Assembly: GCA_018882895.1 (NCBI GenBank)
Contig: VERF01000003.1
Span: forward strand, 854 to 64,853
Reading direction: 5' to 3'
Length of the DNA: 64,000 nucleotides
From: Candidatus Kapaibacterium sp.
GTDB lineage: Bacteria > Bacteroidota > Ignavibacteria > Kapaibacteriales > Kapaibacteriaceae
In this document: in pieces, positions 1 to 64,000 of the stretch
How the letters are laid out: each line of letters begins with the position of its first letter
Numbering within the stretch: position 1 is the first letter of the stretch
Notes under the pieces: model-generated
Databases searched by the model: none
The model's input: only the letters and a program-made list of their open reading frames with translations
Told to the model about the DNA's origin: nothing
Translations under genes and position numbers: made by a program

Positions 1-1
1 G

Positions 2-142
2 AAGATCCTGAATTCCGAACGATGGAATGAGTTTGACAGACTCATCATCAATCATGGTCGCAGGACCTGCATTGCACGGCGTCCGCAGTGTGACCGATGT
101 GCCATCGCTGACCTGTGTCCTTCGGCAGTGCAAAAGCCGTAA
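2..142 (+). CDS. nth: endonuclease III (Nth), C-terminal fragment truncated by window start
   Basis: Frame 2 reads ...NEFDRLIINHGRRTCIARRPQCDRCAIADLCPSAVQKP*. The C-x6-C-x2-C-x5-C spacing is the [4Fe-4S] loop of Nth/MutY C-termini. Stop TAA at 140-142. Confidence 0.7.
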   Translation, partial: KILNSERWNEFDRLIINHGRRTCIARRPQCDRCAIADLCPSAVQKP

Positions 143-206
143 CCATGTGTCACGTATTCATCGCAAGATTGCTCATGGAATTGGTAAACAGGAGAGAACA
201 CCAATA

Positions 207-2222
207 ATGCAGCACTTGCAACCGACGACTTGTCATCGCTTGGGCCTTTGGGCGCGTCTATTGACGCTCTTTGTCGTTGCTCACATGGTGACACCGTCAA
301 TCTTTGCCCAGGGAGTCGGCCTCGTCGGAGGGCTGACAGTCAACAACCCCTCAGCACAGTTTCGGCAACTGGGATCCTTTCCATCATGCTGTCCTGAATT
401 CACAGACGGGTCAGGCATTGGAGGGCAGTTCGGTGGATGGCTTGAGCGGCCTCTTGGAGGGGGCTTCTCAGTCATCGGGCGACTTATGGTCTCGTGGGAT
501 CACGTTGGTTTCACCGACGATGAAGCTTCCTTCGTGGCAGATCTGCGCGATACTCCTCGGGTGGTACCGGCGCTATTCCGCCATGAGTTGACCTCAAGCC
601 ATGCGGCACTGGTCTTAGAGCCCCTGTTGGCACTCAGGTTGTTTGGACGTACGTCCGCAGTGGTCGGGCCGAGATTGGCGCTGGGATTGTCACAGACGTT
701 TCGTCAAACCGAAACACTGATCGAACCAGCCGATTTCGGATCGTTCGCCGGCTCAGGACGTGTATGGATTGATAATTCCGGAGACATCCCTCAGCCCCCT
801 GCCGTCGCGGCCGCTATCACAGGCGGCGTTCGGACATCGATTGAAATTACAGCTGATGGATCGATGACGATCTCGCCGGAGCTTACCTACTCCTATTCGC
901 TGACTGATGTCTCACAGGGGGCAACATGGAAGAACCATGCTCTACGGATCGGCGCCAGTATTGGCTGGCTTCCCAGGGAAACACCACCTGTCGAGCCAGG
1001 GCCGAGTTCTGACATGACTCCCCCACCGCTGGCGGCGATTCCCGACAAGCCTGTGCCACCAAAGATCCGACTGCGCGTGTACGGCATAAACGATGATGGA
1101 ACGATCATCGCCGATCCAATCATCGATCGTCGCGAGATTAAGGTCACAAATCTTCACCCGATGCTCGGACATGTGTACTTCGGTGATGCATCATGGCAGA
1201 TTCCTGAGCGTTATCTGCGTGGCACCGAGCGTGCCTTGCTCGATACGCTCACGCTGACGCCAATTGAGGCACTGCACGGAGAGCTTGCCATCATAGCTCT
1301 TCGAATGCGGATTCGCAGGCAGGCAAGGCTGAAGGTCGGCGGTATGGTTGCCAACACCGCAACTGACAAGGGGGCTGATCTAGCGCGCAAACGAGCAGAG
1401 GCAGTCATCGAGAAGCTCATCAGCCTTGGGATTGAATCAGATCGAATCGAGCTCATCACCGGAGATCGTTTGTTCCCTGCCACAAAGATGTCAGACACAT
1501 CTGAACGCATGCTGGCAATCGAAGAAAATCGCAGGGTTGAGATCAGCTGCAATGATGAGTACGTGATGGCACCTATCACACTCGGTTCGATCGATATCTC
1601 AGTCTTTCCAAAGCGAATCCGTGTTGCGGATTCCGTCGAGTCGACCGCTCTTCGCGATGTACAAACCGACTTGTTTCTAGGAGGTAAGAAGATCCCTGTA
1701 GCACGTGACAATGCCCGGGATTGGGCTACAGAGGACGTTGATCTATCTTCGATTGTCACTCGGTCCATTGCCAACACACTGAGCGTAAAGGTCTCGGCAA
1801 CCGATACAGCCGGTCAATCAGGAGAGGAAACTCTTTCGATTCCAATACGTCATCAGGACACGGCAATGCGACGGAAGGTTCGCAGCGGTGACTTGTTTAT
1901 CGAACGATATGGATTGGTGCTATTTGACTTCAATACGGCCAACATCGGTCCACATCACATGTTCATTATCAACATTATCAAGTCCAGGATTACCCCAACA
2001 ACCACCGTGTCAATTTTCGGTATGACGGACAAAGCCGGTTCTGACGACTACAACCGTACCCTGTCCCAACGTCGCGCGCGTGAAGTAGCCCGAATGCTCG
2101 GTGTGAGCGTTTCTTCGGTCGAGGGTCTGGGCGAGGATTCTCCTCAGTTCCCGAACGACCTTCCCGAGGGCCGCGCGGCCAACCGCACGGTCGTTGTGGA
2201 ACTTCGCACGAAGGTCCCGTAG
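207..2222 (+). CDS. outer-membrane protein with N-terminal barrel-like region and two OmpA_C-like peptidoglycan-binding domains
   Basis: ATG at 207 gives the signal peptide MQHLQPTT...LFVVAHMVTPSIFAQG. The ORF-track start at 27 would overlap nth. Two OmpA_C signatures: ...RKRAEAVIEKLISLGI...ENRRVEI and ...TDKAGSDDYNRTLSQRRAREVARML...NRTVVVEL. Paralog of 6666-8669. Confidence 0.8.
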   Translation: MQHLQPTTCHRLGLWARLLTLFVVAHMVTPSIFAQGVGLVGGLTVNNPSAQFRQLGSFPSCCPEFTDGSGIGGQFGGWLERPLGGGFSVIGRLMVSWDHVGFTDDEASFVADLRDTPRVVPALFRHELTSSHAALVLEPLLALRLFGRTSAVVGPRLALGLSQTFRQTETLIEPADFGSFAGSGRVWIDNSGDIPQPPAVAAAITGGVRTSIEITADGSMTISPELTYSYSLTDVSQGATWKNHALRIGASIGWLPRETPPVEPGPSSDMTPPPLAAIPDKPVPPKIRLRVYGINDDGTIIADPIIDRREIKVTNLHPMLGHVYFGDASWQIPERYLRGTERALLDTLTLTPIEALHGELAIIALRMRIRRQARLKVGGMVANTATDKGADLARKRAEAVIEKLISLGIESDRIELITGDRLFPATKMSDTSERMLAIEENRRVEISCNDEYVMAPITLGSIDISVFPKRIRVADSVESTALRDVQTDLFLGGKKIPVARDNARDWATEDVDLSSIVTRSIANTLSVKVSATDTAGQSGEETLSIPIRHQDTAMRRKVRSGDLFIERYGLVLFDFNTANIGPHHMFIINIIKSRITPTTTVSIFGMTDKAGSDDYNRTLSQRRAREVARMLGVSVSSVEGLGEDSPQFPNDLPEGRAANRTVVVELRTKVP

Positions 2223-2325
2223 CGTAACCTTTTTGATTTCGTCTTGTCTATCTTGCGCCGAGGTGCGCAGTAGCAGTATTGGCAGCCTCCGGCTTGTTGC
2301 ACATGCCCTTTCAAGGAGCGACTGA

Positions 2326-5300
2326 ATGATGATTTATGTGATGATCTCAGTGGTCACGATTTTCCTAGCATTTACCGATATCCAGGCTCAGACCGCAGCC
2401 CATCTTGTTCCCATCCGGACCTTCGTGACCGGGGACGACACGGTCAAGTGTCGCTTGGCGGCGCTCGACAATAACTTTCAGCCGGTGAATGGGAACCTGG
2501 CAGCGCTTCAGGTGGTCGATGGAGGAGTTACGCCGGCAGTGACCCAAGCTCCTGACCCGATCGGAAACCCCCGAGAACTCTCGCTGGTGGTCGCTGTTGA
2601 TCTGTCGTCATCAATGGAGATTGCGAGTCCAACTACCTCGGGGCTTTCTCCGTTGGCAATAGCAAGCCAGGCCATCGACCGGGCTCGCAATCTCATGATC
2701 CGTTCATTTGACGAACTCGGCCTAGTAGGAATAGGTGCCCGCTCGGAACTGATCTATGCTCTTTCGTCTGACAAACTCGGATTTCCCAAGGCTGTTACAA
2801 GTCTGAAAAGCTCTGGTGGATTCGACCTTCAGCGTGGACTGTTTGACTCACCCACCGGGGCGTTAACGCAACTTCAGAATTCTCGAAACTCGCGGGCGCT
2901 GCTCCTCTTTACTGATGGCAACTCCCGATTTGACCTCAAAAGTGCGCGCTCTCTTGCCAAGACCTTCGGCATCAAGGTTTACGTGATAGGTATTGGCACC
3001 GCTTTGTCATCTGAACTTCGCACTTTGGCCGATTCTTCTGGCGGCGCCTACGTGGAACGCGTCAGCAATGTGGCCGAAGCATCTCGCTGGGCCAGTGGCT
3101 TCGTAGCCGAAGCCAAACAGCTGCGACTCTGGACGCTTTCCTGGGCAAGGCCGAATGCCTGCGACACCATTAGGCAGGTACAGGTAGCCGACACCAGGAC
3201 AAAGCTCAACGTGCAGTATCGTCAGCCCCCTTCAAAGAGGGGCATTCTGCAGACTCGCGATCAGAGCATTGATCTCGGTCTAGTTCCCGCAGGGAATGCG
3301 GCCACCGCCACGGCGGTGTGGACTGCATCGAACACCAAGATCACTGTCACGGCAGTAAGTGCATCCGGAGGTACCGGTTTCGAACTCATTGATTTGCCAA
3401 GTCTGCCCGTCACTGTATCACCTGGCACGTCAATGAGCGTCGGCATCCGTTTCTCGTCGCAATCGACCGATGCCGACTACGCTACGGTGCAGATTCAGAG
3501 TGATGCATGTCAATCCGATGTTGTTCATCTGCGGGCCGGGTCGGTATTCTCCGGTAAGACGGTGCGCCTCGAGCAACCCAATGGTGGCGAGACGTTCTTG
3601 GCTGGACGGGACACTGTCGTCCAATGGACAAATGCCCTACCGCAAGACTTCATGCGGCTTGAAGTGAGCACGAATTCGGGAACGACTTGGAAGACCGTCA
3701 CTGAATCAGCACAGGGTCTGTCATACAAGTGGTCGCCAGGCTTCGGAGTTGGAGACAACTGCCTGATGCGTATCACGGGGACAAACATTGATCAGCGCAG
3801 CATTCTGAGATTACGTGGACAAGAGCAGCCGGTTTACTGTGCAATATTCACTCCGGATGACCAGTACGTGATCACTGGTGGTGACGACGGAACAGTCAGA
3901 ACATGGGACGCCAATACTGGAGAACAAGCACGCATCATTGGGATCCATGGCAACTGGGTTTGGGCTCTTGCCACGATGCCGGGAACATCAAATGTTGCCT
4001 CTGGAAGCCATGACGGGACAGTTCGTGTGTGGGACTATCGAAGCAGTGCACGCATCGCTACTGTCAATGTTGGTTCACGCGTCTGGTCTGTGGCCTTCTC
4101 CCAGGACGGCAAGACGATGTTCGTCGGCACAGAGGGTTCGATCATGACAGTCTCAACCGACACATGGTCGATTGATAAGTTTGTCACCGTTCCGGAGGGG
4201 CCCGTCTATGATGTGCATGCTGCCGCAGGCGCGCCCTTCATCGTTGCCGCCGAGGGATCGAGCGTCGTTTCTCGGTCAGTCAGTGATCTGGCTGTCATTC
4301 GCGAGTTTCGAGATCCAGAACAGGTTGGTAGCGTCTATGCTGTTTCAATGCCGTCAACCAATGACGTCGTCGTCTCTGGAGGTTCGGACTTTGTGATTCG
4401 AAAGTATCGTTACTCTGACGCATCATTGCTGGAAAGCTCGTCGACTGGACTCGGGAGTATTCTTGCTTTGTCATACTCATTAGACAATTCGAAGATACTG
4501 TCGGCAGGGGGCGACGCCACTGCCAAGATTCACAGTGCCGAGAATCTATCCGTGCAAGTCGCGTTGGCCGGACATGACGGCATAGTGTACGGAGCTTCAT
4601 TCTCCTCCAATGATAGTCTTGTGGCGACCGCCTCAACAGACTTCACTACTCGTGTCTGGCCCCTTTCAAAGCTTGGTTCGGTATCGGATCAGAGTGATGG
4701 TGCCTTCTCAATTGCGGGTGGCCAAACTGAACAGTCGACTTTGAGCTTTGGTGATGTTCTCATTGGTACAGGGCGTGATGTCTCATCTCCGGTCCTGCGC
4801 AACACGGGATCGAGTCCGGTCGTGGTTCGGTCGATCCGGCTGCGTTCAGCTGGCCAAGACTCTGATTTTGAAATCAGCCCTCCTACACTTCCATTGCAAC
4901 TCGAAAGCGGGGCGTCGCTCTCTGTGGATGTGGAGTTCATGCCAACAGGCCTCGGCGATCGTAATGCGACTCTCGAGATCACTACAGGTACCGGTATCAA
5001 GCGAATCGAGCTATCGGGTCGCGGTGTAAACCCTGGACTTAGCGTTCGCGAGGTTCTCGATTTTGGCCGCCACATTGCCAATCAGGGGGTGATTGACAGT
5101 AGCATAACGGTGACAGGCATCGGAGATCCGAGTGTTCTGTACGAAGTAACGCTCACTTCAATCGTGGGAGAGCAGTCATCGGTCTTCTCGATCATTGACG
5201 GTGGATCGCCGTTTACACTTCGCGGTGGTGAATCACGAAAGATCTCTGTTCGTTTCGACCCTCGGACATTCGGCCGTTTCTCGGGGAATTTGGTGCTCCA

Positions 5301-6669
5301 GATCTCTGGCCGACCCACTCAGATAGTGCGGTTGTACAGCGAAGCAACCGGTGAGGGGCGTCTATCATCAACCGCCGGACTTCTATTCGCTTCAAATTCA
5401 TGTGAGGCGGTTTCAAGCCAGCGGCCGGTGATGCTGCGAAACAGTGGCAATGCTCAAACGATCATCTATTCGATCGGACTCGAGGGCGCTGATGCTGATG
5501 AGTTCTCAATTGACGTGAATCAGGAATTCCCTATCACGATGAATTCTCGTGATAGCCTTCCATTTACTGTGTCGTTTGCACCGAAACGAGTCGGCGGTAA
5601 GGACGTCCGCATCGTGGTATCGTCCAACGCATCGAACGCAATGAACGGCCGTACCGTCGTCAACATTTCTGCACGTCGCGACTCGGTAGGCTTTGAGCTC
5701 TCTCGTTCAACGATTCGATTCGATAACGCACTTGAAGGCGAGGTGCTTTCTGACCGGCTCCAGATCATCAACACCGGCACCATCACACTTCAGTGGCCTC
5801 GTGGATCTATAAATCTTGGTCCGTTCAGGATTGACAGCATTGCGCCCGATTTGACAGCAGGTGGACGCACGTCAGCAATGCTGGTCACGTTCCTTGGTGG
5901 TGTCCCCGGGCGGACCTACGATACATCCTATACGTTTGTTGACACGATCTGTGGCCGCCGACAAACGCTTCGTCTCACAGCGTCCGTCAAGAGCATCATC
6001 GGTGCGACGCTCAAAATTGGCTCACTGGCCACAAACACCGGTCAACTCGTCTCTTTGCCCGTCTACGTCACCGGCAAGGTCAATCTGAACCGCACTCAAG
6101 TGCGCACGGTGACGGCTCACATGAGTGTCAACGGCACCGTACTTACCCCATCAGGCAGCACACCAGCCGGGCAACTCCTGCCCGGAGGCATCCGCCACTT
6201 CAGCGTCCCGATCCCTCTTGATGCCACCGACTCGCTAGCAACGACGCTCACATTTCAGACAACCTGGGGAAATGACACTGCTTCCTTTGTCCGTATAGAT
6301 AGTGTAACGGCTGGCGATACACTCACGCTACGAACGATGAACGGACAGATACGCATTCTGGATATTTGTCGGATAGGATCACGTCCTCGCCTGATATCAT
6401 TCACCAACTCAGGTGCCGGTATCGCAATTGCACCCAACCCGGCCTCGACCTCTGCGATCGCTACGATTGATGTCATTGAAAGGGGCTCAACAGACGTTCG
6501 GGTGTTTGATGCTGCCGGCAGATTGATTCAAACGCTCTTCAGCGCAACAACATCACCAGGTAGGTGGGTTGTCCCACTGGATGTATCGGGAATGCAAATG
6601 GGAGTTTACTTCGTTGTAATGACAACGCCATCGGAATCGTTCACTCATCGCATTGAGGTGGTCCGATGA
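2326..6669 (+). CDS. 1447-aa secreted multidomain protein: VWA + WD40 beta-propeller + repeated Ig/PapD-like (ASH/HYDIN-type) domains + T9SS C-terminal sorting domain
   Basis: AAGGAG RBS at 2312-2317. Signal peptide MMIYVMISVVTIFLAFTDIQAQ. VWA MIDAS motif VAVDLSSSM. WD40 repeats (GGDDGTVRTWD, SGSHDGTVRVWD, SGGSDFVIRKY, ASTDFTTRVW; about nt 3810-4670). C-terminus IAPNPASTSA...GVYFVVMTT...IEVVR is typical of type-A T9SS CTDs. Confidence 0.85.
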   Translation: MMIYVMISVVTIFLAFTDIQAQTAAHLVPIRTFVTGDDTVKCRLAALDNNFQPVNGNLAALQVVDGGVTPAVTQAPDPIGNPRELSLVVAVDLSSSMEIASPTTSGLSPLAIASQAIDRARNLMIRSFDELGLVGIGARSELIYALSSDKLGFPKAVTSLKSSGGFDLQRGLFDSPTGALTQLQNSRNSRALLLFTDGNSRFDLKSARSLAKTFGIKVYVIGIGTALSSELRTLADSSGGAYVERVSNVAEASRWASGFVAEAKQLRLWTLSWARPNACDTIRQVQVADTRTKLNVQYRQPPSKRGILQTRDQSIDLGLVPAGNAATATAVWTASNTKITVTAVSASGGTGFELIDLPSLPVTVSPGTSMSVGIRFSSQSTDADYATVQIQSDACQSDVVHLRAGSVFSGKTVRLEQPNGGETFLAGRDTVVQWTNALPQDFMRLEVSTNSGTTWKTVTESAQGLSYKWSPGFGVGDNCLMRITGTNIDQRSILRLRGQEQPVYCAIFTPDDQYVITGGDDGTVRTWDANTGEQARIIGIHGNWVWALATMPGTSNVASGSHDGTVRVWDYRSSARIATVNVGSRVWSVAFSQDGKTMFVGTEGSIMTVSTDTWSIDKFVTVPEGPVYDVHAAAGAPFIVAAEGSSVVSRSVSDLAVIREFRDPEQVGSVYAVSMPSTNDVVVSGGSDFVIRKYRYSDASLLESSSTGLGSILALSYSLDNSKILSAGGDATAKIHSAENLSVQVALAGHDGIVYGASFSSNDSLVATASTDFTTRVWPLSKLGSVSDQSDGAFSIAGGQTEQSTLSFGDVLIGTGRDVSSPVLRNTGSSPVVVRSIRLRSAGQDSDFEISPPTLPLQLESGASLSVDVEFMPTGLGDRNATLEITTGTGIKRIELSGRGVNPGLSVREVLDFGRHIANQGVIDSSITVTGIGDPSVLYEVTLTSIVGEQSSVFSIIDGGSPFTLRGGESRKISVRFDPRTFGRFSGNLVLQISGRPTQIVRLYSEATGEGRLSSTAGLLFASNSCEAVSSQRPVMLRNSGNAQTIIYSIGLEGADADEFSIDVNQEFPITMNSRDSLPFTVSFAPKRVGGKDVRIVVSSNASNAMNGRTVVNISARRDSVGFELSRSTIRFDNALEGEVLSDRLQIINTGTITLQWPRGSINLGPFRIDSIAPDLTAGGRTSAMLVTFLGGVPGRTYDTSYTFVDTICGRRQTLRLTASVKSIIGATLKIGSLATNTGQLVSLPVYVTGKVNLNRTQVRTVTAHMSVNGTVLTPSGSTPAGQLLPGGIRHFSVPIPLDATDSLATTLTFQTTWGNDTASFVRIDSVTAGDTLTLRTMNGQIRILDICRIGSRPRLISFTNSGAGIAIAPNPASTSAIATIDVIERGSTDVRVFDAAGRLIQTLFSATTSPGRWVVPLDVSGMQMGVYFVVMTTPSESFTHRIEVVR

Positions 6670-8669
6670 GATCCTTCACAACTGCAATTCTCGCACTTGG
6701 CCTCAGCTACAGTCTTCTTCTGGCTCAAACAGACGATCGTCCTCGCATCGGACTTGTGGCTCACGGCATTCTCGACCTTCATCACGCATCTTTCGGCCAA
6801 CTGCCTGATGTCGGCAACTGTTGCCCAAGTTTTACCGGTGGCACGGGCAGTGGTCTGCTGTTCGGTGCGTCCTACCTGACTGGTCTTTCGAAGGAATGGC
6901 TGCTAGATGTCCGTGCTGGTTACCAAACCGGCACGGCAGACTTGACTGAACGAGAGTCAAAGCTCATCGTTCAACCAACTGGTCAGTTCGAATCAGCTAC
7001 GATCCGTCACGACCTCTCGGCTTCGTTCAATCGGCTTGCCATCGAGCCCCTTGCCATTTATCGAATCACTCCCACGGTTGGGTTGCGAATGGGTCTGTGG
7101 GGAGGTTTTCAGATGGACGGTACGTTCACTCAGTCCGAAACGCTTGAAACACCATCCAACGTTGTTTTCGAGAATGGCACTCGTACTCGTAATCGGGCCG
7201 AGGGAACGATTGAGCGCATTGCAACGATGAATCTCGGCTTGACGGTCGGGATAGGCGCTGACTTCCCCCTCGATGTTGACCGCATATTCGTGGCAAGCCC
7301 GGAAGTTCTTCTGACCTATGCTCCAACTGCATTGGTGCAGGATTTATCTTGGTCACATACCATGATCCGTGCCGGTGTAGTGATTTCATACTCACCGATC
7401 GACGAGGAAGAGCCAATCTCAGACTTTGAACTTTTCGAGGTAGCACGAACGTCGCTGTTGCGCCCTGCGTCCGAAACCTTACCTGCACGAATGATATCGG
7501 CGACCGTCTCGGGGCTTAACGAAAGCGGCACACCGGTCGATAAGCAGTCGGTTCGGATCGAAGAGTTCACGTCGAATCGTATTCGTCCTCTGCTTCCTTT
7601 TGTGTTTTTCGACGAAGGTTCGTTTACGTTGTCACCACGATATCGTCAGCTTTCTCGCGAGCAGGTTGAGGGCTACTCGCTTGCCAACTTCTACAACCTC
7701 GATGCCATGATTACCTACTATCAGCTTCTGAATGTGGTGGGCAAGCGCATGCAGGAGAGACCGGAAGCCACGGTGACACTCACGGGATGCACGGACTCAA
7801 AGGAGGCCGGCGGTAGTGAGGGACTTGGAACGCGGCGGGCTCAGGTCGTGAAGAATTACCTTGTAGACACGTGGCAGATCTCCCCGTCGCGAATCACCGT
7901 TGAAGGGCGAGAGCTTCCCACAGCTGCGTCAAATGAAGCTGATCTTGACGGGGCTTCGGAGAACCGCCGAGTAGAGATCTCCAGCTCAGACATGTCGGTA
8001 CTTTCGGCCGTTACGTCAAACGACACGATGAGGGTATTCGATCCACCTGGACTGCGTTTTGGGCTATCAGTTTCTGATACTTCCAAGCTTAAGAGCTGGA
8101 CGCTGTTTGTGTCCGAAAATGACCGCATCATCCGGACTTTCCACGGCAGCAAAGCTCCACCTTCTTCAGTTGATTGGCGGATGTCGGAGCAGGCAGCACT
8201 GATCTCGCGCGGTACGCGTAAGCTTGAGTACATGTTGGTGGTGCAGGACTCTTCCAACGACGTGATCCCGTCTGCAAGTGCGACAATACCAGTGACAGAG
8301 CGCACGCTGTCAGACAAAGCCTCAGGTGGAGGAACAGACAAGTCCATTGATCGTTTCTCTCTGATCCTCTTTGGATTTGACCGTTCAGATCTCACCGACG
8401 AGCACCGCCAGCTTGTTGATAAGGTAAAGTCGCGATTGAGTCCAACATCCACTGTTTCGATCGTCGGGTACACTGATCGGACCGGCAGTGAGGACTACAA
8501 TCGAAAACTCAGCGAGCAACGTGCACGTGCAGTCTCCAGCGCACTGGGATTTCAGCGCGCAAGCGTGGCCGGTAATGGTGAGCAACTCCCCTTGTACGAC
8601 AATGACACTCCGGAAGGGCGTTTCTACTCTCGTACGGTCGAGATCATTGTCGAGACGCCGAATCGCTAA
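6666..8669 (+). CDS. outer-membrane protein with N-terminal barrel-like region and two OmpA_C-like domains (paralog of 207-2222)
   Basis: Signal peptide MRSFTTAILALGLSYSLLLAQ. OmpA_C signatures ...GTRRAQVVKNYLV...ENRRVEIS and ...TDRTGSEDYNRKLSEQRARAVSSAL...SRTVEIIVE. ATGA overlap with the upstream gene. Confidence 0.8.
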   Translation: MRSFTTAILALGLSYSLLLAQTDDRPRIGLVAHGILDLHHASFGQLPDVGNCCPSFTGGTGSGLLFGASYLTGLSKEWLLDVRAGYQTGTADLTERESKLIVQPTGQFESATIRHDLSASFNRLAIEPLAIYRITPTVGLRMGLWGGFQMDGTFTQSETLETPSNVVFENGTRTRNRAEGTIERIATMNLGLTVGIGADFPLDVDRIFVASPEVLLTYAPTALVQDLSWSHTMIRAGVVISYSPIDEEEPISDFELFEVARTSLLRPASETLPARMISATVSGLNESGTPVDKQSVRIEEFTSNRIRPLLPFVFFDEGSFTLSPRYRQLSREQVEGYSLANFYNLDAMITYYQLLNVVGKRMQERPEATVTLTGCTDSKEAGGSEGLGTRRAQVVKNYLVDTWQISPSRITVEGRELPTAASNEADLDGASENRRVEISSSDMSVLSAVTSNDTMRVFDPPGLRFGLSVSDTSKLKSWTLFVSENDRIIRTFHGSKAPPSSVDWRMSEQAALISRGTRKLEYMLVVQDSSNDVIPSASATIPVTERTLSDKASGGGTDKSIDRFSLILFGFDRSDLTDEHRQLVDKVKSRLSPTSTVSIVGYTDRTGSEDYNRKLSEQRARAVSSALGFQRASVAGNGEQLPLYDNDTPEGRFYSRTVEIIVETPNR

Positions 8670-9787
8670 TGCGTCTCGTCGTCTTCAACTGGCAGGATCG
8701 TACGCATCCACAGGCCGGTGGTGCCGAAACACATCTTCATGAGATATTCTCGCGTCTGGTTCGCCGGGGGCACGAGGTGACGCTGGTCGTTTGCCACTAT
8801 CCCGGCGCTAAGCGCACGGAAATGCTCGACGGCATGAAGGTTGTACGCATTGGATCAAGAAACACCTTCAACTTCGCGGCTCTGATCTGGTGGTTGCGTC
8901 AGCGGCAAAGGGGCTCGTATGACGTTGTCATTGACGACATCAACAAGATTCCCCTGATGCTGCCACTGGTGTCTTCGATCCCTGTCATCGGAATCATTCA
9001 CCATCTTTTTGGAAAGAGCATCTTCGCCGAAGCAGGTCCGATTGCCGGTGGGTACGTGTGGCTGGCTGAACGTCTGATTCCGACCGTCTATCGTCGAACA
9101 ACGATGATGGTTGTGTCTGAGAGCACAAAGGGCGAGTGTATCGCTGAAGGTCTACCCGCTCTGAACCTTAGAGTCATACCAAATGGCATTGATTCGGAAT
9201 CATTTCCCATGACAGTGTCGGAGAAGTCGAGCATTCCGATGATCGCTTACTTCGGTAGACTGAAGCGCTACAAATCGGTAGACCATGTCATCAGAGCTCT
9301 GAAGATCGTGCGAACGTCTATTCCTGATGCACATCTGAACATCATTGGCAGAGGCGATGATGAGTCACGGCTGCGGGAGACCGTCACAGCATTGCGGCTC
9401 GACGACGCGGTTACGTTCCATGGCTACGTTAACGATGATGCCAAAGTGAGATTACTGTCGGCAGCACACGTCGCAGTGAATACTTCTCAGAAAGAAGGCT
9501 GGGGCATCACGAACATCGAGGCCAATGCTTGCGGAACGCCCGTGATTTCTGCCAATTCACCCGGATTACGTGATTCGGTCAACAATGAAGTCTCCGGTCT
9601 ACTGTATCCCTACGGCAATATTGAGGTTCTTGCTTCAGAGATTGTACGTGTCCTGAAGGATTCCGAGCTTCGCGACCGGCTCTCTCATGGAGCCATTGAA
9701 TGGGCCCGGTCGTTCTCATGGGACGCTTCGGCATTGGCCACCGAATCACTCTTTCAAGAGGTCATATCCGACAATTCTGGATCATAG
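8669..9787 (+). CDS. glycosyltransferase family 4 (GT-B, GT1-type C-terminal domain)
   Basis: N-terminus MRLVVFNWQDRTHPQAGGAETHLHEIF...GHEVTL and C-terminal ...SQKEGWGITNIEANACGTPVISANSPGLRDSV are typical GT4 features (EX7E-like region). TAATG junction with the upstream gene. Confidence 0.8.
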   Translation: MRLVVFNWQDRTHPQAGGAETHLHEIFSRLVRRGHEVTLVVCHYPGAKRTEMLDGMKVVRIGSRNTFNFAALIWWLRQRQRGSYDVVIDDINKIPLMLPLVSSIPVIGIIHHLFGKSIFAEAGPIAGGYVWLAERLIPTVYRRTTMMVVSESTKGECIAEGLPALNLRVIPNGIDSESFPMTVSEKSSIPMIAYFGRLKRYKSVDHVIRALKIVRTSIPDAHLNIIGRGDDESRLRETVTALRLDDAVTFHGYVNDDAKVRLLSAAHVAVNTSQKEGWGITNIEANACGTPVISANSPGLRDSVNNEVSGLLYPYGNIEVLASEIVRVLKDSELRDRLSHGAIEWARSFSWDASALATESLFQEVISDNSGS

Positions 9788-11730
9788 TTGTACTGATTGC
9801 ATCAGCGATTTCGGCTCTCTCGCAGGGAATCCGCGATAGCCGTGGACGCAACTTTTGGCTGGCGGTGCCGCCAAATGATAACGCGTCGTCGACACCAACA
9901 GATGATTCCTTTGTCTCGCTTCTGGTGGCAACTGATGATGTTGTGACGGACGTAACCGTCCTGGCACGGCAGAGATCCGGAAAGACTGATACCATCCGTG
10001 CCAAGGTTCCGCCGTCGACATTGTGGGAGATTCGCATTGACGATTACGATCTCTATCAACTCCAGGGAATTGAGCGTCTAGGTGGGGCCAGTATTGATGG
10101 CGAACGGCCTAATCCCGCCAGTATCAATGTCTTGACCAGCAACGATGTTTCGCTCTATGCCGTGTTGCGAGCCCGCAGGTCCAGCGATGCGTGGCTTGTG
10201 TTGCCAACGGATGCCTTGTCAACCGACTACATCGTTGCCTCCTACCCTTCCGAAGTATCGTCGACATTAGGTGCGACAATCACATATCCGAGTCAGTTTG
10301 TCGTGGTGGCAACGCAGGATTCTACCAAGGTCGACATTTCGCTGAGTGTTGATAGATCGGATCGTCAAGTCGGCCGAGATCGCTCAGTGATACTGCAACG
10401 CGGTGAGTCATACCTGCTCCAGGCTCGCATTGAGTCCAATCGTCGGGATGATCTCACAGGGTCGAGTATCGCTTCGTCGAAACCTGTTGTCGTCATCGGT
10501 GGCCACCGACGGGCGCAGGTTCCGATCCTTGCTGGATCGGCCTCTCGAGACTGCCTCGTCGAACAGATGCCGGGACTAGAGACTTGGGGTCGACAGATCG
10601 TTGTGCCACCTCTTGTCAAGGCGAGTGATCACTTTCTGTATTCGGTCGATGATGTCTCGATCTGTCGCATCATCGCATCAAAGGATTCGACGCTCGTCAC
10701 GGTGAACTCTCAGCCGGCCTATCTTCTGAACAAAGGAAAGTTCTGGGACCTTCCATTGGACGTTCCACTTGTCATTGATGCCACGAAGCCAATTCTAGCC
10801 ACCATACTTGACAGATCAGCCAATCGGACGGGTGGTCAACGTCTCGGCGATCCATCGATGATGGTGGCACCGCCAACAGAACAGTACCTTCGTTCATACA
10901 TCATTGGGTGCGTCGGACCCAATAGCGCCGGTGGTCAGATCTATTCTGAACATTTCATATCGGTTGTGATACCAACCGTCGCAGTTCCCTCTCTTGAACT
11001 TGATGGAACAACATCATTCACAGCTACGAGCAACACGATTCTTAGCTCGCCATACTCGGTGGTGTCGACAAAGGTGGCATCAGGTGCTCACCGACTGAAG
11101 GCAGACTCTACCTTCGGCGTCTTTGTGTATGGATACGGTGGTGCTGAGTCTTATGGATACACCGGGGGCATGGCCTTTGAGAGACTCAACGATCCGGTGA
11201 TACGATTGCGTGCATTGCGCACCGCAGGAGATCCTGGTCAACGAGATACTATCGCTATCATCCTGGACAGTATCGACACGAGAAATCTCGAGGGTCTTAC
11301 CGGAGTGCGAAACGTGCGATATCGTGTGACGTTTGATGCCTCATCTTTCGTTCCATTCGAGGACGGCATTATCGATACCGGTGCCACGTCACTCAGACTT
11401 GACCTTTCAGCGAATGTGTCAACGCTCTTTCCGGGTGACACGATCGGACTCATCTCAGGCATTCATACACTGGGTCTGACGGATTCATCACAGATCCTGG
11501 TCGACTCGGCTTCGTGGTTCACAGGAAACGGAGAGGCCATCCGAGTAAATACGCGGTACATCCCCGGGGATCTCGTGACGACTTCAGTTTGCCAGACAGA
11601 GGTTGGCAAGCGGCTCTTTGATCCACGTGTGGCAAAGCCCCCTGTCATCAGAGGATACTACGATATACGTGGTCAATACGTCGGCCCAACTCTCGAAGGT
11701 TTGCCCGTGGGCGTGTACTTTCGGCGATGA
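9700..11730 (+). CDS. secreted IgGFc-binding-protein N-terminal-domain-like protein
   Basis: NFWLAVPPNDN..., DLTGSSIASSKPVVVIGGHRRAQVP and SRDCLVEQMPGLETWG resemble the bacterial IgGFc_binding domain family. The hydrophobic stretch FWIIVVLIASAISALSQG looks like a signal sequence. The only in-frame ATGs are 9700 and 9718, so it overlaps the GT4 gene by 70-88 nt. The C-terminal ...LPVGVYFRR is T9SS-CTD-like. Confidence 0.6.
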   Translation: MGPVVLMGRFGIGHRITLSRGHIRQFWIIVVLIASAISALSQGIRDSRGRNFWLAVPPNDNASSTPTDDSFVSLLVATDDVVTDVTVLARQRSGKTDTIRAKVPPSTLWEIRIDDYDLYQLQGIERLGGASIDGERPNPASINVLTSNDVSLYAVLRARRSSDAWLVLPTDALSTDYIVASYPSEVSSTLGATITYPSQFVVVATQDSTKVDISLSVDRSDRQVGRDRSVILQRGESYLLQARIESNRRDDLTGSSIASSKPVVVIGGHRRAQVPILAGSASRDCLVEQMPGLETWGRQIVVPPLVKASDHFLYSVDDVSICRIIASKDSTLVTVNSQPAYLLNKGKFWDLPLDVPLVIDATKPILATILDRSANRTGGQRLGDPSMMVAPPTEQYLRSYIIGCVGPNSAGGQIYSEHFISVVIPTVAVPSLELDGTTSFTATSNTILSSPYSVVSTKVASGAHRLKADSTFGVFVYGYGGAESYGYTGGMAFERLNDPVIRLRALRTAGDPGQRDTIAIILDSIDTRNLEGLTGVRNVRYRVTFDASSFVPFEDGIIDTGATSLRLDLSANVSTLFPGDTIGLISGIHTLGLTDSSQILVDSASWFTGNGEAIRVNTRYIPGDLVTTSVCQTEVGKRLFDPRVAKPPVIRGYYDIRGQYVGPTLEGLPVGVYFRR

Positions 11731-12302
11731 TCATCGCCTTTAACAAGCCCTACGGCGTGCTTTCTCAGTTCACTCCCGAACCGGGAAGTTCATACAGAAC
11801 GCTATCTGAGTTTGATTTCCCTCAGGATGTGTATCCTGTTGGACGCCTGGATGCTGACAGCGAAGGACTCCTGCTCTTGACTGATGAGAAGGGGCTTGTA
11901 GCACAGCTGTTGGAACCAGAGCAACGTCATGAGCGAACATACTGGGTTCAAGTAGAGGGCGTCCCGCAGGAGGCAGACCTTCATCGACTCAGACAGGGTG
12001 TCACCATTCGGACCTGGAAGACGCTCCCCTGCCGGGTTCAAATCACTGAATCTGCGAATGTGCTACCGGCACGCGTGCCCCCTATTCGTGAGCGAAAGAA
12101 CATCCCGACCTCGTGGCTTGAGATCACTCTCTACGAAGGGAAGAATCGTCAGGTTCGGCGTATGACCGCCCAGGTCGGATTTCCGACTCTACGACTTATC
12201 AGAGTCTCCAACGGTGGTCTGCGCTTGGTCGATCTTCGACTCGACGTTGGCACTTGGAGAGAGCTCACCAGCGGCGAGAGGGCTCTTCTTCTTCAGCGCT
12301 GA
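11727..12302 (+). CDS. rluE: RsuA/RluE-family rRNA pseudouridine synthase
   Basis: MIIAFNKPYGVLSQF...VGRLDADSEGLLLLTDE...YWVQVEG...GKNRQVRRM. Size (191 aa) and lack of an S4 domain fit RluE. Confidence 0.75.
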   Translation: MIIAFNKPYGVLSQFTPEPGSSYRTLSEFDFPQDVYPVGRLDADSEGLLLLTDEKGLVAQLLEPEQRHERTYWVQVEGVPQEADLHRLRQGVTIRTWKTLPCRVQITESANVLPARVPPIRERKNIPTSWLEITLYEGKNRQVRRMTAQVGFPTLRLIRVSNGGLRLVDLRLDVGTWRELTSGERALLLQR

Positions 12303-14573
12303 GACCGCGCGTCCGATCGACAGACCGAAACCGGCAACCATCGCGATGACGCCGAACCACACCAGCGAGATAAGCGGCTTGTCGCTAAACTCAATGGTAA
12401 ACTCCTCACGTGCCCTTGGCATGGGCTTGGAAGTGTCATAGAACGCAAATGTTCCCGTTGATTTCGATGGGTCGTCGTTGTTTCGATTGATCTGCGTCAG
12501 GCCAATCGAGTACGTTGAGCCGGGCAGGTTGACCCATACAGGGTCAAAGGCCGGCCCCGCTGATGTCGTCGAAATCCTCGTCAGCACGCGCAGCTCGGTC
12601 GTCACTCCATTGCGTTCTGCCTGGACGACACCGGCCATCTGCATCCGACCATCGGCTGAGGGGCCTTCTTCCATCGGCATGGTGAACCTGACGAGTGTCA
12701 AGCGCAGTGCGCTGTCGACCGGTGCTGGCACCGTGGTGCCCCGCATAACGGTGGTCGCCTTGAGAACATTCTCACGTCCGGTTGCCTTCGGAGACACATA
12801 GAGATCATTGATGAGGCCCCATCGTATACCCGGCTCGAGAAACGCTGACTGACGCTGATTGAAGTCACTCCAATACAGCACCGGCGCAACAACACGACGC
12901 TGACCATCACGCTCGATGCGCACGTAGTATCGGAACTTCTCGCGATCCTTGAACTCGCGCTCAACCTGTTCCTTGCCGAGATACGTCAGCGTATACGGCC
13001 CCACCGCCTTCGGTTCTCCATGAACAAGCACAGCATGGAAGGTTGATGAATACGATGAGGTGCAGATCACCCCAAACATCAGCAGGGCAATGCCTGTATG
13101 TGAGACGTAGGCTCCGAGCATGGCAGGACCCGACCGCGCAAGCCTCCATGCCTCACGAAGATTGATCGCTAACGAGAACCACGCGGCAAAACCTAAGGCA
13201 AGAGGCCACACATCGCGGATTCCGAAGAGAGCCAGAATGATCGTCCCTACAGCGGCGACCAGTGCCGATGGCAGGATGCCCCGACGCAGCCTATCTACGG
13301 AGGTTGACCTCCAGAGCACGACCAGTGAGATCCCGTTGACGAGGAGAACAGCCGGCACGAGATAACGGTGGATCTGGTTGTAGAACTCCACGGCAACGGC
13401 AACCTTCGGCAGACCGAGCACCTCCATGATGACCGGCCAAGATGTGCCGATGGTAACGAACACCGCACTGGCCATGGTCAGTGAGGCTCCGATCGAGAGC
13501 ATGAATTCGCGCGTCTTGAAGCCAAACTCTTCTCGATTGACATTCATGTCGTGACGGCGGTACATGACCAGTATGGTTCCTAGAACCGTGAACACCAGCA
13601 TGAAGATCAGCAAGATCCAAAAGGCAAACTTGCCCGGGTCGACAAACGAATGAACAGATGTATCACCAAGCACACCGCTGCGCGTAAGGAACGTCGAGTA
13701 CAGCACCATCACAAAACTGATGACCGCCAAGATCATGTTCGTCTTCACAAGGCCACGAGTTCGTTTTTGCACGAGCATCGTGTGTACAAGAGCCACAACA
13801 ACGAGCCACGGAATGAGAGATGAGTTTTCAACCGGGTCCCAGCCCCAGAAACCGCCCCATCCAAGTGTCTCGTAGGCCCAGAAGCCTCCGAGCATGATAC
13901 CAAAGCCAAGCACAGCGGTTGCGAACAACGTCCACGGAAGTGCAATGTCAATCCATCTATGATATTCCCGGCGCAGGAGTCCAGCCATTGCGAAGGCAAA
14001 GCACACGGACATTGAAGCAAACCCCGTGAACAGAATCGGCGGATGGATCGTGATCCATGCATTGTGAAGGAGCGGGTTCAGCCCCCTGCCATTTTCAGGC
14101 ACGTCAAGAGCAGTAATCCCACTGGCGGCGAATGTTTCGTGGTAGTATGCGAACGGGTTCTTTGCCACCATCAGGAGTGTCAGGAAGCTCAGGATCAGAC
14201 CATAGAACACCATGACGCTGGATTCATAACCATGTCTGCGCGCATAGGGCTGCAGCACGCTTCCGATAGCGGCCACGAGCAACGTCCACAGCAGGATGCT
14301 CCCCTCCTGTCCTGAGTAGAAACATGCTACAAGAAGATGCAGTGGCAACTCACGCGAGGAGTAGTTCCAAACGTAGGTGTAGTCAAAACGATGCGTGACA
14401 ATGAGCCATACGAGCGCAACAGCAGAGACTACCAACCCGCCGGTCAGAACCCGAAACAGGATGCGACCGATCTGCTCAAGACCCTTCGATGCTTGCCTGA
14501 GCGAAAGAGCATATACAACCGTCGACGCAACGGCGATACCGAAGAGAAGATGAATGCCAAGTTGTCCGATCAT
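12189..14573 (-). CDS. ccmF: cytochrome c-type biogenesis protein CcmF (System I heme lyase)
   Basis: Polytopic membrane protein with the tryptophan-rich WWD motif WGGFWGWDPVENSSLIPWL. Lies in a ccm gene cluster. Confidence 0.9.
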   Translation of the reverse strand: MIGQLGIHLLFGIAVASTVVYALSLRQASKGLEQIGRILFRVLTGGLVVSAVALVWLIVTHRFDYTYVWNYSSRELPLHLLVACFYSGQEGSILLWTLLVAAIGSVLQPYARRHGYESSVMVFYGLILSFLTLLMVAKNPFAYYHETFAASGITALDVPENGRGLNPLLHNAWITIHPPILFTGFASMSVCFAFAMAGLLRREYHRWIDIALPWTLFATAVLGFGIMLGGFWAYETLGWGGFWGWDPVENSSLIPWLVVVALVHTMLVQKRTRGLVKTNMILAVISFVMVLYSTFLTRSGVLGDTSVHSFVDPGKFAFWILLIFMLVFTVLGTILVMYRRHDMNVNREEFGFKTREFMLSIGASLTMASAVFVTIGTSWPVIMEVLGLPKVAVAVEFYNQIHRYLVPAVLLVNGISLVVLWRSTSVDRLRRGILPSALVAAVGTIILALFGIRDVWPLALGFAAWFSLAINLREAWRLARSGPAMLGAYVSHTGIALLMFGVICTSSYSSTFHAVLVHGEPKAVGPYTLTYLGKEQVEREFKDREKFRYYVRIERDGQRRVVAPVLYWSDFNQRQSAFLEPGIRWGLINDLYVSPKATGRENVLKATTVMRGTTVPAPVDSALRLTLVRFTMPMEEGPSADGRMQMAGVVQAERNGVTTELRVLTRISTTSAGPAFDPVWVNLPGSTYSIGLTQINRNNDDPSKSTGTFAFYDTSKPMPRAREEFTIEFSDKPLISLVWFGVIAMVAGFGLSIGRAVSALKKKSPLAAGELSPSANVESKIDQAQTTVGDSDKS

Positions 14574-14956
14574 TTCGCCAGCGCCTGTGTTGCGTGGAAC
14601 AACGGTGGTTCACCGCCGTGGACATGTCCTACAAATCGAAACATCGCGCCCGCCACAAATGGTTGCGCAGGTTCGTTGCCTGTGTACTCAATGTGGAAGA
14701 CCTCTCCGGATGCGTCTTTTGCCATAAGATCCTTGGTCGATTCGACCTCGACGACCTCGGCTTCGACAAGCACCTTCGAAGCAGGGTCGGACTCGCTGGT
14801 ATGCTGGGTGCGAACGATGGCCTCGGAAAAAGTTACCGAAGGGGGCTGACCATGATACAAAGCCATGTAGATGATGACCGGTATGCAGAGTAGCGCACCA
14901 ATGATGACGATGTTGCGGATCACTGCTCTGCCTGCCCCTCGTACTTGGACGGACAC
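14570..14956 (-). CDS. CcmE-like OB-fold membrane-anchored protein lacking the heme-binding tail
   Basis: One N-terminal TM (IVIIGALLCIPVIIYMALY). The C-terminal half IEYTGNEPAQPFVAGAMFRFVGHVHGGEPPLFHATQALAK* aligns by eye to the CcmE core (V.Y.G..P..F..G....G....G.F.A..VLAK) but stops before the H/CxxxY motif. An alternative GTG start at 14923 forms a GTGA junction with the ccmE stop. Confidence 0.5.
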   Translation of the reverse strand: MSVQVRGAGRAVIRNIVIIGALLCIPVIIYMALYHGQPPSVTFSEAIVRTQHTSESDPASKVLVEAEVVEVESTKDLMAKDASGEVFHIEYTGNEPAQPFVAGAMFRFVGHVHGGEPPLFHATQALAK

Positions 14957-15339
14957 TTTGTCAACACTGATGATGCCTGAAACACGCCACCTTCCATGCG
15001 ACCCTTGGCCACTACGCTGACAGCGATCTCAAAGTTGTTTGGCTTTGCTCCATTGAGAACCACCGGAACAATGCGTCCATCCTGATCACGAAGAGTGAAC
15101 GAGAAGACATTCTTGTACTGATCGTACGAAGACCCCTTCTCCTTCACCCATGTTCCGACAATCTGCACCGTCTTGCCGAGACGCTCGGCTCGGTTGACGT
15201 TGGTGTATTCAACAGAACTGGAAAGCAGTGAAGTAATTCCCAGAGTGGTGAATCCCACGATCATCACACCGGCAATGATGAGCTTCCACGGAAAACGCCG
15301 TGGCGTTGGTGCTTCGTTCATGCGCGGGTTAACGTTCAT
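14920..15339 (-). CDS. ccmE: cytochrome c maturation heme chaperone CcmE, CxxxY variant
   Basis: N-terminal TM anchor plus OB fold. The C-terminus GGVFQASSVLTKCPSKYEGQ aligns to canonical ...FQAEEVLAKHDENY, with Cys replacing the heme-binding His (codons 14941-14955 = C P S K Y). Confidence 0.8.
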   Translation of the reverse strand: MNVNPRMNEAPTPRRFPWKLIIAGVMIVGFTTLGITSLLSSSVEYTNVNRAERLGKTVQIVGTWVKEKGSSYDQYKNVFSFTLRDQDGRIVPVVLNGAKPNNFEIAVSVVAKGRMEGGVFQASSVLTKCPSKYEGQAEQ

Positions 15340-15451
15340 CGCCGCGTTCTAGTTCGCGCAAACGATTATCGATTCGTTGAAGATATCCGGCAATGCCGAA
15401 CCACACCACAAGAACCGTGGCAAGTACGACATACGCCGCATGGTCGGTCAT
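15329..15451 (-). CDS. ccmD: CcmD-like small membrane protein (40 aa), absent from the ORF track
   Basis: Hand translation of the ccmC-ccmE gap gives MTDHAAYVVLATVLVVWFGIAGYLQRIDNRLRELERGDER*: one TM followed by a charged tail. It sits between ccmC and ccmE as in canonical operons, and its 3' end overlaps the ccmE start by 11 nt. Confidence 0.55.
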   Translation of the reverse strand: MTDHAAYVVLATVLVVWFGIAGYLQRIDNRLRELERGDER

Positions 15452-15463
15452 AAACTGAATCAC

Positions 15464-16519
15464 TTAAACCTCCGGACGCTTTGCCGACTGACGCAGCACC
15501 CGAACTAGACGGAGTCGGACGTTAACAAGCCAGGCAAAGACTAACGTGAATGCAAAAAGTGCCAACCCGAACACAGCGGTCTTTGTCGGATTAATGGCAT
15601 CTGATCGTGGGCTCAGAAGTGGACCTAGGTTCGTGTCATCGGCGCTACCCGGATGCAGCCCCGGAAGCAGTCGGGGTAGCACGAAGATCAAAAACGGTAC
15701 GGTCGGAAATGCGACGATCGCATAGACTGCACTCAGGCGTGCCTTGCGCTCCGAGTCGTCAATTGTTGATCGCAGAAGGAAGTACGCAGCATAGATCAAC
15801 AGCAGAAGCATGATCGATGTCTGCCGGGGATCCCAATTCCAGAAGGTGCCCCAGTTGAACTTTGCCCAGACGGCGCCGGTAAGCGTTGCCAGAACGGTAA
15901 ATAGAGTGCCCAGCGCAGCCGTGGCAACTGCAACGTCATCATCATCATTTGAACGATTTCGCAGGTAGCGGATGGACGCCATCATGGCCAGGAAGTAGGC
16001 AATGGTGGCAATCCAAGAAAGCGGAACATGGAAGAACATGATGCGCGCCCGTTCTTCCAGACCTACGATGTATGGCATAGTGATCAGCGGGTCAACGGCA
16101 ACAACGTCCATGACCTCGAAGCTTCGATCACTTCCGAAACGCCTAAGTGCAAGGATGACCGGTCTCTGACGAGGCACGTTCGCCATACCACTGACCAGAG
16201 AAGCAGTCGGCACGAGGCCGATTCGAACCCGATTGTCTCGAGCATCCAAAGCGGTAAACGACTCCGGGCTGGTTGCCGACTCAGCATCACTGATCATGAC
16301 GAGCGCAGGTACGATCTTCGTCGAGTCTGCACGATGCTGCACTACTACATCAGTAATGCTGCCTGCTAGGGGCGGATACAATCCGAAAAAGCATGTGAGT
16401 GCCATTGCTACTATAGCCAGATAGCGCCACCATGCGGGCTTGGGGCGGTCGACTCCCCTGGGGAGGTACATCAGCACCAGACCGCCAATGATTCCGGCGA
16501 GCATGACTACGAGTTTCAT
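15464..16519 (-). CDS. ccmC: heme exporter protein CcmC with ~140-aa N-terminal extension
   Basis: WWD motif WAKFNWGTFWNWDPRQTS and the conserved FFHVPLSWIA segment. Residues 1 to ~140 (two TMs plus a soluble stretch) have no counterpart in ~250-aa CcmC proteins. Confidence 0.85.
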   Translation of the reverse strand: MKLVVMLAGIIGGLVLMYLPRGVDRPKPAWWRYLAIVAMALTCFFGLYPPLAGSITDVVVQHRADSTKIVPALVMISDAESATSPESFTALDARDNRVRIGLVPTASLVSGMANVPRQRPVILALRRFGSDRSFEVMDVVAVDPLITMPYIVGLEERARIMFFHVPLSWIATIAYFLAMMASIRYLRNRSNDDDDVAVATAALGTLFTVLATLTGAVWAKFNWGTFWNWDPRQTSIMLLLLIYAAYFLLRSTIDDSERKARLSAVYAIVAFPTVPFLIFVLPRLLPGLHPGSADDTNLGPLLSPRSDAINPTKTAVFGLALFAFTLVFAWLVNVRLRLVRVLRQSAKRPEV

Positions 16520-16561
16520 CGGGCAAAGTTACGACGGCGGCACGAGCACCTGGCAACCCGT

Positions 16562-16951
16562 TCACTGCTCAAGCAACATCACTCCATCGGCACGAATCTC
16601 GGGGATCCGATTTCGTCCAATTACGGTATCTCGAATGACCCCATGAACACGCGCCGGACCTCGTGCGATGATCGGAATACCGAGACCGTTCTCGGCCACA
16701 TAACGAACGGTGATCTCATTGGAGCTATCCGAGATCGTAAACCAGCATCCCTCGTCTCGGCAGACCTCACGTATGGTTCCCTGCACAGTTAGACTGCGGC
16801 CGGTGTTGCGCGGATCCAATGCGACCTTCACGCTGACCGGTGTCCCAACAACTGGCTGCCCGAACTCGGTCGTCGACGTGCATCCGCTTCCGACCAGCAG
16901 GCACACCGCCAATACGAGAGTCAGATGATGATTCCGTGTTCTGGGCTGCAT
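16562..16951 (-). CDS. DUF4920-like lipoprotein
   Basis: The ATG at 16951 gives MQPRTRNHHLTLVLAVCLLVGSGC (a lipobox). The CRDEGCWF motif resembles the conserved C...GCW of DUF4920. The longer ORF-track start (17002) runs into the tRNA terminator hairpin. Confidence 0.5.
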   Translation of the reverse strand: MQPRTRNHHLTLVLAVCLLVGSGCTSTTEFGQPVVGTPVSVKVALDPRNTGRSLTVQGTIREVCRDEGCWFTISDSSNEITVRYVAENGLGIPIIARGPARVHGVIRDTVIGRNRIPEIRADGVMLLEQ

Positions 16952-16973
16952 CTCTGCGAGGCTATGATGTGGT

Positions 16974-17009
16974 AGAAAAAAGCCCCTTAGAGATGATCTC
17001 AAGGGGCTT
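16974..17009 (-). terminator. rho-independent terminator downstream of tRNA-Thr
   Basis: On the minus strand: AAGCCCCTT-GAGATCATCTCT-AAGGGGCTT followed by TTTTTTC. Confidence 0.7.
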
Positions 17010-17085
17010 TGGAGCCAATGACCGGACTTGAACCGGTGACCTGCTCATTACGAATGAGCTGCTCTACCAGCTGAGCTACATTGGC
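17010..17085 (-). tRNA. tRNA-Thr (anticodon CGT), CCA encoded
   Basis: Hand-folded cloverleaf: GCCAATG/TA/GCTC-AGCTGGTA-GAGC/A/GCTCA-TTCGTAA-TGAGC/AGGTC/ACCGG-TTCAAGT-CCGGT/CATTGGC/T/CCA. 76 nt. Confidence 0.9.
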
Positions 17086-17096
17086 GCTGAGGACTG

Positions 17097-17104
17097 CGAA
17101 AATA
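17097..17104 (-). promoter_or_regulatory. possible -7 box (TATTTTCG) upstream of tRNA-Thr
   Basis: One mismatch to the Bacteroidota-type TAnnTTTG consensus, 11 nt upstream of the mature tRNA 5' end. Confidence 0.3.
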
Positions 17105-17155
17105 CACGGCTTGACGAAGATGACCAAACCCAGCCGATCGCGAATGTGACTCCGA

Positions 17156-20100
17156 TCAATCGCGGATGATCACCGGGAGAACAGAACGCGTAAAGCCCGA
17201 TGAAACTTCGATCATGACCAATCCGCGAGGAAGTGTGCTGACGTCCAGTGTGAACGTCTGCTGGCCAGGCGGTGCCATCCCGAGTGACTTGGTAGAGAGT
17301 ATGCTTCCGCGAGCATCAAGGAATCGCACATTCAGATCTAGTGAGGTGGGAAGATCAGCAGCGATCATCACGACGTCACTTGCAGGTTGTGGTCCGAGAA
17401 GTCGGAGGCCAATTCCACTGATCTCTGAGTCATCAACTGAAGTGCCGGCGTTGACCTTGACGACGACGCTTTGTGATGTGATGCTGCCACACTGGCCGCT
17501 TACCTCGCAGGCATATGAGCCTTCGTCGGCCTTCGAAGCCGCAGGTACGGTGTAAGAGGCTGACGATGCACCAACGATGGTCATTCCATCACGTTTCCAT
17601 TGATACGTCAGAGCCGGACCCGTTGCAACAACAGTAAGAGTCACGGGCTTTCCTTCATCGACCGTTTGTGGCGTCGGTTGCGTTGTGATCGTCGGACGTG
17701 GCTGGATTGTGACTGTTGCCGGTTGTGAGGTGACAGCTGGAGGACACTCTCCTGATATGACGCAGTCATATTTCCCGGCCGCACCGGTCGACGCGGTGTC
17801 GGCGGTAAAGGTGGCCGTATTTGCTCCGGTGATGTTGACGCCATCCTTGCGCCACTGGTACTTGGCCGCGACACTCGACGAGGCAACTGACAGCGTCAGC
17901 TTCGCCCCCTGGCAGACAGATGTCGATGCAGGCTGACGTGTGATCGACGGAGGGGCATCAATCATGAACGGCGTGGTCAGAATACTGACGTGACCATTTA
18001 CGGTTGAAATTCGCAGCACATACGAACCTGCCACAACGCTCGGCGGTATCTTCCACAAGTAGGAACGTCCTCCGGTACTGCGGATAACGTCGGCCCACTT
18101 TCCGGATCCTTCCACCGAGTATTCGATTCTGAACTTTGTCGTGTCTGCTACCCCGGACGCATCCCACGCAAGGGGCTTGCTTGAACCGATACAATAGACT
18201 TCACCACCCTTTGGTGTGACGATCTCGAGACTTCCCGGGGTGTATTTCGTCAGATACCCGTCGGAAGCTCCGGAGTAAGAGGCATACGCCGAGTCGTGCG
18301 TGCGAAGGTTCGCTGATGTTGAGTTTGCAGCAAGAAGTGCATCTCCACGGAAGTCCAGAATGGCATCCACCACCGTGTCAGATTCAAGACCTGTTAGCAG
18401 TGTGGAGACAGTGACAGCTCCGAAATTCATCATCGTATAGAAGCCGTCGGTCAGTCCGAACCGCTCTGCTGTCGCACCAAACCCTTCCGTTGGGAAGTCA
18501 CTGGAAGTGGTCGTTCCCGAGATAAGAAAGGCTGACGTGCGGCCACTCGGACGGACATTTCGCACCAGATCGTCGCCGCTGCCTCCGATATAGGTACACG
18601 AAATGACCTGCGTGCCATTATCAGCTACTTGGGCAACGAAACCATCAAGGCGTCCCGGCGCTTGGGAAAACACGGATGCCGACGTCGGCAGATTGTTCGA
18701 TCTGGTGTTTCCTCCGATGAAGATCTTCCCATCGGAATCAAGCCACATGGCCACTGTTTCTTCATCTGCGCTGCCTCCGAAGAGCGTCGCGAAGGTGATA
18801 CCGTCGGTCTGAGAAAAGGTCAGACCGCTACTCATCTTGACAACGAAAACGTCACTGGTTCCGCCGTTATATGTTCGGTCGTAAGGAAGCCGCCCCGTCC
18901 ACGTAGCATCTGCAATTGGAACGGCCTCGAAGCTGGTCGACGTGGTTGTGCCCGTCAGGACAACAAAACCTCGACTGTCCACGGCAACGCTTGTGAATGC
19001 ATCGTTGCCTTCACGTCCGTAGTAGCGTGACTTTTGCATCGTTCCGGTGGCCGAATAGATCGCAATGAATCCATCCTGCTGCCCAAGATTGCTGTTTCCG
19101 CTTGAGATGCCTACGGTTCGAGTCTTGGTATCGCGTCCGTCCTGGTACTGCCAAACAAGGTTTGCCGTTGCGGTCATGTTGTTCGGGAAATTCGCCGTCG
19201 AGGTCGTCGATCCCGCCAAGTAGATGAACCCCGATTCGTCTACGGCGATATCGCGCGGAATGTCATCGCGGTTGCCGCCATGATAGAAGCCTGTAAGCAG
19301 TTTTGTCAAGGTAGAATCAAGCTTTGCGACATACGCATCGGTCGCCGCCTTGATAGTCTTGAACTGTGCTGCCGGAGTTGTCGGCATGTCGTTGGATGTG
19401 GTCTCGATAGCGAGATAGACATTCTGCTGTCCATCGATCGTCATCGATCGAAGGCGGTCTCCGGCCGAACCGCCGATGAACGTCATCGCAAGTATCCGTT
19501 GAAACTTCGCGTCGCAAATCAGAACGAATGCATCATTATCACCTTTGATCGACTTCGAGTACCCGCCTACACCTGTCGGAACCGTCATCTGAGCAGTTGT
19601 GCCGCTCACGAGTAGATTGCCACTCGGCATGACTTCGATGGCCGTGATGGCATCGAACGCGCCTCCTCCGATGTACGAACCATAGACGAAGGAACCTGCC
19701 TTGGTTGCATCCATGGTATTGACGCCCGATCGATCAGAACGAACGATATGAACGCTTTCAGCCAGATGTTCCTGGCCCGTTTGGATCGATCGGACCAGAC
19801 GTCCATCTTCTCCTACGGAGAGGTTTACAATAGCGCCAGAAGGAAACCTAAAGCGAATTGGCTGGTCTCTGAATGCAGCTGTAGAGAAGGAATTCCGCGA
19901 CCCTCCCGAGAAGTAGGACACAGTTGTGCCACCTACAGGAGAATCAGGATCCAACATCACAGCGCCGGCAAAATGCTCTGAGAAAACGGTCCCCGTACGA
20001 ACGCCATCGCGCACGGTGTACTCATCGCAAATGACTCCGCTGGTTGTCACCCATACATCTGCACCGCGCGTGCGCGTAGCAGCTATGATGTGCGATGGCC

Positions 20101-20218
20101 ATTGACCGGCATTGAGAATCAAACCGGCCGAACGGACATTGTCCGCCCCTTGCGCGCTGATAACCACAACGGCAAAGCACGCGGCTGTTACGCACAGCCC
20201 CCAAATTTTCGAACGCAT
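17156..20218 (-). CDS. 1020-aa secreted protein: SBBP-type beta-propeller repeats + two Ig (I-set-like) domains + T9SS C-terminal domain
   Basis: Signal peptide MRSKIWGLCVTAACFAVVVISAQG. Repeats of the form GGSxxD...VDxxGxxYLxGxTxSxxFPT. Tandem Ig modules with YQW[RK]KDG...Y.C. A CTD-like tail ...GLVMIEVSSGFTRSVLPVIIRD. Confidence 0.75.
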   Translation of the reverse strand: MRSKIWGLCVTAACFAVVVISAQGADNVRSAGLILNAGQWPSHIIAATRTRGADVWVTTSGVICDEYTVRDGVRTGTVFSEHFAGAVMLDPDSPVGGTTVSYFSGGSRNSFSTAAFRDQPIRFRFPSGAIVNLSVGEDGRLVRSIQTGQEHLAESVHIVRSDRSGVNTMDATKAGSFVYGSYIGGGAFDAITAIEVMPSGNLLVSGTTAQMTVPTGVGGYSKSIKGDNDAFVLICDAKFQRILAMTFIGGSAGDRLRSMTIDGQQNVYLAIETTSNDMPTTPAAQFKTIKAATDAYVAKLDSTLTKLLTGFYHGGNRDDIPRDIAVDESGFIYLAGSTTSTANFPNNMTATANLVWQYQDGRDTKTRTVGISSGNSNLGQQDGFIAIYSATGTMQKSRYYGREGNDAFTSVAVDSRGFVVLTGTTTSTSFEAVPIADATWTGRLPYDRTYNGGTSDVFVVKMSSGLTFSQTDGITFATLFGGSADEETVAMWLDSDGKIFIGGNTRSNNLPTSASVFSQAPGRLDGFVAQVADNGTQVISCTYIGGSGDDLVRNVRPSGRTSAFLISGTTTSSDFPTEGFGATAERFGLTDGFYTMMNFGAVTVSTLLTGLESDTVVDAILDFRGDALLAANSTSANLRTHDSAYASYSGASDGYLTKYTPGSLEIVTPKGGEVYCIGSSKPLAWDASGVADTTKFRIEYSVEGSGKWADVIRSTGGRSYLWKIPPSVVAGSYVLRISTVNGHVSILTTPFMIDAPPSITRQPASTSVCQGAKLTLSVASSSVAAKYQWRKDGVNITGANTATFTADTASTGAAGKYDCVISGECPPAVTSQPATVTIQPRPTITTQPTPQTVDEGKPVTLTVVATGPALTYQWKRDGMTIVGASSASYTVPAASKADEGSYACEVSGQCGSITSQSVVVKVNAGTSVDDSEISGIGLRLLGPQPASDVVMIAADLPTSLDLNVRFLDARGSILSTKSLGMAPPGQQTFTLDVSTLPRGLVMIEVSSGFTRSVLPVIIRD

Positions 20219-20281
20219 TGTTGCCCCAGAAGAAATTGCTGGGAGTCAAAATACGACACCGGGACCCAATCATCCCCCTCT

Positions 20282-21010
20282 TTAGCGCACCAAAAAGTCC
20301 ATTTTTACTGTAATACTGGCCGTTTTCTTTCTGCTTGTAGTATTGAAAGCACCGCCCCAGGTGTACTCCTCATCGCTATTCGGTGCCGTGATCTGGAACG
20401 TGCCCATGCTTGCCTGGTAAAGCTTCCCAAGTCCCCCGCCGGAATTAATGGCGATCGCCTTGGCACGTTCCATACCGTCGGCAGATGCTTTATTCAGGAG
20501 ATCGATCTTCAGATCCTTGAGTTTCGAATAGTAGTACTTGGGAACCTCTGATTGTAACGCAAGGCCAGTATTTAGTAGCTCTGAGATCTCTCGGCTTACC
20601 ATCTCGATATGATCGACATTGCGGCTCTCGATCTTGACAGTTTGGGAGAGCTGATATCCATCAAACTTCTGCACAAGATTGTCCCCCATCGGCACCTCAG
20701 TGAAGACCTTTCGGATCTCAACGGCACCGATCACTACCTCCTTGGGATCGACTCCCTTTTGGGTGAGATACGTTCTGACGGCATCTGCGTCGGTCTTGAT
20801 AAGAGAGTATGCCTCATTCAATTGCATTGCCTTTCGTTCAAAGGTTCCTTGCCATACGATGAGGTCGCTTAAGAAATCAACTTGGGCAAGCCCCGTGACC
20901 GAGATCTGCTCCCTCTTGGACATGGAAGAGGTGACGGTATAGGATAGAACAACTGCTGCCATGACAATGGCCAGAGCAAGGATTACGGTGGGAATCCATT
21001 CACGTTTCAC
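20282..21010 (-). CDS. SIMPL/DUF541-domain periplasmic protein
   Basis: N-terminal TM, then ISVTGLAQVDF... and a C-terminal ...TASITVKMDFLVR pattern. Length is typical of SIMPL (26-kDa periplasmic immunogenic protein) family members. Confidence 0.7.
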   Translation of the reverse strand: MKREWIPTVILALAIVMAAVVLSYTVTSSMSKREQISVTGLAQVDFLSDLIVWQGTFERKAMQLNEAYSLIKTDADAVRTYLTQKGVDPKEVVIGAVEIRKVFTEVPMGDNLVQKFDGYQLSQTVKIESRNVDHIEMVSREISELLNTGLALQSEVPKYYYSKLKDLKIDLLNKASADGMERAKAIAINSGGGLGKLYQASMGTFQITAPNSDEEYTWGGAFNTTSRKKTASITVKMDFLVR

Positions 21011-21053
21011 GTCAAAACCTCCGTATGAGAGCGTTCACAGCTATTATTGAAGA

Positions 21054-22184
21054 ATGCGGACGGTGAACATACGATTTTTCGCCCACGACATTGCAGACGC
21101 TGCTGTTATGAGGCGTGTTGCGATGCTTCATCGTGCCGGAGCAGCCGTTTCGGTGGTCGGTTTCACACGAGGCCAAAACCAGCCGTCGGAGGCCGCGTCA
21201 GTGAAGATACTCGGCCAAACCCGAAATGCGAGGTTCGTGCATCGGATTTGGGCCGTGCTTTTCCAGTCACTAAAGATGATGCTGGGTCCCAGCGCCACGG
21301 ATCATGCCAACGTCGTCATAGCACGAAATCTGGAAATGCTGATGCTGGCCGTAATGGAGCGTTTGACGAAGCGGGGCCGCGTACCCATCATTTACGAGTG
21401 TCTGGATATTCATCGACTGATGCTCGGTAAGGGGCCAGCGTCTGCCGCTCTACGGAGTCTTGAACGATGGCTTCTCTCCTTCTGCAGTGCGATCATCACA
21501 AGCTCTCCGGCCTACGAAAAATGCTACTTCCGCCCTATCGCTCGGACCTCATTGCCGGTGATTCTCATTGAGAACACAGTCTTCGGACTTCCTTCAGAGT
21601 GCTCTGCCAAGCCCCCTGCAACGAGTCCACCATGGATCATAGCCTGGAACGGGGCTGTCCGGTGCGCTAAGAGTCTGAAGATTCTCAACGAGCTCACCCT
21701 GAGCGCAAATGGGATCGTTCGGCTGTTGATCAATGGCAGGGTTTCGTACGACCAGATCCCGGATTTCCACATGATTGTGGATGCCAATCCGTGGATCGAG
21801 TTCCGTGGTCCGTACCGATATCCGGAGGGCCTGGATTCCGTGTATGACGGAGTGCATTTCAACTGGACGATCGACATGTTCTGGGAAGGACAGAACTCGA
21901 CGTGGGCCTTGGCGAATAGAATCTATGAGGGTGGACGCGCCGGAGTCGTGCCGATAGCCCAACGATCCGTAGAGACGGGTGCGTACTATGAGCGCCTCGG
22001 TATTGGCCTGTTACTTGACGAGTTGACCGCTCAGGCACTTTGGGATCGACTCTCTACAATGACGGCAAACGAGTATGCTCAAATGCACGCCGAATGTGCG
22101 GCCATTCCGGGCGATACATGGACCATGACGCAGGAATCGGCAGAGAAGATCCTTGATCGGCTGTGCCAATTGTCAAACGGTTGA
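21054..22184 (+). CDS. putative glycosyltransferase (uncertain)
   Basis: Rossmann-like N-terminus MRTVNIRFFAHDIADAAVMRRV...AGAAVSVVGF and a YECLDIHR motif that I associate with exopolysaccharide glycosyltransferase-like proteins. No firm family assignment. Confidence 0.4.
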   Translation: MRTVNIRFFAHDIADAAVMRRVAMLHRAGAAVSVVGFTRGQNQPSEAASVKILGQTRNARFVHRIWAVLFQSLKMMLGPSATDHANVVIARNLEMLMLAVMERLTKRGRVPIIYECLDIHRLMLGKGPASAALRSLERWLLSFCSAIITSSPAYEKCYFRPIARTSLPVILIENTVFGLPSECSAKPPATSPPWIIAWNGAVRCAKSLKILNELTLSANGIVRLLINGRVSYDQIPDFHMIVDANPWIEFRGPYRYPEGLDSVYDGVHFNWTIDMFWEGQNSTWALANRIYEGGRAGVVPIAQRSVETGAYYERLGIGLLLDELTAQALWDRLSTMTANEYAQMHAECAAIPGDTWTMTQESAEKILDRLCQLSNG

Positions 22185-22185
22185 C

Positions 22186-22887
22186 TCAGGATCTGTTCGA
22201 TGAATCCAGGCACGAACGAATCGCTTCGACGTACTTCTGAACATAAACAGCGACGTCGCGCCGGCGATACTGCATGATGTATCGCGGATGATCAAGGTAG
22301 ATAACCCGGTCAAGTCCGACCTCTGATCGGATGTATCGTTCTGAGTATTGGCGCAGCTTCCCCGTGCCCAGGATGATCGTTACATCGCGCCGCACCCCGG
22401 CATCCAGCGCGAGATTCATCCACTGGATGATCTGCGGACGAAGTCGGGATGCGAGTTCAGCGTCGTCATAGAAATTGATGTTCACCCCGTTTCGAATAAA
22501 TCCAAGCGGGCTGAGAGCCGACATATAAACATCATGATAAAAAGCTTTTGGCCCTCCATACGCAGAGATCACGCGTGAGATGAACTCCGCCGACAGTTCC
22601 CGACGTCCGGTGAGTGTCGTCTCGATCCCGAGGTCATTCTCAACTGCCCATGGGTCGGTGAAGGAGAGCCCCGTGATTCCGGCTCCAAACCTGCCGGGAT
22701 TGATGCCCCAGACACCGATGCGCGCATGCGCCCCTGCATAGAACGTGCGACACATTTCGTGTACCACACGCCGCACTTCCGGATCATAGTACGGTTGAAG
22801 GATGTCGATTTCCGACGGTAGCTCTGCGTCGATGCTCAGCGACGACAGGAACTGCTCAACAAAGGCGGCGAATCTCTCAGATGCCAT
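22186..22887 (-). CDS. uracil-DNA glycosylase superfamily protein (DUF4918-like)
   Basis: GVWGINPGRFGAGITGLSFTDP matches the motif-1 region of this UDG-like family. The ATG at 22887 (MASERFAAFV...) avoids a 100-nt overlap with the upstream gene. Confidence 0.55.
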   Translation of the reverse strand: MASERFAAFVEQFLSSLSIDAELPSEIDILQPYYDPEVRRVVHEMCRTFYAGAHARIGVWGINPGRFGAGITGLSFTDPWAVENDLGIETTLTGRRELSAEFISRVISAYGGPKAFYHDVYMSALSPLGFIRNGVNINFYDDAELASRLRPQIIQWMNLALDAGVRRDVTIILGTGKLRQYSERYIRSEVGLDRVIYLDHPRYIMQYRRRDVAVYVQKYVEAIRSCLDSSNRS

Positions 22888-24373
22888 ATACGTCGCGTGC
22901 CTTGGCACCAACGTAATCGAGAAAATCTTTCGCTGTAAGGGGGCGCCCCGTAACCCGACGAATGATCTCATCCGGCAGTTCTGTCCTGCCATAGGAATGG
23001 ATATTGGTCCTGAGCCACGAAAGGATCTCGTCGAAACGTCCGTTTGCGATCTGCTCCCTCACCCCAGATATGGCCTCTTGCATGGCATTCCACTCCATGG
23101 CAGCATAGAGTTTGCCGAGCGTGTATGAGGGGAAGTAACCAATACCACCGAAGGACCAGTGGACGTCTTGAAGGCACCCTTCGGCATCATTCGGAGGCAC
23201 AACACCGAGTGATGAACGCATCTTTTCGTTCCACACTTCGGGAATGTCAGAAACCGAAAGTTTGCCAGCGATCAGATCGCGTTCGATCTCAAATCGCAGG
23301 ATGATGTGAAGGTTGTAGGTCAGCTCGTCACTTTCGACACGATTCAGGGATGGACGCATCGTGTTGATCGCGCAGTAGAATGACCTAGCGGTCTGATCGG
23401 CCAGCTGCTCAGGGAATCGCTCTCGCAGGATTGGCAGAGCCCACGACCAGAACTCCTCACTGCGGGCGACCACGTTCTCCCAAAACAACGACTGTGACTC
23501 GTGGATGCCCATGCTTGCTCCGCCCCCTGCCGAGGTCCTGTTCAGGTCATCGGCAATACCCTGCTCGTACATTCCGTGGCCGGCCTCATGAATGAGACCA
23601 AATAGGCAAGAGCGCAGATCATTCGGACGAATTCTCGTGGTCAGGCGTACGTCACGATTACCAAAGTTGGTGCAGAACGGATGCGCGGACAGGTCAACGC
23701 GACCGATCGAGAGGTCGAAACCAAGCTTGGAGATGATGGACGTGGCAACGTCCTGTTGGTGCGACGCAGGATACGTGCGGTACAGAACATCGTCCGACAC
23801 GGCATGTTGTCTCGGCTCAATCGCCTTGATAAGTTCCACGGTGCCGCGCCGCAATTCATCGAAAACAGGCGTGAGTCCCGCCACCGTAAGTCCGGGTTCG
23901 AACTGGTCTAGATGAACGTCATACGGATGCTCCGAGGGTCCGAGCAGTTCAGATTCACGACGCTTAAGGTCGACGATATGCTGAAGAAGGGGCTGGAAGA
24001 TCGTAAAGTCCGATGCAGCCCTGGCACGCTTCCAGGCATCCTGCGCCATAGCTGCGGTGCGGGCCATATCCTCGACGTGTTCAGCCGGCAGCTTCCTTGA
24101 TAGGTCATGGTCGCGAAGAAACACCCGGCTGATGCGTTGCTCGCGTTCCGGATACGATCCCATCTCGACTCTTACCCGCTCGGCGATCTCCGTCGCACGG
24201 GCTCCGGTCATGGTCTCGTGTATGATCGTTGAGAGTGTTCCCATCTGATCAGCACGACCCTGTACGGCACCATCAGGCATGTACGTTTCCTGATCCCACC
24301 CAAGCACGGAGGCAGCCGCACCAAGGTCGGCCGCAGTATTCATAACACGCTGCAGATCATTAAAGGCATTCAT
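22877..24373 (-). CDS. M32 carboxypeptidase (Taq-type metallocarboxypeptidase)
   Basis: HEAGHGMYEQG zinc motif, DVHWSFGGIGYFPSYTLG and IHESQSLFWEN. Confidence 0.9.
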   Translation of the reverse strand: MNAFNDLQRVMNTAADLGAAASVLGWDQETYMPDGAVQGRADQMGTLSTIIHETMTGARATEIAERVRVEMGSYPEREQRISRVFLRDHDLSRKLPAEHVEDMARTAAMAQDAWKRARAASDFTIFQPLLQHIVDLKRRESELLGPSEHPYDVHLDQFEPGLTVAGLTPVFDELRRGTVELIKAIEPRQHAVSDDVLYRTYPASHQQDVATSIISKLGFDLSIGRVDLSAHPFCTNFGNRDVRLTTRIRPNDLRSCLFGLIHEAGHGMYEQGIADDLNRTSAGGGASMGIHESQSLFWENVVARSEEFWSWALPILRERFPEQLADQTARSFYCAINTMRPSLNRVESDELTYNLHIILRFEIERDLIAGKLSVSDIPEVWNEKMRSSLGVVPPNDAEGCLQDVHWSFGGIGYFPSYTLGKLYAAMEWNAMQEAISGVREQIANGRFDEILSWLRTNIHSYGRTELPDEIIRRVTGRPLTAKDFLDYVGAKARDVYGI

Positions 24374-24393
24374 GTGGGTTCTCCTCGGAAGGA

Positions 24394-25440
24394 TCAGATG
24401 ATCATCAACGCATCGCCATAGGCAAACAACCGGTAGTCGCTCTTCATGGCGCGCTTGTATGCCTTGAACATAGCGTCTTTGCCACCAGCGTAAGCTGTGG
24501 CAACCAACAGTGACGGCGATGCCGGCTGGTGGAAGTTGGTGATGAAACGGTTGGCGATCTTGAATTCATACGGAGGATGGATGAACTTATCAGTCCACCC
24601 CCTATTTGGCTTGACGATGCCGCTTGTCAGAACGCTGGACTCAAGTGCACGAACAACGCTGCAGCCGACGGCATAAACATTCCGCTTGGACTTGAGAGCC
24701 TTGTTGATCACATCGGCCGAATCCTTCGTGATCTCAAAGTACTCGCTGTACATTCGGTGCTTGGTCAGATCCTCAACTTCGATGGTCTCAAACACCCCTT
24801 GTCCGATATTCAGCTGTACGGTGGCGATCTTGATGCCCTTCTTCTCAGCTGCCTTAAGAAGCTTTTCGGAGAAGTGCAGTCCAGCCGTCGGTGGGGCTAT
24901 CGAGCCTACCTTCGCCGGATTGGCGAACACGCACTGATAGTCCTTCTTGTCAGCCTCGGTAGGTTCACGCTTGATGTACTCCGGAATCGGCATCTGGCCG
25001 ATGGTTTCGATCACATCATGCAGGTCACCATCATACGAGAATCGGACAGTGCGACCCCGGGAGGTTGTGTTATCAATGATCTCACAGTAGAATCGGTTGT
25101 TGTCGAAGTAGATCTTGTTACCGATCCGAACCTTGCGGGCCGGCTCGACCAGCACATCCCAGATTCGCTCCTGAGCCTTGAGCTCGCGCAGCAACATGAC
25201 CTCGATCTTGGCGTTTGTCTTTTCCTTCTTTCCGAAGAGCCGTGCCGGGAAGACCTTGGTGTCGTTCAGGACGATGACATCGCCGGCGTTCATGTAGGAC
25301 AGGATGTCCTTGAACGTTTTGTCCTCCATTTCGCCGGTCTCACGGTTGAGCACCATCATTTTGGCGCTTTCGCGTGGCGAAACCGGGTTTTTGGCAATTG
25401 AATTCTTTGGAACGGAGAACTTGAACTCGGAGAGTTTCAT
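24394..25440 (-). CDS. queA: S-adenosylmethionine:tRNA ribosyltransferase-isomerase
   Basis: MKLSEFKFSVPKNSIAKNPVSPRESAKMMVL...VAPPTAGLHF...FHQPASPSLLV. QueA-typical over its full length. Confidence 0.9.
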   Translation of the reverse strand: MKLSEFKFSVPKNSIAKNPVSPRESAKMMVLNRETGEMEDKTFKDILSYMNAGDVIVLNDTKVFPARLFGKKEKTNAKIEVMLLRELKAQERIWDVLVEPARKVRIGNKIYFDNNRFYCEIIDNTTSRGRTVRFSYDGDLHDVIETIGQMPIPEYIKREPTEADKKDYQCVFANPAKVGSIAPPTAGLHFSEKLLKAAEKKGIKIATVQLNIGQGVFETIEVEDLTKHRMYSEYFEITKDSADVINKALKSKRNVYAVGCSVVRALESSVLTSGIVKPNRGWTDKFIHPPYEFKIANRFITNFHQPASPSLLVATAYAGGKDAMFKAYKRAMKSDYRLFAYGDALMII

Positions 25441-25523
25441 GAATTACCGGCTCGCTGAGGTTGGAAAAGACGGCAAAGATACGGCGATTTAAGGCCGTTT
25501 GCCACCTTTTTCAACAAACCTGA

Positions 25524-26933
25524 TCAGCGGAGAATAATGAGGTGGTAGAGGTGTTCGAATTGCAGCGCCAGCAGCGCAACTACTATAATCACCAATCTGT
25601 TACGCCACTCTTTCAACCTTACTGCAACGGATTTAGGCCTCTGGAAAACCTCAGTTGCCACGACTGCCGTGGCGCAGATCATCAGGGGCACGATGGGAAG
25701 GTGGTACTTGGCCAGTGCAAATGCGGCCACGTGGGGTGCGATGATGACGCCGAACACGCCCCAATGCAGGAGCCTTCCTCCAGACCATGCTCCCGATCTA
25801 AGCAGGGTATGAATGATCCAACCGAATAGAACCAGAAGGAAGAAGCCCCCTTCCAGAAGCATGACCATCGCGAAAACCGCATCAGGGTAACCGAAAACAA
25901 GCTGTAGTTCCCGAGCAGCCGTATAGTCACAACCGAAGAAGCCGCGCACACGATTTGACATTCTGTAGAGTGTTCGACCCGGATTCTGTGCCATGAAGGC
26001 ACGGGCCGAGTCAAGCATTACCTCGCGCTGTGCAAGCGAAGCGTTCTCTGCCGTCTCTCCGTCAAAAAAGCCTCGAATGAATGCTTCTGCTTCCGGGTCG
26101 ATATCTGTCAGTGCCCGCTGTCCGAAGTGGCCCGTCTTGTAGTCCGGGGTAAAGCGGTTGTTAGCAAGAAGCACGTTCCACTCTGAATTGGTCGAAAGTG
26201 TCCAGCCATGACCTCTCTGCGCATGAAACCACAGCACGGGAAGGGTCATCCCACCCAGCACAGCAAGGAGGATGACCTTTGCAACGAAGACTCTTCGCAC
26301 ACGTTCGCGGTGACCCTTCAATTCGATCCAAGTCCAAACGAGCATGAAGGGGGCTAGCAGCATCGTACCGGGACGCGTCAAAACTGCAAGACCACAGAAG
26401 AACGCAGCCAATATCCACATCAGATGGGACCGGCTGCGAACGGCACGAATCATCGCACCGAGCGCCATGGCGACAGCTGCGGACGTCAGGGGCAACGATG
26501 AGATCTGGACGCTGGAAAGGACAACGTGCGGGTAAAGGGCGCCCAAAAGGGTCGCCACAAAGACGGCAGGGTCTGACAGCTGCAGCGAACGCGCCAGCCA
26601 TGTTATGCTGAGCATGAATGCAATGGAGATCAGGACGCCGGTAATGTGCTCAGCAAGGATACCTGGACCCAGAAGCTGGATGACAGGCATGGTGACCAAT
26701 GCCGTACCGGGGGGAAAGTACCAATGATCGAGCGTGCCCGAAAGCACCTGGTTTACCTGACGCACGTAGGCCGGCCCATCACCCATTTGCGGCATATCGG
26801 GCAGAACAACAAAGGCCACGAGAAGCCGCAAGGTCACACCGACCAACAATGCCAGTCGGATCCGGCGCGTCCAGACTTCCTGGGATGTTTCTTTGAAGAA
26901 TGAGCCCCCTACCATTCTGCGAATATCGCTCAT
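25524..26933 (-). CDS. polytopic glycosyltransferase, GT39/ArnT-like
   Basis: About 12 predicted TM segments with a periplasmic loop. Overall organisation resembles the dolichyl-phosphate-mannose/ArnT family. No diagnostic motif verified. Confidence 0.55.
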
Positions 26934-26981
26934 AGGCCGTACGTTCGCAGTCCATGCCGCTCAAATACGTCTGGTTTCCCG

Positions 26982-29012
26982 ATGTCTGACTTTCAGCTTG
27001 TAACGAAATACTTGCCATCCGGTGACCAACCGAGGGCGATCACCGAACTGGTTGAAGGTTTAGGTTCCGGTCGACGCGAACAGACCCTTCTGGGAGTGAC
27101 CGGATCAGGCAAGACGTTCACGATCTCCAATGTGATTGCGCAATCTCAGCGCCCCACCCTTGTGATATCGCCGAACAAGACGCTCGCAGCACAGCTATAC
27201 GGGGAGTTCAAGTCGTTCTTTCCGAATAATGCCGTCGAGTTCTTCATCTCCTATTACGACTACTATCAGCCCGAGGCCTATGTTCCCCAGTCCGATCTTT
27301 TCATAGAGAAGGACTTTTCAATCAATGATGAGATCGACCGTCTTCGGCTCAGGGCGACTACATCCCTCGTGGAGGGCCGACGTGACGTGATCGTTATTGC
27401 TTCGGTTTCATGCATCTACGGCATCGGAGCCAAGGCCGACTTCAAGGATCAGCTGTTGCTTCTGAAGGAAGGCATGGAGATCAGCCGACAGCGTCTGCTC
27501 TACCGTCTCAACGACATCCATTATTCCCGCAATGACTTCGAGTTCATCCGAGGTACCTTCCGGGTTCGCGGAGATGTGGTAGACATCGTGCCAGCCGGAG
27601 AAGATAACCGCGCGCTTCGTGTAGAGATCTTCGACGATGTGATCGAGAAGGTCTCGTGGATTGATCGCCGAGATGGACGCGTGATTGAACGTGCCGAGAG
27701 TATTCTACTCTACCCGGCGCGACTTTTCGTTACATCTCAGTCACAGCTTTCGCGGGCAATGGTGGATATCAAGGACGAGCTCATCTCCCGTCTAGGAGAC
27801 CTTCGCGAGCTGGATAAGGGGCTTGAGGCACAGCGACTCGAGCAGCGGACCCTCTACGACCTCGAGATGATGAAGGAAGTCGGCTACTGCTCCGGCATTG
27901 AAAATTACTCGATGCATCTTTCGGGTCGCAAGCCGGGTGACGCGCCAAATTGTCTTATGGATTACTTCCCGGAGGACTTCCTCCTGGTGATCGACGAGAG
28001 TCATGCAACGATTCCTCAGCTCCGGGCCATGTACAACGGCGACCGTCAGCGCAAGATGACCCTTGTCGAACACGGCTTCCGTTTACCGAGCGCACTGGAG
28101 AATCGCCCACTCACCTTTGAAGAGTTCGAATCGCACATTCATCAGGCAATCTATGTGTCGGCCACACCTGGCGACTACGAACTTGAACGCTGCATGGGTG
28201 TGGTGACGGAGCAGATCATTCGGCCTACCGGACTTCTCGACCCGCGCATCGAGATCAGACCTGTACACAATCAGATCGATGACCTTGTGGGCGAGATTCG
28301 ATTGCGCGTTACTCGCAGTGAACGCATCCTCGTCACCACCCTTACCAAGAGAATGGCCGAGGACTTGACGGATTACCTTGCGAATCTCTCAATCCGCGTG
28401 ACCTACATACATAGCGACGTTGAGTCCCTCGAACGTGTTGAGATCATCCGCAACCTTCGATTGGGTCACTTCGACGTCTTGGTCGGCGTAAATCTCTTGC
28501 GAGAGGGCCTGGATCTCCCGGAGGTATCTCTTGTGGCCATTCTCGATGCCGATCGCGAGGGATTTCTGCGCAGTGAACGTTCACTGATGCAGACCGCAGG
28601 TAGGACTGCGCGCAACGTTGATGGTCTGGTGATCTTTTACGCAGATACGATCACACGTTCAATGCGTGCCGTCATTGACGAGACAAATCGGCGGCGCGAA
28701 CTGCAGCATGCATACAATCTGGAGCATGGAATCGAGCCAAAGACCGTGTACAAGTCACTTGAAGAGATTCTTGAATCCACCAGTGTGGCGGATATACAGG
28801 CATCGCGGACGCAAAAGGCGGCAGAGAAGACCAAGGCCAGCCACCGGGCGGCTGCCGAGCCCCTTATCGGATATCTGCCTGCCGAGGAACGCCAGGCGGC
28901 ACTTGATCAGATGTTTGTCGAAATGAAGGCTGCAGCTCGTGATCTCGACTTCGAACGAGCTGCAAGTCTCCGCGATCAGATTCAGCGGATTCAGCAGTCT
29001 GAGGGCACGTAA
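26982..29012 (+). CDS. uvrB: excinuclease ABC subunit B
   Basis: GVTGSGKTF Walker A, helicase motifs (LVIDESH, TPGDYE), and a C-terminal UVR motif [13 protein letters not shown]. Confidence 0.95.
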
Positions 29013-29069
29013 CTCCACACGCTATTGAGCCTGCGGACGTCGTAACTTTGCCGAATTGCAAACCTGAGC

Positions 29070-30215
29070 ATGCTCCCTATGACCGATTCCTTTCCGACGG
29101 CCGACGTTCTGCGCCATGTCCTGCGTTTCAAATGGCTTATCGTCGGCGCTGCAGCCGTGGCGGCCGCAGTCGGCTACCTCTACGCCTATTCGCTTCCGCC
29201 GTACTTCAAGTCCACCGTGAACTGCGTTCCTCCGTCCTCCGAAGTTGGCGGACTTGGCGGGGCCCTTGGCGGCATATCCTCGACCTTGAAGGACATCGGA
29301 CTAGCCAAGTTAGGGGGCAAGTCCGGCGAGAGTTACGAGCTGATCGCGCTGTTGTTTTCTCGCACGGTTCGCGATTCAATGATCGCCGAGTTCGACCTTC
29401 GAGCTGAGTATGAACTTGCAGGAAAGCCCATGGATGATGTTCGCGACGAGTTCGAGGACAACATGGAGGTGAACCTGCATGCCGAAGGAAACTATGAGAT
29501 CAGCATGTGGAGCAAGGATCCCAAGAAGGCTGTCGCAATGTGCGCGAGTTTCGTGTCACGCGTCAACGACATTGCCAACAGGATCGCCCGAACGGAGGCG
29601 ACCAAGAGCGCTGCCTACCTGGAGACGCGGGTTGGAATGATGGATTCGACACTTTCGGCTCTGACGGACTCTCTCAGTCTGTATTCCCGCCAGTATCGGG
29701 TCTACTCGCCCCTTGACCAAGCGTCGGCCTCTGCAAAGGCACTTGCCGAGGTCAAGGGCGAACTGTTAAAGCAGGAAACGGTTCTTGGCATACTCGAACA
29801 GAACTATGGCAAGAGCGATCCACAGGTTCGAAATGCTGCAGCCATCGTAGAGCGACTCAAGACGCAGTATGAGGATGCGCAGACCAAGCCAGGCTTTGCC
29901 GGCAACTTCGCCCTCAGTGATGCCGCCGGCATCGGAGCGCAGTATCTGCGGATGTATGCCGAGTTCGAGGCGTTCACAAAGCTGAAGGCGTTTCTCCTTC
30001 CGTCCCTTGAGCAAGCGCGACTCGACATGAACAAGACCGCTCCGGTGTTGTTGGTGGTCGACGATCCGGTTCCGGCCGAAGAAAAGGATAAGCCCCGACG
30101 AATGGTCATCGCGCTCGGCGCTGGGGTTGGCATGTTTGTGACCATGCTGATCGTTCTGTTGCTGGGACGCGCATGGAAGCTTACCATGGGTGGTACCGGC
30201 AATGCAGCTGCTTGA
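29070..30215 (+). CDS. Wzz/GumC-like polysaccharide chain-length determinant
   Basis: N-terminal TM after FKWLIVGAAAV, a long coiled periplasmic region and a C-terminal TM (ALGAGVGMFVTMLIVLLL). Confidence 0.6.
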   Translation: MLPMTDSFPTADVLRHVLRFKWLIVGAAAVAAAVGYLYAYSLPPYFKSTVNCVPPSSEVGGLGGALGGISSTLKDIGLAKLGGKSGESYELIALLFSRTVRDSMIAEFDLRAEYELAGKPMDDVRDEFEDNMEVNLHAEGNYEISMWSKDPKKAVAMCASFVSRVNDIANRIARTEATKSAAYLETRVGMMDSTLSALTDSLSLYSRQYRVYSPLDQASASAKALAEVKGELLKQETVLGILEQNYGKSDPQVRNAAAIVERLKTQYEDAQTKPGFAGNFALSDAAGIGAQYLRMYAEFEAFTKLKAFLLPSLEQARLDMNKTAPVLLVVDDPVPAEEKDKPRRMVIALGAGVGMFVTMLIVLLLGRAWKLTMGGTGNAAA

Positions 30216-31575
30216 CGGCACCCTTCTGCCGGTGGTGGTCCTTCCGGCCTTGGCCGCATGTGTTGGCTTGGTGGCGCTGCTGTTGTCGCGACCGCGAATA
30301 TGGCTTGCCATGTTCATGGCTACCGTTCCGTTCTTTGCCTCTGATACGGGGCAGGGCCTAACAGCGTCCGAGGCCATTACTGGCGGCGTTCTTCTCTCGA
30401 GTATTGCACTCTGGTTCGCTTGGCACCTTGCGTCCAACAAAGGACCTCTACTTCGGTCGTGGGCCGACTTCCTGCTCGTTACCTTCATCATCGTAGCCGT
30501 GCTCAATGTCGGCATCGCTCTGGCGAATGGAATTGAAATCTTCGGCTGGATTGTTGATTGGTCCTACTTCGTCCTGATGCTGTATTACTTCCCCCTTCGG
30601 GAAGAGTTCGGCAAGGACCTGGCATCACTGAAGCAATTCGTGAGCATCATCGGCATTATCAGCCTTATCATGTCCGTGCAAAGCGCTCTGAACTTCCGCA
30701 ATCGACTTGCCGAGAACCTCGTATACGCCTATCAGATCGTTGCATCTCGATCCACGTTGCTGGGACCATTCTTTCTTCTGGCAGTCTGCATTTCCCTCAT
30801 CCTGGCAGTTACCGCAGAGGAACGTCGCACAAAGATCCTTGCCTTTCTGATATCGGTGGCGAACCTTGCCGCCCTTGCTTTGACCTTTACGCGCACCATC
30901 TGGGTGTTTGCCGTGGCCTGTATAGGATTGTCGATGCTCTTTCTGCGATACCGCGACAACCTTCGAATGATGACGCGATTGGTCGTGATCGCCGTTTTTG
31001 CCTTCGCAGCAGCCTACACGTATAACCCACGAATCACCAGCGTTATCGTTGCCATGGTCAAGACGCGCTTTGCCTCATCGACGCAGTTGTCAGGGGGCGA
31101 CCGGTCCTTTGAGACTCGAGTGATCGAGGTGAACGACGTTCTGCGGAAGGTTCGCCAAGCGCCACTGGGAGGAAATGGGTTGCGTGCAACATTCGTTACG
31201 TGGGCACCGATCGATCAGGCGCACCATATCACGTCATATGTCCACATAGGCTACGTCGGCCTGATCCATAAGGTCGGCCTGCCAACATCACTGCTGATGT
31301 TCGCCGTCATCGTCATTTTTGCCTACCGCAGTATCCGCGTTGCGTGGTTATCTCGCGCACCCAATGTTGACGTGCGACTCAAAGCGCTTGCCATTGGGAC
31401 CTTTGTGTACTACCCGGCAATGCTTGCCGTGATCTTCATGTCGGGCATGTTCGATCAACGTCATGGCAATGCACTGTTCGCCTTCATGTTTGCATCAATC
31501 GCCATTTGCGAGGGACTTCTGCCAAAACGTGATGAATCGTTGCCGGCACCTCTGCCATCCGGAGAGCTGCAATGA
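30190..31575 (+). CDS. O-antigen ligase/polymerase-like (Wzy_C) membrane protein
   Basis: About 10-12 TMs with a central FTRTIWVFAVACIGL segment and a loop, typical of Wzy_C proteins. Confidence 0.6.
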   Translation: MVPAMQLLDGTLLPVVVLPALAACVGLVALLLSRPRIWLAMFMATVPFFASDTGQGLTASEAITGGVLLSSIALWFAWHLASNKGPLLRSWADFLLVTFIIVAVLNVGIALANGIEIFGWIVDWSYFVLMLYYFPLREEFGKDLASLKQFVSIIGIISLIMSVQSALNFRNRLAENLVYAYQIVASRSTLLGPFFLLAVCISLILAVTAEERRTKILAFLISVANLAALALTFTRTIWVFAVACIGLSMLFLRYRDNLRMMTRLVVIAVFAFAAAYTYNPRITSVIVAMVKTRFASSTQLSGGDRSFETRVIEVNDVLRKVRQAPLGGNGLRATFVTWAPIDQAHHITSYVHIGYVGLIHKVGLPTSLLMFAVIVIFAYRSIRVAWLSRAPNVDVRLKALAIGTFVYYPAMLAVIFMSGMFDQRHGNALFAFMFASIAICEGLLPKRDESLPAPLPSGELQ

Positions 31576-33542
31576 GTTATAAGCATCTCGATGCATCGTT
31601 CGCATCCGACCAGCGCTTTCACATCTTCCGCTATGCCGTCCTTGCGATCTGTCTGATTTTCGCCGGCAGATTGGCGTGGCTTCAGATCATTCAGGGTAAC
31701 AAGTACCGGTTGAAGGCTGAAGCGCAGGCTATCAAGCAGATTTCCACCGAGCCCTTTCGTGGCATGATCTTCGATCGCAATGGCCGTGCCATTGTGCAGA
31801 ACGCTCCCGGCTTTTCGATCACGATTACACCTTATGAGTTCACGCCCAGTGCGGCACGCCGTCTTGGTTACATCCTCGGAGTCGCTGATTCGCTCTTGTG
31901 GAATGAATCGTTGAAGGCGGCACGCTATAACAAGTTCGCCGCCACAAAGCTCTCGTACGGACGTGATGTGTCGTTCGACATCGTGTCGAAGATCGAAGAA
32001 CTGCGGGATTCGTTACCGGGTGTGGACATGATCATCGACCCGAAGCGCATGTATGCATTCGACGGTAATGGGGCTCACCTGCTCGGCTTTACGCGGGAGG
32101 TTGCCGAATGGGAGCTGAAGGAGCTTGGTGATGCCTACGCGCCGGGTGATGTGACGGGAAAGGCAGGACTCGAGAAATCCTATGAAGCAGCTATTCGAGG
32201 ACAAAAGGGTCTGCAGTTCGTAGCCGTCAACAAGAATGGTCAAAAGGTCGCCAGCTTCAACGACGGCAAGAGCGACACTCCCGGCCTTGAGGGCGACGAT
32301 CTTTATCTCGGCATTGACACTGATCTTCAGGAGCTGGCCGAAAAACTGCTCACTGGTGCGCGTGGATCTGTTGTGGCCATTGATCCGGCAACCGGTGAGA
32401 TCCTTTGCTATGCGAGCAAGCCGGATTTTGACCTTCGAAAGTTCACGGGTAAGACCGCTCGATCGTACTACAATGAACTTGCCAGCGACCCATCGATACC
32501 GATGCTGAACCGGGCAAGTAACTCGATGTACCACCCAGGGTCGACATGGAAGCCGCTCATGACGCTGATGGCACTGCAAGAGGGCGTCATAACCCCGAAG
32601 ACCAAGCTCATGTGTGCAGGGGGCTATACCTACGGGAACCGTTTTGCTCTCTGTCACGGTGGGGTGCACGGGATGATCGACTGCTCATACGCTCTTCAGG
32701 TGTCCTGTAACTCGTTCTATTATCAGCTCGGTCTGAAGATGGGCGTTGATAGGTTTCACAAGTACGGCGCAATGTTTGGCTTCGGTTCTCGCACAAAGGT
32801 CGACATACCGTCAGGCGAAGACGGCCGCGGCATTCTGCCCTCGCGGGCATATATGGATCGCGCATACGGATCAAAGAACTGGACGCAGTATGCGCTCATG
32901 AACTGGGGAATCGGCCAGGGAGAAGTCAACGTCACGCCCCTTCAACTGGCTGCCTATACGGCTGCCATAGCCAATGGTGGCACCTGGAATCAGCCCCATG
33001 CCGTCAGGGCAATCTATAGCAAGACCCTTCAGCGGAGAAACTCCATCGCCTACGAATCGCGCAAGGTCCCGATCAACCAAGAGTACTTCGACATCGTCAA
33101 AAAGGCAATGCGTCTGGTCGTCAGCAGCGGCACGGCACGAGGGGCTGATATTCCGGGGTTAGATGTTTGCGGAAAAACCGGGACGGCTCAAACTTCAGGG
33201 GGCAAGCAGGACCAATCCTGGTTCATTTGCTTCGCTCCTATGAACGATCCGAAGATCGCCATGGTAGTGACCGGAGAAGGCAAGGGATTCGGTGCACAGT
33301 TCGCCGTTCCGATCGCACAGAAGCTTCTGGATCTGTACCTGAACAGACGCTGGCCCGCAGATGTTGCACGCGATTCAACGTGGCTCATCAAACCGGGCGT
33401 CACGCCGCAACAACGGGAAGCCAGCAAGCCTGCACAGCCGACCACTGAGGGACCTTTTGCATCATTGGATCCTCCGAAGCCAGTGGCCACGAAGCCTTCC
33501 GATACAACCTCGGTGGCATCATCTCAGACCACGGTCAGATGA
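31572..33542 (+). CDS. mrdA: penicillin-binding protein 2 (elongation transpeptidase)
   Basis: N-terminal anchor plus ...FRGMIFDRNGRAIVQN. Active-site triad STWK, SCN and KTGTA. Confidence 0.85.
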   Translation: MSYKHLDASFASDQRFHIFRYAVLAICLIFAGRLAWLQIIQGNKYRLKAEAQAIKQISTEPFRGMIFDRNGRAIVQNAPGFSITITPYEFTPSAARRLGYILGVADSLLWNESLKAARYNKFAATKLSYGRDVSFDIVSKIEELRDSLPGVDMIIDPKRMYAFDGNGAHLLGFTREVAEWELKELGDAYAPGDVTGKAGLEKSYEAAIRGQKGLQFVAVNKNGQKVASFNDGKSDTPGLEGDDLYLGIDTDLQELAEKLLTGARGSVVAIDPATGEILCYASKPDFDLRKFTGKTARSYYNELASDPSIPMLNRASNSMYHPGSTWKPLMTLMALQEGVITPKTKLMCAGGYTYGNRFALCHGGVHGMIDCSYALQVSCNSFYYQLGLKMGVDRFHKYGAMFGFGSRTKVDIPSGEDGRGILPSRAYMDRAYGSKNWTQYALMNWGIGQGEVNVTPLQLAAYTAAIANGGTWNQPHAVRAIYSKTLQRRNSIAYESRKVPINQEYFDIVKKAMRLVVSSGTARGADIPGLDVCGKTGTAQTSGGKQDQSWFICFAPMNDPKIAMVVTGEGKGFGAQFAVPIAQKLLDLYLNRRWPADVARDSTWLIKPGVTPQQREASKPAQPTTEGPFASLDPPKPVATKPSDTTSVASSQTTVR

Positions 33543-34636
33543 CGTTCTGCTCGGCCATGTTGCGAAGCGCGCTGCCACTCCTACTGATGAGCATGGCTCT
33601 AGCCGGGTGTGCGGATTCGAACGATCATCAAGTTGTGCGGTTCTGGCACTTTTGGTCTGAACCGCGCCAGCGTGCCGTTGTTGACTCACTCGTTGCCGAA
33701 TTCGAGCGGCGAAACCCGGCGATCGACGTTGAGACCACAGTCCTGAGTTGGGCCGACGGAAAGTCAAAGCTTCAACTGGCGTTCAATGCCGGAACGCAGC
33801 CTGATGTTGTTCATCTTGGTGGTGACTGGTTTGCCGAGTTTGACAGTGCCGACCTGTTTGAACCGACGTCGGAGGAACACGGCATGGACAATGGCAGTCG
33901 AGCGTTGAGGTGGCTCGTCAACGCACGGGCACTTGTCTATGACACGAGACGGTCGACTGGTTTGCCGATCGGTGGCCTTTGCGTGTCGGATCCTCACAAT
34001 GTGATCAAACGAGTCCTCCCACTACTCTGGCTCAATGGAAGTCGACTCTATCAGCGTCTGCCGATCTCCGACGATCTTTCGGATTCTCTGGCCGGATCGA
34101 TTTGGAATGTCGTCACGTCATCACAGGCGGCCATCCGTGACCGTTCACGGCAACTTGATGAGCAGCTTCTGCGCGGGCAGGTAGGCTCGGTTCTTACTGG
34201 TGCATGGATCGTTGATTTGGCTCGCCAACAGAACAACTCATCTCTTCGCGTTCATCCGCTGGCGTCGATCTTGAATCTTGACCTGCTCGCTATTAGCAAG
34301 TCGTCCACATCGAAGAGCGCGGCTAGAGACCTGGTGTCATTTCTCTGTCAATACGACAACGCCCGAGCGTTTTGTCTCTCGGTAAGCGATGCCGGCTTCC
34401 CTGCTGATCTTGGGACCGCTTCTCAGGATTCTGTTTTTCTGAGGGATTCCCTTCAACGCGGGTTTCTTCAGACCGCATTGATTTCTGTGCCGCTAGTTCA
34501 CTCGTCGAAGCTTCTGCGTATCGAGCCCATCGTAGAGGACATGCTCGAGCGCTGCTATGGAGCCAAAAGCAAGGAGCAGGTCGCAGCGTATGTCAGAAGC
34601 GCACGAGAGAAAGTGCTATTGGCTGAGTCACGCTGA
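33539..34636 (+). CDS. lipoprotein, ABC-transporter solute-binding protein family 1-like (orphan)
   Basis: Lipobox MSMALAGC. VVRFWHFWSEPRQ...AEFERRNPAIDVE...LQLAFNAGTQPDVVHLGGDWF is typical of sugar-type SBPs. ATGA junction with mrdA. No permease or ATPase nearby. Confidence 0.65.
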   Translation: MTFCSAMLRSALPLLLMSMALAGCADSNDHQVVRFWHFWSEPRQRAVVDSLVAEFERRNPAIDVETTVLSWADGKSKLQLAFNAGTQPDVVHLGGDWFAEFDSADLFEPTSEEHGMDNGSRALRWLVNARALVYDTRRSTGLPIGGLCVSDPHNVIKRVLPLLWLNGSRLYQRLPISDDLSDSLAGSIWNVVTSSQAAIRDRSRQLDEQLLRGQVGSVLTGAWIVDLARQQNNSSLRVHPLASILNLDLLAISKSSTSKSAARDLVSFLCQYDNARAFCLSVSDAGFPADLGTASQDSVFLRDSLQRGFLQTALISVPLVHSSKLLRIEPIVEDMLERCYGAKSKEQVAAYVRSAREKVLLAESR

Positions 34637-35077
34637 TTCAAGCAATCGCTTTGTCGTTGCCTGACGATAGGTAAACATGTCCTTAATCTGACGACGGATC
34701 ACCAACGCGTTGGCGATCTTGCCGAGCGGGCCAAAGGGTACCTCGTACTCAACGATGTCCGTCAGAGCCGTTCCGGTCTCAGTCTGCTTCAGAAGTCGAG
34801 TCTGTTTCCACGTGCGAAAGGGACCCGATACCTGCTCGTCGATCATGAGCGTGGGTGGCTCATAGGCTGTTATGCGAACATGCCAGCGCATGACGAACAG
34901 CAGAAATTGTCTCACCTTGAGTGTGACCTCATAGCCGAGGCCCGGGACTCCTTGCGTCTCTATCGTCACCCTGATACCAGGTGGAGTGATCTTCAGGAGA
35001 TTCCGTGTATCGTCGTGAAAATGAAAGACCCGATCGATCGGGGCATTTATCTGTACTGTTCGCTCAATTTTTTCCAT
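34628..35077 (-). CDS. SRPBCC (START/polyketide-cyclase-like) family protein
   Basis: MEKIERTVQINAPIDRVFHFHDD..., 149 aa, the usual SRPBCC N-terminal pattern. Confidence 0.65.
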   Translation of the reverse strand: MEKIERTVQINAPIDRVFHFHDDTRNLLKITPPGIRVTIETQGVPGLGYEVTLKVRQFLLFVMRWHVRITAYEPPTLMIDEQVSGPFRTWKQTRLLKQTETGTALTDIVEYEVPFGPLGKIANALVIRRQIKDMFTYRQATTKRLLESA

Positions 35078-35622
35078 TTGGTGGCCATGCGAAGCATGGA
35101 TTCTTCTTGTGTGAAATCAGTTATGTTTTCTACCGGCACCCACGATAGATCATGCGACTCAGCACCTACTACGTGGGCAGAGTGCCCTGCCAGGATGACG
35201 TAACGCACATCGTAGTGCAGATGTTCCGGATCGGCTGCCCGAGCGGGAATAACATGGATGTCGAGATCGAAGATCGTAGGATGGAGCAAGCTTACGTCGT
35301 CAATACCTGACTCTTCGCGAGCTTCGGTCAATGCCACTCGGACCACATCATGATCACCATCAGCATGTCCGCCAAGCTGAAGCCATTTGTTGAGCTTTCG
35401 ATGATGCGTCAGAAGCGTATGATCAAGCCCCCTGTCAATCATCCAAGCTGAGCCGGTGATGTGTCCCTCTGCAGTTTGTCGACTGAAGCAGCCCGGCTCA
35501 CGCCGGATAAAGTCAAGGAACCTCAGCGTCGTGTCATGTTCTTCGGGGTGACGTTCGGCATAGTCTTCGATGGCCTTAATCAAGGTCATCCTGCCGATTT
35601 CAAGTTCGCTATCTTGCTTCAT
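35047..35622 (-). CDS. NUDIX hydrolase
   Basis: Nudix box GGHADGDHDVVRVALTEAREESGI. An alternative start is at 35589. Confidence 0.75.
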   Translation of the reverse strand: MKQDSELEIGRMTLIKAIEDYAERHPEEHDTTLRFLDFIRREPGCFSRQTAEGHITGSAWMIDRGLDHTLLTHHRKLNKWLQLGGHADGDHDVVRVALTEAREESGIDDVSLLHPTIFDLDIHVIPARAADPEHLHYDVRYVILAGHSAHVVGAESHDLSWVPVENITDFTQEESMLRMATKWKKLSEQYR

Positions 35623-36400
35623 GGCACGATTCCGGTTTACAGTTGAGTACGAAGGTACGCGCTATTCGGGCTGGCAGGCGCAAAAGAATGCCCGCACCGT
35701 TCAGGGCGAGATCATCGGTGCTCTCAAAGACATCCTTGGCACCGAGGACTTCGAATTCATGGGTTCGGGTCGCACCGATGCAGGAGTCCACGCACTGGAG
35801 CAGGTGGCGCATCTGGAGGCTCGAACAATGCTCTCCCCGGGTGTGCTGCGGATGAAGGTCAATGACCTGCTGCCTGCCGACATCAACGTGGTACAGGTAG
35901 AAAAGGCCCATCCACGCTTTCATGCAAGGCACAATGCGGTTTCGAGATCATACATCTATCAGATTTCACAACGGCGAACGGCCTTTGGCAAGCGCTATGT
36001 ATGGTGGATCAAGGATGAGCTTGATCATGAGAAGATGAAGGGGGCATGTGCGGTATTCGAGGGGTTTCATGACTTCAGGTCGTTCACGCAGGATGATCCT
36101 GAGGCGAAGTCAACGACGGTCGATCTTGAACAATGTCGGCTTTACACATTCGGCCCAATGATCCTTATCCACGTCCGCGGTTCTCACTTTCTGTGGCGGA
36201 TGGTGCGTCAAATGGTGGGCATGATCGTCGAATGCGGACGTGGCTCGGTCACCCCAGAGCAGCTGCGTGAACTTTTGTCCCAGCACTCTTCGTTTCCGGC
36301 ATCAAAGACGGCTCCCCCGTCCGGACTCTTTCTGCATCATGTGCAGTATGACCGGCACCAGGAGCCCCCTGCCATTGTTCCAACCATTGACATCCGATGA
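35621..36400 (+). CDS. truA: tRNA pseudouridine(38-40) synthase
   Basis: [21 protein letters not shown]...[11 protein letters not shown] (catalytic Asp)...FLWRMVR. Confidence 0.85.
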
Positions 36401-36927
36401 ACACATTCACACTGTTGATCGCGGCCCTGATCGCCATCGCCTGTACGCCGAATTCCACTGGGCAGACCGGACAAAAGTCAGGTTCAAAACCAGTATCGAT
36501 CTATTCCACTTCAACTGGCAAGGCCACTCCGATGAACCGCATTGAGAAGACCGACGACGAATGGCGCAAGGAACTCTCCGAGGACGAGTTCCGCATAGCT
36601 CGCAAGAAGGGCACTGAGCGCGCCTTCACCGGGAAGTACTGGAATCATCATGAAGATGGGCTTTACCTGTGCCGTTGCTGTGGCACTGAGTTATTCCCGA
36701 GCGCCACCAAGTTTGAATCCGGTTCCGGCTGGCCATCGTTCTATGATCCCGTTTCCAAAGCCAATGTGGGTCTTGTGGAAGACAACTCGCTCATGATGGA
36801 GCGCACCGAGGTGACCTGCGCACGATGCGGAGCCCACCTCGGCCACGTGTTTGATGATGGTCCGAAGCCCACGGGACTTCGTTACTGTATCAACAGCGCA
36901 TCCCTTGACTTCAAGAAGCGCAAATGA
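36397..36927 (+). CDS. msrB: peptide-methionine (R)-S-oxide reductase with signal/lipoprotein leader
   Basis: CRCCGTELF...[10 protein letters not shown]...[16 protein letters not shown]...RYCINS. N-terminal [16 protein letters not shown]. Confidence 0.9.
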
Positions 36928-36932
36928 TGAGG

Positions 36933-39900
36933 TTATCCTGACGTGCGGGTCTTTCGGTGCATCCGGAAGATCCGTCGCCGTGCCATCACGTAGTACATGC
37001 AGGGCACAATGACCAGCGTCAGGAATGTCGAGAACCCAAGACCGAAGACGATCGACCACGCAAGTGGTCCCCAGAATGCCACGCTGTCCGAACCGATATG
37101 GAAGTGTGGATTGCGAAGGTTCAGCAGCTCCCAGAAGTCGAGGTTCAAACCGATTGCCAATGGCACCAAGCCAAGGATCGTGGACAGCGCAGTGAGGATG
37201 ACTGGATTGAATCTGATAGCGCCCCCTTCGACGACAGCCCTGCGCAGAGTCCAGCCCTGAGCGAGCAGCACATCGGTGAAGTCGAGCAGAACGATACCGT
37301 TGCGCACAACGATGCCACCGAGTGCAACAATCCCAACCCCCGTGATGGCCACTGAGAACGTCATCTGGAAGATGATGAAGCCCAGCAAAACGCCGATGAG
37401 GCTGAACAGCACGGTCACCATCACCAGGAGGGGCTTGGCAATCGAATTGAACTGCGTCACCATGATGAGGAAGATCAGAAGTGCAGCCACGAGGAAGGCA
37501 AATCCCAGGAAACTGGCACTCTCCTGCTGTTCTTCCTGAGCGCCGGTGAGTTTGATCGAGTATCCCTCGGGGACCGTGAAACCTGCCAGTGACTGACGAA
37601 TGTTGGCGTTGACCTCGTTCTCATTATAGCCCTCGAGCAGATTCGAGCTCAAGGTCACGACGCGCCTCTGGTTCTTGCGGTTGATCCCTGCATACGTGGA
37701 GGTATACTCCAACGATGCAATCGAAGACACAGGTACTTGCCGCCACCTGCCTGAGCTCATGTCCATAAAGGACACCGGCTGATTCATGAGCGCCTCGGCG
37801 TCAGTCCGAACGGTCTCAATAGAACGAACCTGAACGGGATATTCCTCCTCGCCGGCACGGAACTTCGTAGCCTCGGCTCCATACATGCTGCTTCGCAGGA
37901 GCATTCCAACCTGTACCGTGTTGATACCCTCGGCATTAGCCTTCTCTCGGTCGATCACGACGGCAAGCTCTGGTTTATTGCGTACCAAATCGCTACGAAG
38001 CCTCTCGACTCCAGCGATTCGTACCGTGTCGGCAAGGAATACCCTCACCTGTTCGGCTAGCGCTGTGAGCGTTTCAAAATCATCGCCGGCGATCTCGATG
38101 TTCACCGGCTTTCCGGTCGGTGGGCCGTTGGCTTCTTTGTCAACGACGATCTCCACTCCCGGTATGTCAGCAAGTGCCTTGCGGAAACGAGCAAGGTATT
38201 GCCCTGTGCTGTCACCGTTCCTCTTTTGATACTCGACGAATGCAACGGTGACTTTACCCTTGTGCGGTGTAACAGTACGATCAGGATTATTTGGATCCCC
38301 GGCCCCTAGACCAACATTCGAGATTACTGACTTGACTAGCGGGTTTGAAGGTCCGAGCTCCTTCTGTATTCGTTGTTCAACCAATCTTACAACGTTATCT
38401 GTTTCAACGGCATCAGTGCCGATCGGCAGTTGAATGTATACGAAGGCATTGTTCGGTTCACCACTCGGAAAGAACGTGACCTGAGGTCCGGCCACGAACA
38501 TCAGGGCAAACGTTGCCATCAGCATTACAACCATCGCCGCAATTATCAGAACCGGACGCCGACCACGCAGCGACCAGCGCAGGGTAGACCGATAGAGAGC
38601 CATGATGCTCGGTAGGGTTCGATCCTGAAAGCGCAGAATGAGCTTCGGCGTCAAGTACCGCCGATTGAAGAACCAGAACATCAAACAGAAGAGCGACAGC
38701 GACATGATCCAGAGCTGGCCCGTGACGATACCAACCGCAGAGAGCAGACCAACAGCCCCACCGGTGATCATCAGGCGCCTCCTGGTCATGACGACTGGCT
38801 TTCTGTCCATGAAATCAACAGCAAAGACCGGATTCATGATGTAAGCAACAATCAATGAAGCCGTGAGTGTGATGATCAGGACCGCTGGAAGGTAGACCAT
38901 AAACTCCCCTACCAATCCCGGCCAGAACAAGAGCGGGAAGAACGGCGCAAGTGTTGTCAGCGTGCCAGCAACAACAGGTGCGAACACCTCGGCTGCCGCA
39001 TACTTGGTGGCAGTCTTGACATCGAGATCATCTTTCGTGTGCAGACGGTGAGTATTCTCGATGACCACGATCGCATCATCGACCACGATTCCCAGTGCGA
39101 GCAGGAATGCGAACGTCACAACGATGTTGAATGTGAAGTCAAGCCCCGGCATCACAAGAAATGCCATGAAGGAGGAAAGGGGCGTGGCAAGACCAACGAA
39201 CAGCGCATTCTGTACACCCATGAAGAACATCAGCACGATGGTCACCAGCAGGAAGCCAATGATGATCGTGTTGATCAGGTCGGCCAGGTTGATACGCGTT
39301 GCCGTCGACTGGTCATTCGTGATTGTGATCGATACTGTTGACGGCAGCTTCGTTTCGGAATACTCCTTAACGATCTGCTGGATCTGATCCGAGGCAGCGA
39401 TCAGGTTCTCTCCCGCTTTCTTGAGGACGGCCAGAGTAATGACCTCCTTGCCATCGAGGCGAGCAAAGCTCTGTTGTTCCTTGGTGGTCTCGCGCACCGT
39501 GGCCACGTCGCGAACATATGCCGTCACTCCTCGGAAGCTCCGCACAATCACATTGTTGATCTGATCGACAGAGGCAAACTCACCACTAACCTTCAGATTG
39601 CGGCGCACGCCGGCGTTGAGAAGGTCGCCGCCCGAGATATTGACATTCTCAAGCTGGATAGCACGAGACACGTCGTCAAATGACAGACCCAGTGCCTGAA
39701 GGCGGTAAGGATCCACATCAACACGAATCTCTTTTTCAAGTGCACCGATGACGTCGGTACGTCGGATTTGAGGCAATGACTCGAGCTTGTCTTTCAACTC
39801 ATCTGCGTACTTCTTCAGAGCCTCGAGTCCAACTGTCCCCGAGATGTTGATGTTCATGATCGGGAACTCCGAGAAGTCGATCTCGGCCACCTGTGGCTCC

Positions 39901-40292
39901 TTCGTCAGCTGCGTCGGCAGCTCAGAACGGGCACGGTCGACAGCATCCTTTACTCGCTGCTTGGCAACTACGGGATCAATGTCGGTTGTGAACTCAACGA
40001 CGACGATAGATGCATCCTGGATACTATTGCTGGTGACCTTCTTGACGTCGGCCACTGACTTCATCTGCTTTTCGATCGGGCGCGTGATGAGATTCTCTAT
40101 GTCAGTCGGTGAAGTACCGGCATTGATCGTAGAGACCAGAACAGTTGGCACAACGATATCGGGAAACTGCTCCTTTGGAAGTCTGATATAGGTCAGAATG
40201 CCGAGCACGCTGACGATGACCATCAGAACATAGATCGTGGTACGGTTTTCAACGGCCCAAGCCGTGATGGGAAAGCTCTTGTGGTGTTGCAT
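36933..40292 (-). CDS. RND efflux pump inner-membrane subunit (AcrB/HAE1-like)
   Basis: 1119 aa with 12-TM RND topology. N-terminal ...AVENRTTIYVLMVIVSVLGILTYIRLPKEQFPDI. Confidence 0.9.
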   Translation of the reverse strand: MQHHKSFPITAWAVENRTTIYVLMVIVSVLGILTYIRLPKEQFPDIVVPTVLVSTINAGTSPTDIENLITRPIEKQMKSVADVKKVTSNSIQDASIVVVEFTTDIDPVVAKQRVKDAVDRARSELPTQLTKEPQVAEIDFSEFPIMNINISGTVGLEALKKYADELKDKLESLPQIRRTDVIGALEKEIRVDVDPYRLQALGLSFDDVSRAIQLENVNISGGDLLNAGVRRNLKVSGEFASVDQINNVIVRSFRGVTAYVRDVATVRETTKEQQSFARLDGKEVITLAVLKKAGENLIAASDQIQQIVKEYSETKLPSTVSITITNDQSTATRINLADLINTIIIGFLLVTIVLMFFMGVQNALFVGLATPLSSFMAFLVMPGLDFTFNIVVTFAFLLALGIVVDDAIVVIENTHRLHTKDDLDVKTATKYAAAEVFAPVVAGTLTTLAPFFPLLFWPGLVGEFMVYLPAVLIITLTASLIVAYIMNPVFAVDFMDRKPVVMTRRRLMITGGAVGLLSAVGIVTGQLWIMSLSLFCLMFWFFNRRYLTPKLILRFQDRTLPSIMALYRSTLRWSLRGRRPVLIIAAMVVMLMATFALMFVAGPQVTFFPSGEPNNAFVYIQLPIGTDAVETDNVVRLVEQRIQKELGPSNPLVKSVISNVGLGAGDPNNPDRTVTPHKGKVTVAFVEYQKRNGDSTGQYLARFRKALADIPGVEIVVDKEANGPPTGKPVNIEIAGDDFETLTALAEQVRVFLADTVRIAGVERLRSDLVRNKPELAVVIDREKANAEGINTVQVGMLLRSSMYGAEATKFRAGEEEYPVQVRSIETVRTDAEALMNQPVSFMDMSSGRWRQVPVSSIASLEYTSTYAGINRKNQRRVVTLSSNLLEGYNENEVNANIRQSLAGFTVPEGYSIKLTGAQEEQQESASFLGFAFLVAALLIFLIMVTQFNSIAKPLLVMVTVLFSLIGVLLGFIIFQMTFSVAITGVGIVALGGIVVRNGIVLLDFTDVLLAQGWTLRRAVVEGGAIRFNPVILTALSTILGLVPLAIGLNLDFWELLNLRNPHFHIGSDSVAFWGPLAWSIVFGLGFSTFLTLVIVPCMYYVMARRRIFRMHRKTRTSG

Positions 40293-40300
40293 GTCTATTC

Positions 40301-41410
40301 TTACCCGACGATGCGAACAGTTTGACCGGCCGATACCATGGTGGCACCCTTGGTGACAACACGTTGTCCTGACTCGAGGCCACTGGTGATCTGCACATCG
40401 CCCCCTGAAGAAAGTCCAGTGGTGATGTCAATGCGACGGACCACGTTCTTCTCACCCACCACGTAGACATAGGCCCCGCGATTGTCGTGGAGTACGGCTG
40501 CCAGCGGAAGAACTAGAACATTCTTGAGCGTCACATCATTGATCGAGACACGGCAGGTGATATTTGGACGCAAGGCAGCAGGAACGGGGCTTAGTGGAAT
40601 CTCCAATCTGAACGTTCGGCTTGCCGGATTCACCAGTCGAGACACGGCCTTGATGGTCGTGGAAACAGTATCGGAGATCTCGGGAAACTCGATCTTCACA
40701 CGATCGCCAAGTGTTACGGTTGACAGGAATGTCTCGGCCACATCCACTACCACTCGAACGTCACTCATGTTGACGATCGTAAGCGCGGGCATACCGGGCA
40801 TGGCCATTTCGCCAACCTTTGCCATGATGTTCTCTGCAAAACCGCTGCGTGGAGCTGTAATGCGCGACATGGTCCGTTGCTCCTGTAGCGACTCCATGCG
40901 GCGTTCCAGTGCCTCGAGCTGGTTCTTTGCCGTTAGGTACTGGATCTCGCTGCCGGCCTTCTGTTCGAAGATCCTGCGCTGCTTCTCGAACAGCGTACGA
41001 GCAAAATCCAACTGTACTTCAACTTCCTTGATTCCCTTGCGGATAAGTTCGTCGTCGAGCTCTACCAGCACCTGACCGGCTGTTACGGGCTGACCAGGCG
41101 ATACATTCACCTTCGTTATGCGACCGCCCATCTGTGGAGAGAGCGTAATGGTCGAGCGCGCATCGACTGTCCCCTTGACGTCGATAAAATGCACCAGCTC
41201 CGATGCAGCCGCTGGCTGGACAGATACGGGCATCGCTGTTGCAGCATTCTCGGAATCCGAGAGCGTCGATTCCAGCTTCTTGATCTCAGCCTCGATGCGC
41301 ATCTTGTCAGCACGCAGCTGCTTAAGGCGTTCTCCTGCCGAAGGGGCTTGCGGCTCCCCGCAGGAAGTGATGAACATGACGATGGGCAGGGCCCAGAGAA
41401 GTCGTTTCAT
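40301..41410 (-). CDS. RND periplasmic adaptor (MFP)
   Basis: Lipobox FITSC, a coiled-coil hairpin and a beta-barrel region with ...GQVLVELDD.... Confidence 0.85.
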   Translation of the reverse strand: MKRLLWALPIVMFITSCGEPQAPSAGERLKQLRADKMRIEAEIKKLESTLSDSENAATAMPVSVQPAAASELVHFIDVKGTVDARSTITLSPQMGGRITKVNVSPGQPVTAGQVLVELDDELIRKGIKEVEVQLDFARTLFEKQRRIFEQKAGSEIQYLTAKNQLEALERRMESLQEQRTMSRITAPRSGFAENIMAKVGEMAMPGMPALTIVNMSDVRVVVDVAETFLSTVTLGDRVKIEFPEISDTVSTTIKAVSRLVNPASRTFRLEIPLSPVPAALRPNITCRVSINDVTLKNVLVLPLAAVLHDNRGAYVYVVGEKNVVRRIDITTGLSSGGDVQITSGLESGQRVVTKGATMVSAGQTVRIVG

Positions 41411-41415
41411 AATGA

Positions 41416-42126
41416 TCAGTCTTGTGATGGTGAGTAATGTTCGTCATTGGGTACGATTCGACCGTCGCGAATCGAGATGATCCTATCGGCGCGGCGCGCA
41501 AACTGCACGTCGTGCGTGACCATGAGGATGGTCTGATGAAACTCCGTCTTCAGCTCATTCAAAATGTCAAGAACCAAAGAGGTGTTCTTCGTATCAAGAT
41601 TTCCTGTGGGTTCGTCACCGAAAATGATCTTCGGTTCATTGATAAGTGCTCGCGCGATGGCAACGCGCTGTTGCTGACCACCGGAGAGCTTGCTCGATCG
41701 TTTCGTAGCCTGGTCTGCAACACCTAGCATCGAAAGCGTCTTCATGGCCCGCTCTTCCATCTCCTCTGACGTTAGTAAGCCACGCCTTTGTGCCGGCAGC
41801 ATAACATTCTGCAGAACGGTAAAGTCGGGTAGCAGGTAATGGAATTGAAACACGAAGCCGATCATGGAATTGCGGAAGTCCGCTAGACTGTCCCTATCGA
41901 GACTGCGAATGTCAACACCGTCGATTGAGATTTTCCCGTCATAGTCGGTGTCGAGTGTCGAGAGAGCGTACATCAATGTGGTCTTCCCGCTGCCGGAGGG
42001 GCCAACGAGTACAACGAATTCACCCCTGTTGACGGTCAGCGAAATGTCGTTCAAGACATTGAACTCGACCGGCTCTGTAAATGTCTTCGTGACGTTCGTC
42101 GCCACGATGATAGGGTCGTTCATCAT
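41416..42126 (-). CDS. ABC transporter ATP-binding protein (DevA/LolD/MacB-NBD type)
   Basis: GPSGSGKTT, LSGGQQQRVAIARAL, IIFGDEPTGNLD and VTHD are all canonical. Confidence 0.9.
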   Translation of the reverse strand: MMNDPIIVATNVTKTFTEPVEFNVLNDISLTVNRGEFVVLVGPSGSGKTTLMYALSTLDTDYDGKISIDGVDIRSLDRDSLADFRNSMIGFVFQFHYLLPDFTVLQNVMLPAQRRGLLTSEEMEERAMKTLSMLGVADQATKRSSKLSGGQQQRVAIARALINEPKIIFGDEPTGNLDTKNTSLVLDILNELKTEFHQTILMVTHDVQFARRADRIISIRDGRIVPNDEHYSPSQD

Positions 42127-43394
42127 CGGCTCCGAATGATCTCGACCGGATCGAATCGAGCAGCCTTACGCGCCGGGAAGTACCCTGCCACTGTCGTGGA
42201 GATGAGCGCGAACCCAAAGGCAGCCAGATAGAACAGTGGGTTGAAATTGATCACCAGATACTGGACGCTGACGAATCCTTGGATGTTGAGTGGGATCATT
42301 CCTACGATCTTCGAGGTGATAAAACCGAGCAGAAGTCCAAGAAGTCCACCACTGGTCCCGATGGCAATAGATTCGATCAGGAACACCCTGCGAATGTCTC
42401 GGTCCCGATATCCCATCGCTTTGAGGATTGCTATGTCTGGCATCTTCTCGTAGATGATTGTCATCAGGATATTGAAGATGCCGAAGCCGGACACAACCAG
42501 AATCGAGATGATGACAAACACGACCGTAAGATTCTGAATGCGGAAGATTCCGAAAACATTGGCGTTGGCAGCCTTCCAATCCTCTGCCTTGTAGCCAAAC
42601 ACGGTTTGGTACTCATCGGCTACGGACTGGGCAACATCAACGTCCTTCAAGCGAACATTTATGTCCGTGATATACGTGGCAGATTGCTGCAGCAGTCTTT
42701 GAGCGTTGCGTATCGAGATGTATGCCCGCGTGTTGTCCTGAAGGGTTATCCCCGTCTTTGAGATACCGACAACCTTCATGTCGAGCGACACGCCGCGAGA
42801 AGAAATCACCGTGATGTTGTCATTCAGCTTGGCTCCAAGTTTGTCGGCCAGCCCCGAACCGAGAATCACGGCATTGGGAAGCGTCTCCATCCGAACCAGC
42901 TCTCCGGCAATGAGATTGTCGGCCACCTGAAACAGCTGATCCTCTCGCTGCACATCAATGCCAGCCAGGGTACCGGCCTGTTGCGACATTCCGTAGCGCA
43001 AGATCCCCTGCAAACCCAGATATGGGGCAACTCCCTCTACACGGGAATCCTTCTCGATCAGACGCATGATCTGATAACCATTGCGGAGCCGACGTTCCTC
43101 GTCTCGGGGCTTCTGGTTTCGCACAATGGTCCATGTTGACGCGGTGTCGGCGTGAAGATCGAGAACATGAGGTCGAGAAACTCGCACATCGTTATAGATG
43201 TGAACGTGCGCCGTGGTGTTGACGGTCTTCTCGATAAAGTAGCTCTGCAGACCTGTCAGCAGACCTGCCTGAAAAATGAACACCGTTACGCCAAACATCA
43301 CACCTAACATGGCCACGATGGTCTGTCGCTTTTTGCTGACCAAGTGGACCCATGCGATGCTCAGCAAGGGGCTCTTTTGCGACGATGACGTCAC
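42123..43394 (-). CDS. ABC transporter permease, FtsX/MacB-type (DevC-like)
   Basis: 4-TM FtsX fold with a large periplasmic loop. The C-terminal ...AGYFPARKAARFDPVEIIR is diagnostic of the family. Confidence 0.85.
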   Translation of the reverse strand: MTSSSQKSPLLSIAWVHLVSKKRQTIVAMLGVMFGVTVFIFQAGLLTGLQSYFIEKTVNTTAHVHIYNDVRVSRPHVLDLHADTASTWTIVRNQKPRDEERRLRNGYQIMRLIEKDSRVEGVAPYLGLQGILRYGMSQQAGTLAGIDVQREDQLFQVADNLIAGELVRMETLPNAVILGSGLADKLGAKLNDNITVISSRGVSLDMKVVGISKTGITLQDNTRAYISIRNAQRLLQQSATYITDINVRLKDVDVAQSVADEYQTVFGYKAEDWKAANANVFGIFRIQNLTVVFVIISILVVSGFGIFNILMTIIYEKMPDIAILKAMGYRDRDIRRVFLIESIAIGTSGGLLGLLLGFITSKIVGMIPLNIQGFVSVQYLVINFNPLFYLAAFGFALISTTVAGYFPARKAARFDPVEIIRSR

Positions 43395-44500
43395 AGCACT
43401 ACCTCGTCTGCATCGTTAAGACCGGAGATGATCTCCACGTATCGAAGATCCTCGACTCCTGTTATGAGCTTTACGCGCATCTCTTCACCATTTCTGCGGA
43501 CCGTCACCATATGGTCGATCGGTACTGCCTCGCGCGGAAGAACCAAGGCCCGCGATCTGCTCGAGACGACGATGTTGGCCTCCAAGGACATTCCCGGCAG
43601 CAACTGTACCGCATCTGCATCGATGCTGGCCGTCACACTCACCGTCTTGTCGACTCCCGATACACGAGGCGTAATCGATACGATCACACCACCGAAGGTT
43701 CGCCCCTTTACAGCATCGACCGAATAGGCAACACGCTGTCCAACGGCAACTAATGCGATGTCACTTTCATCTATCGCCAGCTCTACCTCAATGCTCGACG
43801 ATTCCCCGATCTCAACCAGTGGTTGCTGTGGCATGACAAGCTCACCAACCTTCGGAATGACATCATAGACACGTCCACTGGCCGATGCTGTCAGAACGAA
43901 TTCATCGCGCAGCGATCGCTGGATCGAGACATTCAACTGAGCTGTGCGCCGTTCGGCGGCCAACCGACGACGTGTCGACTCATAGACATCCCGGACCTTT
44001 TCGTACTGCCGCTGAGATACCTCGAATTGTGTCTTGGCGGCGTCATAGTTCGACTGTGATGTCGCCTGCTGGGTCAGCAGTCGGCGCGTGCGTGCGGCGT
44101 TGGTTGAGTCAAGAACATACTTGGAGCGTGCCGCCTCAAGATCGGCCATGACCGAGCGCAGGAGCGCCCCTTTGTCGCTTGCATTTTCGTCGGCCAGCCC
44201 ATAAAGCGTTTGAGCCGTCTCTACGGCAAGGTCAGAGGATGTCGCCCGAATTCTCAGCAACGGCTGACCGATGGTCACCGAGTCACCCGCCTTCACAAGA
44301 ATCTGATCAACGATTCCCGGTACTTTGGACGAGACTCGATGGAATCCTACAGGAAAGATCTTTCCCGAGGCATAGACGGCCTGTGTAATGGAGCGTCGCT
44401 CGGGTGTGACGGTAGTCTTCGATTTTGTGCAGCCGGCAGCCAGAGCCATGAAAAGCATGATGCCGAAAGCGGCAACCGTCCGAGTCGCGGTCGTATTCAT
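43391..44500 (-). CDS. HlyD/DevB-type membrane fusion protein
   Basis: Lipobox LAAGC. VKAGDSVTIGQPLLRI lipoyl-like motif and coiled coil. Confidence 0.8.
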   Translation of the reverse strand: MNTTATRTVAAFGIMLFMALAAGCTKSKTTVTPERRSITQAVYASGKIFPVGFHRVSSKVPGIVDQILVKAGDSVTIGQPLLRIRATSSDLAVETAQTLYGLADENASDKGALLRSVMADLEAARSKYVLDSTNAARTRRLLTQQATSQSNYDAAKTQFEVSQRQYEKVRDVYESTRRRLAAERRTAQLNVSIQRSLRDEFVLTASASGRVYDVIPKVGELVMPQQPLVEIGESSSIEVELAIDESDIALVAVGQRVAYSVDAVKGRTFGGVIVSITPRVSGVDKTVSVTASIDADAVQLLPGMSLEANIVVSSRSRALVLPREAVPIDHMVTVRRNGEEMRVKLITGVEDLRYVEIISGLNDADEVVL

Positions 44501-45165
44501 GATGCATCTCTCGTGATAATGTGAGAAGATGAGCGCTGCAATCCGCGGATGATCAGCTGAACGATGTCCTGCAAAATGACGTCCTCCGGCTCGGTCACCC
44601 AGCCGGGAGGGATGAGGTTGTTGCGAAGGATCATCACGGAACCCTTCATGGCGATGATGATCTCTGCCACGACGGTTCGTATCGGTCCGTGCAGCTCAAA
44701 GTACCCGAGTTCAACGCCTTGTTCAACGATGCTCTCAACCAACCGGATGAGCCGCTCGTTGACGGAGATGAAATCACCGACCACTGTACCTTCTACGTTC
44801 GACTGGACGAGCAGGCCGATGTTGGTCTGAGTCATCACCTGATAGAAGAAGAGGTTCTCCTGCGAATACGTGTAGAACTTTCCGAATGCCAGTGCCAGCT
44901 TCTCCGGTGGCGGAACGGGGCTCTCCACCACTTGCTGCAGAGATGAGGTCAGCACGGCGATATCATCGGCCAACAAACCCATGAGCAGCTCTTCCCTGTT
45001 TCTGAAGTACAGGTAGAGCGTTCCCTTTGCCAGCTCAGCCTCCTGGGCAATTCGCTCCATCGTGGTTGTGGCGATGCCGTGCTTGACAAATGCCGTTCGG
45101 GCTGAGGCGAGAATGGCACGACGTCGCTGGTCGCGCTCCCGCTCCTTTCGTTGCGTGGTTCCCAT
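44497..45165 (-). CDS. TetR/AcrR-family transcriptional regulator
   Basis: N-terminal HTH ...ILASARTAFVKHGIATTTMERIAQEAELAKGTLYLYF. Confidence 0.85.
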   Translation of the reverse strand: MGTTQRKERERDQRRRAILASARTAFVKHGIATTTMERIAQEAELAKGTLYLYFRNREELLMGLLADDIAVLTSSLQQVVESPVPPPEKLALAFGKFYTYSQENLFFYQVMTQTNIGLLVQSNVEGTVVGDFISVNERLIRLVESIVEQGVELGYFELHGPIRTVVAEIIIAMKGSVMILRNNLIPPGWVTEPEDVILQDIVQLIIRGLQRSSSHIITRDAS

Positions 45166-45177
45166 AGGGATGCTCCC

Positions 45178-46527
45178 TCAACGTCCGTCTTTGCGCACGA
45201 AACGCCAGTACGACCTGTCGACCTGTCCGGTCGCCCTTTCGAAGTCGGCACGAGTGACGTGGTAATCAACGAGCGCGGTTATGGCATTGAGCTTTGCTTG
45301 AGCAAGAGACGTTTCGGCATCGTTGATCTCAAGCAGACTTCCCGTGCCTTCGCGGTATCGGATGCGAGCGATCTCGTATCCGCGCTGCGCCTGCTCTACG
45401 GTTGACTTTTGCGCCAGAGAACGCTCCCTTGCCGACTCAAGCTGGTTGATGAGCGTACGCACCTGGAGGTGGATAAGCTCGGTGAGCTGATTGAGTCGTT
45501 CCTTGGCCGAGAGAACATCGATCTGGGACTGTTCGACGCGTTCGTTTGAGCGCAGGCCGTTAAACAGATTCATTGAAAAGTTCAGCCCAACAACGGTGCT
45601 GGATGCGCTTTGCCAGCCACTGAGCGATTCACTCTGTCCTTGATTCTGCCACTGCCCGAATGCCGCCAAGGTTGGATAGTAGTCCGAACGGCTGAGGTCG
45701 ACCATCCGCGAGCTCACATCGATCTGATGCCGAAGCGCCCTGAGATCGAGATTGTCATTCACCGCCATCGCCACCGAGCCATCGATCTGCGGTGTCTCCT
45801 TTAGTGCCGGGAAGCCCCCTTCAGAGACAGAGATCGAATCGGCAAGGTTCATGCCGATGTATGTCTGTAGCGCAGCGATCGCAGCGTACTTCCCAGACTT
45901 GGCCTGCAGAACCATCGGACGCGCATTGGCAACAGCAACATCAGCGCGGATCTTGTCGAACTCAGCCACGAGGCCTTCGGCAAAGAACGCCGTGATGTTT
46001 CGCTGCACCTCGAGAATATTCGTCAGTGATGCATCCGCTACCGAGGCGTATCCCGTTGCCGCCACGGCCTGATAGTATCTCTTCTTTGTTTCGGTGACAA
46101 CTTCGGCCACGGCTGCATCAAGCTGTGCTTCTGCAGCATCACTATAGAGCTTCGATGCCGAAATGGCAGTGAAAGCTGCGCTGCTGAAAATCAGCTGCTG
46201 TACCTGCGTTGTGACGTTGTATGTGTTGGTAAGTCCAAACCGAAGCGGCGATACTTCGCCCGTTTGCGGATTGGGGAAAAAGAAAACGGGAAGCTGAATG
46301 TTGTAATTGTACCCTGCTGAAACGTTCAATGTTGGCAAGGCCGTACCAAAAGCCTCACGGACCTGAGATTCGGCCTTTTTTACGCCAAGTCGAGCCACGG
46401 CAATGGTCTTGTTTTGCTTCATTGCCAACTCGATCGCCTCGTCAAGAGACAATGACCGAACCTGGGCGAAAGCAGCCGGCGAAAACGTGAGGAAGACTGA
46501 CACGAGAAAGAGCAGAAAACGCGGCAT
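45178..46527 (-). CDS. TolC-family outer-membrane efflux protein
   Basis: Signal peptide MPRFLLFLVSVFLTFSPAAFAQ from the ATG at 46527, with AAGGA 8 nt upstream. The ORF-track ATG at 46560 adds 11 aa. Two OEP repeats. Confidence 0.85.
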   Translation of the reverse strand: MPRFLLFLVSVFLTFSPAAFAQVRSLSLDEAIELAMKQNKTIAVARLGVKKAESQVREAFGTALPTLNVSAGYNYNIQLPVFFFPNPQTGEVSPLRFGLTNTYNVTTQVQQLIFSSAAFTAISASKLYSDAAEAQLDAAVAEVVTETKKRYYQAVAATGYASVADASLTNILEVQRNITAFFAEGLVAEFDKIRADVAVANARPMVLQAKSGKYAAIAALQTYIGMNLADSISVSEGGFPALKETPQIDGSVAMAVNDNLDLRALRHQIDVSSRMVDLSRSDYYPTLAAFGQWQNQGQSESLSGWQSASSTVVGLNFSMNLFNGLRSNERVEQSQIDVLSAKERLNQLTELIHLQVRTLINQLESARERSLAQKSTVEQAQRGYEIARIRYREGTGSLLEINDAETSLAQAKLNAITALVDYHVTRADFERATGQVDRSYWRFVRKDGR

Positions 46528-46573
46528 TGTTGTATCCTTGAGGCGATGACCGTGAGTCATTTGTCTGACTACA

Positions 46574-46597
46574 GGTCACAAATATGACCATTGGTCA
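46574..46597. promoter_or_regulatory. overlapping inverted repeats, candidate TetR operator/promoter of the efflux operon
   Basis: GGTCA-CAAATA-TGACC-ATT-GGTCA lies in the 98-131-nt divergent region between tolC and uvrA. On the minus strand it overlaps CATATTTG, one mismatch from TAnnTTTG. Confidence 0.4.
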
Positions 46598-46658
46598 TGT
46601 TTTATACAAGCAGTCATCAACCGCTACACGATAGATTTGCCGAGATAAAGACTTTCCA

Positions 46659-49553
46659 ATGATGCCACCACGCCCGCTCGAACCGGAACTTGACGCAGAC
46701 ACCACGGAGATAACCACGATCTCAATTCGTGGTGCGCGGGAGCATAACCTCAAGGGTATTGACTTAGATATACCACGTGATCGTCTGGTAGTGATCACGG
46801 GGCTGAGCGGCTCAGGAAAGTCATCCATTGCCTTTGATACCGTCTTTGCCGAGGGGCAGCGTCGCTACGTCGAGAGTCTGTCATCATACGCCCGACAGTT
46901 TCTCGGTGTGATGAAGAAGCCTGACATCGACACGATAGAGGGTCTCTCCCCTGCCATCTCGATCGAACAAAAGAGTACGGGCATGAGCCCACGGTCGACC
47001 GTTGGAACAGTCACGGAGATTTATGACTATCTGCGGCTTCTGTTTGCCAAGATCGGCACTCAGTACTGCGTCGAATGTCAGATCCCTGTTCAACAACAGA
47101 CCGTTGACCAGATCATCGGCACCCTTCTTGCCCTTGGCGTTGGCACACGCATCCAGATTCTTTCTCCGGTCGTCAAGGGGCGCAAGGGCCATTATCGTGA
47201 GCAGTTGGAGTCGTTCCGACGTCAGGGCTACACCCGAGTGCGCATCGACGGCGAGCTGACCGAGATCACACAAGGCATGCAGCTGGCCCGATATAAAACG
47301 CACACCATTGAGCTGGTGATCGACCGGCTGGTGATCGAAGCAGAACCGACCAAGCGGTTGACAGACAGCATAGAAATGGCCCTCCAACTCGGTGAAGGGG
47401 GCTTGACGGTGCTTCATGAATCCGAGCCCGATACGTGGAAGGATCGTTTTTACAGCACGAGCTATGCATGCCCACAGTGCGGCACATCGTATGAGACACC
47501 CGCCCCGAACATGTTCTCGTTCAACTCACCGTTCGGTGCATGCGACTCCTGTGATGGTCTCGGACAGCTGCAGGACTTCGATCCTGGATTGGTGATACCC
47601 GATGCTTCTCTATCACTTGCTTCTGGAGGGATTGCCCCTCTGGGTGCACGACGCGATACATGGCTTTGGAAGCAGGTTCTGGCCTGGTGCGATCATCACA
47701 AGGTCAACGTCATGAAGCCTGTTGGCGAGATCGATGCGGCCCTTCTCGATGACCTTCTCCACGGAACCGGCAAGGCACGCTACGACACCTCTCTTCGCGG
47801 CACAAACGTCAAACACCAGTTCATGGGCGTATTGCCATCCTTGCGACATCAATACGAGCAGTCGGCATCATCGTCGGTGCGAAAGTCCATCGAAAAGTTC
47901 TTTGCCACCGTCACCTGCCGCGAGTGCAACGGAAGTAGGCTCAAGACGCCGCACATGAATGTGCGCGTAGCCGATGAGAATATTGTCGATCTGTGTCGAC
48001 GCGACATTGTCGACGCTCGCACATGGTTTCTTTCACTCTCGGACAAACTCTCCGAGCGTCAGAACCATATTGCCTTCCTTATTCTCAAGGAGATCAACCA
48101 GCGTCTGGAGTTTCTTGATGACGTTGGGCTCAGCTACCTGACCCTTGAACGTAGCGCACGCAGCTTGTCAGGCGGAGAATCTCAGCGTATCAGGCTTGCC
48201 TCACAGATCGGCTCCCACCTAGTGGGCGTCACCTACGTTCTCGACGAGCCATCGATCGGACTTCACCAGCACGACAATCGCAAACTTATCGAGTCACTCA
48301 AGCGACTCCGCGACATCGGGAACACGGTTCTTGTGGTGGAGCACGATCGCGAAATGATCGAGGAATCCGACACCATGATCGACGTTGGCCCTGGCGCAGG
48401 TGTCCACGGTGGTTCGATCGTTGCCGTGAAGTCAGCCCAGGAGATCCGCGATATCATTTCCGGGCACGATGTGTCGGATTCTCCGTCCATCACTCTGCAG
48501 TACCTCAGTGGGCAACGTCGCGTCTTTCGTCCGGAGTTACGTCGAGCCGGCAATGGTAAGACCCTCGAATTGAAAGGGGCGCGCGGTAACAACCTCCGAG
48601 GCGTTGATCTGCAGATCCCACTCGGTACATTCACCTGCGTCACGGGCATGAGCGGATCAGGCAAGAGTTCGCTCATCAACGATACTCTCTACCCGATCTT
48701 GGCCGCTCGACTACATCGGTCGGAACTCAAGCCCCTAGAATACGACTCCATCAATGGACTTGAGTTCATTGACAAGGTCATCGAGATCGACCAGACACCG
48801 ATCGGGCGAACGCCCCGTTCGAATCCGGCTACGTATACCGGACTATTCACGCTGATACGCGACTTCTTTACGATGCTGCCAGAGGCGAAGATCCGTGGCT
48901 ACCAGGCCGGTCGGTTCTCCTTCAATGTCTCCGGCGGACGATGCGAAGAATGCGAAGGGGTGGGCCTGCGGAAGATCGAAATGAACTTCCTTCCCGACGT
49001 GTATGTGTCCTGTGAGACATGCGGAGGTAAACGGTATAATGCCGAGACGTTGATGGTGCGGTTCAAAGGCAAATCCATCTCCGACGTTTTGGAAATGACC
49101 GTCGAGGAGGCACGTGCGTTCTTCTCCGATATCCCCCGAATCTCCACAAGGCTGCAAACATTGATGGATGTGGGGCTGACCTACATCACGCTTGGGCAGC
49201 AGGCCACTACGTTGTCAGGGGGCGAGGCGCAACGCGTGAAACTTGCCACGGAACTGGCAAAATCCTACACCGGCAAGACGCTTTATCTTCTCGACGAACC
49301 AACGACAGGACTGCATTTTGAGGATATCAGTGTTCTGATGAAGCTATTGCACCGACTTGTCGAGCGGGGCAATACGGTGGTTGTCATCGAACACAATCTG
49401 GACGTCATCGTCAGCGCCGATCACATCATCGATCTTGGCCCCGGGGGCGGACGTGAGGGCGGACAGATCATAGCTTCGGGAACGCCCGAACATGTGGCGT
49501 CATCAGACGTGTCGCTTACGGGCAGATACCTCTCTGCGGAACTGAGAAAATAA
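46659..49553 (+). CDS. uvrA: excinuclease ABC subunit A
   Basis: Two ABC ATPase modules ([18 protein letters not shown]; [16 protein letters not shown]) and zinc-finger Cys clusters. Confidence 0.95.
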
Positions 49554-49681
49554 TCCCCATGTTTGCCGTATGTGCATGATTTATCAATGCAGTTCGTCAA
49601 AGCGGCCACACATATGAGAAACACACAGTGCCTCGGACGCGGATCATCCGCAGGGCCTCGTTCGAGAGGAGTCAGTCGACT

Positions 49682-51871
49682 ATGATCTCGATCCGTCAGC
49701 AGCTTCAGCAGTGTCTGCACTCCGTTGCGGAACGATCCAAGATCCATGACATCAACGTCACAATTTTCAACCGTGTTGAAGAGTGTCTTGATGGCGACCT
49801 CGTGATGCTGGATCGTCTTGGTAGCATCCTGCGCGACATCGGCATCATGGCAACCACGCGAAAGTCGGGAACGAAACTTCCTGCCGATCCAGCCATGGTG
49901 ATCTGGGTCGATGCAAACGGCAATGTTCATCGTGCCGAGCGCACGTCACAGTCGACCTATCTGATCGTCGACCATTCTGCGAATACCTCGCAGAGGGGCA
50001 CATGGAACGATGTGCTGGCGTTGATCAAAGACGGCGACTGCATCGTGGTGCCAATAGCGCAGCATTCGTTCTTAAAGGGCGATGAGACAACAGAATCTCG
50101 GGGGTCTTCAACAGGGTCGTATCCGGGCAAGACAAAGCAGGTGAGATTTCGGGATGTATGGCCCCTTATCAAGAGCTTGCTGATCGCTGAGAAGCGAGAC
50201 ATCCTCATCGTCGTGGTGTACTCGACGTTCATAAGTCTGCTTGGACTTGTCGTGCCATTGAGCAGTCAGGCAGTCGTGAACGCCGTTGCGCTTGGCGTCT
50301 TCAGTCGCCAGTTGGTTGTCCTCTGCGTGGTGGTGCTCCTTGCCATGCTTGTCATAGCGGCCATGATGGTTCTTGAACGTCACGTCATCGACATCATTCA
50401 GCGTCGACTGTTTGTTACGACTGCATTTGACATCGTCAATCGCATTCCACGGCTAAGGGAAGATGCCATCCGCGGAATGTATGTCCCTGAGCTTGTGAAC
50501 CGCTTTTTCGATGTTATCACCGTGCAGAAGACCATTGGGAAGTTCCTTCTTGAAGGCGTTGGAGCGCTGCTGATCTTGCTCACCGGACTTCTGGTGTTGT
50601 TCCTGTACCACCCGTTCTTTCTGGTCTATGACCTGATTTTCATCGGTTTCATTCCGATACTCGTGTTTGTGTTTGGCCGTGGCGCACTGACGACCTCACT
50701 TGCCGTATCGAATGCAAAGTATTCCACGGCGGCATGGCTTGAAGAGGTCGCTCGCAATCAACGGTCCATCAAGCTCGACGGTGACAGTGACTATGCCCAG
50801 AACAGGCTCGATGTTCTGAATGTCGAGTATGTTGATGCCAAAGCACGTCACTTTCGGATCATGGCCCGGCAGATGCTGGGTTCATACATCTTCAAAGCGT
50901 TTGCAACTGTGGGCATTCTGGCACTCGGTGGAGTGCTTGTGCTCGAGGAGGCCATCTCCCTCGGTCAGCTAGTGGCTGCTGAGATCATCATCGTAATGAT
51001 AATCGGGGCAATCGAAAAACTCCTAGTGCAGTTTGATGACTTCTACGATTTCACGGCTGCGATCTACAAACTGCAGACGATCGCCAAGCTTCCAACTGAG
51101 CATTCTGTCGGCCAGGTCGTTCCTGCTGTCAAGGATGGTGGTTCTGTGGTTCTCGACAACGTGTCATTCACCGACGGTTCCTCGTCGGTACTTCGCAATG
51201 TGTCACTGAGCATCAAGGCCGGAGAACATGTCAGCATCGTCGGTGGAAGCGGAAGCGGCAAATCAACTGTGGCAAAGCTCATCGTGGGCCTGCTTTTGCC
51301 GAGTCAGGGACATGTGAGGATCAACGGCGTCGACACGAAGCTGGCGGATCTTTCATCTTTGCGATCACATGTCGGATACCTTGATCCAGATGATGCACTC
51401 GTGCCGGGTAGCGTTCGGGACAACATCACGCTTGGTCGCCCCCTGCCTCAGGCAGCCATCGATGAGGTGATGCAACTGTGTTTGCTTACGGAAGAGATTC
51501 AGCGTTTGCCGAAGGGAATCCAAACAGAAGTGATTGCACTCGGTGCCAACCTGTCGTTCAGTGTGCGACGGCGCATTCTGCTTGCACGGGTACTTCTCGG
51601 GAAGCCCGATATCATCATCATCGACAGTGCATTTCAGGGTGTGGAAGACGGTCTCAAGATGCGCCTGATTGACTCGCTCATGAAGAGGACATCCTGCACT
51701 GTTGTGAACATATCGTTCGATACCGACATCATCGGTGCCACCAGTCGGGTCCACGTACTTGCTCATGGTGCACTCGTATGTTCTGGAACTCTCGAGGAGG
51801 TTTGCGCCGAGCGTGAGGACCTGCGCTCCTTGATTCTGCGGCGTCAGCCATCGCAAGGAGGTGCCCTATGA
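49682..51871 (+). CDS. type-I-secretion-like ABC transporter (N-terminal C39-like domain + 6-TM domain + degenerate NBD)
   Basis: AGGAG RBS 10 nt before the ATG at 49682 (the ORF-track start 49628 is GTG). Walker A GGSGSGKST is intact. The other motifs read LDPDD (Q-loop), LSFSV (signature), IIIIDS (Walker B) and NISFD (H-loop). Confidence 0.8.
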   Translation: MISIRQQLQQCLHSVAERSKIHDINVTIFNRVEECLDGDLVMLDRLGSILRDIGIMATTRKSGTKLPADPAMVIWVDANGNVHRAERTSQSTYLIVDHSANTSQRGTWNDVLALIKDGDCIVVPIAQHSFLKGDETTESRGSSTGSYPGKTKQVRFRDVWPLIKSLLIAEKRDILIVVVYSTFISLLGLVVPLSSQAVVNAVALGVFSRQLVVLCVVVLLAMLVIAAMMVLERHVIDIIQRRLFVTTAFDIVNRIPRLREDAIRGMYVPELVNRFFDVITVQKTIGKFLLEGVGALLILLTGLLVLFLYHPFFLVYDLIFIGFIPILVFVFGRGALTTSLAVSNAKYSTAAWLEEVARNQRSIKLDGDSDYAQNRLDVLNVEYVDAKARHFRIMARQMLGSYIFKAFATVGILALGGVLVLEEAISLGQLVAAEIIIVMIIGAIEKLLVQFDDFYDFTAAIYKLQTIAKLPTEHSVGQVVPAVKDGGSVVLDNVSFTDGSSSVLRNVSLSIKAGEHVSIVGGSGSGKSTVAKLIVGLLLPSQGHVRINGVDTKLADLSSLRSHVGYLDPDDALVPGSVRDNITLGRPLPQAAIDEVMQLCLLTEEIQRLPKGIQTEVIALGANLSFSVRRRILLARVLLGKPDIIIIDSAFQGVEDGLKMRLIDSLMKRTSCTVVNISFDTDIIGATSRVHVLAHGALVCSGTLEEVCAEREDLRSLILRRQPSQGGAL

Positions 51872-53094
51872 TGTCTGATCGTTTTTCGCTTAATCTTCTT
51901 GGAAGTCCGGCAGTACACCGTCATCTGGTCACGATCCTGCTTTCTGTCCTCGTCGGCTCTATCCTGTTTCTGATCTTTGTTCCGTGGCAACAGTCGGTTG
52001 TTGGCAGCGGACGGGTCACATCATTCACCCCCCAGGCTCGCCCGCAAACCGTCGAAAGTGCCATCAGCGGTCGCATCACCAGATGGTTCGTTAAAGAAGG
52101 TGATCGAGTGAACAAGGGTGATACTATTCTCGTGATGGCCGACATCAACGTCAACTTCATGGACGTTGAGATCATCGATCGGCTTCGTATGCTCAGGGGG
52201 CGGACCTTTGCCGCTCAGGAGCAGGCAATTCAGGTGGCCATGCAAAGACGACGTCAGGCCGAACAGCGTTATGATGCGTCTCGTGCCCGCCTAGACAATG
52301 CCAAGATCGAGACCGAGACGGCACGCATTCGCTACAACCGAGCAGATACTTTGTTTCGCAGTGACCTGGTGGCCCGACGTGAACTCGAATCTGCCCAGCT
52401 CGGACTGCAAAAAGCCGTGGCTGATTCGGTAGCAGCGTTCACGGGTGTTATGGCGGCGCGGCAGGACATCGAGGCATTCTCAGCCGAGGAAGAGCGCGTC
52501 GTGAATCAGGCGTACTCGACCATGCACGAAATGGACATTCGCGTGTCGAACGCCGAGACCCGCCGCGGCGCTGGCGTGGTGCTTGCGCCGATCTCGGGCG
52601 TCATCGTACGAATTGAGAAGTTCGGCGAAGGCATGACGGTCAAGGAAGGTACGCCCCTTGCGCTGATCGTTCCGGCCGGAGATGACCGGGCAATTGAGCT
52701 CTACGTAGGAAGCATGGATGCGGCCTTGGTCGAACCGGGTCGCCTCGTTTCGTTGCAGTTCAGCGGCTTCCCTGCGTTCCAGTTTTCGGGTTGGCAAGCC
52801 CTGCAGGTTGGTGTTTTCCATGGACGCGTCAAAGTGGTTGATGCAACTGACGATGGGTCCGGTCGATTCCGAATCCTCGTCGTACCAGCTGAGGAATCCA
52901 AGTATGGACGCTGGCCGAGCAACCGTTACCTACGTCAGGGAACGGATGCTACTGGTTGGGTGCTCCTTGATGATGTGGCCGTTGGCTTCGAGCTCTGGCG
53001 TCAGCTGATGGGCTTCCCACCTCAGTATCCTGTGGCACCATCGAAGGCGGCCGGCAAGCCGGCCAAGAAGGACGGGAGTAAGGAGGAGAAGTGA
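51868..53094 (+). CDS. HlyD-family type-I-secretion membrane fusion protein
   Basis: N-terminal TM, ...VVGSGRVTSF...SAISGRITRWFVKEGDRVNKGDTILVMAD, and a long coiled coil. ATGA junction with the ABC gene. Confidence 0.85.
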   Translation: MMSDRFSLNLLGSPAVHRHLVTILLSVLVGSILFLIFVPWQQSVVGSGRVTSFTPQARPQTVESAISGRITRWFVKEGDRVNKGDTILVMADINVNFMDVEIIDRLRMLRGRTFAAQEQAIQVAMQRRRQAEQRYDASRARLDNAKIETETARIRYNRADTLFRSDLVARRELESAQLGLQKAVADSVAAFTGVMAARQDIEAFSAEEERVVNQAYSTMHEMDIRVSNAETRRGAGVVLAPISGVIVRIEKFGEGMTVKEGTPLALIVPAGDDRAIELYVGSMDAALVEPGRLVSLQFSGFPAFQFSGWQALQVGVFHGRVKVVDATDDGSGRFRILVVPAEESKYGRWPSNRYLRQGTDATGWVLLDDVAVGFELWRQLMGFPPQYPVAPSKAAGKPAKKDGSKEEK

Positions 53095-54470
53095 GAATGT
53101 CTCTTCGCATCCTGCTGATACTCGTGGTCGCTGCCCTCATTCAGCAGACCAGCCATGCACAACGCCGTGTGGGCCTGCGTGAGTTTCTCGACCTGGTCGA
53201 GCGGAATCACCCTACTATCAGGGCCGCGAACCTTGAGCCCGAGCTTGCCGATGCGGATGTGCGATCAGCTCTCGGGCGGTTCGATCCGTTCCTCGCCTTC
53301 AACTACGAATCAAAGGTCAAGTCAGGCAGCGACAAGCTTACCGTCCTCGAGGGGTCGATCGAGCAGCCCCTTGACATGCTGTTTGGTCCCAAGATCAAGG
53401 CCGGATTTCAGCGCGGCACGGGCTTTTCGATCAACCCGGAGGATCTAACGGCAACAGCCGGCGAGGCATCGCTTGGCGTGAGCGTGCCCCTTTTGCAAGG
53501 CATCTTCACGGATGCTCGGCGTAACAACCTTCGCAAGGCCGAACTTCGACCCGACCTGGCGCGTGCGCAACAGCGCATTGAACGCAATGCCCTGCTTCGC
53601 ACAGGTGCACTTCGTTTTCTGGATTGGAGTGAGGCAGCCGAACTTGTTGCAGTGGCTGACACACTACTGGAGCTGGCGCGGCGTAGGCAGAACTTCATCA
53701 TACGACGCTCGATTAGCGGTGAGTCGGCCCTTATTGACTCCACAGAAGCGGCTCAGGAGGTGCGTCGACGCGAGGGCGAGCGCCTTCGCACGCTTCGTAT
53801 GGCCGAGCAGTTCGCCGTCGATGTCAAGGGGCTCATCTTTGCCGATAACGGCATCCAGATTCCGGATCCTTTTGACGCCCCGACGGGGTTGACCGGACGT
53901 CCTGACTCGTCACGTACGACCGATAGGGCCATTGACGTTGCCTTTGCGGCGCGTCCGGAGCTGCGCCGCGTTGAACTAGCGCTGCAAACGGCCCGGCTTG
54001 ACTCGACTCTGGCACGCGAGTTCATGCGACCGAACCTTGAGCTTGATGCCGGCGTTGTGGCCTTCGATGCGGGACAACCATCGGCACTCGATTACAAGGT
54101 TGGTCTGCGCATGCAGCAGCCCCTTTTCTTCCGCCAGGCCTCGGCCGGTGTGCAGACAACTTCGGTGGCCGTCGACCGTGCAGAGTTTGCCGTTCAGTTG
54201 ATGCGCCGACTGGTAGAGATCGATGTCCGCAATACCATGATCGCCATCGAGCGTTCGCTGGAGCGTCTGACGATCGCCCAGGAGGAAGTCCGACTGGCTC
54301 TTATCATGGTCAACGCCGAACAGCAACGCTTTACGGCGGGCGACGCTTCGCTTCTGACCCTGAACCTCAGGGAACGATTCTACGGCGAAGCTCTGCAGCG
54401 ATTGGTCTCGGCAAAGGCCGACGTTGAGCGTGCCAATGTGAGTCTGCTCTGGGCGATGGGTATAATCTGA
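53091..54470 (+). CDS. TolC-family outer-membrane protein
   Basis: Signal peptide MRMSLRILLILVVAALIQQTSHAQ. Two OEP repeats. 4-nt overlap with the HlyD gene. Confidence 0.85.
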   Translation: MRMSLRILLILVVAALIQQTSHAQRRVGLREFLDLVERNHPTIRAANLEPELADADVRSALGRFDPFLAFNYESKVKSGSDKLTVLEGSIEQPLDMLFGPKIKAGFQRGTGFSINPEDLTATAGEASLGVSVPLLQGIFTDARRNNLRKAELRPDLARAQQRIERNALLRTGALRFLDWSEAAELVAVADTLLELARRRQNFIIRRSISGESALIDSTEAAQEVRRREGERLRTLRMAEQFAVDVKGLIFADNGIQIPDPFDAPTGLTGRPDSSRTTDRAIDVAFAARPELRRVELALQTARLDSTLAREFMRPNLELDAGVVAFDAGQPSALDYKVGLRMQQPLFFRQASAGVQTTSVAVDRAEFAVQLMRRLVEIDVRNTMIAIERSLERLTIAQEEVRLALIMVNAEQQRFTAGDASLLTLNLRERFYGEALQRLVSAKADVERANVSLLWAMGII

Positions 54471-54476
54471 TTGGCG

Positions 54477-54484
54477 TATCTTTG
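54477..54484 (+). promoter_or_regulatory. Bacteroidota-type -7 promoter box TATCTTTG upstream of etfB
   Basis: Exact TAnnTTTG match 49 nt before the etfB ATG. It is embedded in a 12-mer, CGTATCTTTGCA, that recurs upstream of tRNA-Met. Confidence 0.5.
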
Positions 54485-54532
54485 CAGCCCTTTGAACGGC
54501 AATTTCATCACGAATAACTCACAGTCACACAC

Positions 54533-55279
54533 ATGAACATACTCGTGTGCATCAGCCAGGTACCGGATACGACCACCAAGGTGGCCGTCGGTGCCGATGG
54601 CACATCGATCAACCCCGCAGGGGTCAAGTACATCCTGAATCCGTACGATGAGTTCGCGATCGAGGAAGGACTTCGTAAGCGCGAACAACACGGTGGAACA
54701 GTCACAGCCGTCAGCGTCGGACCGGACTCGGTCAAGGAAGTTCTCCGTACCGCACTTGCCATGGGCGTCGACACAGCCATCCACATCAAGGATGACCAGC
54801 GAGGTGACTCTTTCTGTGTTGCCAGCTCGATCGCCGATCTGGCCAAGGAGACCACTCCGGATCTGATCATTTTTGGTCGGCAGTCGATCGACTACGATTC
54901 ATTCGCACTTCCATCGATGACGGCTGAAATCCTCGGATGGGCAGATATTCCGATGGTATCAATGCTCTCGATCGACGGCTCTGCAATCACTGCCGAAAGT
55001 GACATCGAAGGCGGGAAGTATACCGTTTCGTGTGAGCTCCCCTGCGTTATCAGTGCTCAGAAGGGGCTGAACGATCCGCGGTATCCGAAGCTCCCTGACA
55101 TCATGAAGGCCAAGTCCAAGCCGATCGCTGAACGTGCATCAGGCGCTCAGTCGGCCCGTGTGGCAACTACCTCTATGACGTTGCCGGTGAGCAAGCGCTT
55201 GAACAAGGTGCTGGGCGACTCTGACGCCGACGTCATGGAACTGGTCCGTCTCCTCCACGAAGAAGCAAAGGTGATCTGA
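54533..55279 (+). CDS. etfB: electron transfer flavoprotein beta subunit
   Basis: MNILVCISQVPDTTTKV...NPYDEFAIEEGLR... Confidence 0.9.
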   Translation: MNILVCISQVPDTTTKVAVGADGTSINPAGVKYILNPYDEFAIEEGLRKREQHGGTVTAVSVGPDSVKEVLRTALAMGVDTAIHIKDDQRGDSFCVASSIADLAKETTPDLIIFGRQSIDYDSFALPSMTAEILGWADIPMVSMLSIDGSAITAESDIEGGKYTVSCELPCVISAQKGLNDPRYPKLPDIMKAKSKPIAERASGAQSARVATTSMTLPVSKRLNKVLGDSDADVMELVRLLHEEAKVI

Positions 55280-55281
55280 CA

Positions 55282-56250
55282 ATGAGCATACTCGTCGTAC
55301 TCGAAGCACAAGCCGGTGGTCTGAAGCGTACCTCATGCGAAGCCATCACAGCTGCCCTGTCCGTTGCCGGATCATCGGCCATCACGGGCGTCATCTTCAA
55401 CGGCGCGCAGGAGCAGTTCGCTGCCGCCGGTGCCTACGGCCTTTCCAAGGTGTTGAACATCAGCGGTGATGAGTGGACGTCGATCCCCTCTGCACGCATG
55501 GCAGCTGCCATCTCCGATGCAGCCGTCTCGATCGGCGCATCGTTGGTGGTGTTCGGTGCAAACTCGTTCGGAAAGAACGTGGCCCCGCGCGTATCTGTGC
55601 GGCTCAGTGCCGGTTTCCTGCCCGACTGTGTTGCCCTCAGCGGCACAGCCGGATCGGTGGAGGCAACACGTCCGGTCTATGCAGGTAAGGCACTCGTGAA
55701 TGTCACATCTACGACATCCACGACCGTAGCAACTCTGCGCCCGAATCTCTTTACTGCCAAGAACATCTCAGGGGGCGAAGCCGCTTCGGAATCTTTTGTG
55801 CCGACCTCGGCATCTTCTTTGCCGACGATGCGCGTTACCTCCGTAACCCGCAATGAGGGTCAGCTGGATGTCTCGGAGGCCGACATCATCGTTTCCGGTG
55901 GAAGAGGTCTGAAGGCGCCTGAGCATTTCAACCTGATCGAAGGTCTGGCAAAGAGTCTTGGTGCCGCTGTCGGCGCATCACGTGCTGTGGTCGACGCCGG
56001 TTGGCGTCCCCACCGCGAGCAGGTGGGACAGACCGGCAAGACCGTTAGTCCGACCATGTACGTTGCCTGCGGCATTAGCGGTGCAGTGCAGCATCTTGCC
56101 GGCATGTCGTCGAGCAAGATTATTGTCGCAATCAACAAAGACAAGGACGCCCCTATTTTCAGCGTTGCCGATTATGGCATCGTTGGAGACGTGTTTGAGG
56201 TCCTTCCGCGTTTGACCGGCGCCATCTCGGCGATCACGGGTAAGAATTGA
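55282..56250 (+). CDS. etfA: electron transfer flavoprotein alpha subunit
   Basis: C-terminal FAD-binding region ...GASRAVVDAGW...QVGQTGKTVSP.LYVACGISGAVQHLAGM... Confidence 0.9.
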   Translation: MSILVVLEAQAGGLKRTSCEAITAALSVAGSSAITGVIFNGAQEQFAAAGAYGLSKVLNISGDEWTSIPSARMAAAISDAAVSIGASLVVFGANSFGKNVAPRVSVRLSAGFLPDCVALSGTAGSVEATRPVYAGKALVNVTSTTSTTVATLRPNLFTAKNISGGEAASESFVPTSASSLPTMRVTSVTRNEGQLDVSEADIIVSGGRGLKAPEHFNLIEGLAKSLGAAVGASRAVVDAGWRPHREQVGQTGKTVSPTMYVACGISGAVQHLAGMSSSKIIVAINKDKDAPIFSVADYGIVGDVFEVLPRLTGAISAITGKN

Positions 56251-56263
56251 GGATAGCGTTCGG

Positions 56264-56863
56264 ATGAACAAGGTGCAGGTCGACATACTTGGTCTATCGG
56301 TCAACCCGAATTCTCAGCGGGCCTATGCCCTGCTGCTGCGTGAGGTGGACGGCCAGCGGCGACTCCCGATCGTCATCGGTGAGCCGGAAGCCCAAGCTAT
56401 CGCCAACCAGCTTGAAGGCGTCCGCCCGCAACGGCCGATGACGCATGATCTGCTCAAGAACGTCATAGACTCTCTTGGTGCGCAGGTACGCGAGGTCGTC
56501 ATCACGTCGATCAAGGACGGAACGTTCTACGCATCGATCTTCTTCGATTACTCGGACTTGGAGATCGACGCACGTCCGAGCGATGCGATCGCTCTGGCAG
56601 TGCGCTGTCAGGTGCCGATGTATGTTGATGAAGCGATCATGGACGAGGCGTCGATCCATGCCGATGAAATACGCGAGCTCGAAGAAGGAAGTTCTGACGA
56701 GGAAGCGCCGGTAGAGCAATTGCCGGCAACTGCACCATCAGCAGAGCCCCTTACCTTGCGACAGAGGCTAGAACAGGAACTTGATCAGGCCATCAAGGTC
56801 GAGGACTATGAAGCGGCCGCTCGAATCCGAGACGAGATCAGTCGCTTGCAGAATCCAACATAG
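56264..56863 (+). CDS. bifunctional nuclease (DUF151) with C-terminal UVR motif
   Basis: ...RRLPIVIGEPEAQAIA...RPMTHDLL...DARPSDAIALAVR... plus EDYEAAARIRDEISRLQ. Confidence 0.75.
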   Translation: MNKVQVDILGLSVNPNSQRAYALLLREVDGQRRLPIVIGEPEAQAIANQLEGVRPQRPMTHDLLKNVIDSLGAQVREVVITSIKDGTFYASIFFDYSDLEIDARPSDAIALAVRCQVPMYVDEAIMDEASIHADEIRELEEGSSDEEAPVEQLPATAPSAEPLTLRQRLEQELDQAIKVEDYEAAARIRDEISRLQNPT

Positions 56864-56865
56864 GT

Positions 56866-56894
56866 TTTGAATCTGACGGACGTTCGTATCTTTG
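56866..56894 (+). promoter_or_regulatory. tRNA promoter: TTTG (-33-like) N17 TATCTTTG (-7 box)
   Basis: TTTG at 56866-56869 and TATCTTTG at 56887-56894. The box ends 15 nt before the tRNA 5' end. Confidence 0.5.
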
Positions 56895-56909
56895 CATCCC
56901 CTCTTAAGG

Positions 56910-56983
56910 GCCGGAGTAGCTCAGGTGGTTAGAGCAACGGAATCATAATCCGTGTGTCGGGGGTTCAAGTCCCTCCTCCGGTA
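56910..56983 (+). tRNA. tRNA with anticodon CAT (elongator Met or lysidine-modified Ile2; not initiator-like)
   Basis: GCCGGAG/TA/GCTC-AGGTGGTTA-GAGC/A/ACGGA-ATCATAA-TCCGT/GTGTC/GGGGG-TTCAAGT-CCCTC/CTCCGGT/A. G1-U72 wobble. No GGG/CCC anticodon stem. CCA not encoded. Confidence 0.85.
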
Positions 56984-56990
56984 CTTTCAA

Positions 56991-57018
56991 CAGCGAAGCC
57001 CAATGCTTCGCTGTTTTT
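56991..57018 (+). terminator. rho-independent terminator after the tRNA
   Basis: CAGCGAAGC-CCAAT-GCTTCGCTG followed by TTTTT. Confidence 0.75.
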
Positions 57019-57197
57019 GTTTGTACAGCCGTCAAGCCTTCTCGAAAGCCGCCAGCGCAGAAGGCGCGCCACACCCAATTTCTATTTTCTTCCCCGTTGC
57101 ACCCACCTGGCGGTAACCTGGCGTGATCGCACAGGTCTTAGTCTTACATTACGGCGTAACTACTGTGTATTTCCACTCATTACTAGAGTTCACAGCC

Positions 57198-57371
57198 ATG
57201 AAGATTATTCCAACACTCGTTGTCGCTCTTGCAGGATTTCTTCTGAGTTCTCAGTCAGCCTTGTCACAATGTGTTAGTCCACCGAATCAGTGTGGCAATC
57301 AGACGCCAATTCAGTGTGAATGCGTTGGTACGGAATACGAGTTTAAGGTCTGCCATGCTGGGCGTTCATAG
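57198..57371 (+). CDS. 57-aa secreted Cys-rich peptide (cassette A, part 1)
   Basis: Signal peptide MKIIPTLVVALAGFLLSSQSALSQ, then CVSPPNQCGNQTPIQCECVGTEYEFKVCHAGRS*. It aligns by eye to the N-terminal part of the cassette-B protein (63418 minus strand). Confidence 0.5.
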   Translation: MKIIPTLVVALAGFLLSSQSALSQCVSPPNQCGNQTPIQCECVGTEYEFKVCHAGRS

Positions 57372-57382
57372 CGAACGTCTGG

Positions 57383-57775
57383 ATGTGCACTCAACAGGCA
57401 GTGCCGCCAACGCCTCTGGACAATCCCTGTACTGTTCCTCCCAACGAATGCGCATTCCCGATAAACTCAATCACGTGGGTGAAAAAAATCTGCGTTCCTC
57501 AGGAGCTGAAGGATCAGAATCTGACGGCAGTCTATCAGGCCATCATCCGAGGCACTGACTTATGCTGTTACAACTTCATTGGCGCGACAATTCCTGCCTG
57601 CAATGCTGGGGCACGATGCTCCGATCCTACAAACCCAGGTATTTACTGTCACGTGTTAGCGCTACCAAAGTGTCTATCAAAGAACTTTAGTACAGGATGT
57701 TACACTGCGTGTGACAACGGTGGAAACTGTGCAAATCACTGCATTCTTGGAGGTGGAAAATGCTACTCAACGTGA
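57383..57775 (+). CDS. 130-aa Cys-rich protein without its own signal peptide (cassette A, part 2)
   Basis: 19 Cys in 130 aa. CTQQAVPPTPLDNPC...WVKKIC...CYTACDNGGNC. In the -1 frame relative to 57198-57371. No recognisable family. Confidence 0.5.
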   Translation: MCTQQAVPPTPLDNPCTVPPNECAFPINSITWVKKICVPQELKDQNLTAVYQAIIRGTDLCCYNFIGATIPACNAGARCSDPTNPGIYCHVLALPKCLSKNFSTGCYTACDNGGNCANHCILGGGKCYST

Positions 57776-60207
57776 AGTACTATATCACTTGCCTTTTGGC
57801 GTGCGTTTACTTCCTAAACGCCGACCACGTCTGTGCTCAGGGCCGTGAACCGGACCTTTGGTGGAGCGGTATAGCGCCGAGGACGGTGTTTCATCATCCT
57901 TTATGGGGATATGTTGCACTCTTCGAATTCAATGGCCTCTATAGCGGTCAATCGCTGTCCGATATGAAGCCGGTACTCCCGGAAGCAAACTGGGATCGAA
58001 TCAAGGCTTTGCCGAACATGGCCATTCTTAGCAGTGGCGTTTGGGTGGTAGCCGGAGGAACACCTCCACGGGAGACACCGGGCAGTATTTTTCGCTTCAC
58101 ACCGGGAAAGACACCCGAACTCCTCACCGGTGCCGACCTGGATTCATCAATTATACTTGGGGGCGGCATCGACTATGGCGTGATTTGTCGGTCCTTTGAG
58201 CCAGATGGTTTTGTCCTCAGTCGCCTGTATTCGACGAATAGTGGTGCCAGCTGGCACTACGGCCAGTGGCCAGACTCGGTGGAATCAGGATCGTGGGGCT
58301 TTGTCAATCGCCTGCCTGATCTTGGATTCGTAGCCTTATACGAGCGAGATACGTCCTGGCATCGATTGGAGTTGCCTTCGAAACGATGGCTGAAAACAAA
58401 CCAGATTCCAGGGTCCTGCAGGGAGCTCACCCCGTTACGGAATGGCTCTGTCGTAGCAGTTATGGAGACGAGTCGTGACGTCTACACTGGAGTCGCGGTA
58501 CGACCAAGTGGCTCTCAAGAGTGGTCCTTTCATCGGGATGTGCGCATACGCAACATGAAGGATTCCCTGCGTCCGATCTGGCGTTTAAGACAGGAACGAG
58601 AGCCAGTTTTTCACGTGATCAATGACTCACTCGCAGCTATGGCAATGGACAGCGGGATCATCGTTTTTTCTGATGGTCGGGATGTGTGGTCAGTGAAAAT
58701 GGATATCCCGAAACAACTGCGATATGTTGGCAAGGTTAGGACATCTGTCAGTGTTGTAGGCGAAACGATCTACATGAGTTACACCGATGGCATGAGCCCT
58801 TCACACGTGACCTATCACGTTACGTCGGGCAAGACGAAGATTCTTTCACGACTCCCACCGATGCAAATGGCCAACAACATGATCATTGGCTATCACTCGA
58901 ACAGCCTGCGCATCTATGAACCTGAGGAAGATCTACTGCGTCCAATTCTCAGAGCGCGCGGTGCCGGAGACGAACCGATTTTCCCATTTTCATTTTCGTC
59001 TCTCGTGCCTCACGATGGGGCGATATACACACACAATCAAAACGGGGAGGTTTTGTCTGTTAACATCCGAGATAGGACCGCACAGTTTGCACCGTGGCTT
59101 CCTACGGAATTTCCGTCAACGTCCCGGGCGCAGCATGAGATTGGCACCCAACCATGTGTGTCGACTCCTGCCGGGCTCATGCTGATCGGAAGACGTGGAC
59201 TTCGCCGCTTGAATGGTCGGGTAGCAACGAACCTACGACCCGATAGCACTTCCTTTGTCTATGCTACCGACGATAAGACATTACTCAGCGGATACAGGAG
59301 CCTGTTCATGTCGGTCGACTCCGGCGGAACGTGGAGTAGTGTACCCGGTCCGTTCGACAGCGCGAGTGTAAAGCCAGCGATCTCGTCATGTATTGTCAAC
59401 GGGCAGGCGATGATCGTTGCCTACCGTGGCTATGACGTGGAAAGTGATGGCGTTCCAGACGGTTTCGTCCCGGGTGGACTGTTTCGGTCTGTCAATGGAG
59501 GGTCTACTTGGGAGTCATTGCCGCTGCCTGTGCCGGCGCGCTGGGTCGAGTCACTCCATAGAACCGAGTCCGGAGAATTGTGGTGCTGGGCCATCGATCA
59601 ATATCTCGAGTGGTCGGGAACGAGTTCGAAGTTTCGCTACAATACCGGTTCTCTTCTTCGCTCGACTGATGACGGCAAGTCGTGGCAGGTTGTGCACTCA
59701 GAGGTTGGTTCTCAGACACTCAGAGATCTAGCCCCGTGGAATATCAGCTCACGTAGCGGGCAGGTCCTTGTCAATACGGACGCGCAGTTGTTGCTGACGG
59801 CTGATGGTGGCCGCACATGGAAGACGTTTGACGATATTCCTCTCGGCATGCCAGTCAACGGATCGCTGATCGATGATGCCGGACAGATATGGGCTGCGAC
59901 GAGCAAGGGAATCTATATTCTCAACGCAACGACAAGTGTCAATACTGAGTTGCTGAACAGTGCTTCGTCGATGGATCCATACGTTTGGCCAAACCCATCA
60001 GATGGCTCATTCACGATAAAGTGGTCTGGTTATCAGCAGGGCAGCGTTCCAGCGGTGATCGACGTTGTCGACAACCTTGGCCGGAGCATCACATATTCCA
60101 GCAGTCAAAACAGCATCGCGCTGCCTAATGCGTCTGCTGGTGTGTATTACCTGCGGTGGCGCGCAGGCTCCTCTGCCGGAGCGATTCCAGTGATGGTTCG
60201 CAAGTAG
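57760..60207 (+). CDS. Asp-box (BNR) beta-propeller protein with T9SS C-terminal domain (cassette A)
   Basis: GGAGGT 6 nt before the ATG. Signal peptide ...CLLACVYFLNADHVCAQ. Asp-boxes STNSGASW, SVDSGGTW, SVNGGSTW, STDDGKSW and TADGGRTW. CTD VWPNPSDGSFTI...GVYYLRW... Confidence 0.8.
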   Translation: MLLNVKYYITCLLACVYFLNADHVCAQGREPDLWWSGIAPRTVFHHPLWGYVALFEFNGLYSGQSLSDMKPVLPEANWDRIKALPNMAILSSGVWVVAGGTPPRETPGSIFRFTPGKTPELLTGADLDSSIILGGGIDYGVICRSFEPDGFVLSRLYSTNSGASWHYGQWPDSVESGSWGFVNRLPDLGFVALYERDTSWHRLELPSKRWLKTNQIPGSCRELTPLRNGSVVAVMETSRDVYTGVAVRPSGSQEWSFHRDVRIRNMKDSLRPIWRLRQEREPVFHVINDSLAAMAMDSGIIVFSDGRDVWSVKMDIPKQLRYVGKVRTSVSVVGETIYMSYTDGMSPSHVTYHVTSGKTKILSRLPPMQMANNMIIGYHSNSLRIYEPEEDLLRPILRARGAGDEPIFPFSFSSLVPHDGAIYTHNQNGEVLSVNIRDRTAQFAPWLPTEFPSTSRAQHEIGTQPCVSTPAGLMLIGRRGLRRLNGRVATNLRPDSTSFVYATDDKTLLSGYRSLFMSVDSGGTWSSVPGPFDSASVKPAISSCIVNGQAMIVAYRGYDVESDGVPDGFVPGGLFRSVNGGSTWESLPLPVPARWVESLHRTESGELWCWAIDQYLEWSGTSSKFRYNTGSLLRSTDDGKSWQVVHSEVGSQTLRDLAPWNISSRSGQVLVNTDAQLLLTADGGRTWKTFDDIPLGMPVNGSLIDDAGQIWAATSKGIYILNATTSVNTELLNSASSMDPYVWPNPSDGSFTIKWSGYQQGSVPAVIDVVDNLGRSITYSSSQNSIALPNASAGVYYLRWRAGSSAGAIPVMVRK

Positions 60208-60208
60208 C

Positions 60209-60340
60209 ATCAGGATGACTCAGCATCACCTCAGCTCGTTCACCGCCCGCTCTTCGGCTGGTATGCGGATTCTTGTCAGGATGAGATAGTTGAGTGCCGT
60301 GGCGATGATGGCTGTGAGGTATGCTCCGACAGAAAGGTGG
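60209..60340. repeat. direct repeat copy 1 (132 bp; 127/132 identical to 63560-63691)
   Basis: Manual alignment at a constant offset of 3351 nt. Mismatches at 60250, 60285, 60332, 60337 and 60338. Weaker similarity continues to about 60355. Confidence 0.9.
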
Positions 60341-60342
60341 AA
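60226..60342 (-). pseudogene. remnant of the last 38 codons of the ICMT-family methyltransferase gene
   Basis: In-frame reading FHLSVGAYLTAIIATALNYLILTRIRIPAEERAVNELR*, versus the intact ...FVGAYLTAIIATALNYFILTRIRIPAEDRAVNELR* at 63577. An upstream in-frame TGA at 60343-60345 closes the frame. Confidence 0.8.
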
Positions 60343-60383
60343 TCACGAAACAGTGTTGCTCGGGTTGATGCAGACGTTCCATC

Positions 60384-62981
60384 TCACCTCTGCACCATTA
60401 CCTTACACCACTCACTACCACCTGCATGTGACATGGCTATAAAATAGATGCCGGGTACGAGGTGTTCGACGGAAACATGCAGCTCCTGACGCGCTGGTGT
60501 TTGGGTGATCGAACTTGACAGATCAGATATCTGCTGACCATAGATGTTTAGAAGGGTTAGTTTCGGCTTACTCTTTGCGAGATGCGCATTGTTGATGCGA
60601 ATGGTGATCTGTCCATTTGCTGGAGTCGGGTAGGCCCACACCGATGTAAAAATGCCCTGGTCTTTTTCATCATCAACCGAGCTTGTAGTTGAGGTAAACG
60701 TATAGAGTCCTCTTTCCGTGGCCGCGTAGATCGTGCCGTTCTTGTCTGTATCAATGTCCTGTATGAAGTGGAAGTACAGTGGGGTTTCACCGAGGGTGTG
60801 CCACGTCAGCCCTGCATCGGTGCTCTCAAGCACGCCATCGTCGATGCTTGCGTACAGAACTCGTGTCTCTGACGTCGCGAGCAGTTCGCGGCGTCCCCAA
60901 AATGCTGGTCTTGATCGGGGCTCTTCATACACCATTGTCCAAGTCTGTCCTGCATCGGACGAACGCATGATAGTCGCACCTGTCTGGTTGTAACGATCCG
61001 TTTCATTATTGCCTGTATTGTTGGTATCGGCAAGAACCTGGCCCACCGCACAAAGCACAGTACTCTCGTCGAGCTTTGTGATGTACCAGATATACGACTG
61101 CCTTCCCATACCAACATCGCTTCGGGTCCAAGTATCACCATTATCGTCCGAGCGGTACAAACCTCCTGGACGCAGTATGGTCGTATCGGTGTCATCATCA
61201 CGATACAAGCCGCGGAAGCCTAGCAGCAGCGTGGAGGGCGACAAGCGCAAGATCTGCGATGTCTCCAATATCCTACCCTTGGAGTCGCGCGGCAGGCCCA
61301 CAGACTTAGCTGACGTCCACGTGTCTGCTCTATTCGAACTGAAATACACGCTGTCGGATACAGCAATCCACTCAGATGCGCTTGAGATTGAAAACGCTGA
61401 TGCCCTCACCGAACCAGCCCCAATGGGTTTTCGAATTTTTGTGTTAGGACCTTCTACGCTGATATGAGTTGAGTGAATGTATGTCGTGTCACCTATCAGT
61501 TGAATGGCAGGCCCCCCACGATCCACATGTTGTGGGTAGATGACGTTGAATTCATAGAACTGCGGGAAACCAAAAACGTGTCGCTGATACGTAGCTACTT
61601 CGGAATGATTCAAGCGAAAGAGAGACTGATGATCGCCCGAGATGATATGCGCTCCGGCATCGCCGGCCGATACCCGCTCTACACTCATAAAATGTGTGCC
61701 GAGTAATTTGAACTTCGATACCTCGAACAGGTCGGATGGTGCCGAAGGTAGTTGCCAGCTCTTACCGTTGTCTAAACTTCGATACAGACCTTTCGGTCCT
61801 AACCCAATGATAGTCAAGGAGTCCAACCGAATAACGGAACTCAGCGATGGCGCCAATGTGGTTAGTGTATCAATCGAACCTATATCGGTTGGAAGTTTGC
61901 ACACCAATCCGTCGTTAGCAATGAGTATATTGCCAGCACGATCCGTGTGGAAGGCTTCCCCCGCTGCGACATCGTTTAACAAACCTACATTACCTCGGTA
62001 ATACCAGTCAGCACCTCCGTTCGGCGTGGAAACAACGTCACCCGTGGACATAGCTACCGTGATGATGTCCGATTGCTGGCGCATCAGAAGTCCATTAAGC
62101 TCTTGGAATCTTCCTCGTAGAACCTTGCTAGAATTCACAAACACAAGACTATCAATCTCAACCCACGACGCTCCCTTATCTGTAGAGCGTGCAAGTACGC
62201 CGAACTTTAGTCCATTTGGCTGCTTTCTCTCAACCGAAGCGACAATTGTAGCTGAGTCGAAACAGCGATATGCAATGTGCCTGCCTGGCAGTGTAACGAC
62301 GTGAATACTTGACGTGATGGCGTCGTACTCGATAAAAACGCTATCACATGCTACAGAGAACACGCCCTTCCTTATCTCGAACAACGGTTCTGACAGATTC
62401 AAACCAAAAGATACAGGGGGAATCACAGTAGAATCCCAATCTCTTCCAAAGTTCTTTGAAGAATACAGATCTCTAAAGGTTGCGCGGAGTCCCACCAGGA
62501 CAACCATGGAATCAGACACTCCTACCCTCGGAGAAAGAGGGAGAACATTTTCAGATCCCAACGGCTTAAGCTCCCGCCAATTGTCGTCATTACGGTCATA
62601 CGCGAATATCCGATACTCGAAATTGGCGGTCTTGTCTTCGAAATGAAAGAGAACGTTGCAACCATTAGCAATAAGTTGCGTCCTTGGCCTATGATCTTGA
62701 AGGTTTTGCACGGGCATGTGGTGCCATGTGCCACCAGAATCCGTGCTACGCCATATACGTTCACCTGAAACTGCCCACAATTCCTTTGTGCACGTGTCAA
62801 TGACAATGCGGCGGGGCATACCTGAAACTCTTGAGGTATTGACGTAGGAGTACCAAGCCCGAAAGTCACGTTTCCATTCCTGAGCACGAAGGGGCGCCCC
62901 CTGCGTACACAACGCAACCAGCAATAGTATGGAGGCGCGTACTGTTAGAGTAAATCTACAGGAGACATGTGTGTTCATCAT
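60384..62981 (-). CDS. Asp-box (BNR) beta-propeller protein with T9SS C-terminal domain (cassette B)
   Basis: ATG-ATG at 62981/62978 gives MMNTHVSCRFTLTVRASILLLVALCTQGAPLRAQ (the ORF-track start 63014 is TTG). About 9 Asp-boxes (STDSGGTW, STDKGASW, SLDNGKSW, SDDNGDTW, SSDAGQTW, STDAGLTW...). CTD YPTPANGQITI...GIYFIAM... Confidence 0.8.
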   Translation of the reverse strand: MMNTHVSCRFTLTVRASILLLVALCTQGAPLRAQEWKRDFRAWYSYVNTSRVSGMPRRIVIDTCTKELWAVSGERIWRSTDSGGTWHHMPVQNLQDHRPRTQLIANGCNVLFHFEDKTANFEYRIFAYDRNDDNWRELKPLGSENVLPLSPRVGVSDSMVVLVGLRATFRDLYSSKNFGRDWDSTVIPPVSFGLNLSEPLFEIRKGVFSVACDSVFIEYDAITSSIHVVTLPGRHIAYRCFDSATIVASVERKQPNGLKFGVLARSTDKGASWVEIDSLVFVNSSKVLRGRFQELNGLLMRQQSDIITVAMSTGDVVSTPNGGADWYYRGNVGLLNDVAAGEAFHTDRAGNILIANDGLVCKLPTDIGSIDTLTTLAPSLSSVIRLDSLTIIGLGPKGLYRSLDNGKSWQLPSAPSDLFEVSKFKLLGTHFMSVERVSAGDAGAHIISGDHQSLFRLNHSEVATYQRHVFGFPQFYEFNVIYPQHVDRGGPAIQLIGDTTYIHSTHISVEGPNTKIRKPIGAGSVRASAFSISSASEWIAVSDSVYFSSNRADTWTSAKSVGLPRDSKGRILETSQILRLSPSTLLLGFRGLYRDDDTDTTILRPGGLYRSDDNGDTWTRSDVGMGRQSYIWYITKLDESTVLCAVGQVLADTNNTGNNETDRYNQTGATIMRSSDAGQTWTMVYEEPRSRPAFWGRRELLATSETRVLYASIDDGVLESTDAGLTWHTLGETPLYFHFIQDIDTDKNGTIYAATERGLYTFTSTTSSVDDEKDQGIFTSVWAYPTPANGQITIRINNAHLAKSKPKLTLLNIYGQQISDLSSSITQTPARQELHVSVEHLVPGIYFIAMSHAGGSEWCKVMVQR

Positions 62982-63418
62982 AAACTCTCTCGTTGGTGAC
63001 AACCGGACAGGCAAACAGTAACTCGCCTGCTCATTTCATGTACATCAAGGACAGACTTCACAGTCCGCATTGGGATCGAAAACACATCCATTGTCGGTAC
63101 ACTGGGACTCACACGTGCTGTAGGTGGCAGCGTTGTCCCAGATGGACATATCTTCTTTATCACGGTGTACTTATCTATCCCAGTATTTGTAGCACATGGT
63201 AACCCCAACTGCGGGGGGCTATATGTTTTGGTACAGTAGGTAACGTCAACATTGTAAGTAACTCCCATACTACAGAATGTTACGTTGATCGTTGCCTCTG
63301 CGCTACCACCCGGGCAGTCGGTACAGCCAGGTGTCTCGTTGGCAGATGCTCTCGTTGTCGCCCAAAGCAACATCAATAAACACAACCCTAATGCAAGCCG
63401 CGAAAAACAGTATCTCAT
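62978..63418 (-). CDS. secreted Cys-rich protein (cassette B), probably frameshifted near 63120-63150
   Basis: ATG at 63418: MRYCFSRLALGLCLLMLLWATTRASA, then NETPGCTDCPGG...FCSMGVTYNVDVTYCTKTYSPPQLGLPC...VIKKICPSG. After this point the -1 frame (to the stop at 63045) is the one that is Cys-rich and resembles the cassette-A tail. Confidence 0.5.
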   Translation of the reverse strand: MRYCFSRLALGLCLLMLLWATTRASANETPGCTDCPGGSAEATINVTFCSMGVTYNVDVTYCTKTYSPPQLGLPCATNTGIDKYTVIKKICPSGTTLPPTARVSPSVPTMDVFSIPMRTVKSVLDVHEMSRRVTVCLSGCHQRESL

Positions 63419-63490
63419 GATGTATCTGTCTGAATAATGAGGAAAAAAGTCACCGTGGAATATGGGGATTGATTCGTTATCGAACAATAT

Positions 63491-63524
63491 GAAAACTCCG
63501 GTCATTTTGCCCTTCGTACCGGAG
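63491..63524 (-). terminator. weak terminator-like hairpin downstream of the methyltransferase gene
   Basis: Minus strand: CTCCGGT-(15-nt loop)-ACCGGAG then TTTTC. Short stem and large loop. Confidence 0.3.
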
Positions 63525-63559
63525 CATGTTGACCCCCAATCGTCATTGGTCCTTCACAG

Positions 63560-63691
63560 ATCAGGATGACTCAGCATCACCTCAGCTCGTTCACCGCCCG
63601 GTCTTCGGCTGGTATGCGGATTCTTGTCAGGATGAAATAGTTGAGTGCCGTGGCGATGATGGCTGTGAGGTATGCTCCGACAAAAAGAGGG
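63560..63691. repeat. direct repeat copy 2 (3' end of the intact methyltransferase gene plus 17 nt downstream)
   Basis: See copy 1. Covers the stop codon at 63577-63579 and the last ~38 codons. Confidence 0.9.
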
Positions 63692-64000
63692 ATGACGAAG
63701 AACTCAACGAGCACGACAATGTAGTTCGGGTGCGAAACGTACCTGAAGGGTCCTGCCGTGACTCTTTCTGCGCCGGGCACCACGATAATGCGCGTGTTCC
63801 ACGCAGGACCCAGTGTGGAGATCGTCCAGTACCGCATGACCTGGGCTAAAGAGATCACCCCGACAAAGAACCACCACGGCTGCTGTATCTCGCCGCCGCG
63901 CAGGATGTGTTCGGTGATCCAGCCGATGAACCACGACACGTGCAATGCAACGATCAAAGGGTAGTGGCCGGCCCCGTACTCGCGACCGCCGCGAGCAAAG
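63577..64000 (-). CDS. isoprenylcysteine carboxyl methyltransferase (ICMT)-family membrane protein, 5' end beyond window
   Basis: ...GPFRYVSHPNYIVVLVEFFVIPL... is the ICMT/PEMT-type motif. The frame stays open to nt 64000 (…FARGGREYGAGHYPLIVALHV), and the ORF-track start 63957 is only an internal TTG. Confidence 0.75.
   Translation of the reverse strand, partial: FARGGREYGAGHYPLIVALHVSWFIGWITEHILRGGEIQQPWWFFVGVISLAQVMRYWTISTLGPAWNTRIIVVPGAERVTAGPFRYVSHPNYIVVLVEFFVIPLFVGAYLTAIIATALNYFILTRIRIPAEDRAVNELR

What the first reader, a model, noticed from the sequence alone, without database searches (positions are those of the whole stretch)
56910..63691. tRNA-flanked islet with two inverted copies of a two-gene cassette: Cys-rich secreted protein followed by an Asp-box beta-propeller T9SS cargo
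A tRNA(CAT) plus terminator lies on the left and the ICMT-family gene on the right. Between them are two convergent cassettes with the same internal order.

- Cassette A (+): Cys-rich ORFs 57198-57775, then an 815-aa propeller at 57760-60207.
- Cassette B (-): Cys-rich ORF from 63418, then an 865-aa propeller at 62981-60384.

In A the propeller gene starts 16 nt inside the Cys-rich gene, behind a strong GGAGGT, which suggests translational coupling.

The Cys-rich proteins share by-eye motifs: C.xG..Y....V..C; C-T-x4-PP-x-L-x2-PC; [VI]KKIC; C-x3-C-(T)DNG..C. I do not recognise the family.

Hand counts of single 60-nt lines give 23/60 GC at 62101 and at 62401, and 30/60 at 61501. A uvrA line (47101) gives 35/60. 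Cassette B therefore looks compositionally foreign.

Conserved pairing in two diverged copies argues for a functional two-component surface module, such as a disulfide-rich partner, adaptor or inhibitor for a T9SS-displayed propeller.
Basis: partly seen in the sequence, partly recalled or inferred. Interest (0 to 1): 0.7.

Follow-up and report, generated by a model that had tools for sequence, protein, structure and literature searches.

The report
Broken partner genes beside secreted propellers
This stretch of a freshwater Kapabacteria/Ignavibacteria genome holds two copies of a rare, undescribed gene pair: a small disulfide-rich secreted protein always followed by a large surface-secreted propeller protein, and in this genome both small genes have been knocked out by deletions while both propeller genes are intact.

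Summary
The sequence features are real and the coordinates and hand counts are right. The main correction is that both Cys-rich genes in this window are pseudogenes. CysA (57198-57775) has a 4-nt frameshift and a 129-nt deletion. CysB (63418-63045) has a 265-nt frameshifting deletion. Close relatives carry intact genes of 236 aa and about 215 aa.

The Cys-rich proteins form a rare family: 70 representatives among 1.84 billion, found only in Ignavibacteria/Kapabacteria-type MAGs. It has no Pfam, NCBIfam, PDB or BFVD match, although the AlphaFold model is confident (pLDDT 87.5).

In all 14 non-orthologous cassettes examined, the Cys-rich gene is followed on the same strand by a 780-880 aa Asp-box propeller with a T9SS type-A C-terminal domain. 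In five loci the start sits behind GGAGG with the same 16-nt overlap. Where intact, CysA is under strong purifying selection (dN/dS 0.08).

Cassette B has low GC, is absent from a syntenic relative, and is flanked by 133-nt direct repeats of the ICMT 3' end. Synonymous divergence from another species is 0.03-0.16 across most of the islet and 0.7-2.1 in the flank, which indicates recent exchange.

My best reading, not tested, is a co-produced two-subunit T9SS cargo complex whose small subunit is repeatedly lost.

The parts
56910..56984 (+). tRNA-Met (anticodon CAT), conserved left neighbour of cassette A in three species
   Evidence: ARAGORN. Rfam tRNA 64 bits. The same tRNA lies upstream of the cassette in L001 and L012.
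56989..57015 (+). Terminator-like hairpin after the tRNA
   Evidence: 11-bp stem, 6 GC pairs, T-rich tail. This is a consensus match only.
57198..57775 (+). CysA pseudogene. Signal peptide plus 31 mature residues are in one frame (57198-57371). The rest is in another frame (57383-57775). The gene has a 4-nt deletion at about 57362 and a 129-nt (43-aa) deletion at 57738/57739 that removes the conserved ERRYC hairpin.
   Evidence: Three-frame translation. 92% identity to the intact 236-aa protein P0001. Indel list against L001. CTGC microhomology at the junction. Profile coverage 1-52 and 54-176 of 224 positions.
57749..57775 (+). GGAGGT Shine-Dalgarno sequence and propeller A ATG (57760), embedded in the last codons of CysA, giving a 16-nt overlap
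   Evidence: Sequence. The same arrangement is present in L001, L012, L007 and L009.
57760..60207 (+). Propeller A: 815 aa. It has a Sec signal peptide (VCA|QG), 5 Asp-boxes and a T9SS type-A C-terminal domain. The gene is intact.
   Evidence: Pfam and NCBIfam. Asp-box count. dN/dS against L001 is 0.25. No excess of nonsynonymous change on the window branch. Residues 69-815 are 100% identical to NCBI MBU3698604.1 from a Candidatus Kapabacteria MAG.
60209..60341 (+). Direct repeat copy 1: a displaced, non-coding copy of the last 116 nt of the ICMT gene plus 17 nt downstream. It starts 2 nt after the propeller A stop codon.
   Evidence: the repeat finder D1: 133 nt, 96% identity, spacing 3351. 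Alignment with L001 and L012. BLAST.
60384..62981 (-). Propeller B: 865 aa. It has a signal peptide (LRA|QE), 9 Asp-boxes and a T9SS type-A C-terminal domain. The gene is intact. GC 0.499, GC3 0.514.
   Evidence: Pfam and NCBIfam. Composition. 95% aa identity to L006, dS 0.054.
63045..63418 (-). CysB pseudogene. The signal peptide and N-terminal domain are in frame from 63418. A 265-nt frameshifting deletion at 63117/63118 removes about 88 aa. The original C-terminal 23 codons and stop codon (63047-63045) are now out of frame.
   Evidence: Three-frame translation. Intact orthologue in L001 and L006. Indel list. CTG microhomology at the junction. Profile coverage 5-102 only.
63560..63692 (+). 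Direct repeat copy 2: the functional 3' end of the ICMT gene
63577..64000 (-). ICMT-family methyltransferase gene, cut by the window end. It is the right-hand neighbour of the islet. In L012 it directly faces propeller A.
   Evidence: Pfam ICMT E 3e-26. L012 gene order.

Best explanation
The islet holds two paralogous copies of a self-contained two-gene module found in Ignavibacteria/Kapabacteria-type bacteria. Gene 1 encodes a Sec-exported protein of about 210 residues with 21-29 cysteines. It has no T9SS sorting domain and no lipobox. Gene 2 is translated from a start embedded in, or just after, the end of gene 1. It encodes an Asp-box beta-propeller protein of about 800-880 aa with a T9SS type-A C-terminal sorting domain.

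Most likely mechanism (inferred): the two proteins are made together, fold and form disulfides in the periplasm, and assemble into a complex. The small Cys-rich subunit caps or buttresses the propeller. The T9SS, which carries folded cargo, then takes the complex to the cell surface using the propeller's C-terminal domain. The likely role is ligand or glycan binding, or adhesion.

In this particular genome both small-subunit genes have been inactivated by microhomology-flanked deletions, while both propeller genes remain intact. The window therefore shows a natural double knock-out of the small subunit.

Cassette B is a later insertion between propeller A and the ICMT gene. Its structure, 133-nt direct repeats of the ICMT 3' end, is what single-crossover (Campbell-type) integration of a circular DNA would give. 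Most of the islet has recently been exchanged between species by recombination.
For: Shown:
- A family of 70 representatives (47 with E <= 1e-10) exists among 1.84 billion proteins. They are about 200-240 aa with 16 invariant columns, mostly Cys.
- 14 of 14 non-orthologous cassettes have the propeller immediately downstream on the same strand, in unrelated contexts.
- GGAGG plus the 16-nt overlap is conserved in five loci.
- Intact CysA has dN/dS 0.077 between L001 and L012.
- Cys-Cys and cognate propeller-propeller identities co-vary (Spearman 0.88). The Cys protein is always the more conserved of the two.
- Signal peptides are present on both proteins. The conserved mature N-terminal Gln fits the Q-rule value of 77% reported for Ignavibacterium album (PMC5837995).
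- Only the propeller has the T9SS C-terminal domain.
- The T9SS moves folded proteins (PMC9251779).
- The window's disruptions are listed. The other large ORFs of the window are long and uninterrupted, so the indels are not general assembly noise.
- All 25 sequence variants in the CysA and CysB 90% clusters have lengths consistent with intact genes.
- Cassette B: absent from L012, direct repeats, low GC.
- dS between window and L001 is 0.03-0.16 for propeller A codons 1-560, 0.03-0.05 for most of propeller B, and 0.14 for ICMT. It is 0.67-2.1 for six left-flank genes.

Inferred only: complex formation, co-export, and surface function.
Against: - No interaction was tested.
- T9SS export of a partner that lacks the C-terminal domain is not something I found described.
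- Propeller A shows no sign of decay after loss of its partner: 33 N / 42 S on the window branch against 85 N / 150 S on the L012 branch. The propeller therefore either works without the small subunit, or the loss is very recent.
- The cysteine parity lead for an interchain disulfide holds for A-type pairs but not for B-type propellers, which have 6, 7, 7 and 8 Cys.
- The window is a MAG contig. Chimeric assembly, or a minority deletion haplotype, cannot be excluded without the reads.
Confidence: 0.45

Rival explanations
1. The Cys-rich protein is a periplasmic inhibitor, immunity protein or dedicated folding factor. It keeps the propeller, taken to be an enzyme or toxin, inactive or folding-competent until T9SS export, and it stays behind in the periplasm.
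For: The Cys-rich protein has a signal peptide but no T9SS C-terminal domain or lipobox. Linkage to the propeller is strict and the two are co-translated. The propeller blades resemble those of GH74 glycosidases and sialidases.
Against: Both partner genes are dead in this genome, yet both propellers stay intact with dN/dS below 1 and no acceleration. A further case, L025, has an IS3 element truncating the Cys gene beside an intact propeller. The partner gene lies upstream and is more conserved than the propeller, which is unlike typical immunity genes. No toxin, defence or catalytic family match was found.
Confidence: 0.2
2. The Cys-rich protein is itself the active secreted product, for example a disulfide-knotted toxin, signal or adhesin. 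The propeller is its carrier, processing factor or receptor. Because the small protein is costly or is targeted by phages or grazers, it is lost repeatedly.
For: The Cys protein is the more constrained partner: dN/dS 0.077 and 43-63% identity where the cognate propellers share 19-41%. Its gene is disrupted in 4 of about 17 cassette instances seen (window A, window B, L008, L025). The propeller, four times longer, is disrupted in 1. The predicted fold is confident and has no match.
Against: No similarity to any toxin, bacteriocin or adhesin family was found. The sample of disruptions is small and some may be metagenome assembly variants.
Confidence: 0.2
3. Nothing functional is here: the islet is a decaying remnant of horizontally acquired DNA, and the gene adjacency reflects only common descent.
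For: Both Cys genes are pseudogenes in the window. In L008 both genes are broken. Propeller dN/dS of 0.25-0.48 is higher than the 0.04-0.09 of flanking genes. IS3/rve genes abut four cassettes.
Against: The pair persists across cassettes that have diverged to 19-25% identity and sit in unrelated contexts. In relatives dN/dS is 0.08 for CysA and 0.11-0.19 for propeller A. Both window propellers are uninterrupted ORFs of 815 and 865 codons.
Confidence: 0.1

Closest known systems
T9SS type-A C-terminal-domain cargo proteins with beta-propellers (for example PorZ, PDB 5m11, and many 'T9SS type A sorting domain-containing proteins')
   Same: An N-terminal Sec signal peptide, beta-propeller body and C-terminal domain of about 75 aa. 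The C-terminal domain matches PF18962 and TIGR04183 above their cut-offs and solved T9SS C-terminal domains 8glk, 8glj and 8qb1. NCBI names close relatives exactly this way.
   Different: Here the cargo gene is always preceded by, and often overlaps, a dedicated Cys-rich partner gene. I found no description of such a partner. Similarity to PorZ is limited to the C-terminal domain (27.6 bits against a cut-off of 260).
GH74 xyloglucanases and other Asp-box (BNR) propeller glycosidases
   Same: Asp-box S-x-D-x-G-x-x-W blades are present. The best PDB sequence matches are GH74 enzymes (6mgl, 6p2n, 2cn2; E 1e-10 to 1e-9).
   Different: The matches cover only about 70-aa single-blade stretches in the C-terminal third. 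The N-terminal ~530 residues match nothing. No catalytic residues could be aligned. This is not a demonstrated GH74 member.
Sortilin/Vps10 domain (Asp-box propeller packed against the Cys-rich 10CC module). More generally, eukaryotic propellers buttressed by small disulfide-rich modules such as sema-PSI and YWTD-EGF (from my own knowledge).
   Same: An Asp-box propeller combined with a disulfide-rich module. There are partial Pfam Sortilin-Vps10 matches (A 31.4 bits, B 37.5 bits, cut-off 33).
   Different: Here the Cys-rich part is a separate polypeptide of about 210 aa with 21-29 Cys. It has no detectable similarity to 10CC or any other Pfam or PDB entry. The resemblance is conceptual only.
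tRNA-associated genomic islands and integrative elements
   Same: The islet is next to a tRNA gene. It has lower GC, flanking direct repeats, presence/absence between relatives, and recent inter-species sharing.
   Different: There is no integrase or recombinase. The repeats derive from the ICMT 3' end, not the tRNA. Cassette A is at the same site in three species. The inserted unit is only 3.2 kb with two genes.

Membership tests
T9SS type-A CTD cargo (PF18962 / TIGR04183) | C-terminal sorting domain scoring above the curated cut-offs | tested here: met
   PF18962: A 32.4 bits and B 37.1 bits, cut-off 27. TIGR04183: 26.4 and 26 bits, cut-off 23. 8 of 10 family propellers match PF18962.
T9SS type-A CTD cargo (PF18962 / TIGR04183) | N-terminal Sec signal peptide | tested here: met
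   By inspection, each has a hydrophobic h-region followed by VCA|QG (A) or LRA|QE (B). No signal-peptide predictor was available.
T9SS type-A CTD cargo (PF18962 / TIGR04183) | Host encodes the T9SS machinery, and the protein is secreted through it | not testable with these tools
   No T9SS core gene was seen among the window ORFs scanned. Only literature hints exist for Ignavibacteriae (PMC5837995).
GH74 glycoside hydrolase | Full-length two-propeller homology with conserved catalytic Asp residues | tested here: not met
   Only local blade matches of about 70 aa. A single-sequence PDB search found nothing. NCBIfam gave only a partial hit to the F510_1955 glycosylhydrolase model, 36.8 and 61.4 bits against a cut-off of 175.
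Sortilin/Vps10 domain | Ten-bladed propeller profile match above cut-off, plus a 10CC module | tested here: not met
   A scores 31.4 bits, below the cut-off of 33. B scores 37.5 bits, but its best stretch covers only profile positions 44-141 of 446. No Sortilin_C/10CC match was found in either the propeller or the Cys-rich protein.
Cys-rich partner family (unnamed; alignment A2) | Full-length match to the 224-position profile, including the conserved ERRYC hairpin and the C-terminal Cys cluster | tested here: not met
   Window CysA matches positions 1-52 and 54-176 in two different frames. Window CysB matches 5-102 only. Both are homologous but truncated, that is, pseudogenes. Orthologues in L001 and L012 match in full.
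Cys-rich partner family (unnamed; alignment A2) | Immediately followed on the same strand by a propeller gene of about 800-880 aa with a T9SS C-terminal domain | tested here: met
   Both window cassettes and 14 of 14 non-orthologous cassettes elsewhere.
Integrative genomic island | Integrase or recombinase gene | tested here: not met
   All ORFs of at least 40 aa in 56.9-64.0 kb were listed. The long ORFs scanned against Pfam are the Cys remnants, the propellers and ICMT. Shorter ORFs were not scanned.
Integrative genomic island | Flanking direct repeats, deviant composition, and presence/absence among relatives | tested here: met
   This holds for cassette B only: 133-nt repeats at 96% identity, GC 0.497 against 0.547 +/- 0.012, and absence from L012.
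Toxin-immunity or anti-phage defence system | Match to a known toxin, immunity or defence family | tested here: not met
   PADLOC, PHROGs, Pfam and NCBIfam gave no such match.

The most novel reading that the evidence does not exclude
The Cys-rich proteins are a new-fold, disulfide-rich subunit class with no secretion signal for the outer membrane. They would reach the cell surface by riding on a dedicated T9SS propeller partner, possibly linked by an interchain disulfide. That would make them the first hetero-oligomeric 'hitch-hiking' T9SS cargo. Their recurrent knock-out (twice in this window, and also in L008 and L025) would reflect selection against an exposed target, for example a phage or grazer receptor.
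Probability: 0.2. Interest if true: 0.75.

Novelty: new variant of a known kind. Interest (0 to 1): 0.5.

Why it matters
T9SS cargo is generally treated as single polypeptides recognised through their own C-terminal domain. A strictly conserved, translationally coupled partner without that domain would raise the question of whether the T9SS can export pre-assembled complexes. It would also provide a compact two-gene system to test this.

The partner family is also a confident AlphaFold model with no structural neighbour in the PDB or BFVD, so it is a candidate new disulfide-rich fold.

This window adds a natural experiment. Both partners are deleted and both propellers are retained. This argues against an essential inhibitor role, and the relatives with intact genes offer matched controls.

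The caveat is that the module is confined to a small, uncultured clade and its function is unknown.

Tried and rejected
- **Propeller A structure.** The alignment had 5 sequences and the model gave pLDDT 37.6. It was unusable, so I ran no fold search on it.
- **Locating the window's own contig.** Three exact-protein look-ups failed. The source was identified only indirectly, through an identical NCBI protein in a cluster listing.
- **Genome-contig scan.** The narrower A3 gave 7 loci.
- **Metagenome-contig scan.** It added only 2 new loci.
- **Other database searches.** Rfam on the islet found only the tRNA. PADLOC and PHROGs found nothing.
- **L009 upstream pair.** A 185-aa Cys-rich ORF sits upstream of a second 804-aa T9SS protein. 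hhalign against the family gave probability 0.6%, so I did not count it as a member.
- **P0049.** This 1482-aa protein with 15 matched stretches is an Ig-like repeat protein and a spurious hit.
- **Lipoprotein reading of the conserved 'QC'.** Rejected, because residue -1 is Gln, not Gly/Ala/Ser. The site fits signal peptidase I cleavage before Gln.
- **Haem-binding reading.** Rejected, because I saw no CxxCH motif on reading the sequences.
- **Odd cysteine count as evidence for an interchain disulfide.** It holds for most Cys-rich proteins and all A-type propellers, but fails for B-type propellers. I kept it only as a lead.
- **Literature searches.** Searches for T9SS piggyback or hitch-hiking cargo, and for Ignavibacteria or Kapabacteria cysteine-rich proteins, found nothing relevant.

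Full report
**1. What is in the sequence**

- tRNA-Met(CAT) lies at 56910-56984, followed by a terminator-like hairpin at 56989-57015.
- Propeller A is 57760-60207 (+), 815 aa. Propeller B is 60384-62981 (-), 865 aa. The two genes converge.
- An ICMT-family gene lies on the minus strand from 63577 to beyond the window end.
- Both large proteins have a signal peptide, Asp-box motifs (5 in A, 9 in B), partial BNR/Sortilin-Vps10 matches, and a T9SS type-A C-terminal domain above the curated cut-offs.
- The propeller A ATG lies 16 nt inside the upstream ORF, 5 nt behind GGAGGT.
- The hand GC counts are exact.

**2. The key correction: both Cys-rich genes are broken**

Three-frame translation shows the following.
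- CysA is split between two frames, 57198-57371 and 57383-57775.
- In CysB (from 63418), the C-terminal C-x3-C-TDNG motif is out of frame with the N-terminal part.

Homologues show what is missing. The best hit, P0001 (92% identity), is an intact 236-aa protein. Its contigs (L001-L006) are syntenic with the window and also carry an intact CysB of about 215 aa.

Base-by-base comparison with L001 shows that the window lacks:
- 4 nt at 57362, which causes a frameshift;
- 129 nt at 57739, which removes 43 aa including the most conserved ERRYC hairpin;
- 265 nt at 63118, which removes about 88 aa and shifts the frame.

The two large deletions are bounded by CTGC and CTG microhomology. The two propeller genes, about 5 kb together, differ from L001 only by one 3-nt indel. 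The other large ORFs of the window are long and uninterrupted, so this is not general indel noise. All 25 sequence variants in the two 90% clusters have lengths consistent with intact genes.

The window is a MAG contig. Propeller A residues 69-815 are 100% identical to NCBI MBU3698604.1, 'Candidatus Kapabacteria bacterium'. A minority haplotype or an assembly effect therefore cannot be excluded without the reads.

**3. The Cys-rich family**

- A profile search of 1.84 billion representative proteins found 70 members with E <= 1e-3, of which 47 have E <= 1e-10. One, P0049, is spurious.
- The word-index search found 24 clusters among 5.8 billion.
- The species-representative genome set gave 7 loci, all Ignavibacteria or unclassified MAGs.
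- Members are about 200-240 aa. They have a signal peptide, usually a mature N-terminal Gln, and 19-29 cysteines.
- There are two subfamilies. The A-like subfamily includes window CysA. The B-like subfamily includes CysB.
- Sixteen alignment columns are invariant, mostly Cys.
- The mature N-terminal Gln fits the high Q-rule value reported for Ignavibacterium album (PMC5837995).
- No Pfam, NCBIfam, PADLOC or PHROGs family matches.
- The AlphaFold2 model of P0001, built from 22 sequences, is confident (pLDDT 87.5, pTM 0.83).
- Foldseek nevertheless finds nothing in the PDB (best E 0.29, TM <= 0.16) or in BFVD. A PDB sequence-profile search finds nothing either.
- Between L001 and L012 the intact gene has dN/dS 0.077. 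It is therefore a real, constrained protein in relatives.

**4. The pairing**

I scanned all fetched loci with profiles of both families and read the gene calls. Every Cys-family gene with downstream sequence available is followed on the same strand by a 780-880 aa propeller homologue.
- This makes 14 non-orthologous cassettes, including members as distant as E 5e-13.
- The neighbours differ between loci: RecO, EF-G, Fic, TonB receptors, IS elements and others.
- The two genes therefore form a self-contained unit.
- GGAGG plus a 16-nt overlap is conserved in the window, L001, L012, L007 and L009.
- Identities of Cys proteins and of their cognate propellers co-vary (Spearman 0.88). The Cys protein is always the more conserved of the two, for example 63% against 41% and 43% against 19%.

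**5. What the propellers are**

- The best PDB sequence matches are GH74 xyloglucanases, but only over single blades of about 70 aa. The C-terminal domain matches solved T9SS C-terminal domains.
- The N-terminal ~530 residues match nothing.
- The structure prediction failed (pLDDT 37.6).
- I class them as Asp-box propeller T9SS cargo. They are not demonstrated GH74, sortilin or PorZ members.

**6. History of the islet**

- L012, a third species, is about 78% identical in the flank and about 82% in cassette A. It has tRNA-Met, an intact CysA and propeller A, and then the ICMT gene directly. Cassette B is absent.
- In the window and in L001, cassette B is bracketed by 133-nt direct repeats at 60209-60341 and 63560-63692 (96% identity).
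- The right copy is the working 3' end of ICMT. The left copy is a displaced duplicate that starts 2 nt after the propeller A stop codon.
- This is the structure expected after single-crossover integration of a circular DNA carrying that 133-nt homology. No integrase is present.
- Cassette B has GC 0.497. Other 3-kb windows give 0.547 +/- 0.012, with a minimum of 0.530. Cassette A, at 0.527, deviates only marginally.
- Synonymous divergence between the window and L001 is 0.67-2.1 for six left-flank genes.
- Within the islet it is 0.03-0.16 for propeller A codons 1-560, about 1.0 for codons 561-700, 0.03-0.05 for most of propeller B, and 0.14 for ICMT.
- Most of the islet has therefore been exchanged recently between otherwise well-separated species, in at least two recombination tracts.
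- The L001 arrangement is seen in several independent assemblies. Chimerism of the window contig remains a formal alternative.

**7. Recurrent loss of the small gene**

- The Cys gene is disrupted in window A, window B, L008 (frameshift) and L025.
- In L025 an IS3 element replaces the 5' end and signal peptide of the Cys gene, and the propeller is intact.
- A propeller gene is disrupted only in L008, although propeller genes are four times longer.
- A branch test on propeller A, with L012 as outgroup, shows no excess of nonsynonymous change in the window lineage: 33 N / 42 S, against 16 / 25 on the L001 branch and 85 / 150 on the L012 branch.

**8. Interpretation**

- Strict linkage, translational coupling, co-divergence, Sec signals on both proteins and a T9SS C-terminal domain on only one best fit a co-produced two-subunit complex exported by the T9SS. 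The T9SS carries folded proteins (PMC9251779). Complex formation and co-export are inferences.
- An obligatory inhibitor, immunity or chaperone role fits poorly with intact, constrained propellers next to dead partner genes.
- A role for the small protein as the active or exposed component, lost under selection, remains open.
- Mature Cys-rich proteins mostly have odd cysteine counts (29, 27 or 21), and A-type propellers also have odd counts (3, 5 or 7). This hints at an interchain disulfide. B-type propellers are mixed, so this is only a lead.

**9. Verdict**

- The module is an undescribed variant of T9SS cargo organisation with an apparently new-fold partner.
- It is confined to a small uncultured clade and its function is unknown.
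- Interest is moderate.

Noticed in passing
window 60209-60341 and 63560-63692: 133-nt direct repeats (96% identical) bracket cassette B. The right copy is the 3' end of the ICMT gene and the left copy is a displaced pseudo-copy. The same repeats occur in L001. This is the structure expected from Campbell-type integration without an integrase.
   Followed up: partly
window 50141-64000 compared with L001: Synonymous divergence changes sharply. dS is 0.67-2.1 in six left-flank housekeeping genes and 0.03-0.16 across most of the islet and ICMT. An old-divergence patch (dS about 1.0) covers propeller A codons 561-700. This indicates a mosaic of recent inter-species recombination, or a chimeric MAG contig.
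   Followed up: partly
L025 1462-3142; also L008 6795-7640, L011 6770-7384, L022 4092-4526: IS3/rve transposase genes abut four cassettes. In L025 the IS element replaces the 5' end and signal peptide of the Cys-rich gene while the propeller stays intact.
   Followed up: partly
L009 4857-7832: Directly upstream of the L009 cassette lies a second pair: a 185-aa Cys-rich ORF followed by an 804-aa secreted protein. The small ORF is not detectably related to the family (hhalign probability 0.6%). It may be a more distant version of the same organisation.
   Followed up: partly
window 57760-57963: The NCBI protein for propeller A (MBU3698604.1, 747 aa) starts at Met69 and so lacks the signal peptide. 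The overlapping ATG at 57760 behind GGAGGT, which is conserved in relatives, is the likelier start.
   Followed up: yes
L001 16606-16626, aligning to window about 63408: L001-type contigs carry a 21-nt tandem duplication (RYTMRYC twice) at the CysB start region. The window has a single copy.
   Followed up: no
L015 749-1737: Another cassette of the family sits directly downstream of a tRNA gene (tRNA-Asn), echoing the tRNA-Met position in the window.
   Followed up: no
Cys-rich family and propellers (P0001-P0090; loci L001-L025): Mature Cys-rich proteins mostly have an odd number of cysteines (29, 27 or 21), by my hand count in roughly 54 of 64 sequences. All nine A-type propellers are odd as well (3, 5 or 7). 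B-type propellers are mixed (6, 7, 7, 8).
   Followed up: partly
window 27-8669 and 17010-20218: A 1447-aa WD40/VWA/Ig-like protein is flanked by two large proteins with C-terminal OmpA domains. A 1020-aa SBBP-propeller/Ig protein lies next to tRNA-Thr (17010-17085). These are further large envelope or surface proteins, which I did not examine.
   Followed up: no

Follow-up and report, generated by a model that had tools for sequence, protein, structure and literature searches.

Within the window, the 64,000-nt stretch of a Candidatus Kapaibacterium sp. contig analysed here, the 3′ end of an ICMT-family methyltransferase gene is duplicated as a direct repeat on both sides of a two-gene insert, cassette B. 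The most likely source of the repeat is sloppy recombination, at a site where secreted-protein cassettes are gained, lost and exchanged among freshwater Kapaibacterium species; there is no sign of a mobile element driven by an integrase. With a modest preference over all other readings, we interpret the repeat as the scar of one homologous and one illegitimate joint that displaced an old gene end, in the manner of homology-facilitated illegitimate recombination (HFIR). Among the explanations offered by an initial annotation of the same DNA, “recombination-mediated cassette insertion” is the one that fits best.

A duplicated ICMT gene end brackets cassette B

The initial annotation had described a gap-free 132-bp repeat with five mismatches at an offset of 3351 nt, which was borne out and refined: the copies R_left (60209–60341) and R_right (63560–63692), both read on the minus strand, align gap-free at that offset with 128 of 133 positions identical, and differ at 60250, 60285, 60332, 60337 and 60338 (left-copy coordinates). 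Chance cannot account for a repeat of such length and similarity in 64 kb, and a search of the whole 2.57-Mb assembly found these two copies only. The geometry proposed earlier also holds. R_right is the functional ICMT 3′ end and spans the last 38 codons, the stop (63577–63579) and 17 nt downstream; R_left is an orphan, non-coding copy of this gene end with the same 17 nt, which begins 1 nt past the stop codon (60205–60207) of the cassette A propeller gene; and cassette B lies between them. The ICMT gene itself (63577–64000, minus strand, 170 aa; Pfam PF04140, E=5.6e-26) runs on past the end of the window to 64089 and is the last gene in an acyl-CoA ligase / nitroreductase / type III PKS / ICMT operon. 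Translated in the same frame, R_left reads ...SVGAYLTAIIATALNYLILTRIRIPAEERAVNELR*, and shows the kept frame, the two residue changes (L/F and E/D) and the upstream TGA closing the frame that had been ascribed to it.

Three of the five mismatches are grouped at the inner edge (60332–60338), and this cluster delimits a clean block at 60209–60331 with 2 mismatches in 123 nt, beyond which imperfect similarity continues weakly for ~18 nt, up to 60349. At both internal differences R_left agrees with the ICMT ends of three relatives (G020, G014 and L051), and the two non-synonymous changes (L to F and E to D) are private to R_right when compared with R_left and these relatives. Over the clean 123-nt block, R_left differs from the ICMT end of G020 by one substitution, which is private to G020 (100% in the 60200 identity window), and from that of G014 by two.

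The repeat lies in a cassette hotspot with variable occupancy

In one freshwater Candidatus Kapaibacterium-like clade, a tRNA-Met (CAT) gene (56910–56984, plus strand; ARAGORN) and the ICMT gene convergent with it enclose a cassette hotspot that holds none, one or two modules depending on the member; a module pairs a small Cys-rich secreted protein with a T9SS propeller. The tRNA gene forms the left border and is followed by a terminator hairpin (56989–57015, plus strand) that is kept in all relatives. The ancestral state of the hotspot is empty; tRNA-Met directly faces ICMT, with no intact cassette, in twelve genus members, one of which (G014) retains an 18-nt relic of cassette A and a single R. 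Cassette A alone is found in G020 and G003, and cassette A together with a 175-nt relic of the propeller B 3′ end in G013. The order A, R, B, R is shared by the genome under study (G000) and L051, a 353-kb JGI metagenome contig; in L142 a relic of A precedes R, B, R, and L141 and L143 have the same left part (A relic, R, B) on contigs that end before a second R. [B + R] is present or absent on two left backgrounds, one with cassette A and one with its relic only. G020 equals G000 minus cassette B and one R, base for base at both flanks, and supplies the empty site, with cassette A abutting ICMT, that had been predicted. Since the locus varies in this way among relatives, the uniform arrangement that the initial annotation named as telling against its reading is not what is found. 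G020 and G014 may have lost cassette B or may never have had it.

The small Cys-rich gene of cassette A (57198–57775, plus strand), whose product matched no family in a Pfam search, is broken in G000, which lacks 4 nt near 57362 and 122 nt near 57745 compared with the intact ORF of L051. Propeller A (57760–60207, plus strand, 815 aa), a BNR/sortilin-like protein with a T9SS C-terminal sorting domain (PF15902, PF02012, PF18962), is encoded by a mosaic gene: its first ~1200 nt are 98–100% identical to G020, its last third is 65–79% identical to every relative, and from 60150 identity is again 99–100%. In cassette B, Pfam likewise identified a BNR/sortilin-like propeller with a T9SS sorting domain (60384–63014, minus strand, 876 aa), which shares 23% identity with propeller A over the C-terminal part, has its closest genome homologue (74% amino acid identity) at another locus of G008, and occurs in lake metagenomes at 95–98% nucleotide identity. 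The accompanying Cys-rich gene (62978–63505, minus strand) is truncated in G000 by the out-of-frame loss of 263 nt at 63118/63120 compared with the intact L051 ORF, and Logan contigs have loose ends at the same place. These two secreted-protein genes are the only coding content of the insert, also in L050, L051 and L141–L143, and its GC content is ~49% against ~57–58%. The earlier description of an insert with two genes and no integrase stands, but its freedom from mobile-element traces does not, given an IS66 relic in G013 and the alignment of the spacer described below.

The left junction arose once, and the locus is a mosaic

The junction between R_left and cassette B is common to G000 and five other assemblies (L050, L051, L141, L142 and L143). 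It reads ...GCTCCGACAGAAAGGTGGAATCACGAAAyAGTGTTGC in five of the six (G000, L050, L051, L141 and L143), and L142 has it at the same place with an ICMT-like variant of the edge, which suggests that the duplication may originally have measured 141 nt. Across these six independent assemblies, the junction is of single origin. Both junctions are also spanned by Logan contigs from several lake metagenomes (at least four studies). The genome is a 131-contig MAG, several contig pairs of which are 90–98% identical over kilobases, a sign of strain mixture, and two strain variants could in principle have been misjoined in the metagenome bin through a shared 133-nt stretch. Nevertheless, assemblies made independently from other samples (L050, L051, L141–L143 and the Logan contigs) repeat both the arrangement and its junctions, and joining two simple variants cannot yield the left junction sequence, so that an assembly artefact is effectively refuted and its probability negligible.

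Tracts that are 95–100% identical between species alternate at this locus with flanks of 65–85%. The backbone of G000 is ~80–85% identical to G020, G014 and L051; the island at 57195–63900 is 94–100% identical to L051 with flanks of ~80%; and L051 compared with G020 shows 79% in the left flank and 96.7% in the right. The ICMT gene is 95–98% identical to G020, G014 and L051 from 63560 to ~63900 and ~65% identical thereafter, a drop that points to a recombination breakpoint in the middle of the gene. Such tracts show ordinary homologous exchange between species. In L142, both repeat copies share a private T absent from every other aligned copy, and the left copy also bears the ICMT-type inner edge, which suggests that the R copies exchange sequence by ongoing gene conversion. 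ComEC and DprA homologues are present in the genome, but they are weak evidence for DNA uptake because such genes are widespread.

The inner boundary lacks a sharp core and the insert lacks a recombinase

The inner repeat boundary is a degenerate, imperfect microhomology without a sharp core: at 60332–60349, ~18 nt align at ~70% similarity (ICMT AAAAGAGGGATGACGAA vs GAAAGGTGGAATCACGAA). The spacer that follows, from R_left to the propeller B stop codon (60342–60383), is probably the tail of a decayed IS66 transposase remnant, judging from an indirect link of ~20 nt via G013. There, an IS66 transposase relic matching PF03050 (DDE_Tnp_IS66, E=2.9e-5) adjoins the 3′ end of cassette B; the 43-nt spacer of G000 aligns to the distal part of this relic, and 60356–60374 aligns to the stretch directly after the PF03050 match (L026:7150–7168, p=0.003). 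No similarity was found between the G013 spacer and R. Terminal inverted repeats of the insert were looked for and none were found. The target-site duplication of IS66 elements is 8 bp, and a transposon target-site duplication (2–15 bp) was rejected as the source of the repeat, the duplication here being 124–141 nt.

Searches with known profile families of a MAG scored 100% complete gave no match to the serine recombinases (PF00239, resolvase family) and two matches to PF00589, typed as XerD (TIGR02225, 340.8 bits) and XerC (TIGR02224, 306.1 bits). No recombinase was found in the insert in any of the six assemblies, and no integrase-bearing element was found at the site in the 16 genus loci examined. 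These results bear on the initial proposal of an attL/attR-like pair left by an integrating element, with a tyrosine or serine recombinase possibly acting in trans. Site-specific integration of a satellite or decayed island (CIME-like) would have joined an attP resembling the ICMT 3′ end to the chromosomal attB and supplied a replacement gene end, with the integrase either encoded in cis and later lost or provided in trans; the direct repeats of a gene 3′ end, the distal orphan, the low insert GC and the nearby tRNA are classic island features, and a clean empty site exists. This explanation is already weakened and seems very improbable, because the insert is free of recombinase genes in all six assemblies, the genome holds XerC and XerD only, the genus loci yielded no integrase-bearing element, the inner boundary is degenerate and lies within the IS66 relic, and a junction of single origin has an island around it whose spread is explained by flanking homologous tracts. 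The proposal of an att-like pair is accordingly not sustained: the insert carries no recombinase, the repeat has no sharp core and the exchange around it is ordinary homologous recombination.

A proposed scar of one homologous and one illegitimate joint

In the HFIR-like scheme that we modestly favour, one ancient joining event would have combined two alternative versions of the locus, one with cassette A beside the ICMT end and the other with cassette B beside ICMT and a decaying IS66 copy beyond B. A homologous crossover, within the body of ICMT or else within cassette A and the tRNA flank, would have been paired with an illegitimate joint. The latter would have used a short stretch of imperfect microhomology to fuse the ICMT 3′ region, at a point ~124–141 nt into it, with the IS66 remnant that lies downstream of propeller B. 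As a consequence of the two joints, one ICMT end would stay on the gene and the other would be displaced as an orphan across cassette B. Afterwards, the whole 6.7-kb island would have moved between species by ordinary homologous recombination. The repeats would now allow deletion and gene conversion, and recombination of repeat with repeat would excise cassette B precisely, with a product that is what G020 and G014 look like. Three observations fit such a scar: a homologous anchor adjoins the insert, with the high identity of 63560 to ~63900 falling away thereafter; on the other side, the junction falls in short imperfect microhomology with no conserved site, within sequence homologous to the end of the G013 IS66 relic; and the junction is a one-off across six assemblies, with an edge variant in L142.

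Several points count against the scheme, among them the indirect, ~20-nt link of the G000 spacer to IS66 and one Logan contig (X2, described below) that reads like a circle or tandem copy. The scheme also presupposes that cassette A already lay 18 nt from the ICMT stop in an earlier haplotype, and if the G020 form arose by repeat-by-repeat deletion, the outer junction (60208/60209) also requires an illegitimate origin. Substitutions private to R_left number none in G000 and seven in L051, a contrast that calls for gene conversion or recent import. Natural transformation is only putative because the organism is uncultured. A search for a pre-event haplotype (intact A, IS66, B and ICMT, with no R_left) found none, so that the direction from donor to recipient and the exact pre-junction sequence are inferred.

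Other routes to the same arrangement were weighed. By Campbell-type insertion without an integrase, a circle with cassette B and a copy of the ICMT end would enter by a RecA-dependent single crossover at the ICMT end and leave two flanking copies, and the reverse reaction would give B-less forms; the circle could come from another chromosome, excised between repeats or at the same microhomology. The geometry is exact for this, G020 and G014 correspond to occupied forms minus [B + R], the presence or absence of [B + R] on the two left backgrounds agrees with it, and one Logan contig (X2; X3 represents the same data) reads 63432–63559 and then 60209–60994, a join (63559 to 60209) to be expected of a circle or a tandem copy. 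However, the simplest account of that contig is a k=31 assembler path that ran through the collapsed repeat; in X11 and X4 the contigs break at the repeat, and the repeat unitig is at double depth. Moreover, non-replicating circles would need uptake and 124 nt of homology, and the first R-to-B junction is left unexplained and still requires an illegitimate joint. We regard this route as unlikely. Rather unlikely, too, is templated patch repair, in which a break in the decaying IS66 copy of a haplotype with A, spacer/IS66 relic, B and ICMT would have been mended by microhomology-mediated template switching, with 124–141 nt copied from the ICMT end 3.3 kb away. Both repeat junctions would then come from one intrachromosomal event, the G020 and G014 forms would follow by inter-repeat deletion, and an earlier haplotype with A abutting ICMT would be unnecessary. 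G013 does have ~125 nt of unrelated spacer and IS66 relic where G000 has the 124-nt copy, the start of R carries GGATGACT, as does the sequence just past the propeller A stop in G013, and the inner edge has a short match, CGACAA/GGA; yet the 8-mer match alone is not significant (p=0.33), the match in length could be coincidence, and to our knowledge templated insertions of such size are poorly documented in bacteria.

A broader idea, which we consider improbable, is that cassette B is an integrase-free plug-in that leaves and re-enters at the ICMT end via the repeats, with orphan-linked expression in addition. Host recombination between the repeats would loop B out as a circle that could re-enter any Kapaibacterium chromosome, which would explain both the occurrence of [B + R] on two left backgrounds and the circle-like metagenome contig; the orphan, lying in the 3′ untranslated region of propeller A and antisense to ICMT, could tie cassette expression to the polyketide methyltransferase.

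Significance and comparison with known systems

The locus offers a clean natural example, from an uncultured freshwater lineage, of a cassette added at a gene end without a dedicated recombinase, in which the duplicated gene tail would serve as a handle for later loss, gene conversion and interspecies spread. For annotators, it means that att-like repeats at a gene 3′ end near a tRNA are not sufficient grounds for calling an integrative element. It also reveals intense mosaic recombination in T9SS-secreted propellers and their Cys-rich partners among lake Kapaibacterium species at ~80% nucleotide identity, a pattern that suggests diversifying pressure on these proteins. Current understanding is not overturned by these findings.

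Chromosomal integration hotspots between core genes, such as capsule or O-antigen loci, are exchanged by flanking homology. The present site resembles them in its variable occupancy between the same two core genes, in high-identity tracts that end inside flanking genes and in surface or secreted genes with mosaic alleles, but it is small (zero to two two-gene cassettes) and its duplicated flank fragment can itself mediate the loss of one cassette. With integrative elements and CIMEs at gene or tRNA 3′ ends it shares direct repeats derived from the target 3′ end, a replacement end that keeps the gene intact, an orphan copy marking the distal border, relatives with an empty site and a tRNA gene beside the island; unlike them, it has no integrase found in cis or in trans and no sharp core, and its junction arose once and spread via flanking homologous tracts.

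A further likeness is to HFIR, the proposed source of displaced 3′ ends and orphan genes within T6SS and Rhs arrays (PMC5361080). As in T6SS effector-immunity, Rhs and CDI arrays (PMC5361080), a conserved gene part would provide the homology for anchoring, incoming DNA would be joined illegitimately at microhomology by its far end, the earlier 3′ end would be pushed downstream as a non-expressed orphan, and the locus would then become a swap site between strains and species; in this uncultured lineage, we infer that mechanism from sequence comparison. In contrast to those arrays, the anchor here is a small-molecule methyltransferase that ends a type III PKS operon and does not belong to the system of the cassette, a Cys-rich protein and a T9SS propeller take the place of toxin-immunity pairs as cargo, and a single orphan, with no array, has been kept almost identical to its live counterpart. 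Events of this kind are already known; the setting is new.

Sequence and surroundings of the repeat pair

The direct repeat described in the initial annotation was borne out, with positions 60209–60341 (left copy) and 63560–63692 (right copy, minus strand) aligning gap-free at an offset of 3351 and being identical at 128/133 sites. The mismatches lie at 60250, 60285, 60332, 60337 and 60338, similarity ends at 60342, and only these two copies exist in the whole 2.57-Mb source assembly (G000, 131 contigs), in which the window corresponds to C28:854–64853. As had been proposed, the right copy is the genuine 3′-end of the ICMT-family gene (PF04140, E=5.6e-26; 170 aa, minus strand, extending to 64089, past the window), comprising its last 38 codons, the stop codon (63577–63579) and 17 nt downstream. 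Also as initially described, the left copy begins one base past the stop codon of the cassette-A propeller and keeps the reading frame (...ALNYLILTRIRIPAEERAVNELR*), which is shut upstream by a TGA. It has no start codon. Apart from one match with three mismatches elsewhere, the 17-mer at the repeat start was confined to the two copies, and was thus rejected as a recurring site. No similar gene-end duplications were found beside other cassettes of G000, and the remaining direct repeats of medium size in this genome belong to paralogue arrays or to a REP-like palindromic element. This dispersed REP- or MITE-like element of about 100 nt (CCCAGGGCTTCAGCCCTGGG ... GGGGCATGCCCC ...) has copies at 6481–6600 and 10453–10551 of contig C100, and also on C62, C99, C102, C104 and others; on C100, its two direct copies flank another module of a small protein and a 1007-aa propeller. 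The element is unrelated to the ICMT repeat.

On the left side of the locus, etfB, etfA and a bifunctional nuclease gene precede tRNA-Met (56910–56984), which is followed by a terminator hairpin. Cassette A (plus strand) consists of a small Cys-rich gene and a gene for a BNR/sortilin-like propeller of 815 aa that bears a T9SS sorting domain. Between cassettes A and B lie the left copy and a spacer of 43 nt. Cassette B (minus strand) contains a propeller of the same kind (60384–63014, 876 aa) and its small Cys-rich partner (62978–63505). Identity between the two propellers is as low as 23%, and the GC content of the islet is about 49–50% versus about 57% for the genome. ICMT closes an operon that also comprises acyl-CoA ligase, nitroreductase and type III polyketide synthase (PKS) genes, in that order.

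The cassette-A small gene (57198–57775), one uninterrupted ORF of about 245 aa on metagenome contig L051, is by comparison broken in G000 by two deletions, of 4 nt near 57362 and of 122 nt near 57745; the four bases missing from G000 are also present in the k-mer assembled Logan metagenome contigs X1 and X2. The cassette-B small gene, a full Cys-rich ORF in L051, carries a 263-nt out-of-frame deletion at 63118/63120 (within 63045–63149), the point at which several Logan contigs diverge from the window. Thus, both small partners have been damaged in G000, whereas neither propeller has. An exact-match look-up of small protein B returned one 1.1-kb contig only.

Empty, partial and filled sites in relatives

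Among the 16 other genus members having the ICMT gene, 12 have tRNA-Met directly opposite ICMT, a few tens to about 150 nt apart, which indicates that the empty state is ancestral. Genomes without a cassette are G001, G011, G014, G015, G023, G024, G004, G006, G010, G021, G002, G016 and G019, 13 names of which the total of 12 omits one, depending on how G014 is counted: it has no cassette, but the final 18 nt of a propeller-A ORF survive before its single ICMT end. Cassette A without B was found in G020 and G003. Base for base at both flanks, G020 equals G000 minus cassette B and one repeat copy, and so provides the arrangement of cassette A against ICMT that the initial annotation had suggested looking for. 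In G013, cassette A is followed by a spacer of unrelated sequence and then by what is left of a propeller-B-like 3′-end, a 175-nt relic with 85% identity to 60384–60557.

The filled layout (A, left copy, B, right copy, ICMT) recurs as in G000 on L051, a 353-kb JGI metagenome contig, and its left part on a second contig, L050. On three JGI contigs from other samples (L141, L142 and L143), tRNA-Met is followed by a 36-nt filler and the 18-nt propeller-A relic, and these by the left copy and cassette B; only L142 reaches the right copy before the contig end. Their relic junction is identical to that of G014. The filler (GAGCAACTGCACGTCATTCCTCATGACTTAGTGACGGCAAC and variants) stands in cassette A's place in these three contigs and in G014 (L025), and had no match in the locus of G000 or L051. 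The junction between the left copy and cassette B is identical in sequence in G000, L050, L051, L141 and L143; in L142, its position is unchanged but the edge is a variant. In addition, Logan contigs X1, X2, X4, X11 and X12 from lake and freshwater metagenomes cross both inner junctions at about 97% identity. The recurrence of one junction in independent assemblies shows that it is real and arose once. Separately, several contig pairs of G000 (C57/C10, C66/C67, C88/C89 and others) are 90–98% identical over 1–6 kb, which indicates that strain variants were assembled together in this bin, low though its contamination score is.

The inner junction and an IS66 remnant

The outer boundary of the repeat, 17 nt beyond the ICMT stop, falls at 60208/60209 for the left copy and at 63559/63560 for the right one. 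The inner boundary lacks a sharp edge: past ...GCTCCGACA, the left copy reads GAAAGGTGGAATCACGAA and ICMT reads AAAAGAGGGATGACGAA, while the left copy of L142 has the ICMT version of this edge, extending the similarity to 60349. In G013, the stretch from propeller A to the propeller-B relic translates as ...VCL*DYLVAYP*IGHLEIDNNRMENAIRPFGA and matches Pfam DDE_Tnp_IS66 (E=2.9e-5, 24 bits, cut-off 23.1). This previously unnoticed IS66-family transposase relic (L026, contig C16 of G013, 7062–7165, GHLEIDNNRMENAIRP) has two in-frame stops, and positions 60356–60374 of G000 align right at its end (p=0.003). Together, the relic and the alignment point to an inner junction at which the ICMT 3′ region would be fused, across an imperfect microhomology patch, to a decayed IS66 remnant beyond propeller B.

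The G013 spacer showed no significant similarity to the repeat (p=0.33) or to G013's own ICMT end (p=0.53) and was therefore rejected as a decayed left copy. A likeness seen by eye between the G000 sequence immediately left of the right copy and that downstream of ICMT in G003 was not significant when tested with the G003 spacer, and no argument is built on it. In G008, which has the closest genome homologue of cassette B, no IS66 copy was linked to the cassette. Decayed IS66 copies with the same motif are present in G000 on contigs C86 (about 3300–4600) and C90 (about 18330–18480).

Exchange between species and present behaviour of the copies

Sliding identity between G000 and G020 was about 80–85% in the etf/nuclease flank, 98–100% at 57750–58950, 64–80% at 59650–60100, 99–100% at 60150–60341, and 95–98% from 63560 to about 63900, dropping to about 65% by 64000. 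Between G000 and L051, the whole island (57195–63900) is 94–100% identical and the flanks about 80%. Judged from these profiles, the island and parts of it have evidently been swapped between species by homologous recombination, with mid-ICMT as a recurrent breakpoint. The last third of G000 propeller A (59400–60110) is private and divergent, being 65–79% identical to every other allele, and the 5′ half of L141 propeller B (matching 61490–62759) is 63–79% identical, the remainder being 95–100%. Such mosaics suggest diversifying recombination in these T9SS cargo proteins. The type III PKS gene beside ICMT (64000 onward on contig C28; L003 8946–9992) is unusually divergent between close species, with about 65% nucleotide identity for G000 versus G020, the backbone being at about 80–85%. 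L051 and G020 share 96.7% identity over the right flank (ICMT and PKS) despite only 79% over the left (a 21% difference), and the PKS operon itself seems to have been swapped between species.

In L051, the orphan copy carries seven private substitutions over its 124 nt, which is what dead sequence should show. The G000 orphan is free of private substitutions and matches the consensus of the relatives' live ICMT ends; the two internal differences between the G000 copies are private non-synonymous changes of the live copy. In L142, a private T common to both copies, together with the ICMT-type inner edge of the left copy, indicates gene conversion between the copies. Cassette B with the repeat is present or absent on the cassette-A background (G000 and L051 versus G020) as well as on the A-relic background (L141–L143 versus G014), which would imply either that deletion across the repeats happened more than once or that recombination has reassorted the segment. 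An X2 contig (X3 is the same data), a k-mer assembly, joins 63432–63559 to 60209–60994, as a circle or a tandem would. Because the X4 and X11 contigs break at the repeat and the X4 repeat unitig has double depth, this is probably an assembler path.

Discussion

The best-supported explanation is a single event in which one joint was homologous and the other illegitimate, resembling homology-facilitated illegitimate recombination (HFIR). A locus version with cassette A next to ICMT would have been joined to one with cassette B next to ICMT and the IS66 relic beyond B, one ICMT end being retained on the gene and the other displaced as the orphan. Either B and an ICMT end entered an A-type chromosome, with the ICMT body as the anchor, or A and an ICMT end entered a B-type chromosome, where cassette A or the tRNA flank served as the anchor; the two directions give an identical product. 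G000 has ComEC and DprA homologues, a weak sign of DNA uptake.

Misassembly, against which the initial annotation had cautioned, is refuted, and a chance or artefactual origin was rejected, by the recurrence of layout and junction on the 353-kb L051 contig, L050, L141–L143 and the Logan contigs. The att-like reading, in which an integrative element entered the gene end, is not supported. Searched against Pfam and NCBIfam, the ORFs of the insert code for two secreted proteins only, in agreement with the integrase noted as absent; the suggested genome-wide recombinase search returned two PF00589 genes, typed by NCBIfam as XerD (340.8 bits) and XerC (306.1 bits), and no PF00239 match; and no integrase-bearing element occupies the site in the 16 related loci. 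A rival with an integrase since lost, or acting in trans, meets the same results. Campbell insertion of a circle through host recombination fits the later gains and losses but leaves the first junction unexplained, and templated patch repair would start from a break in the IS66 relic. The recombination-mediated insertion already considered initially is supported.

Events of this kind have been described before; what is new is the lineage and the cargo. The nearest parallel in the literature comes from T6SS, Rhs and CDI arrays, whose displaced 3′-ends and orphan genes have been modelled as products of HFIR (PMC5361080); the present locus is alike in the displaced 3′-end left as an orphan.
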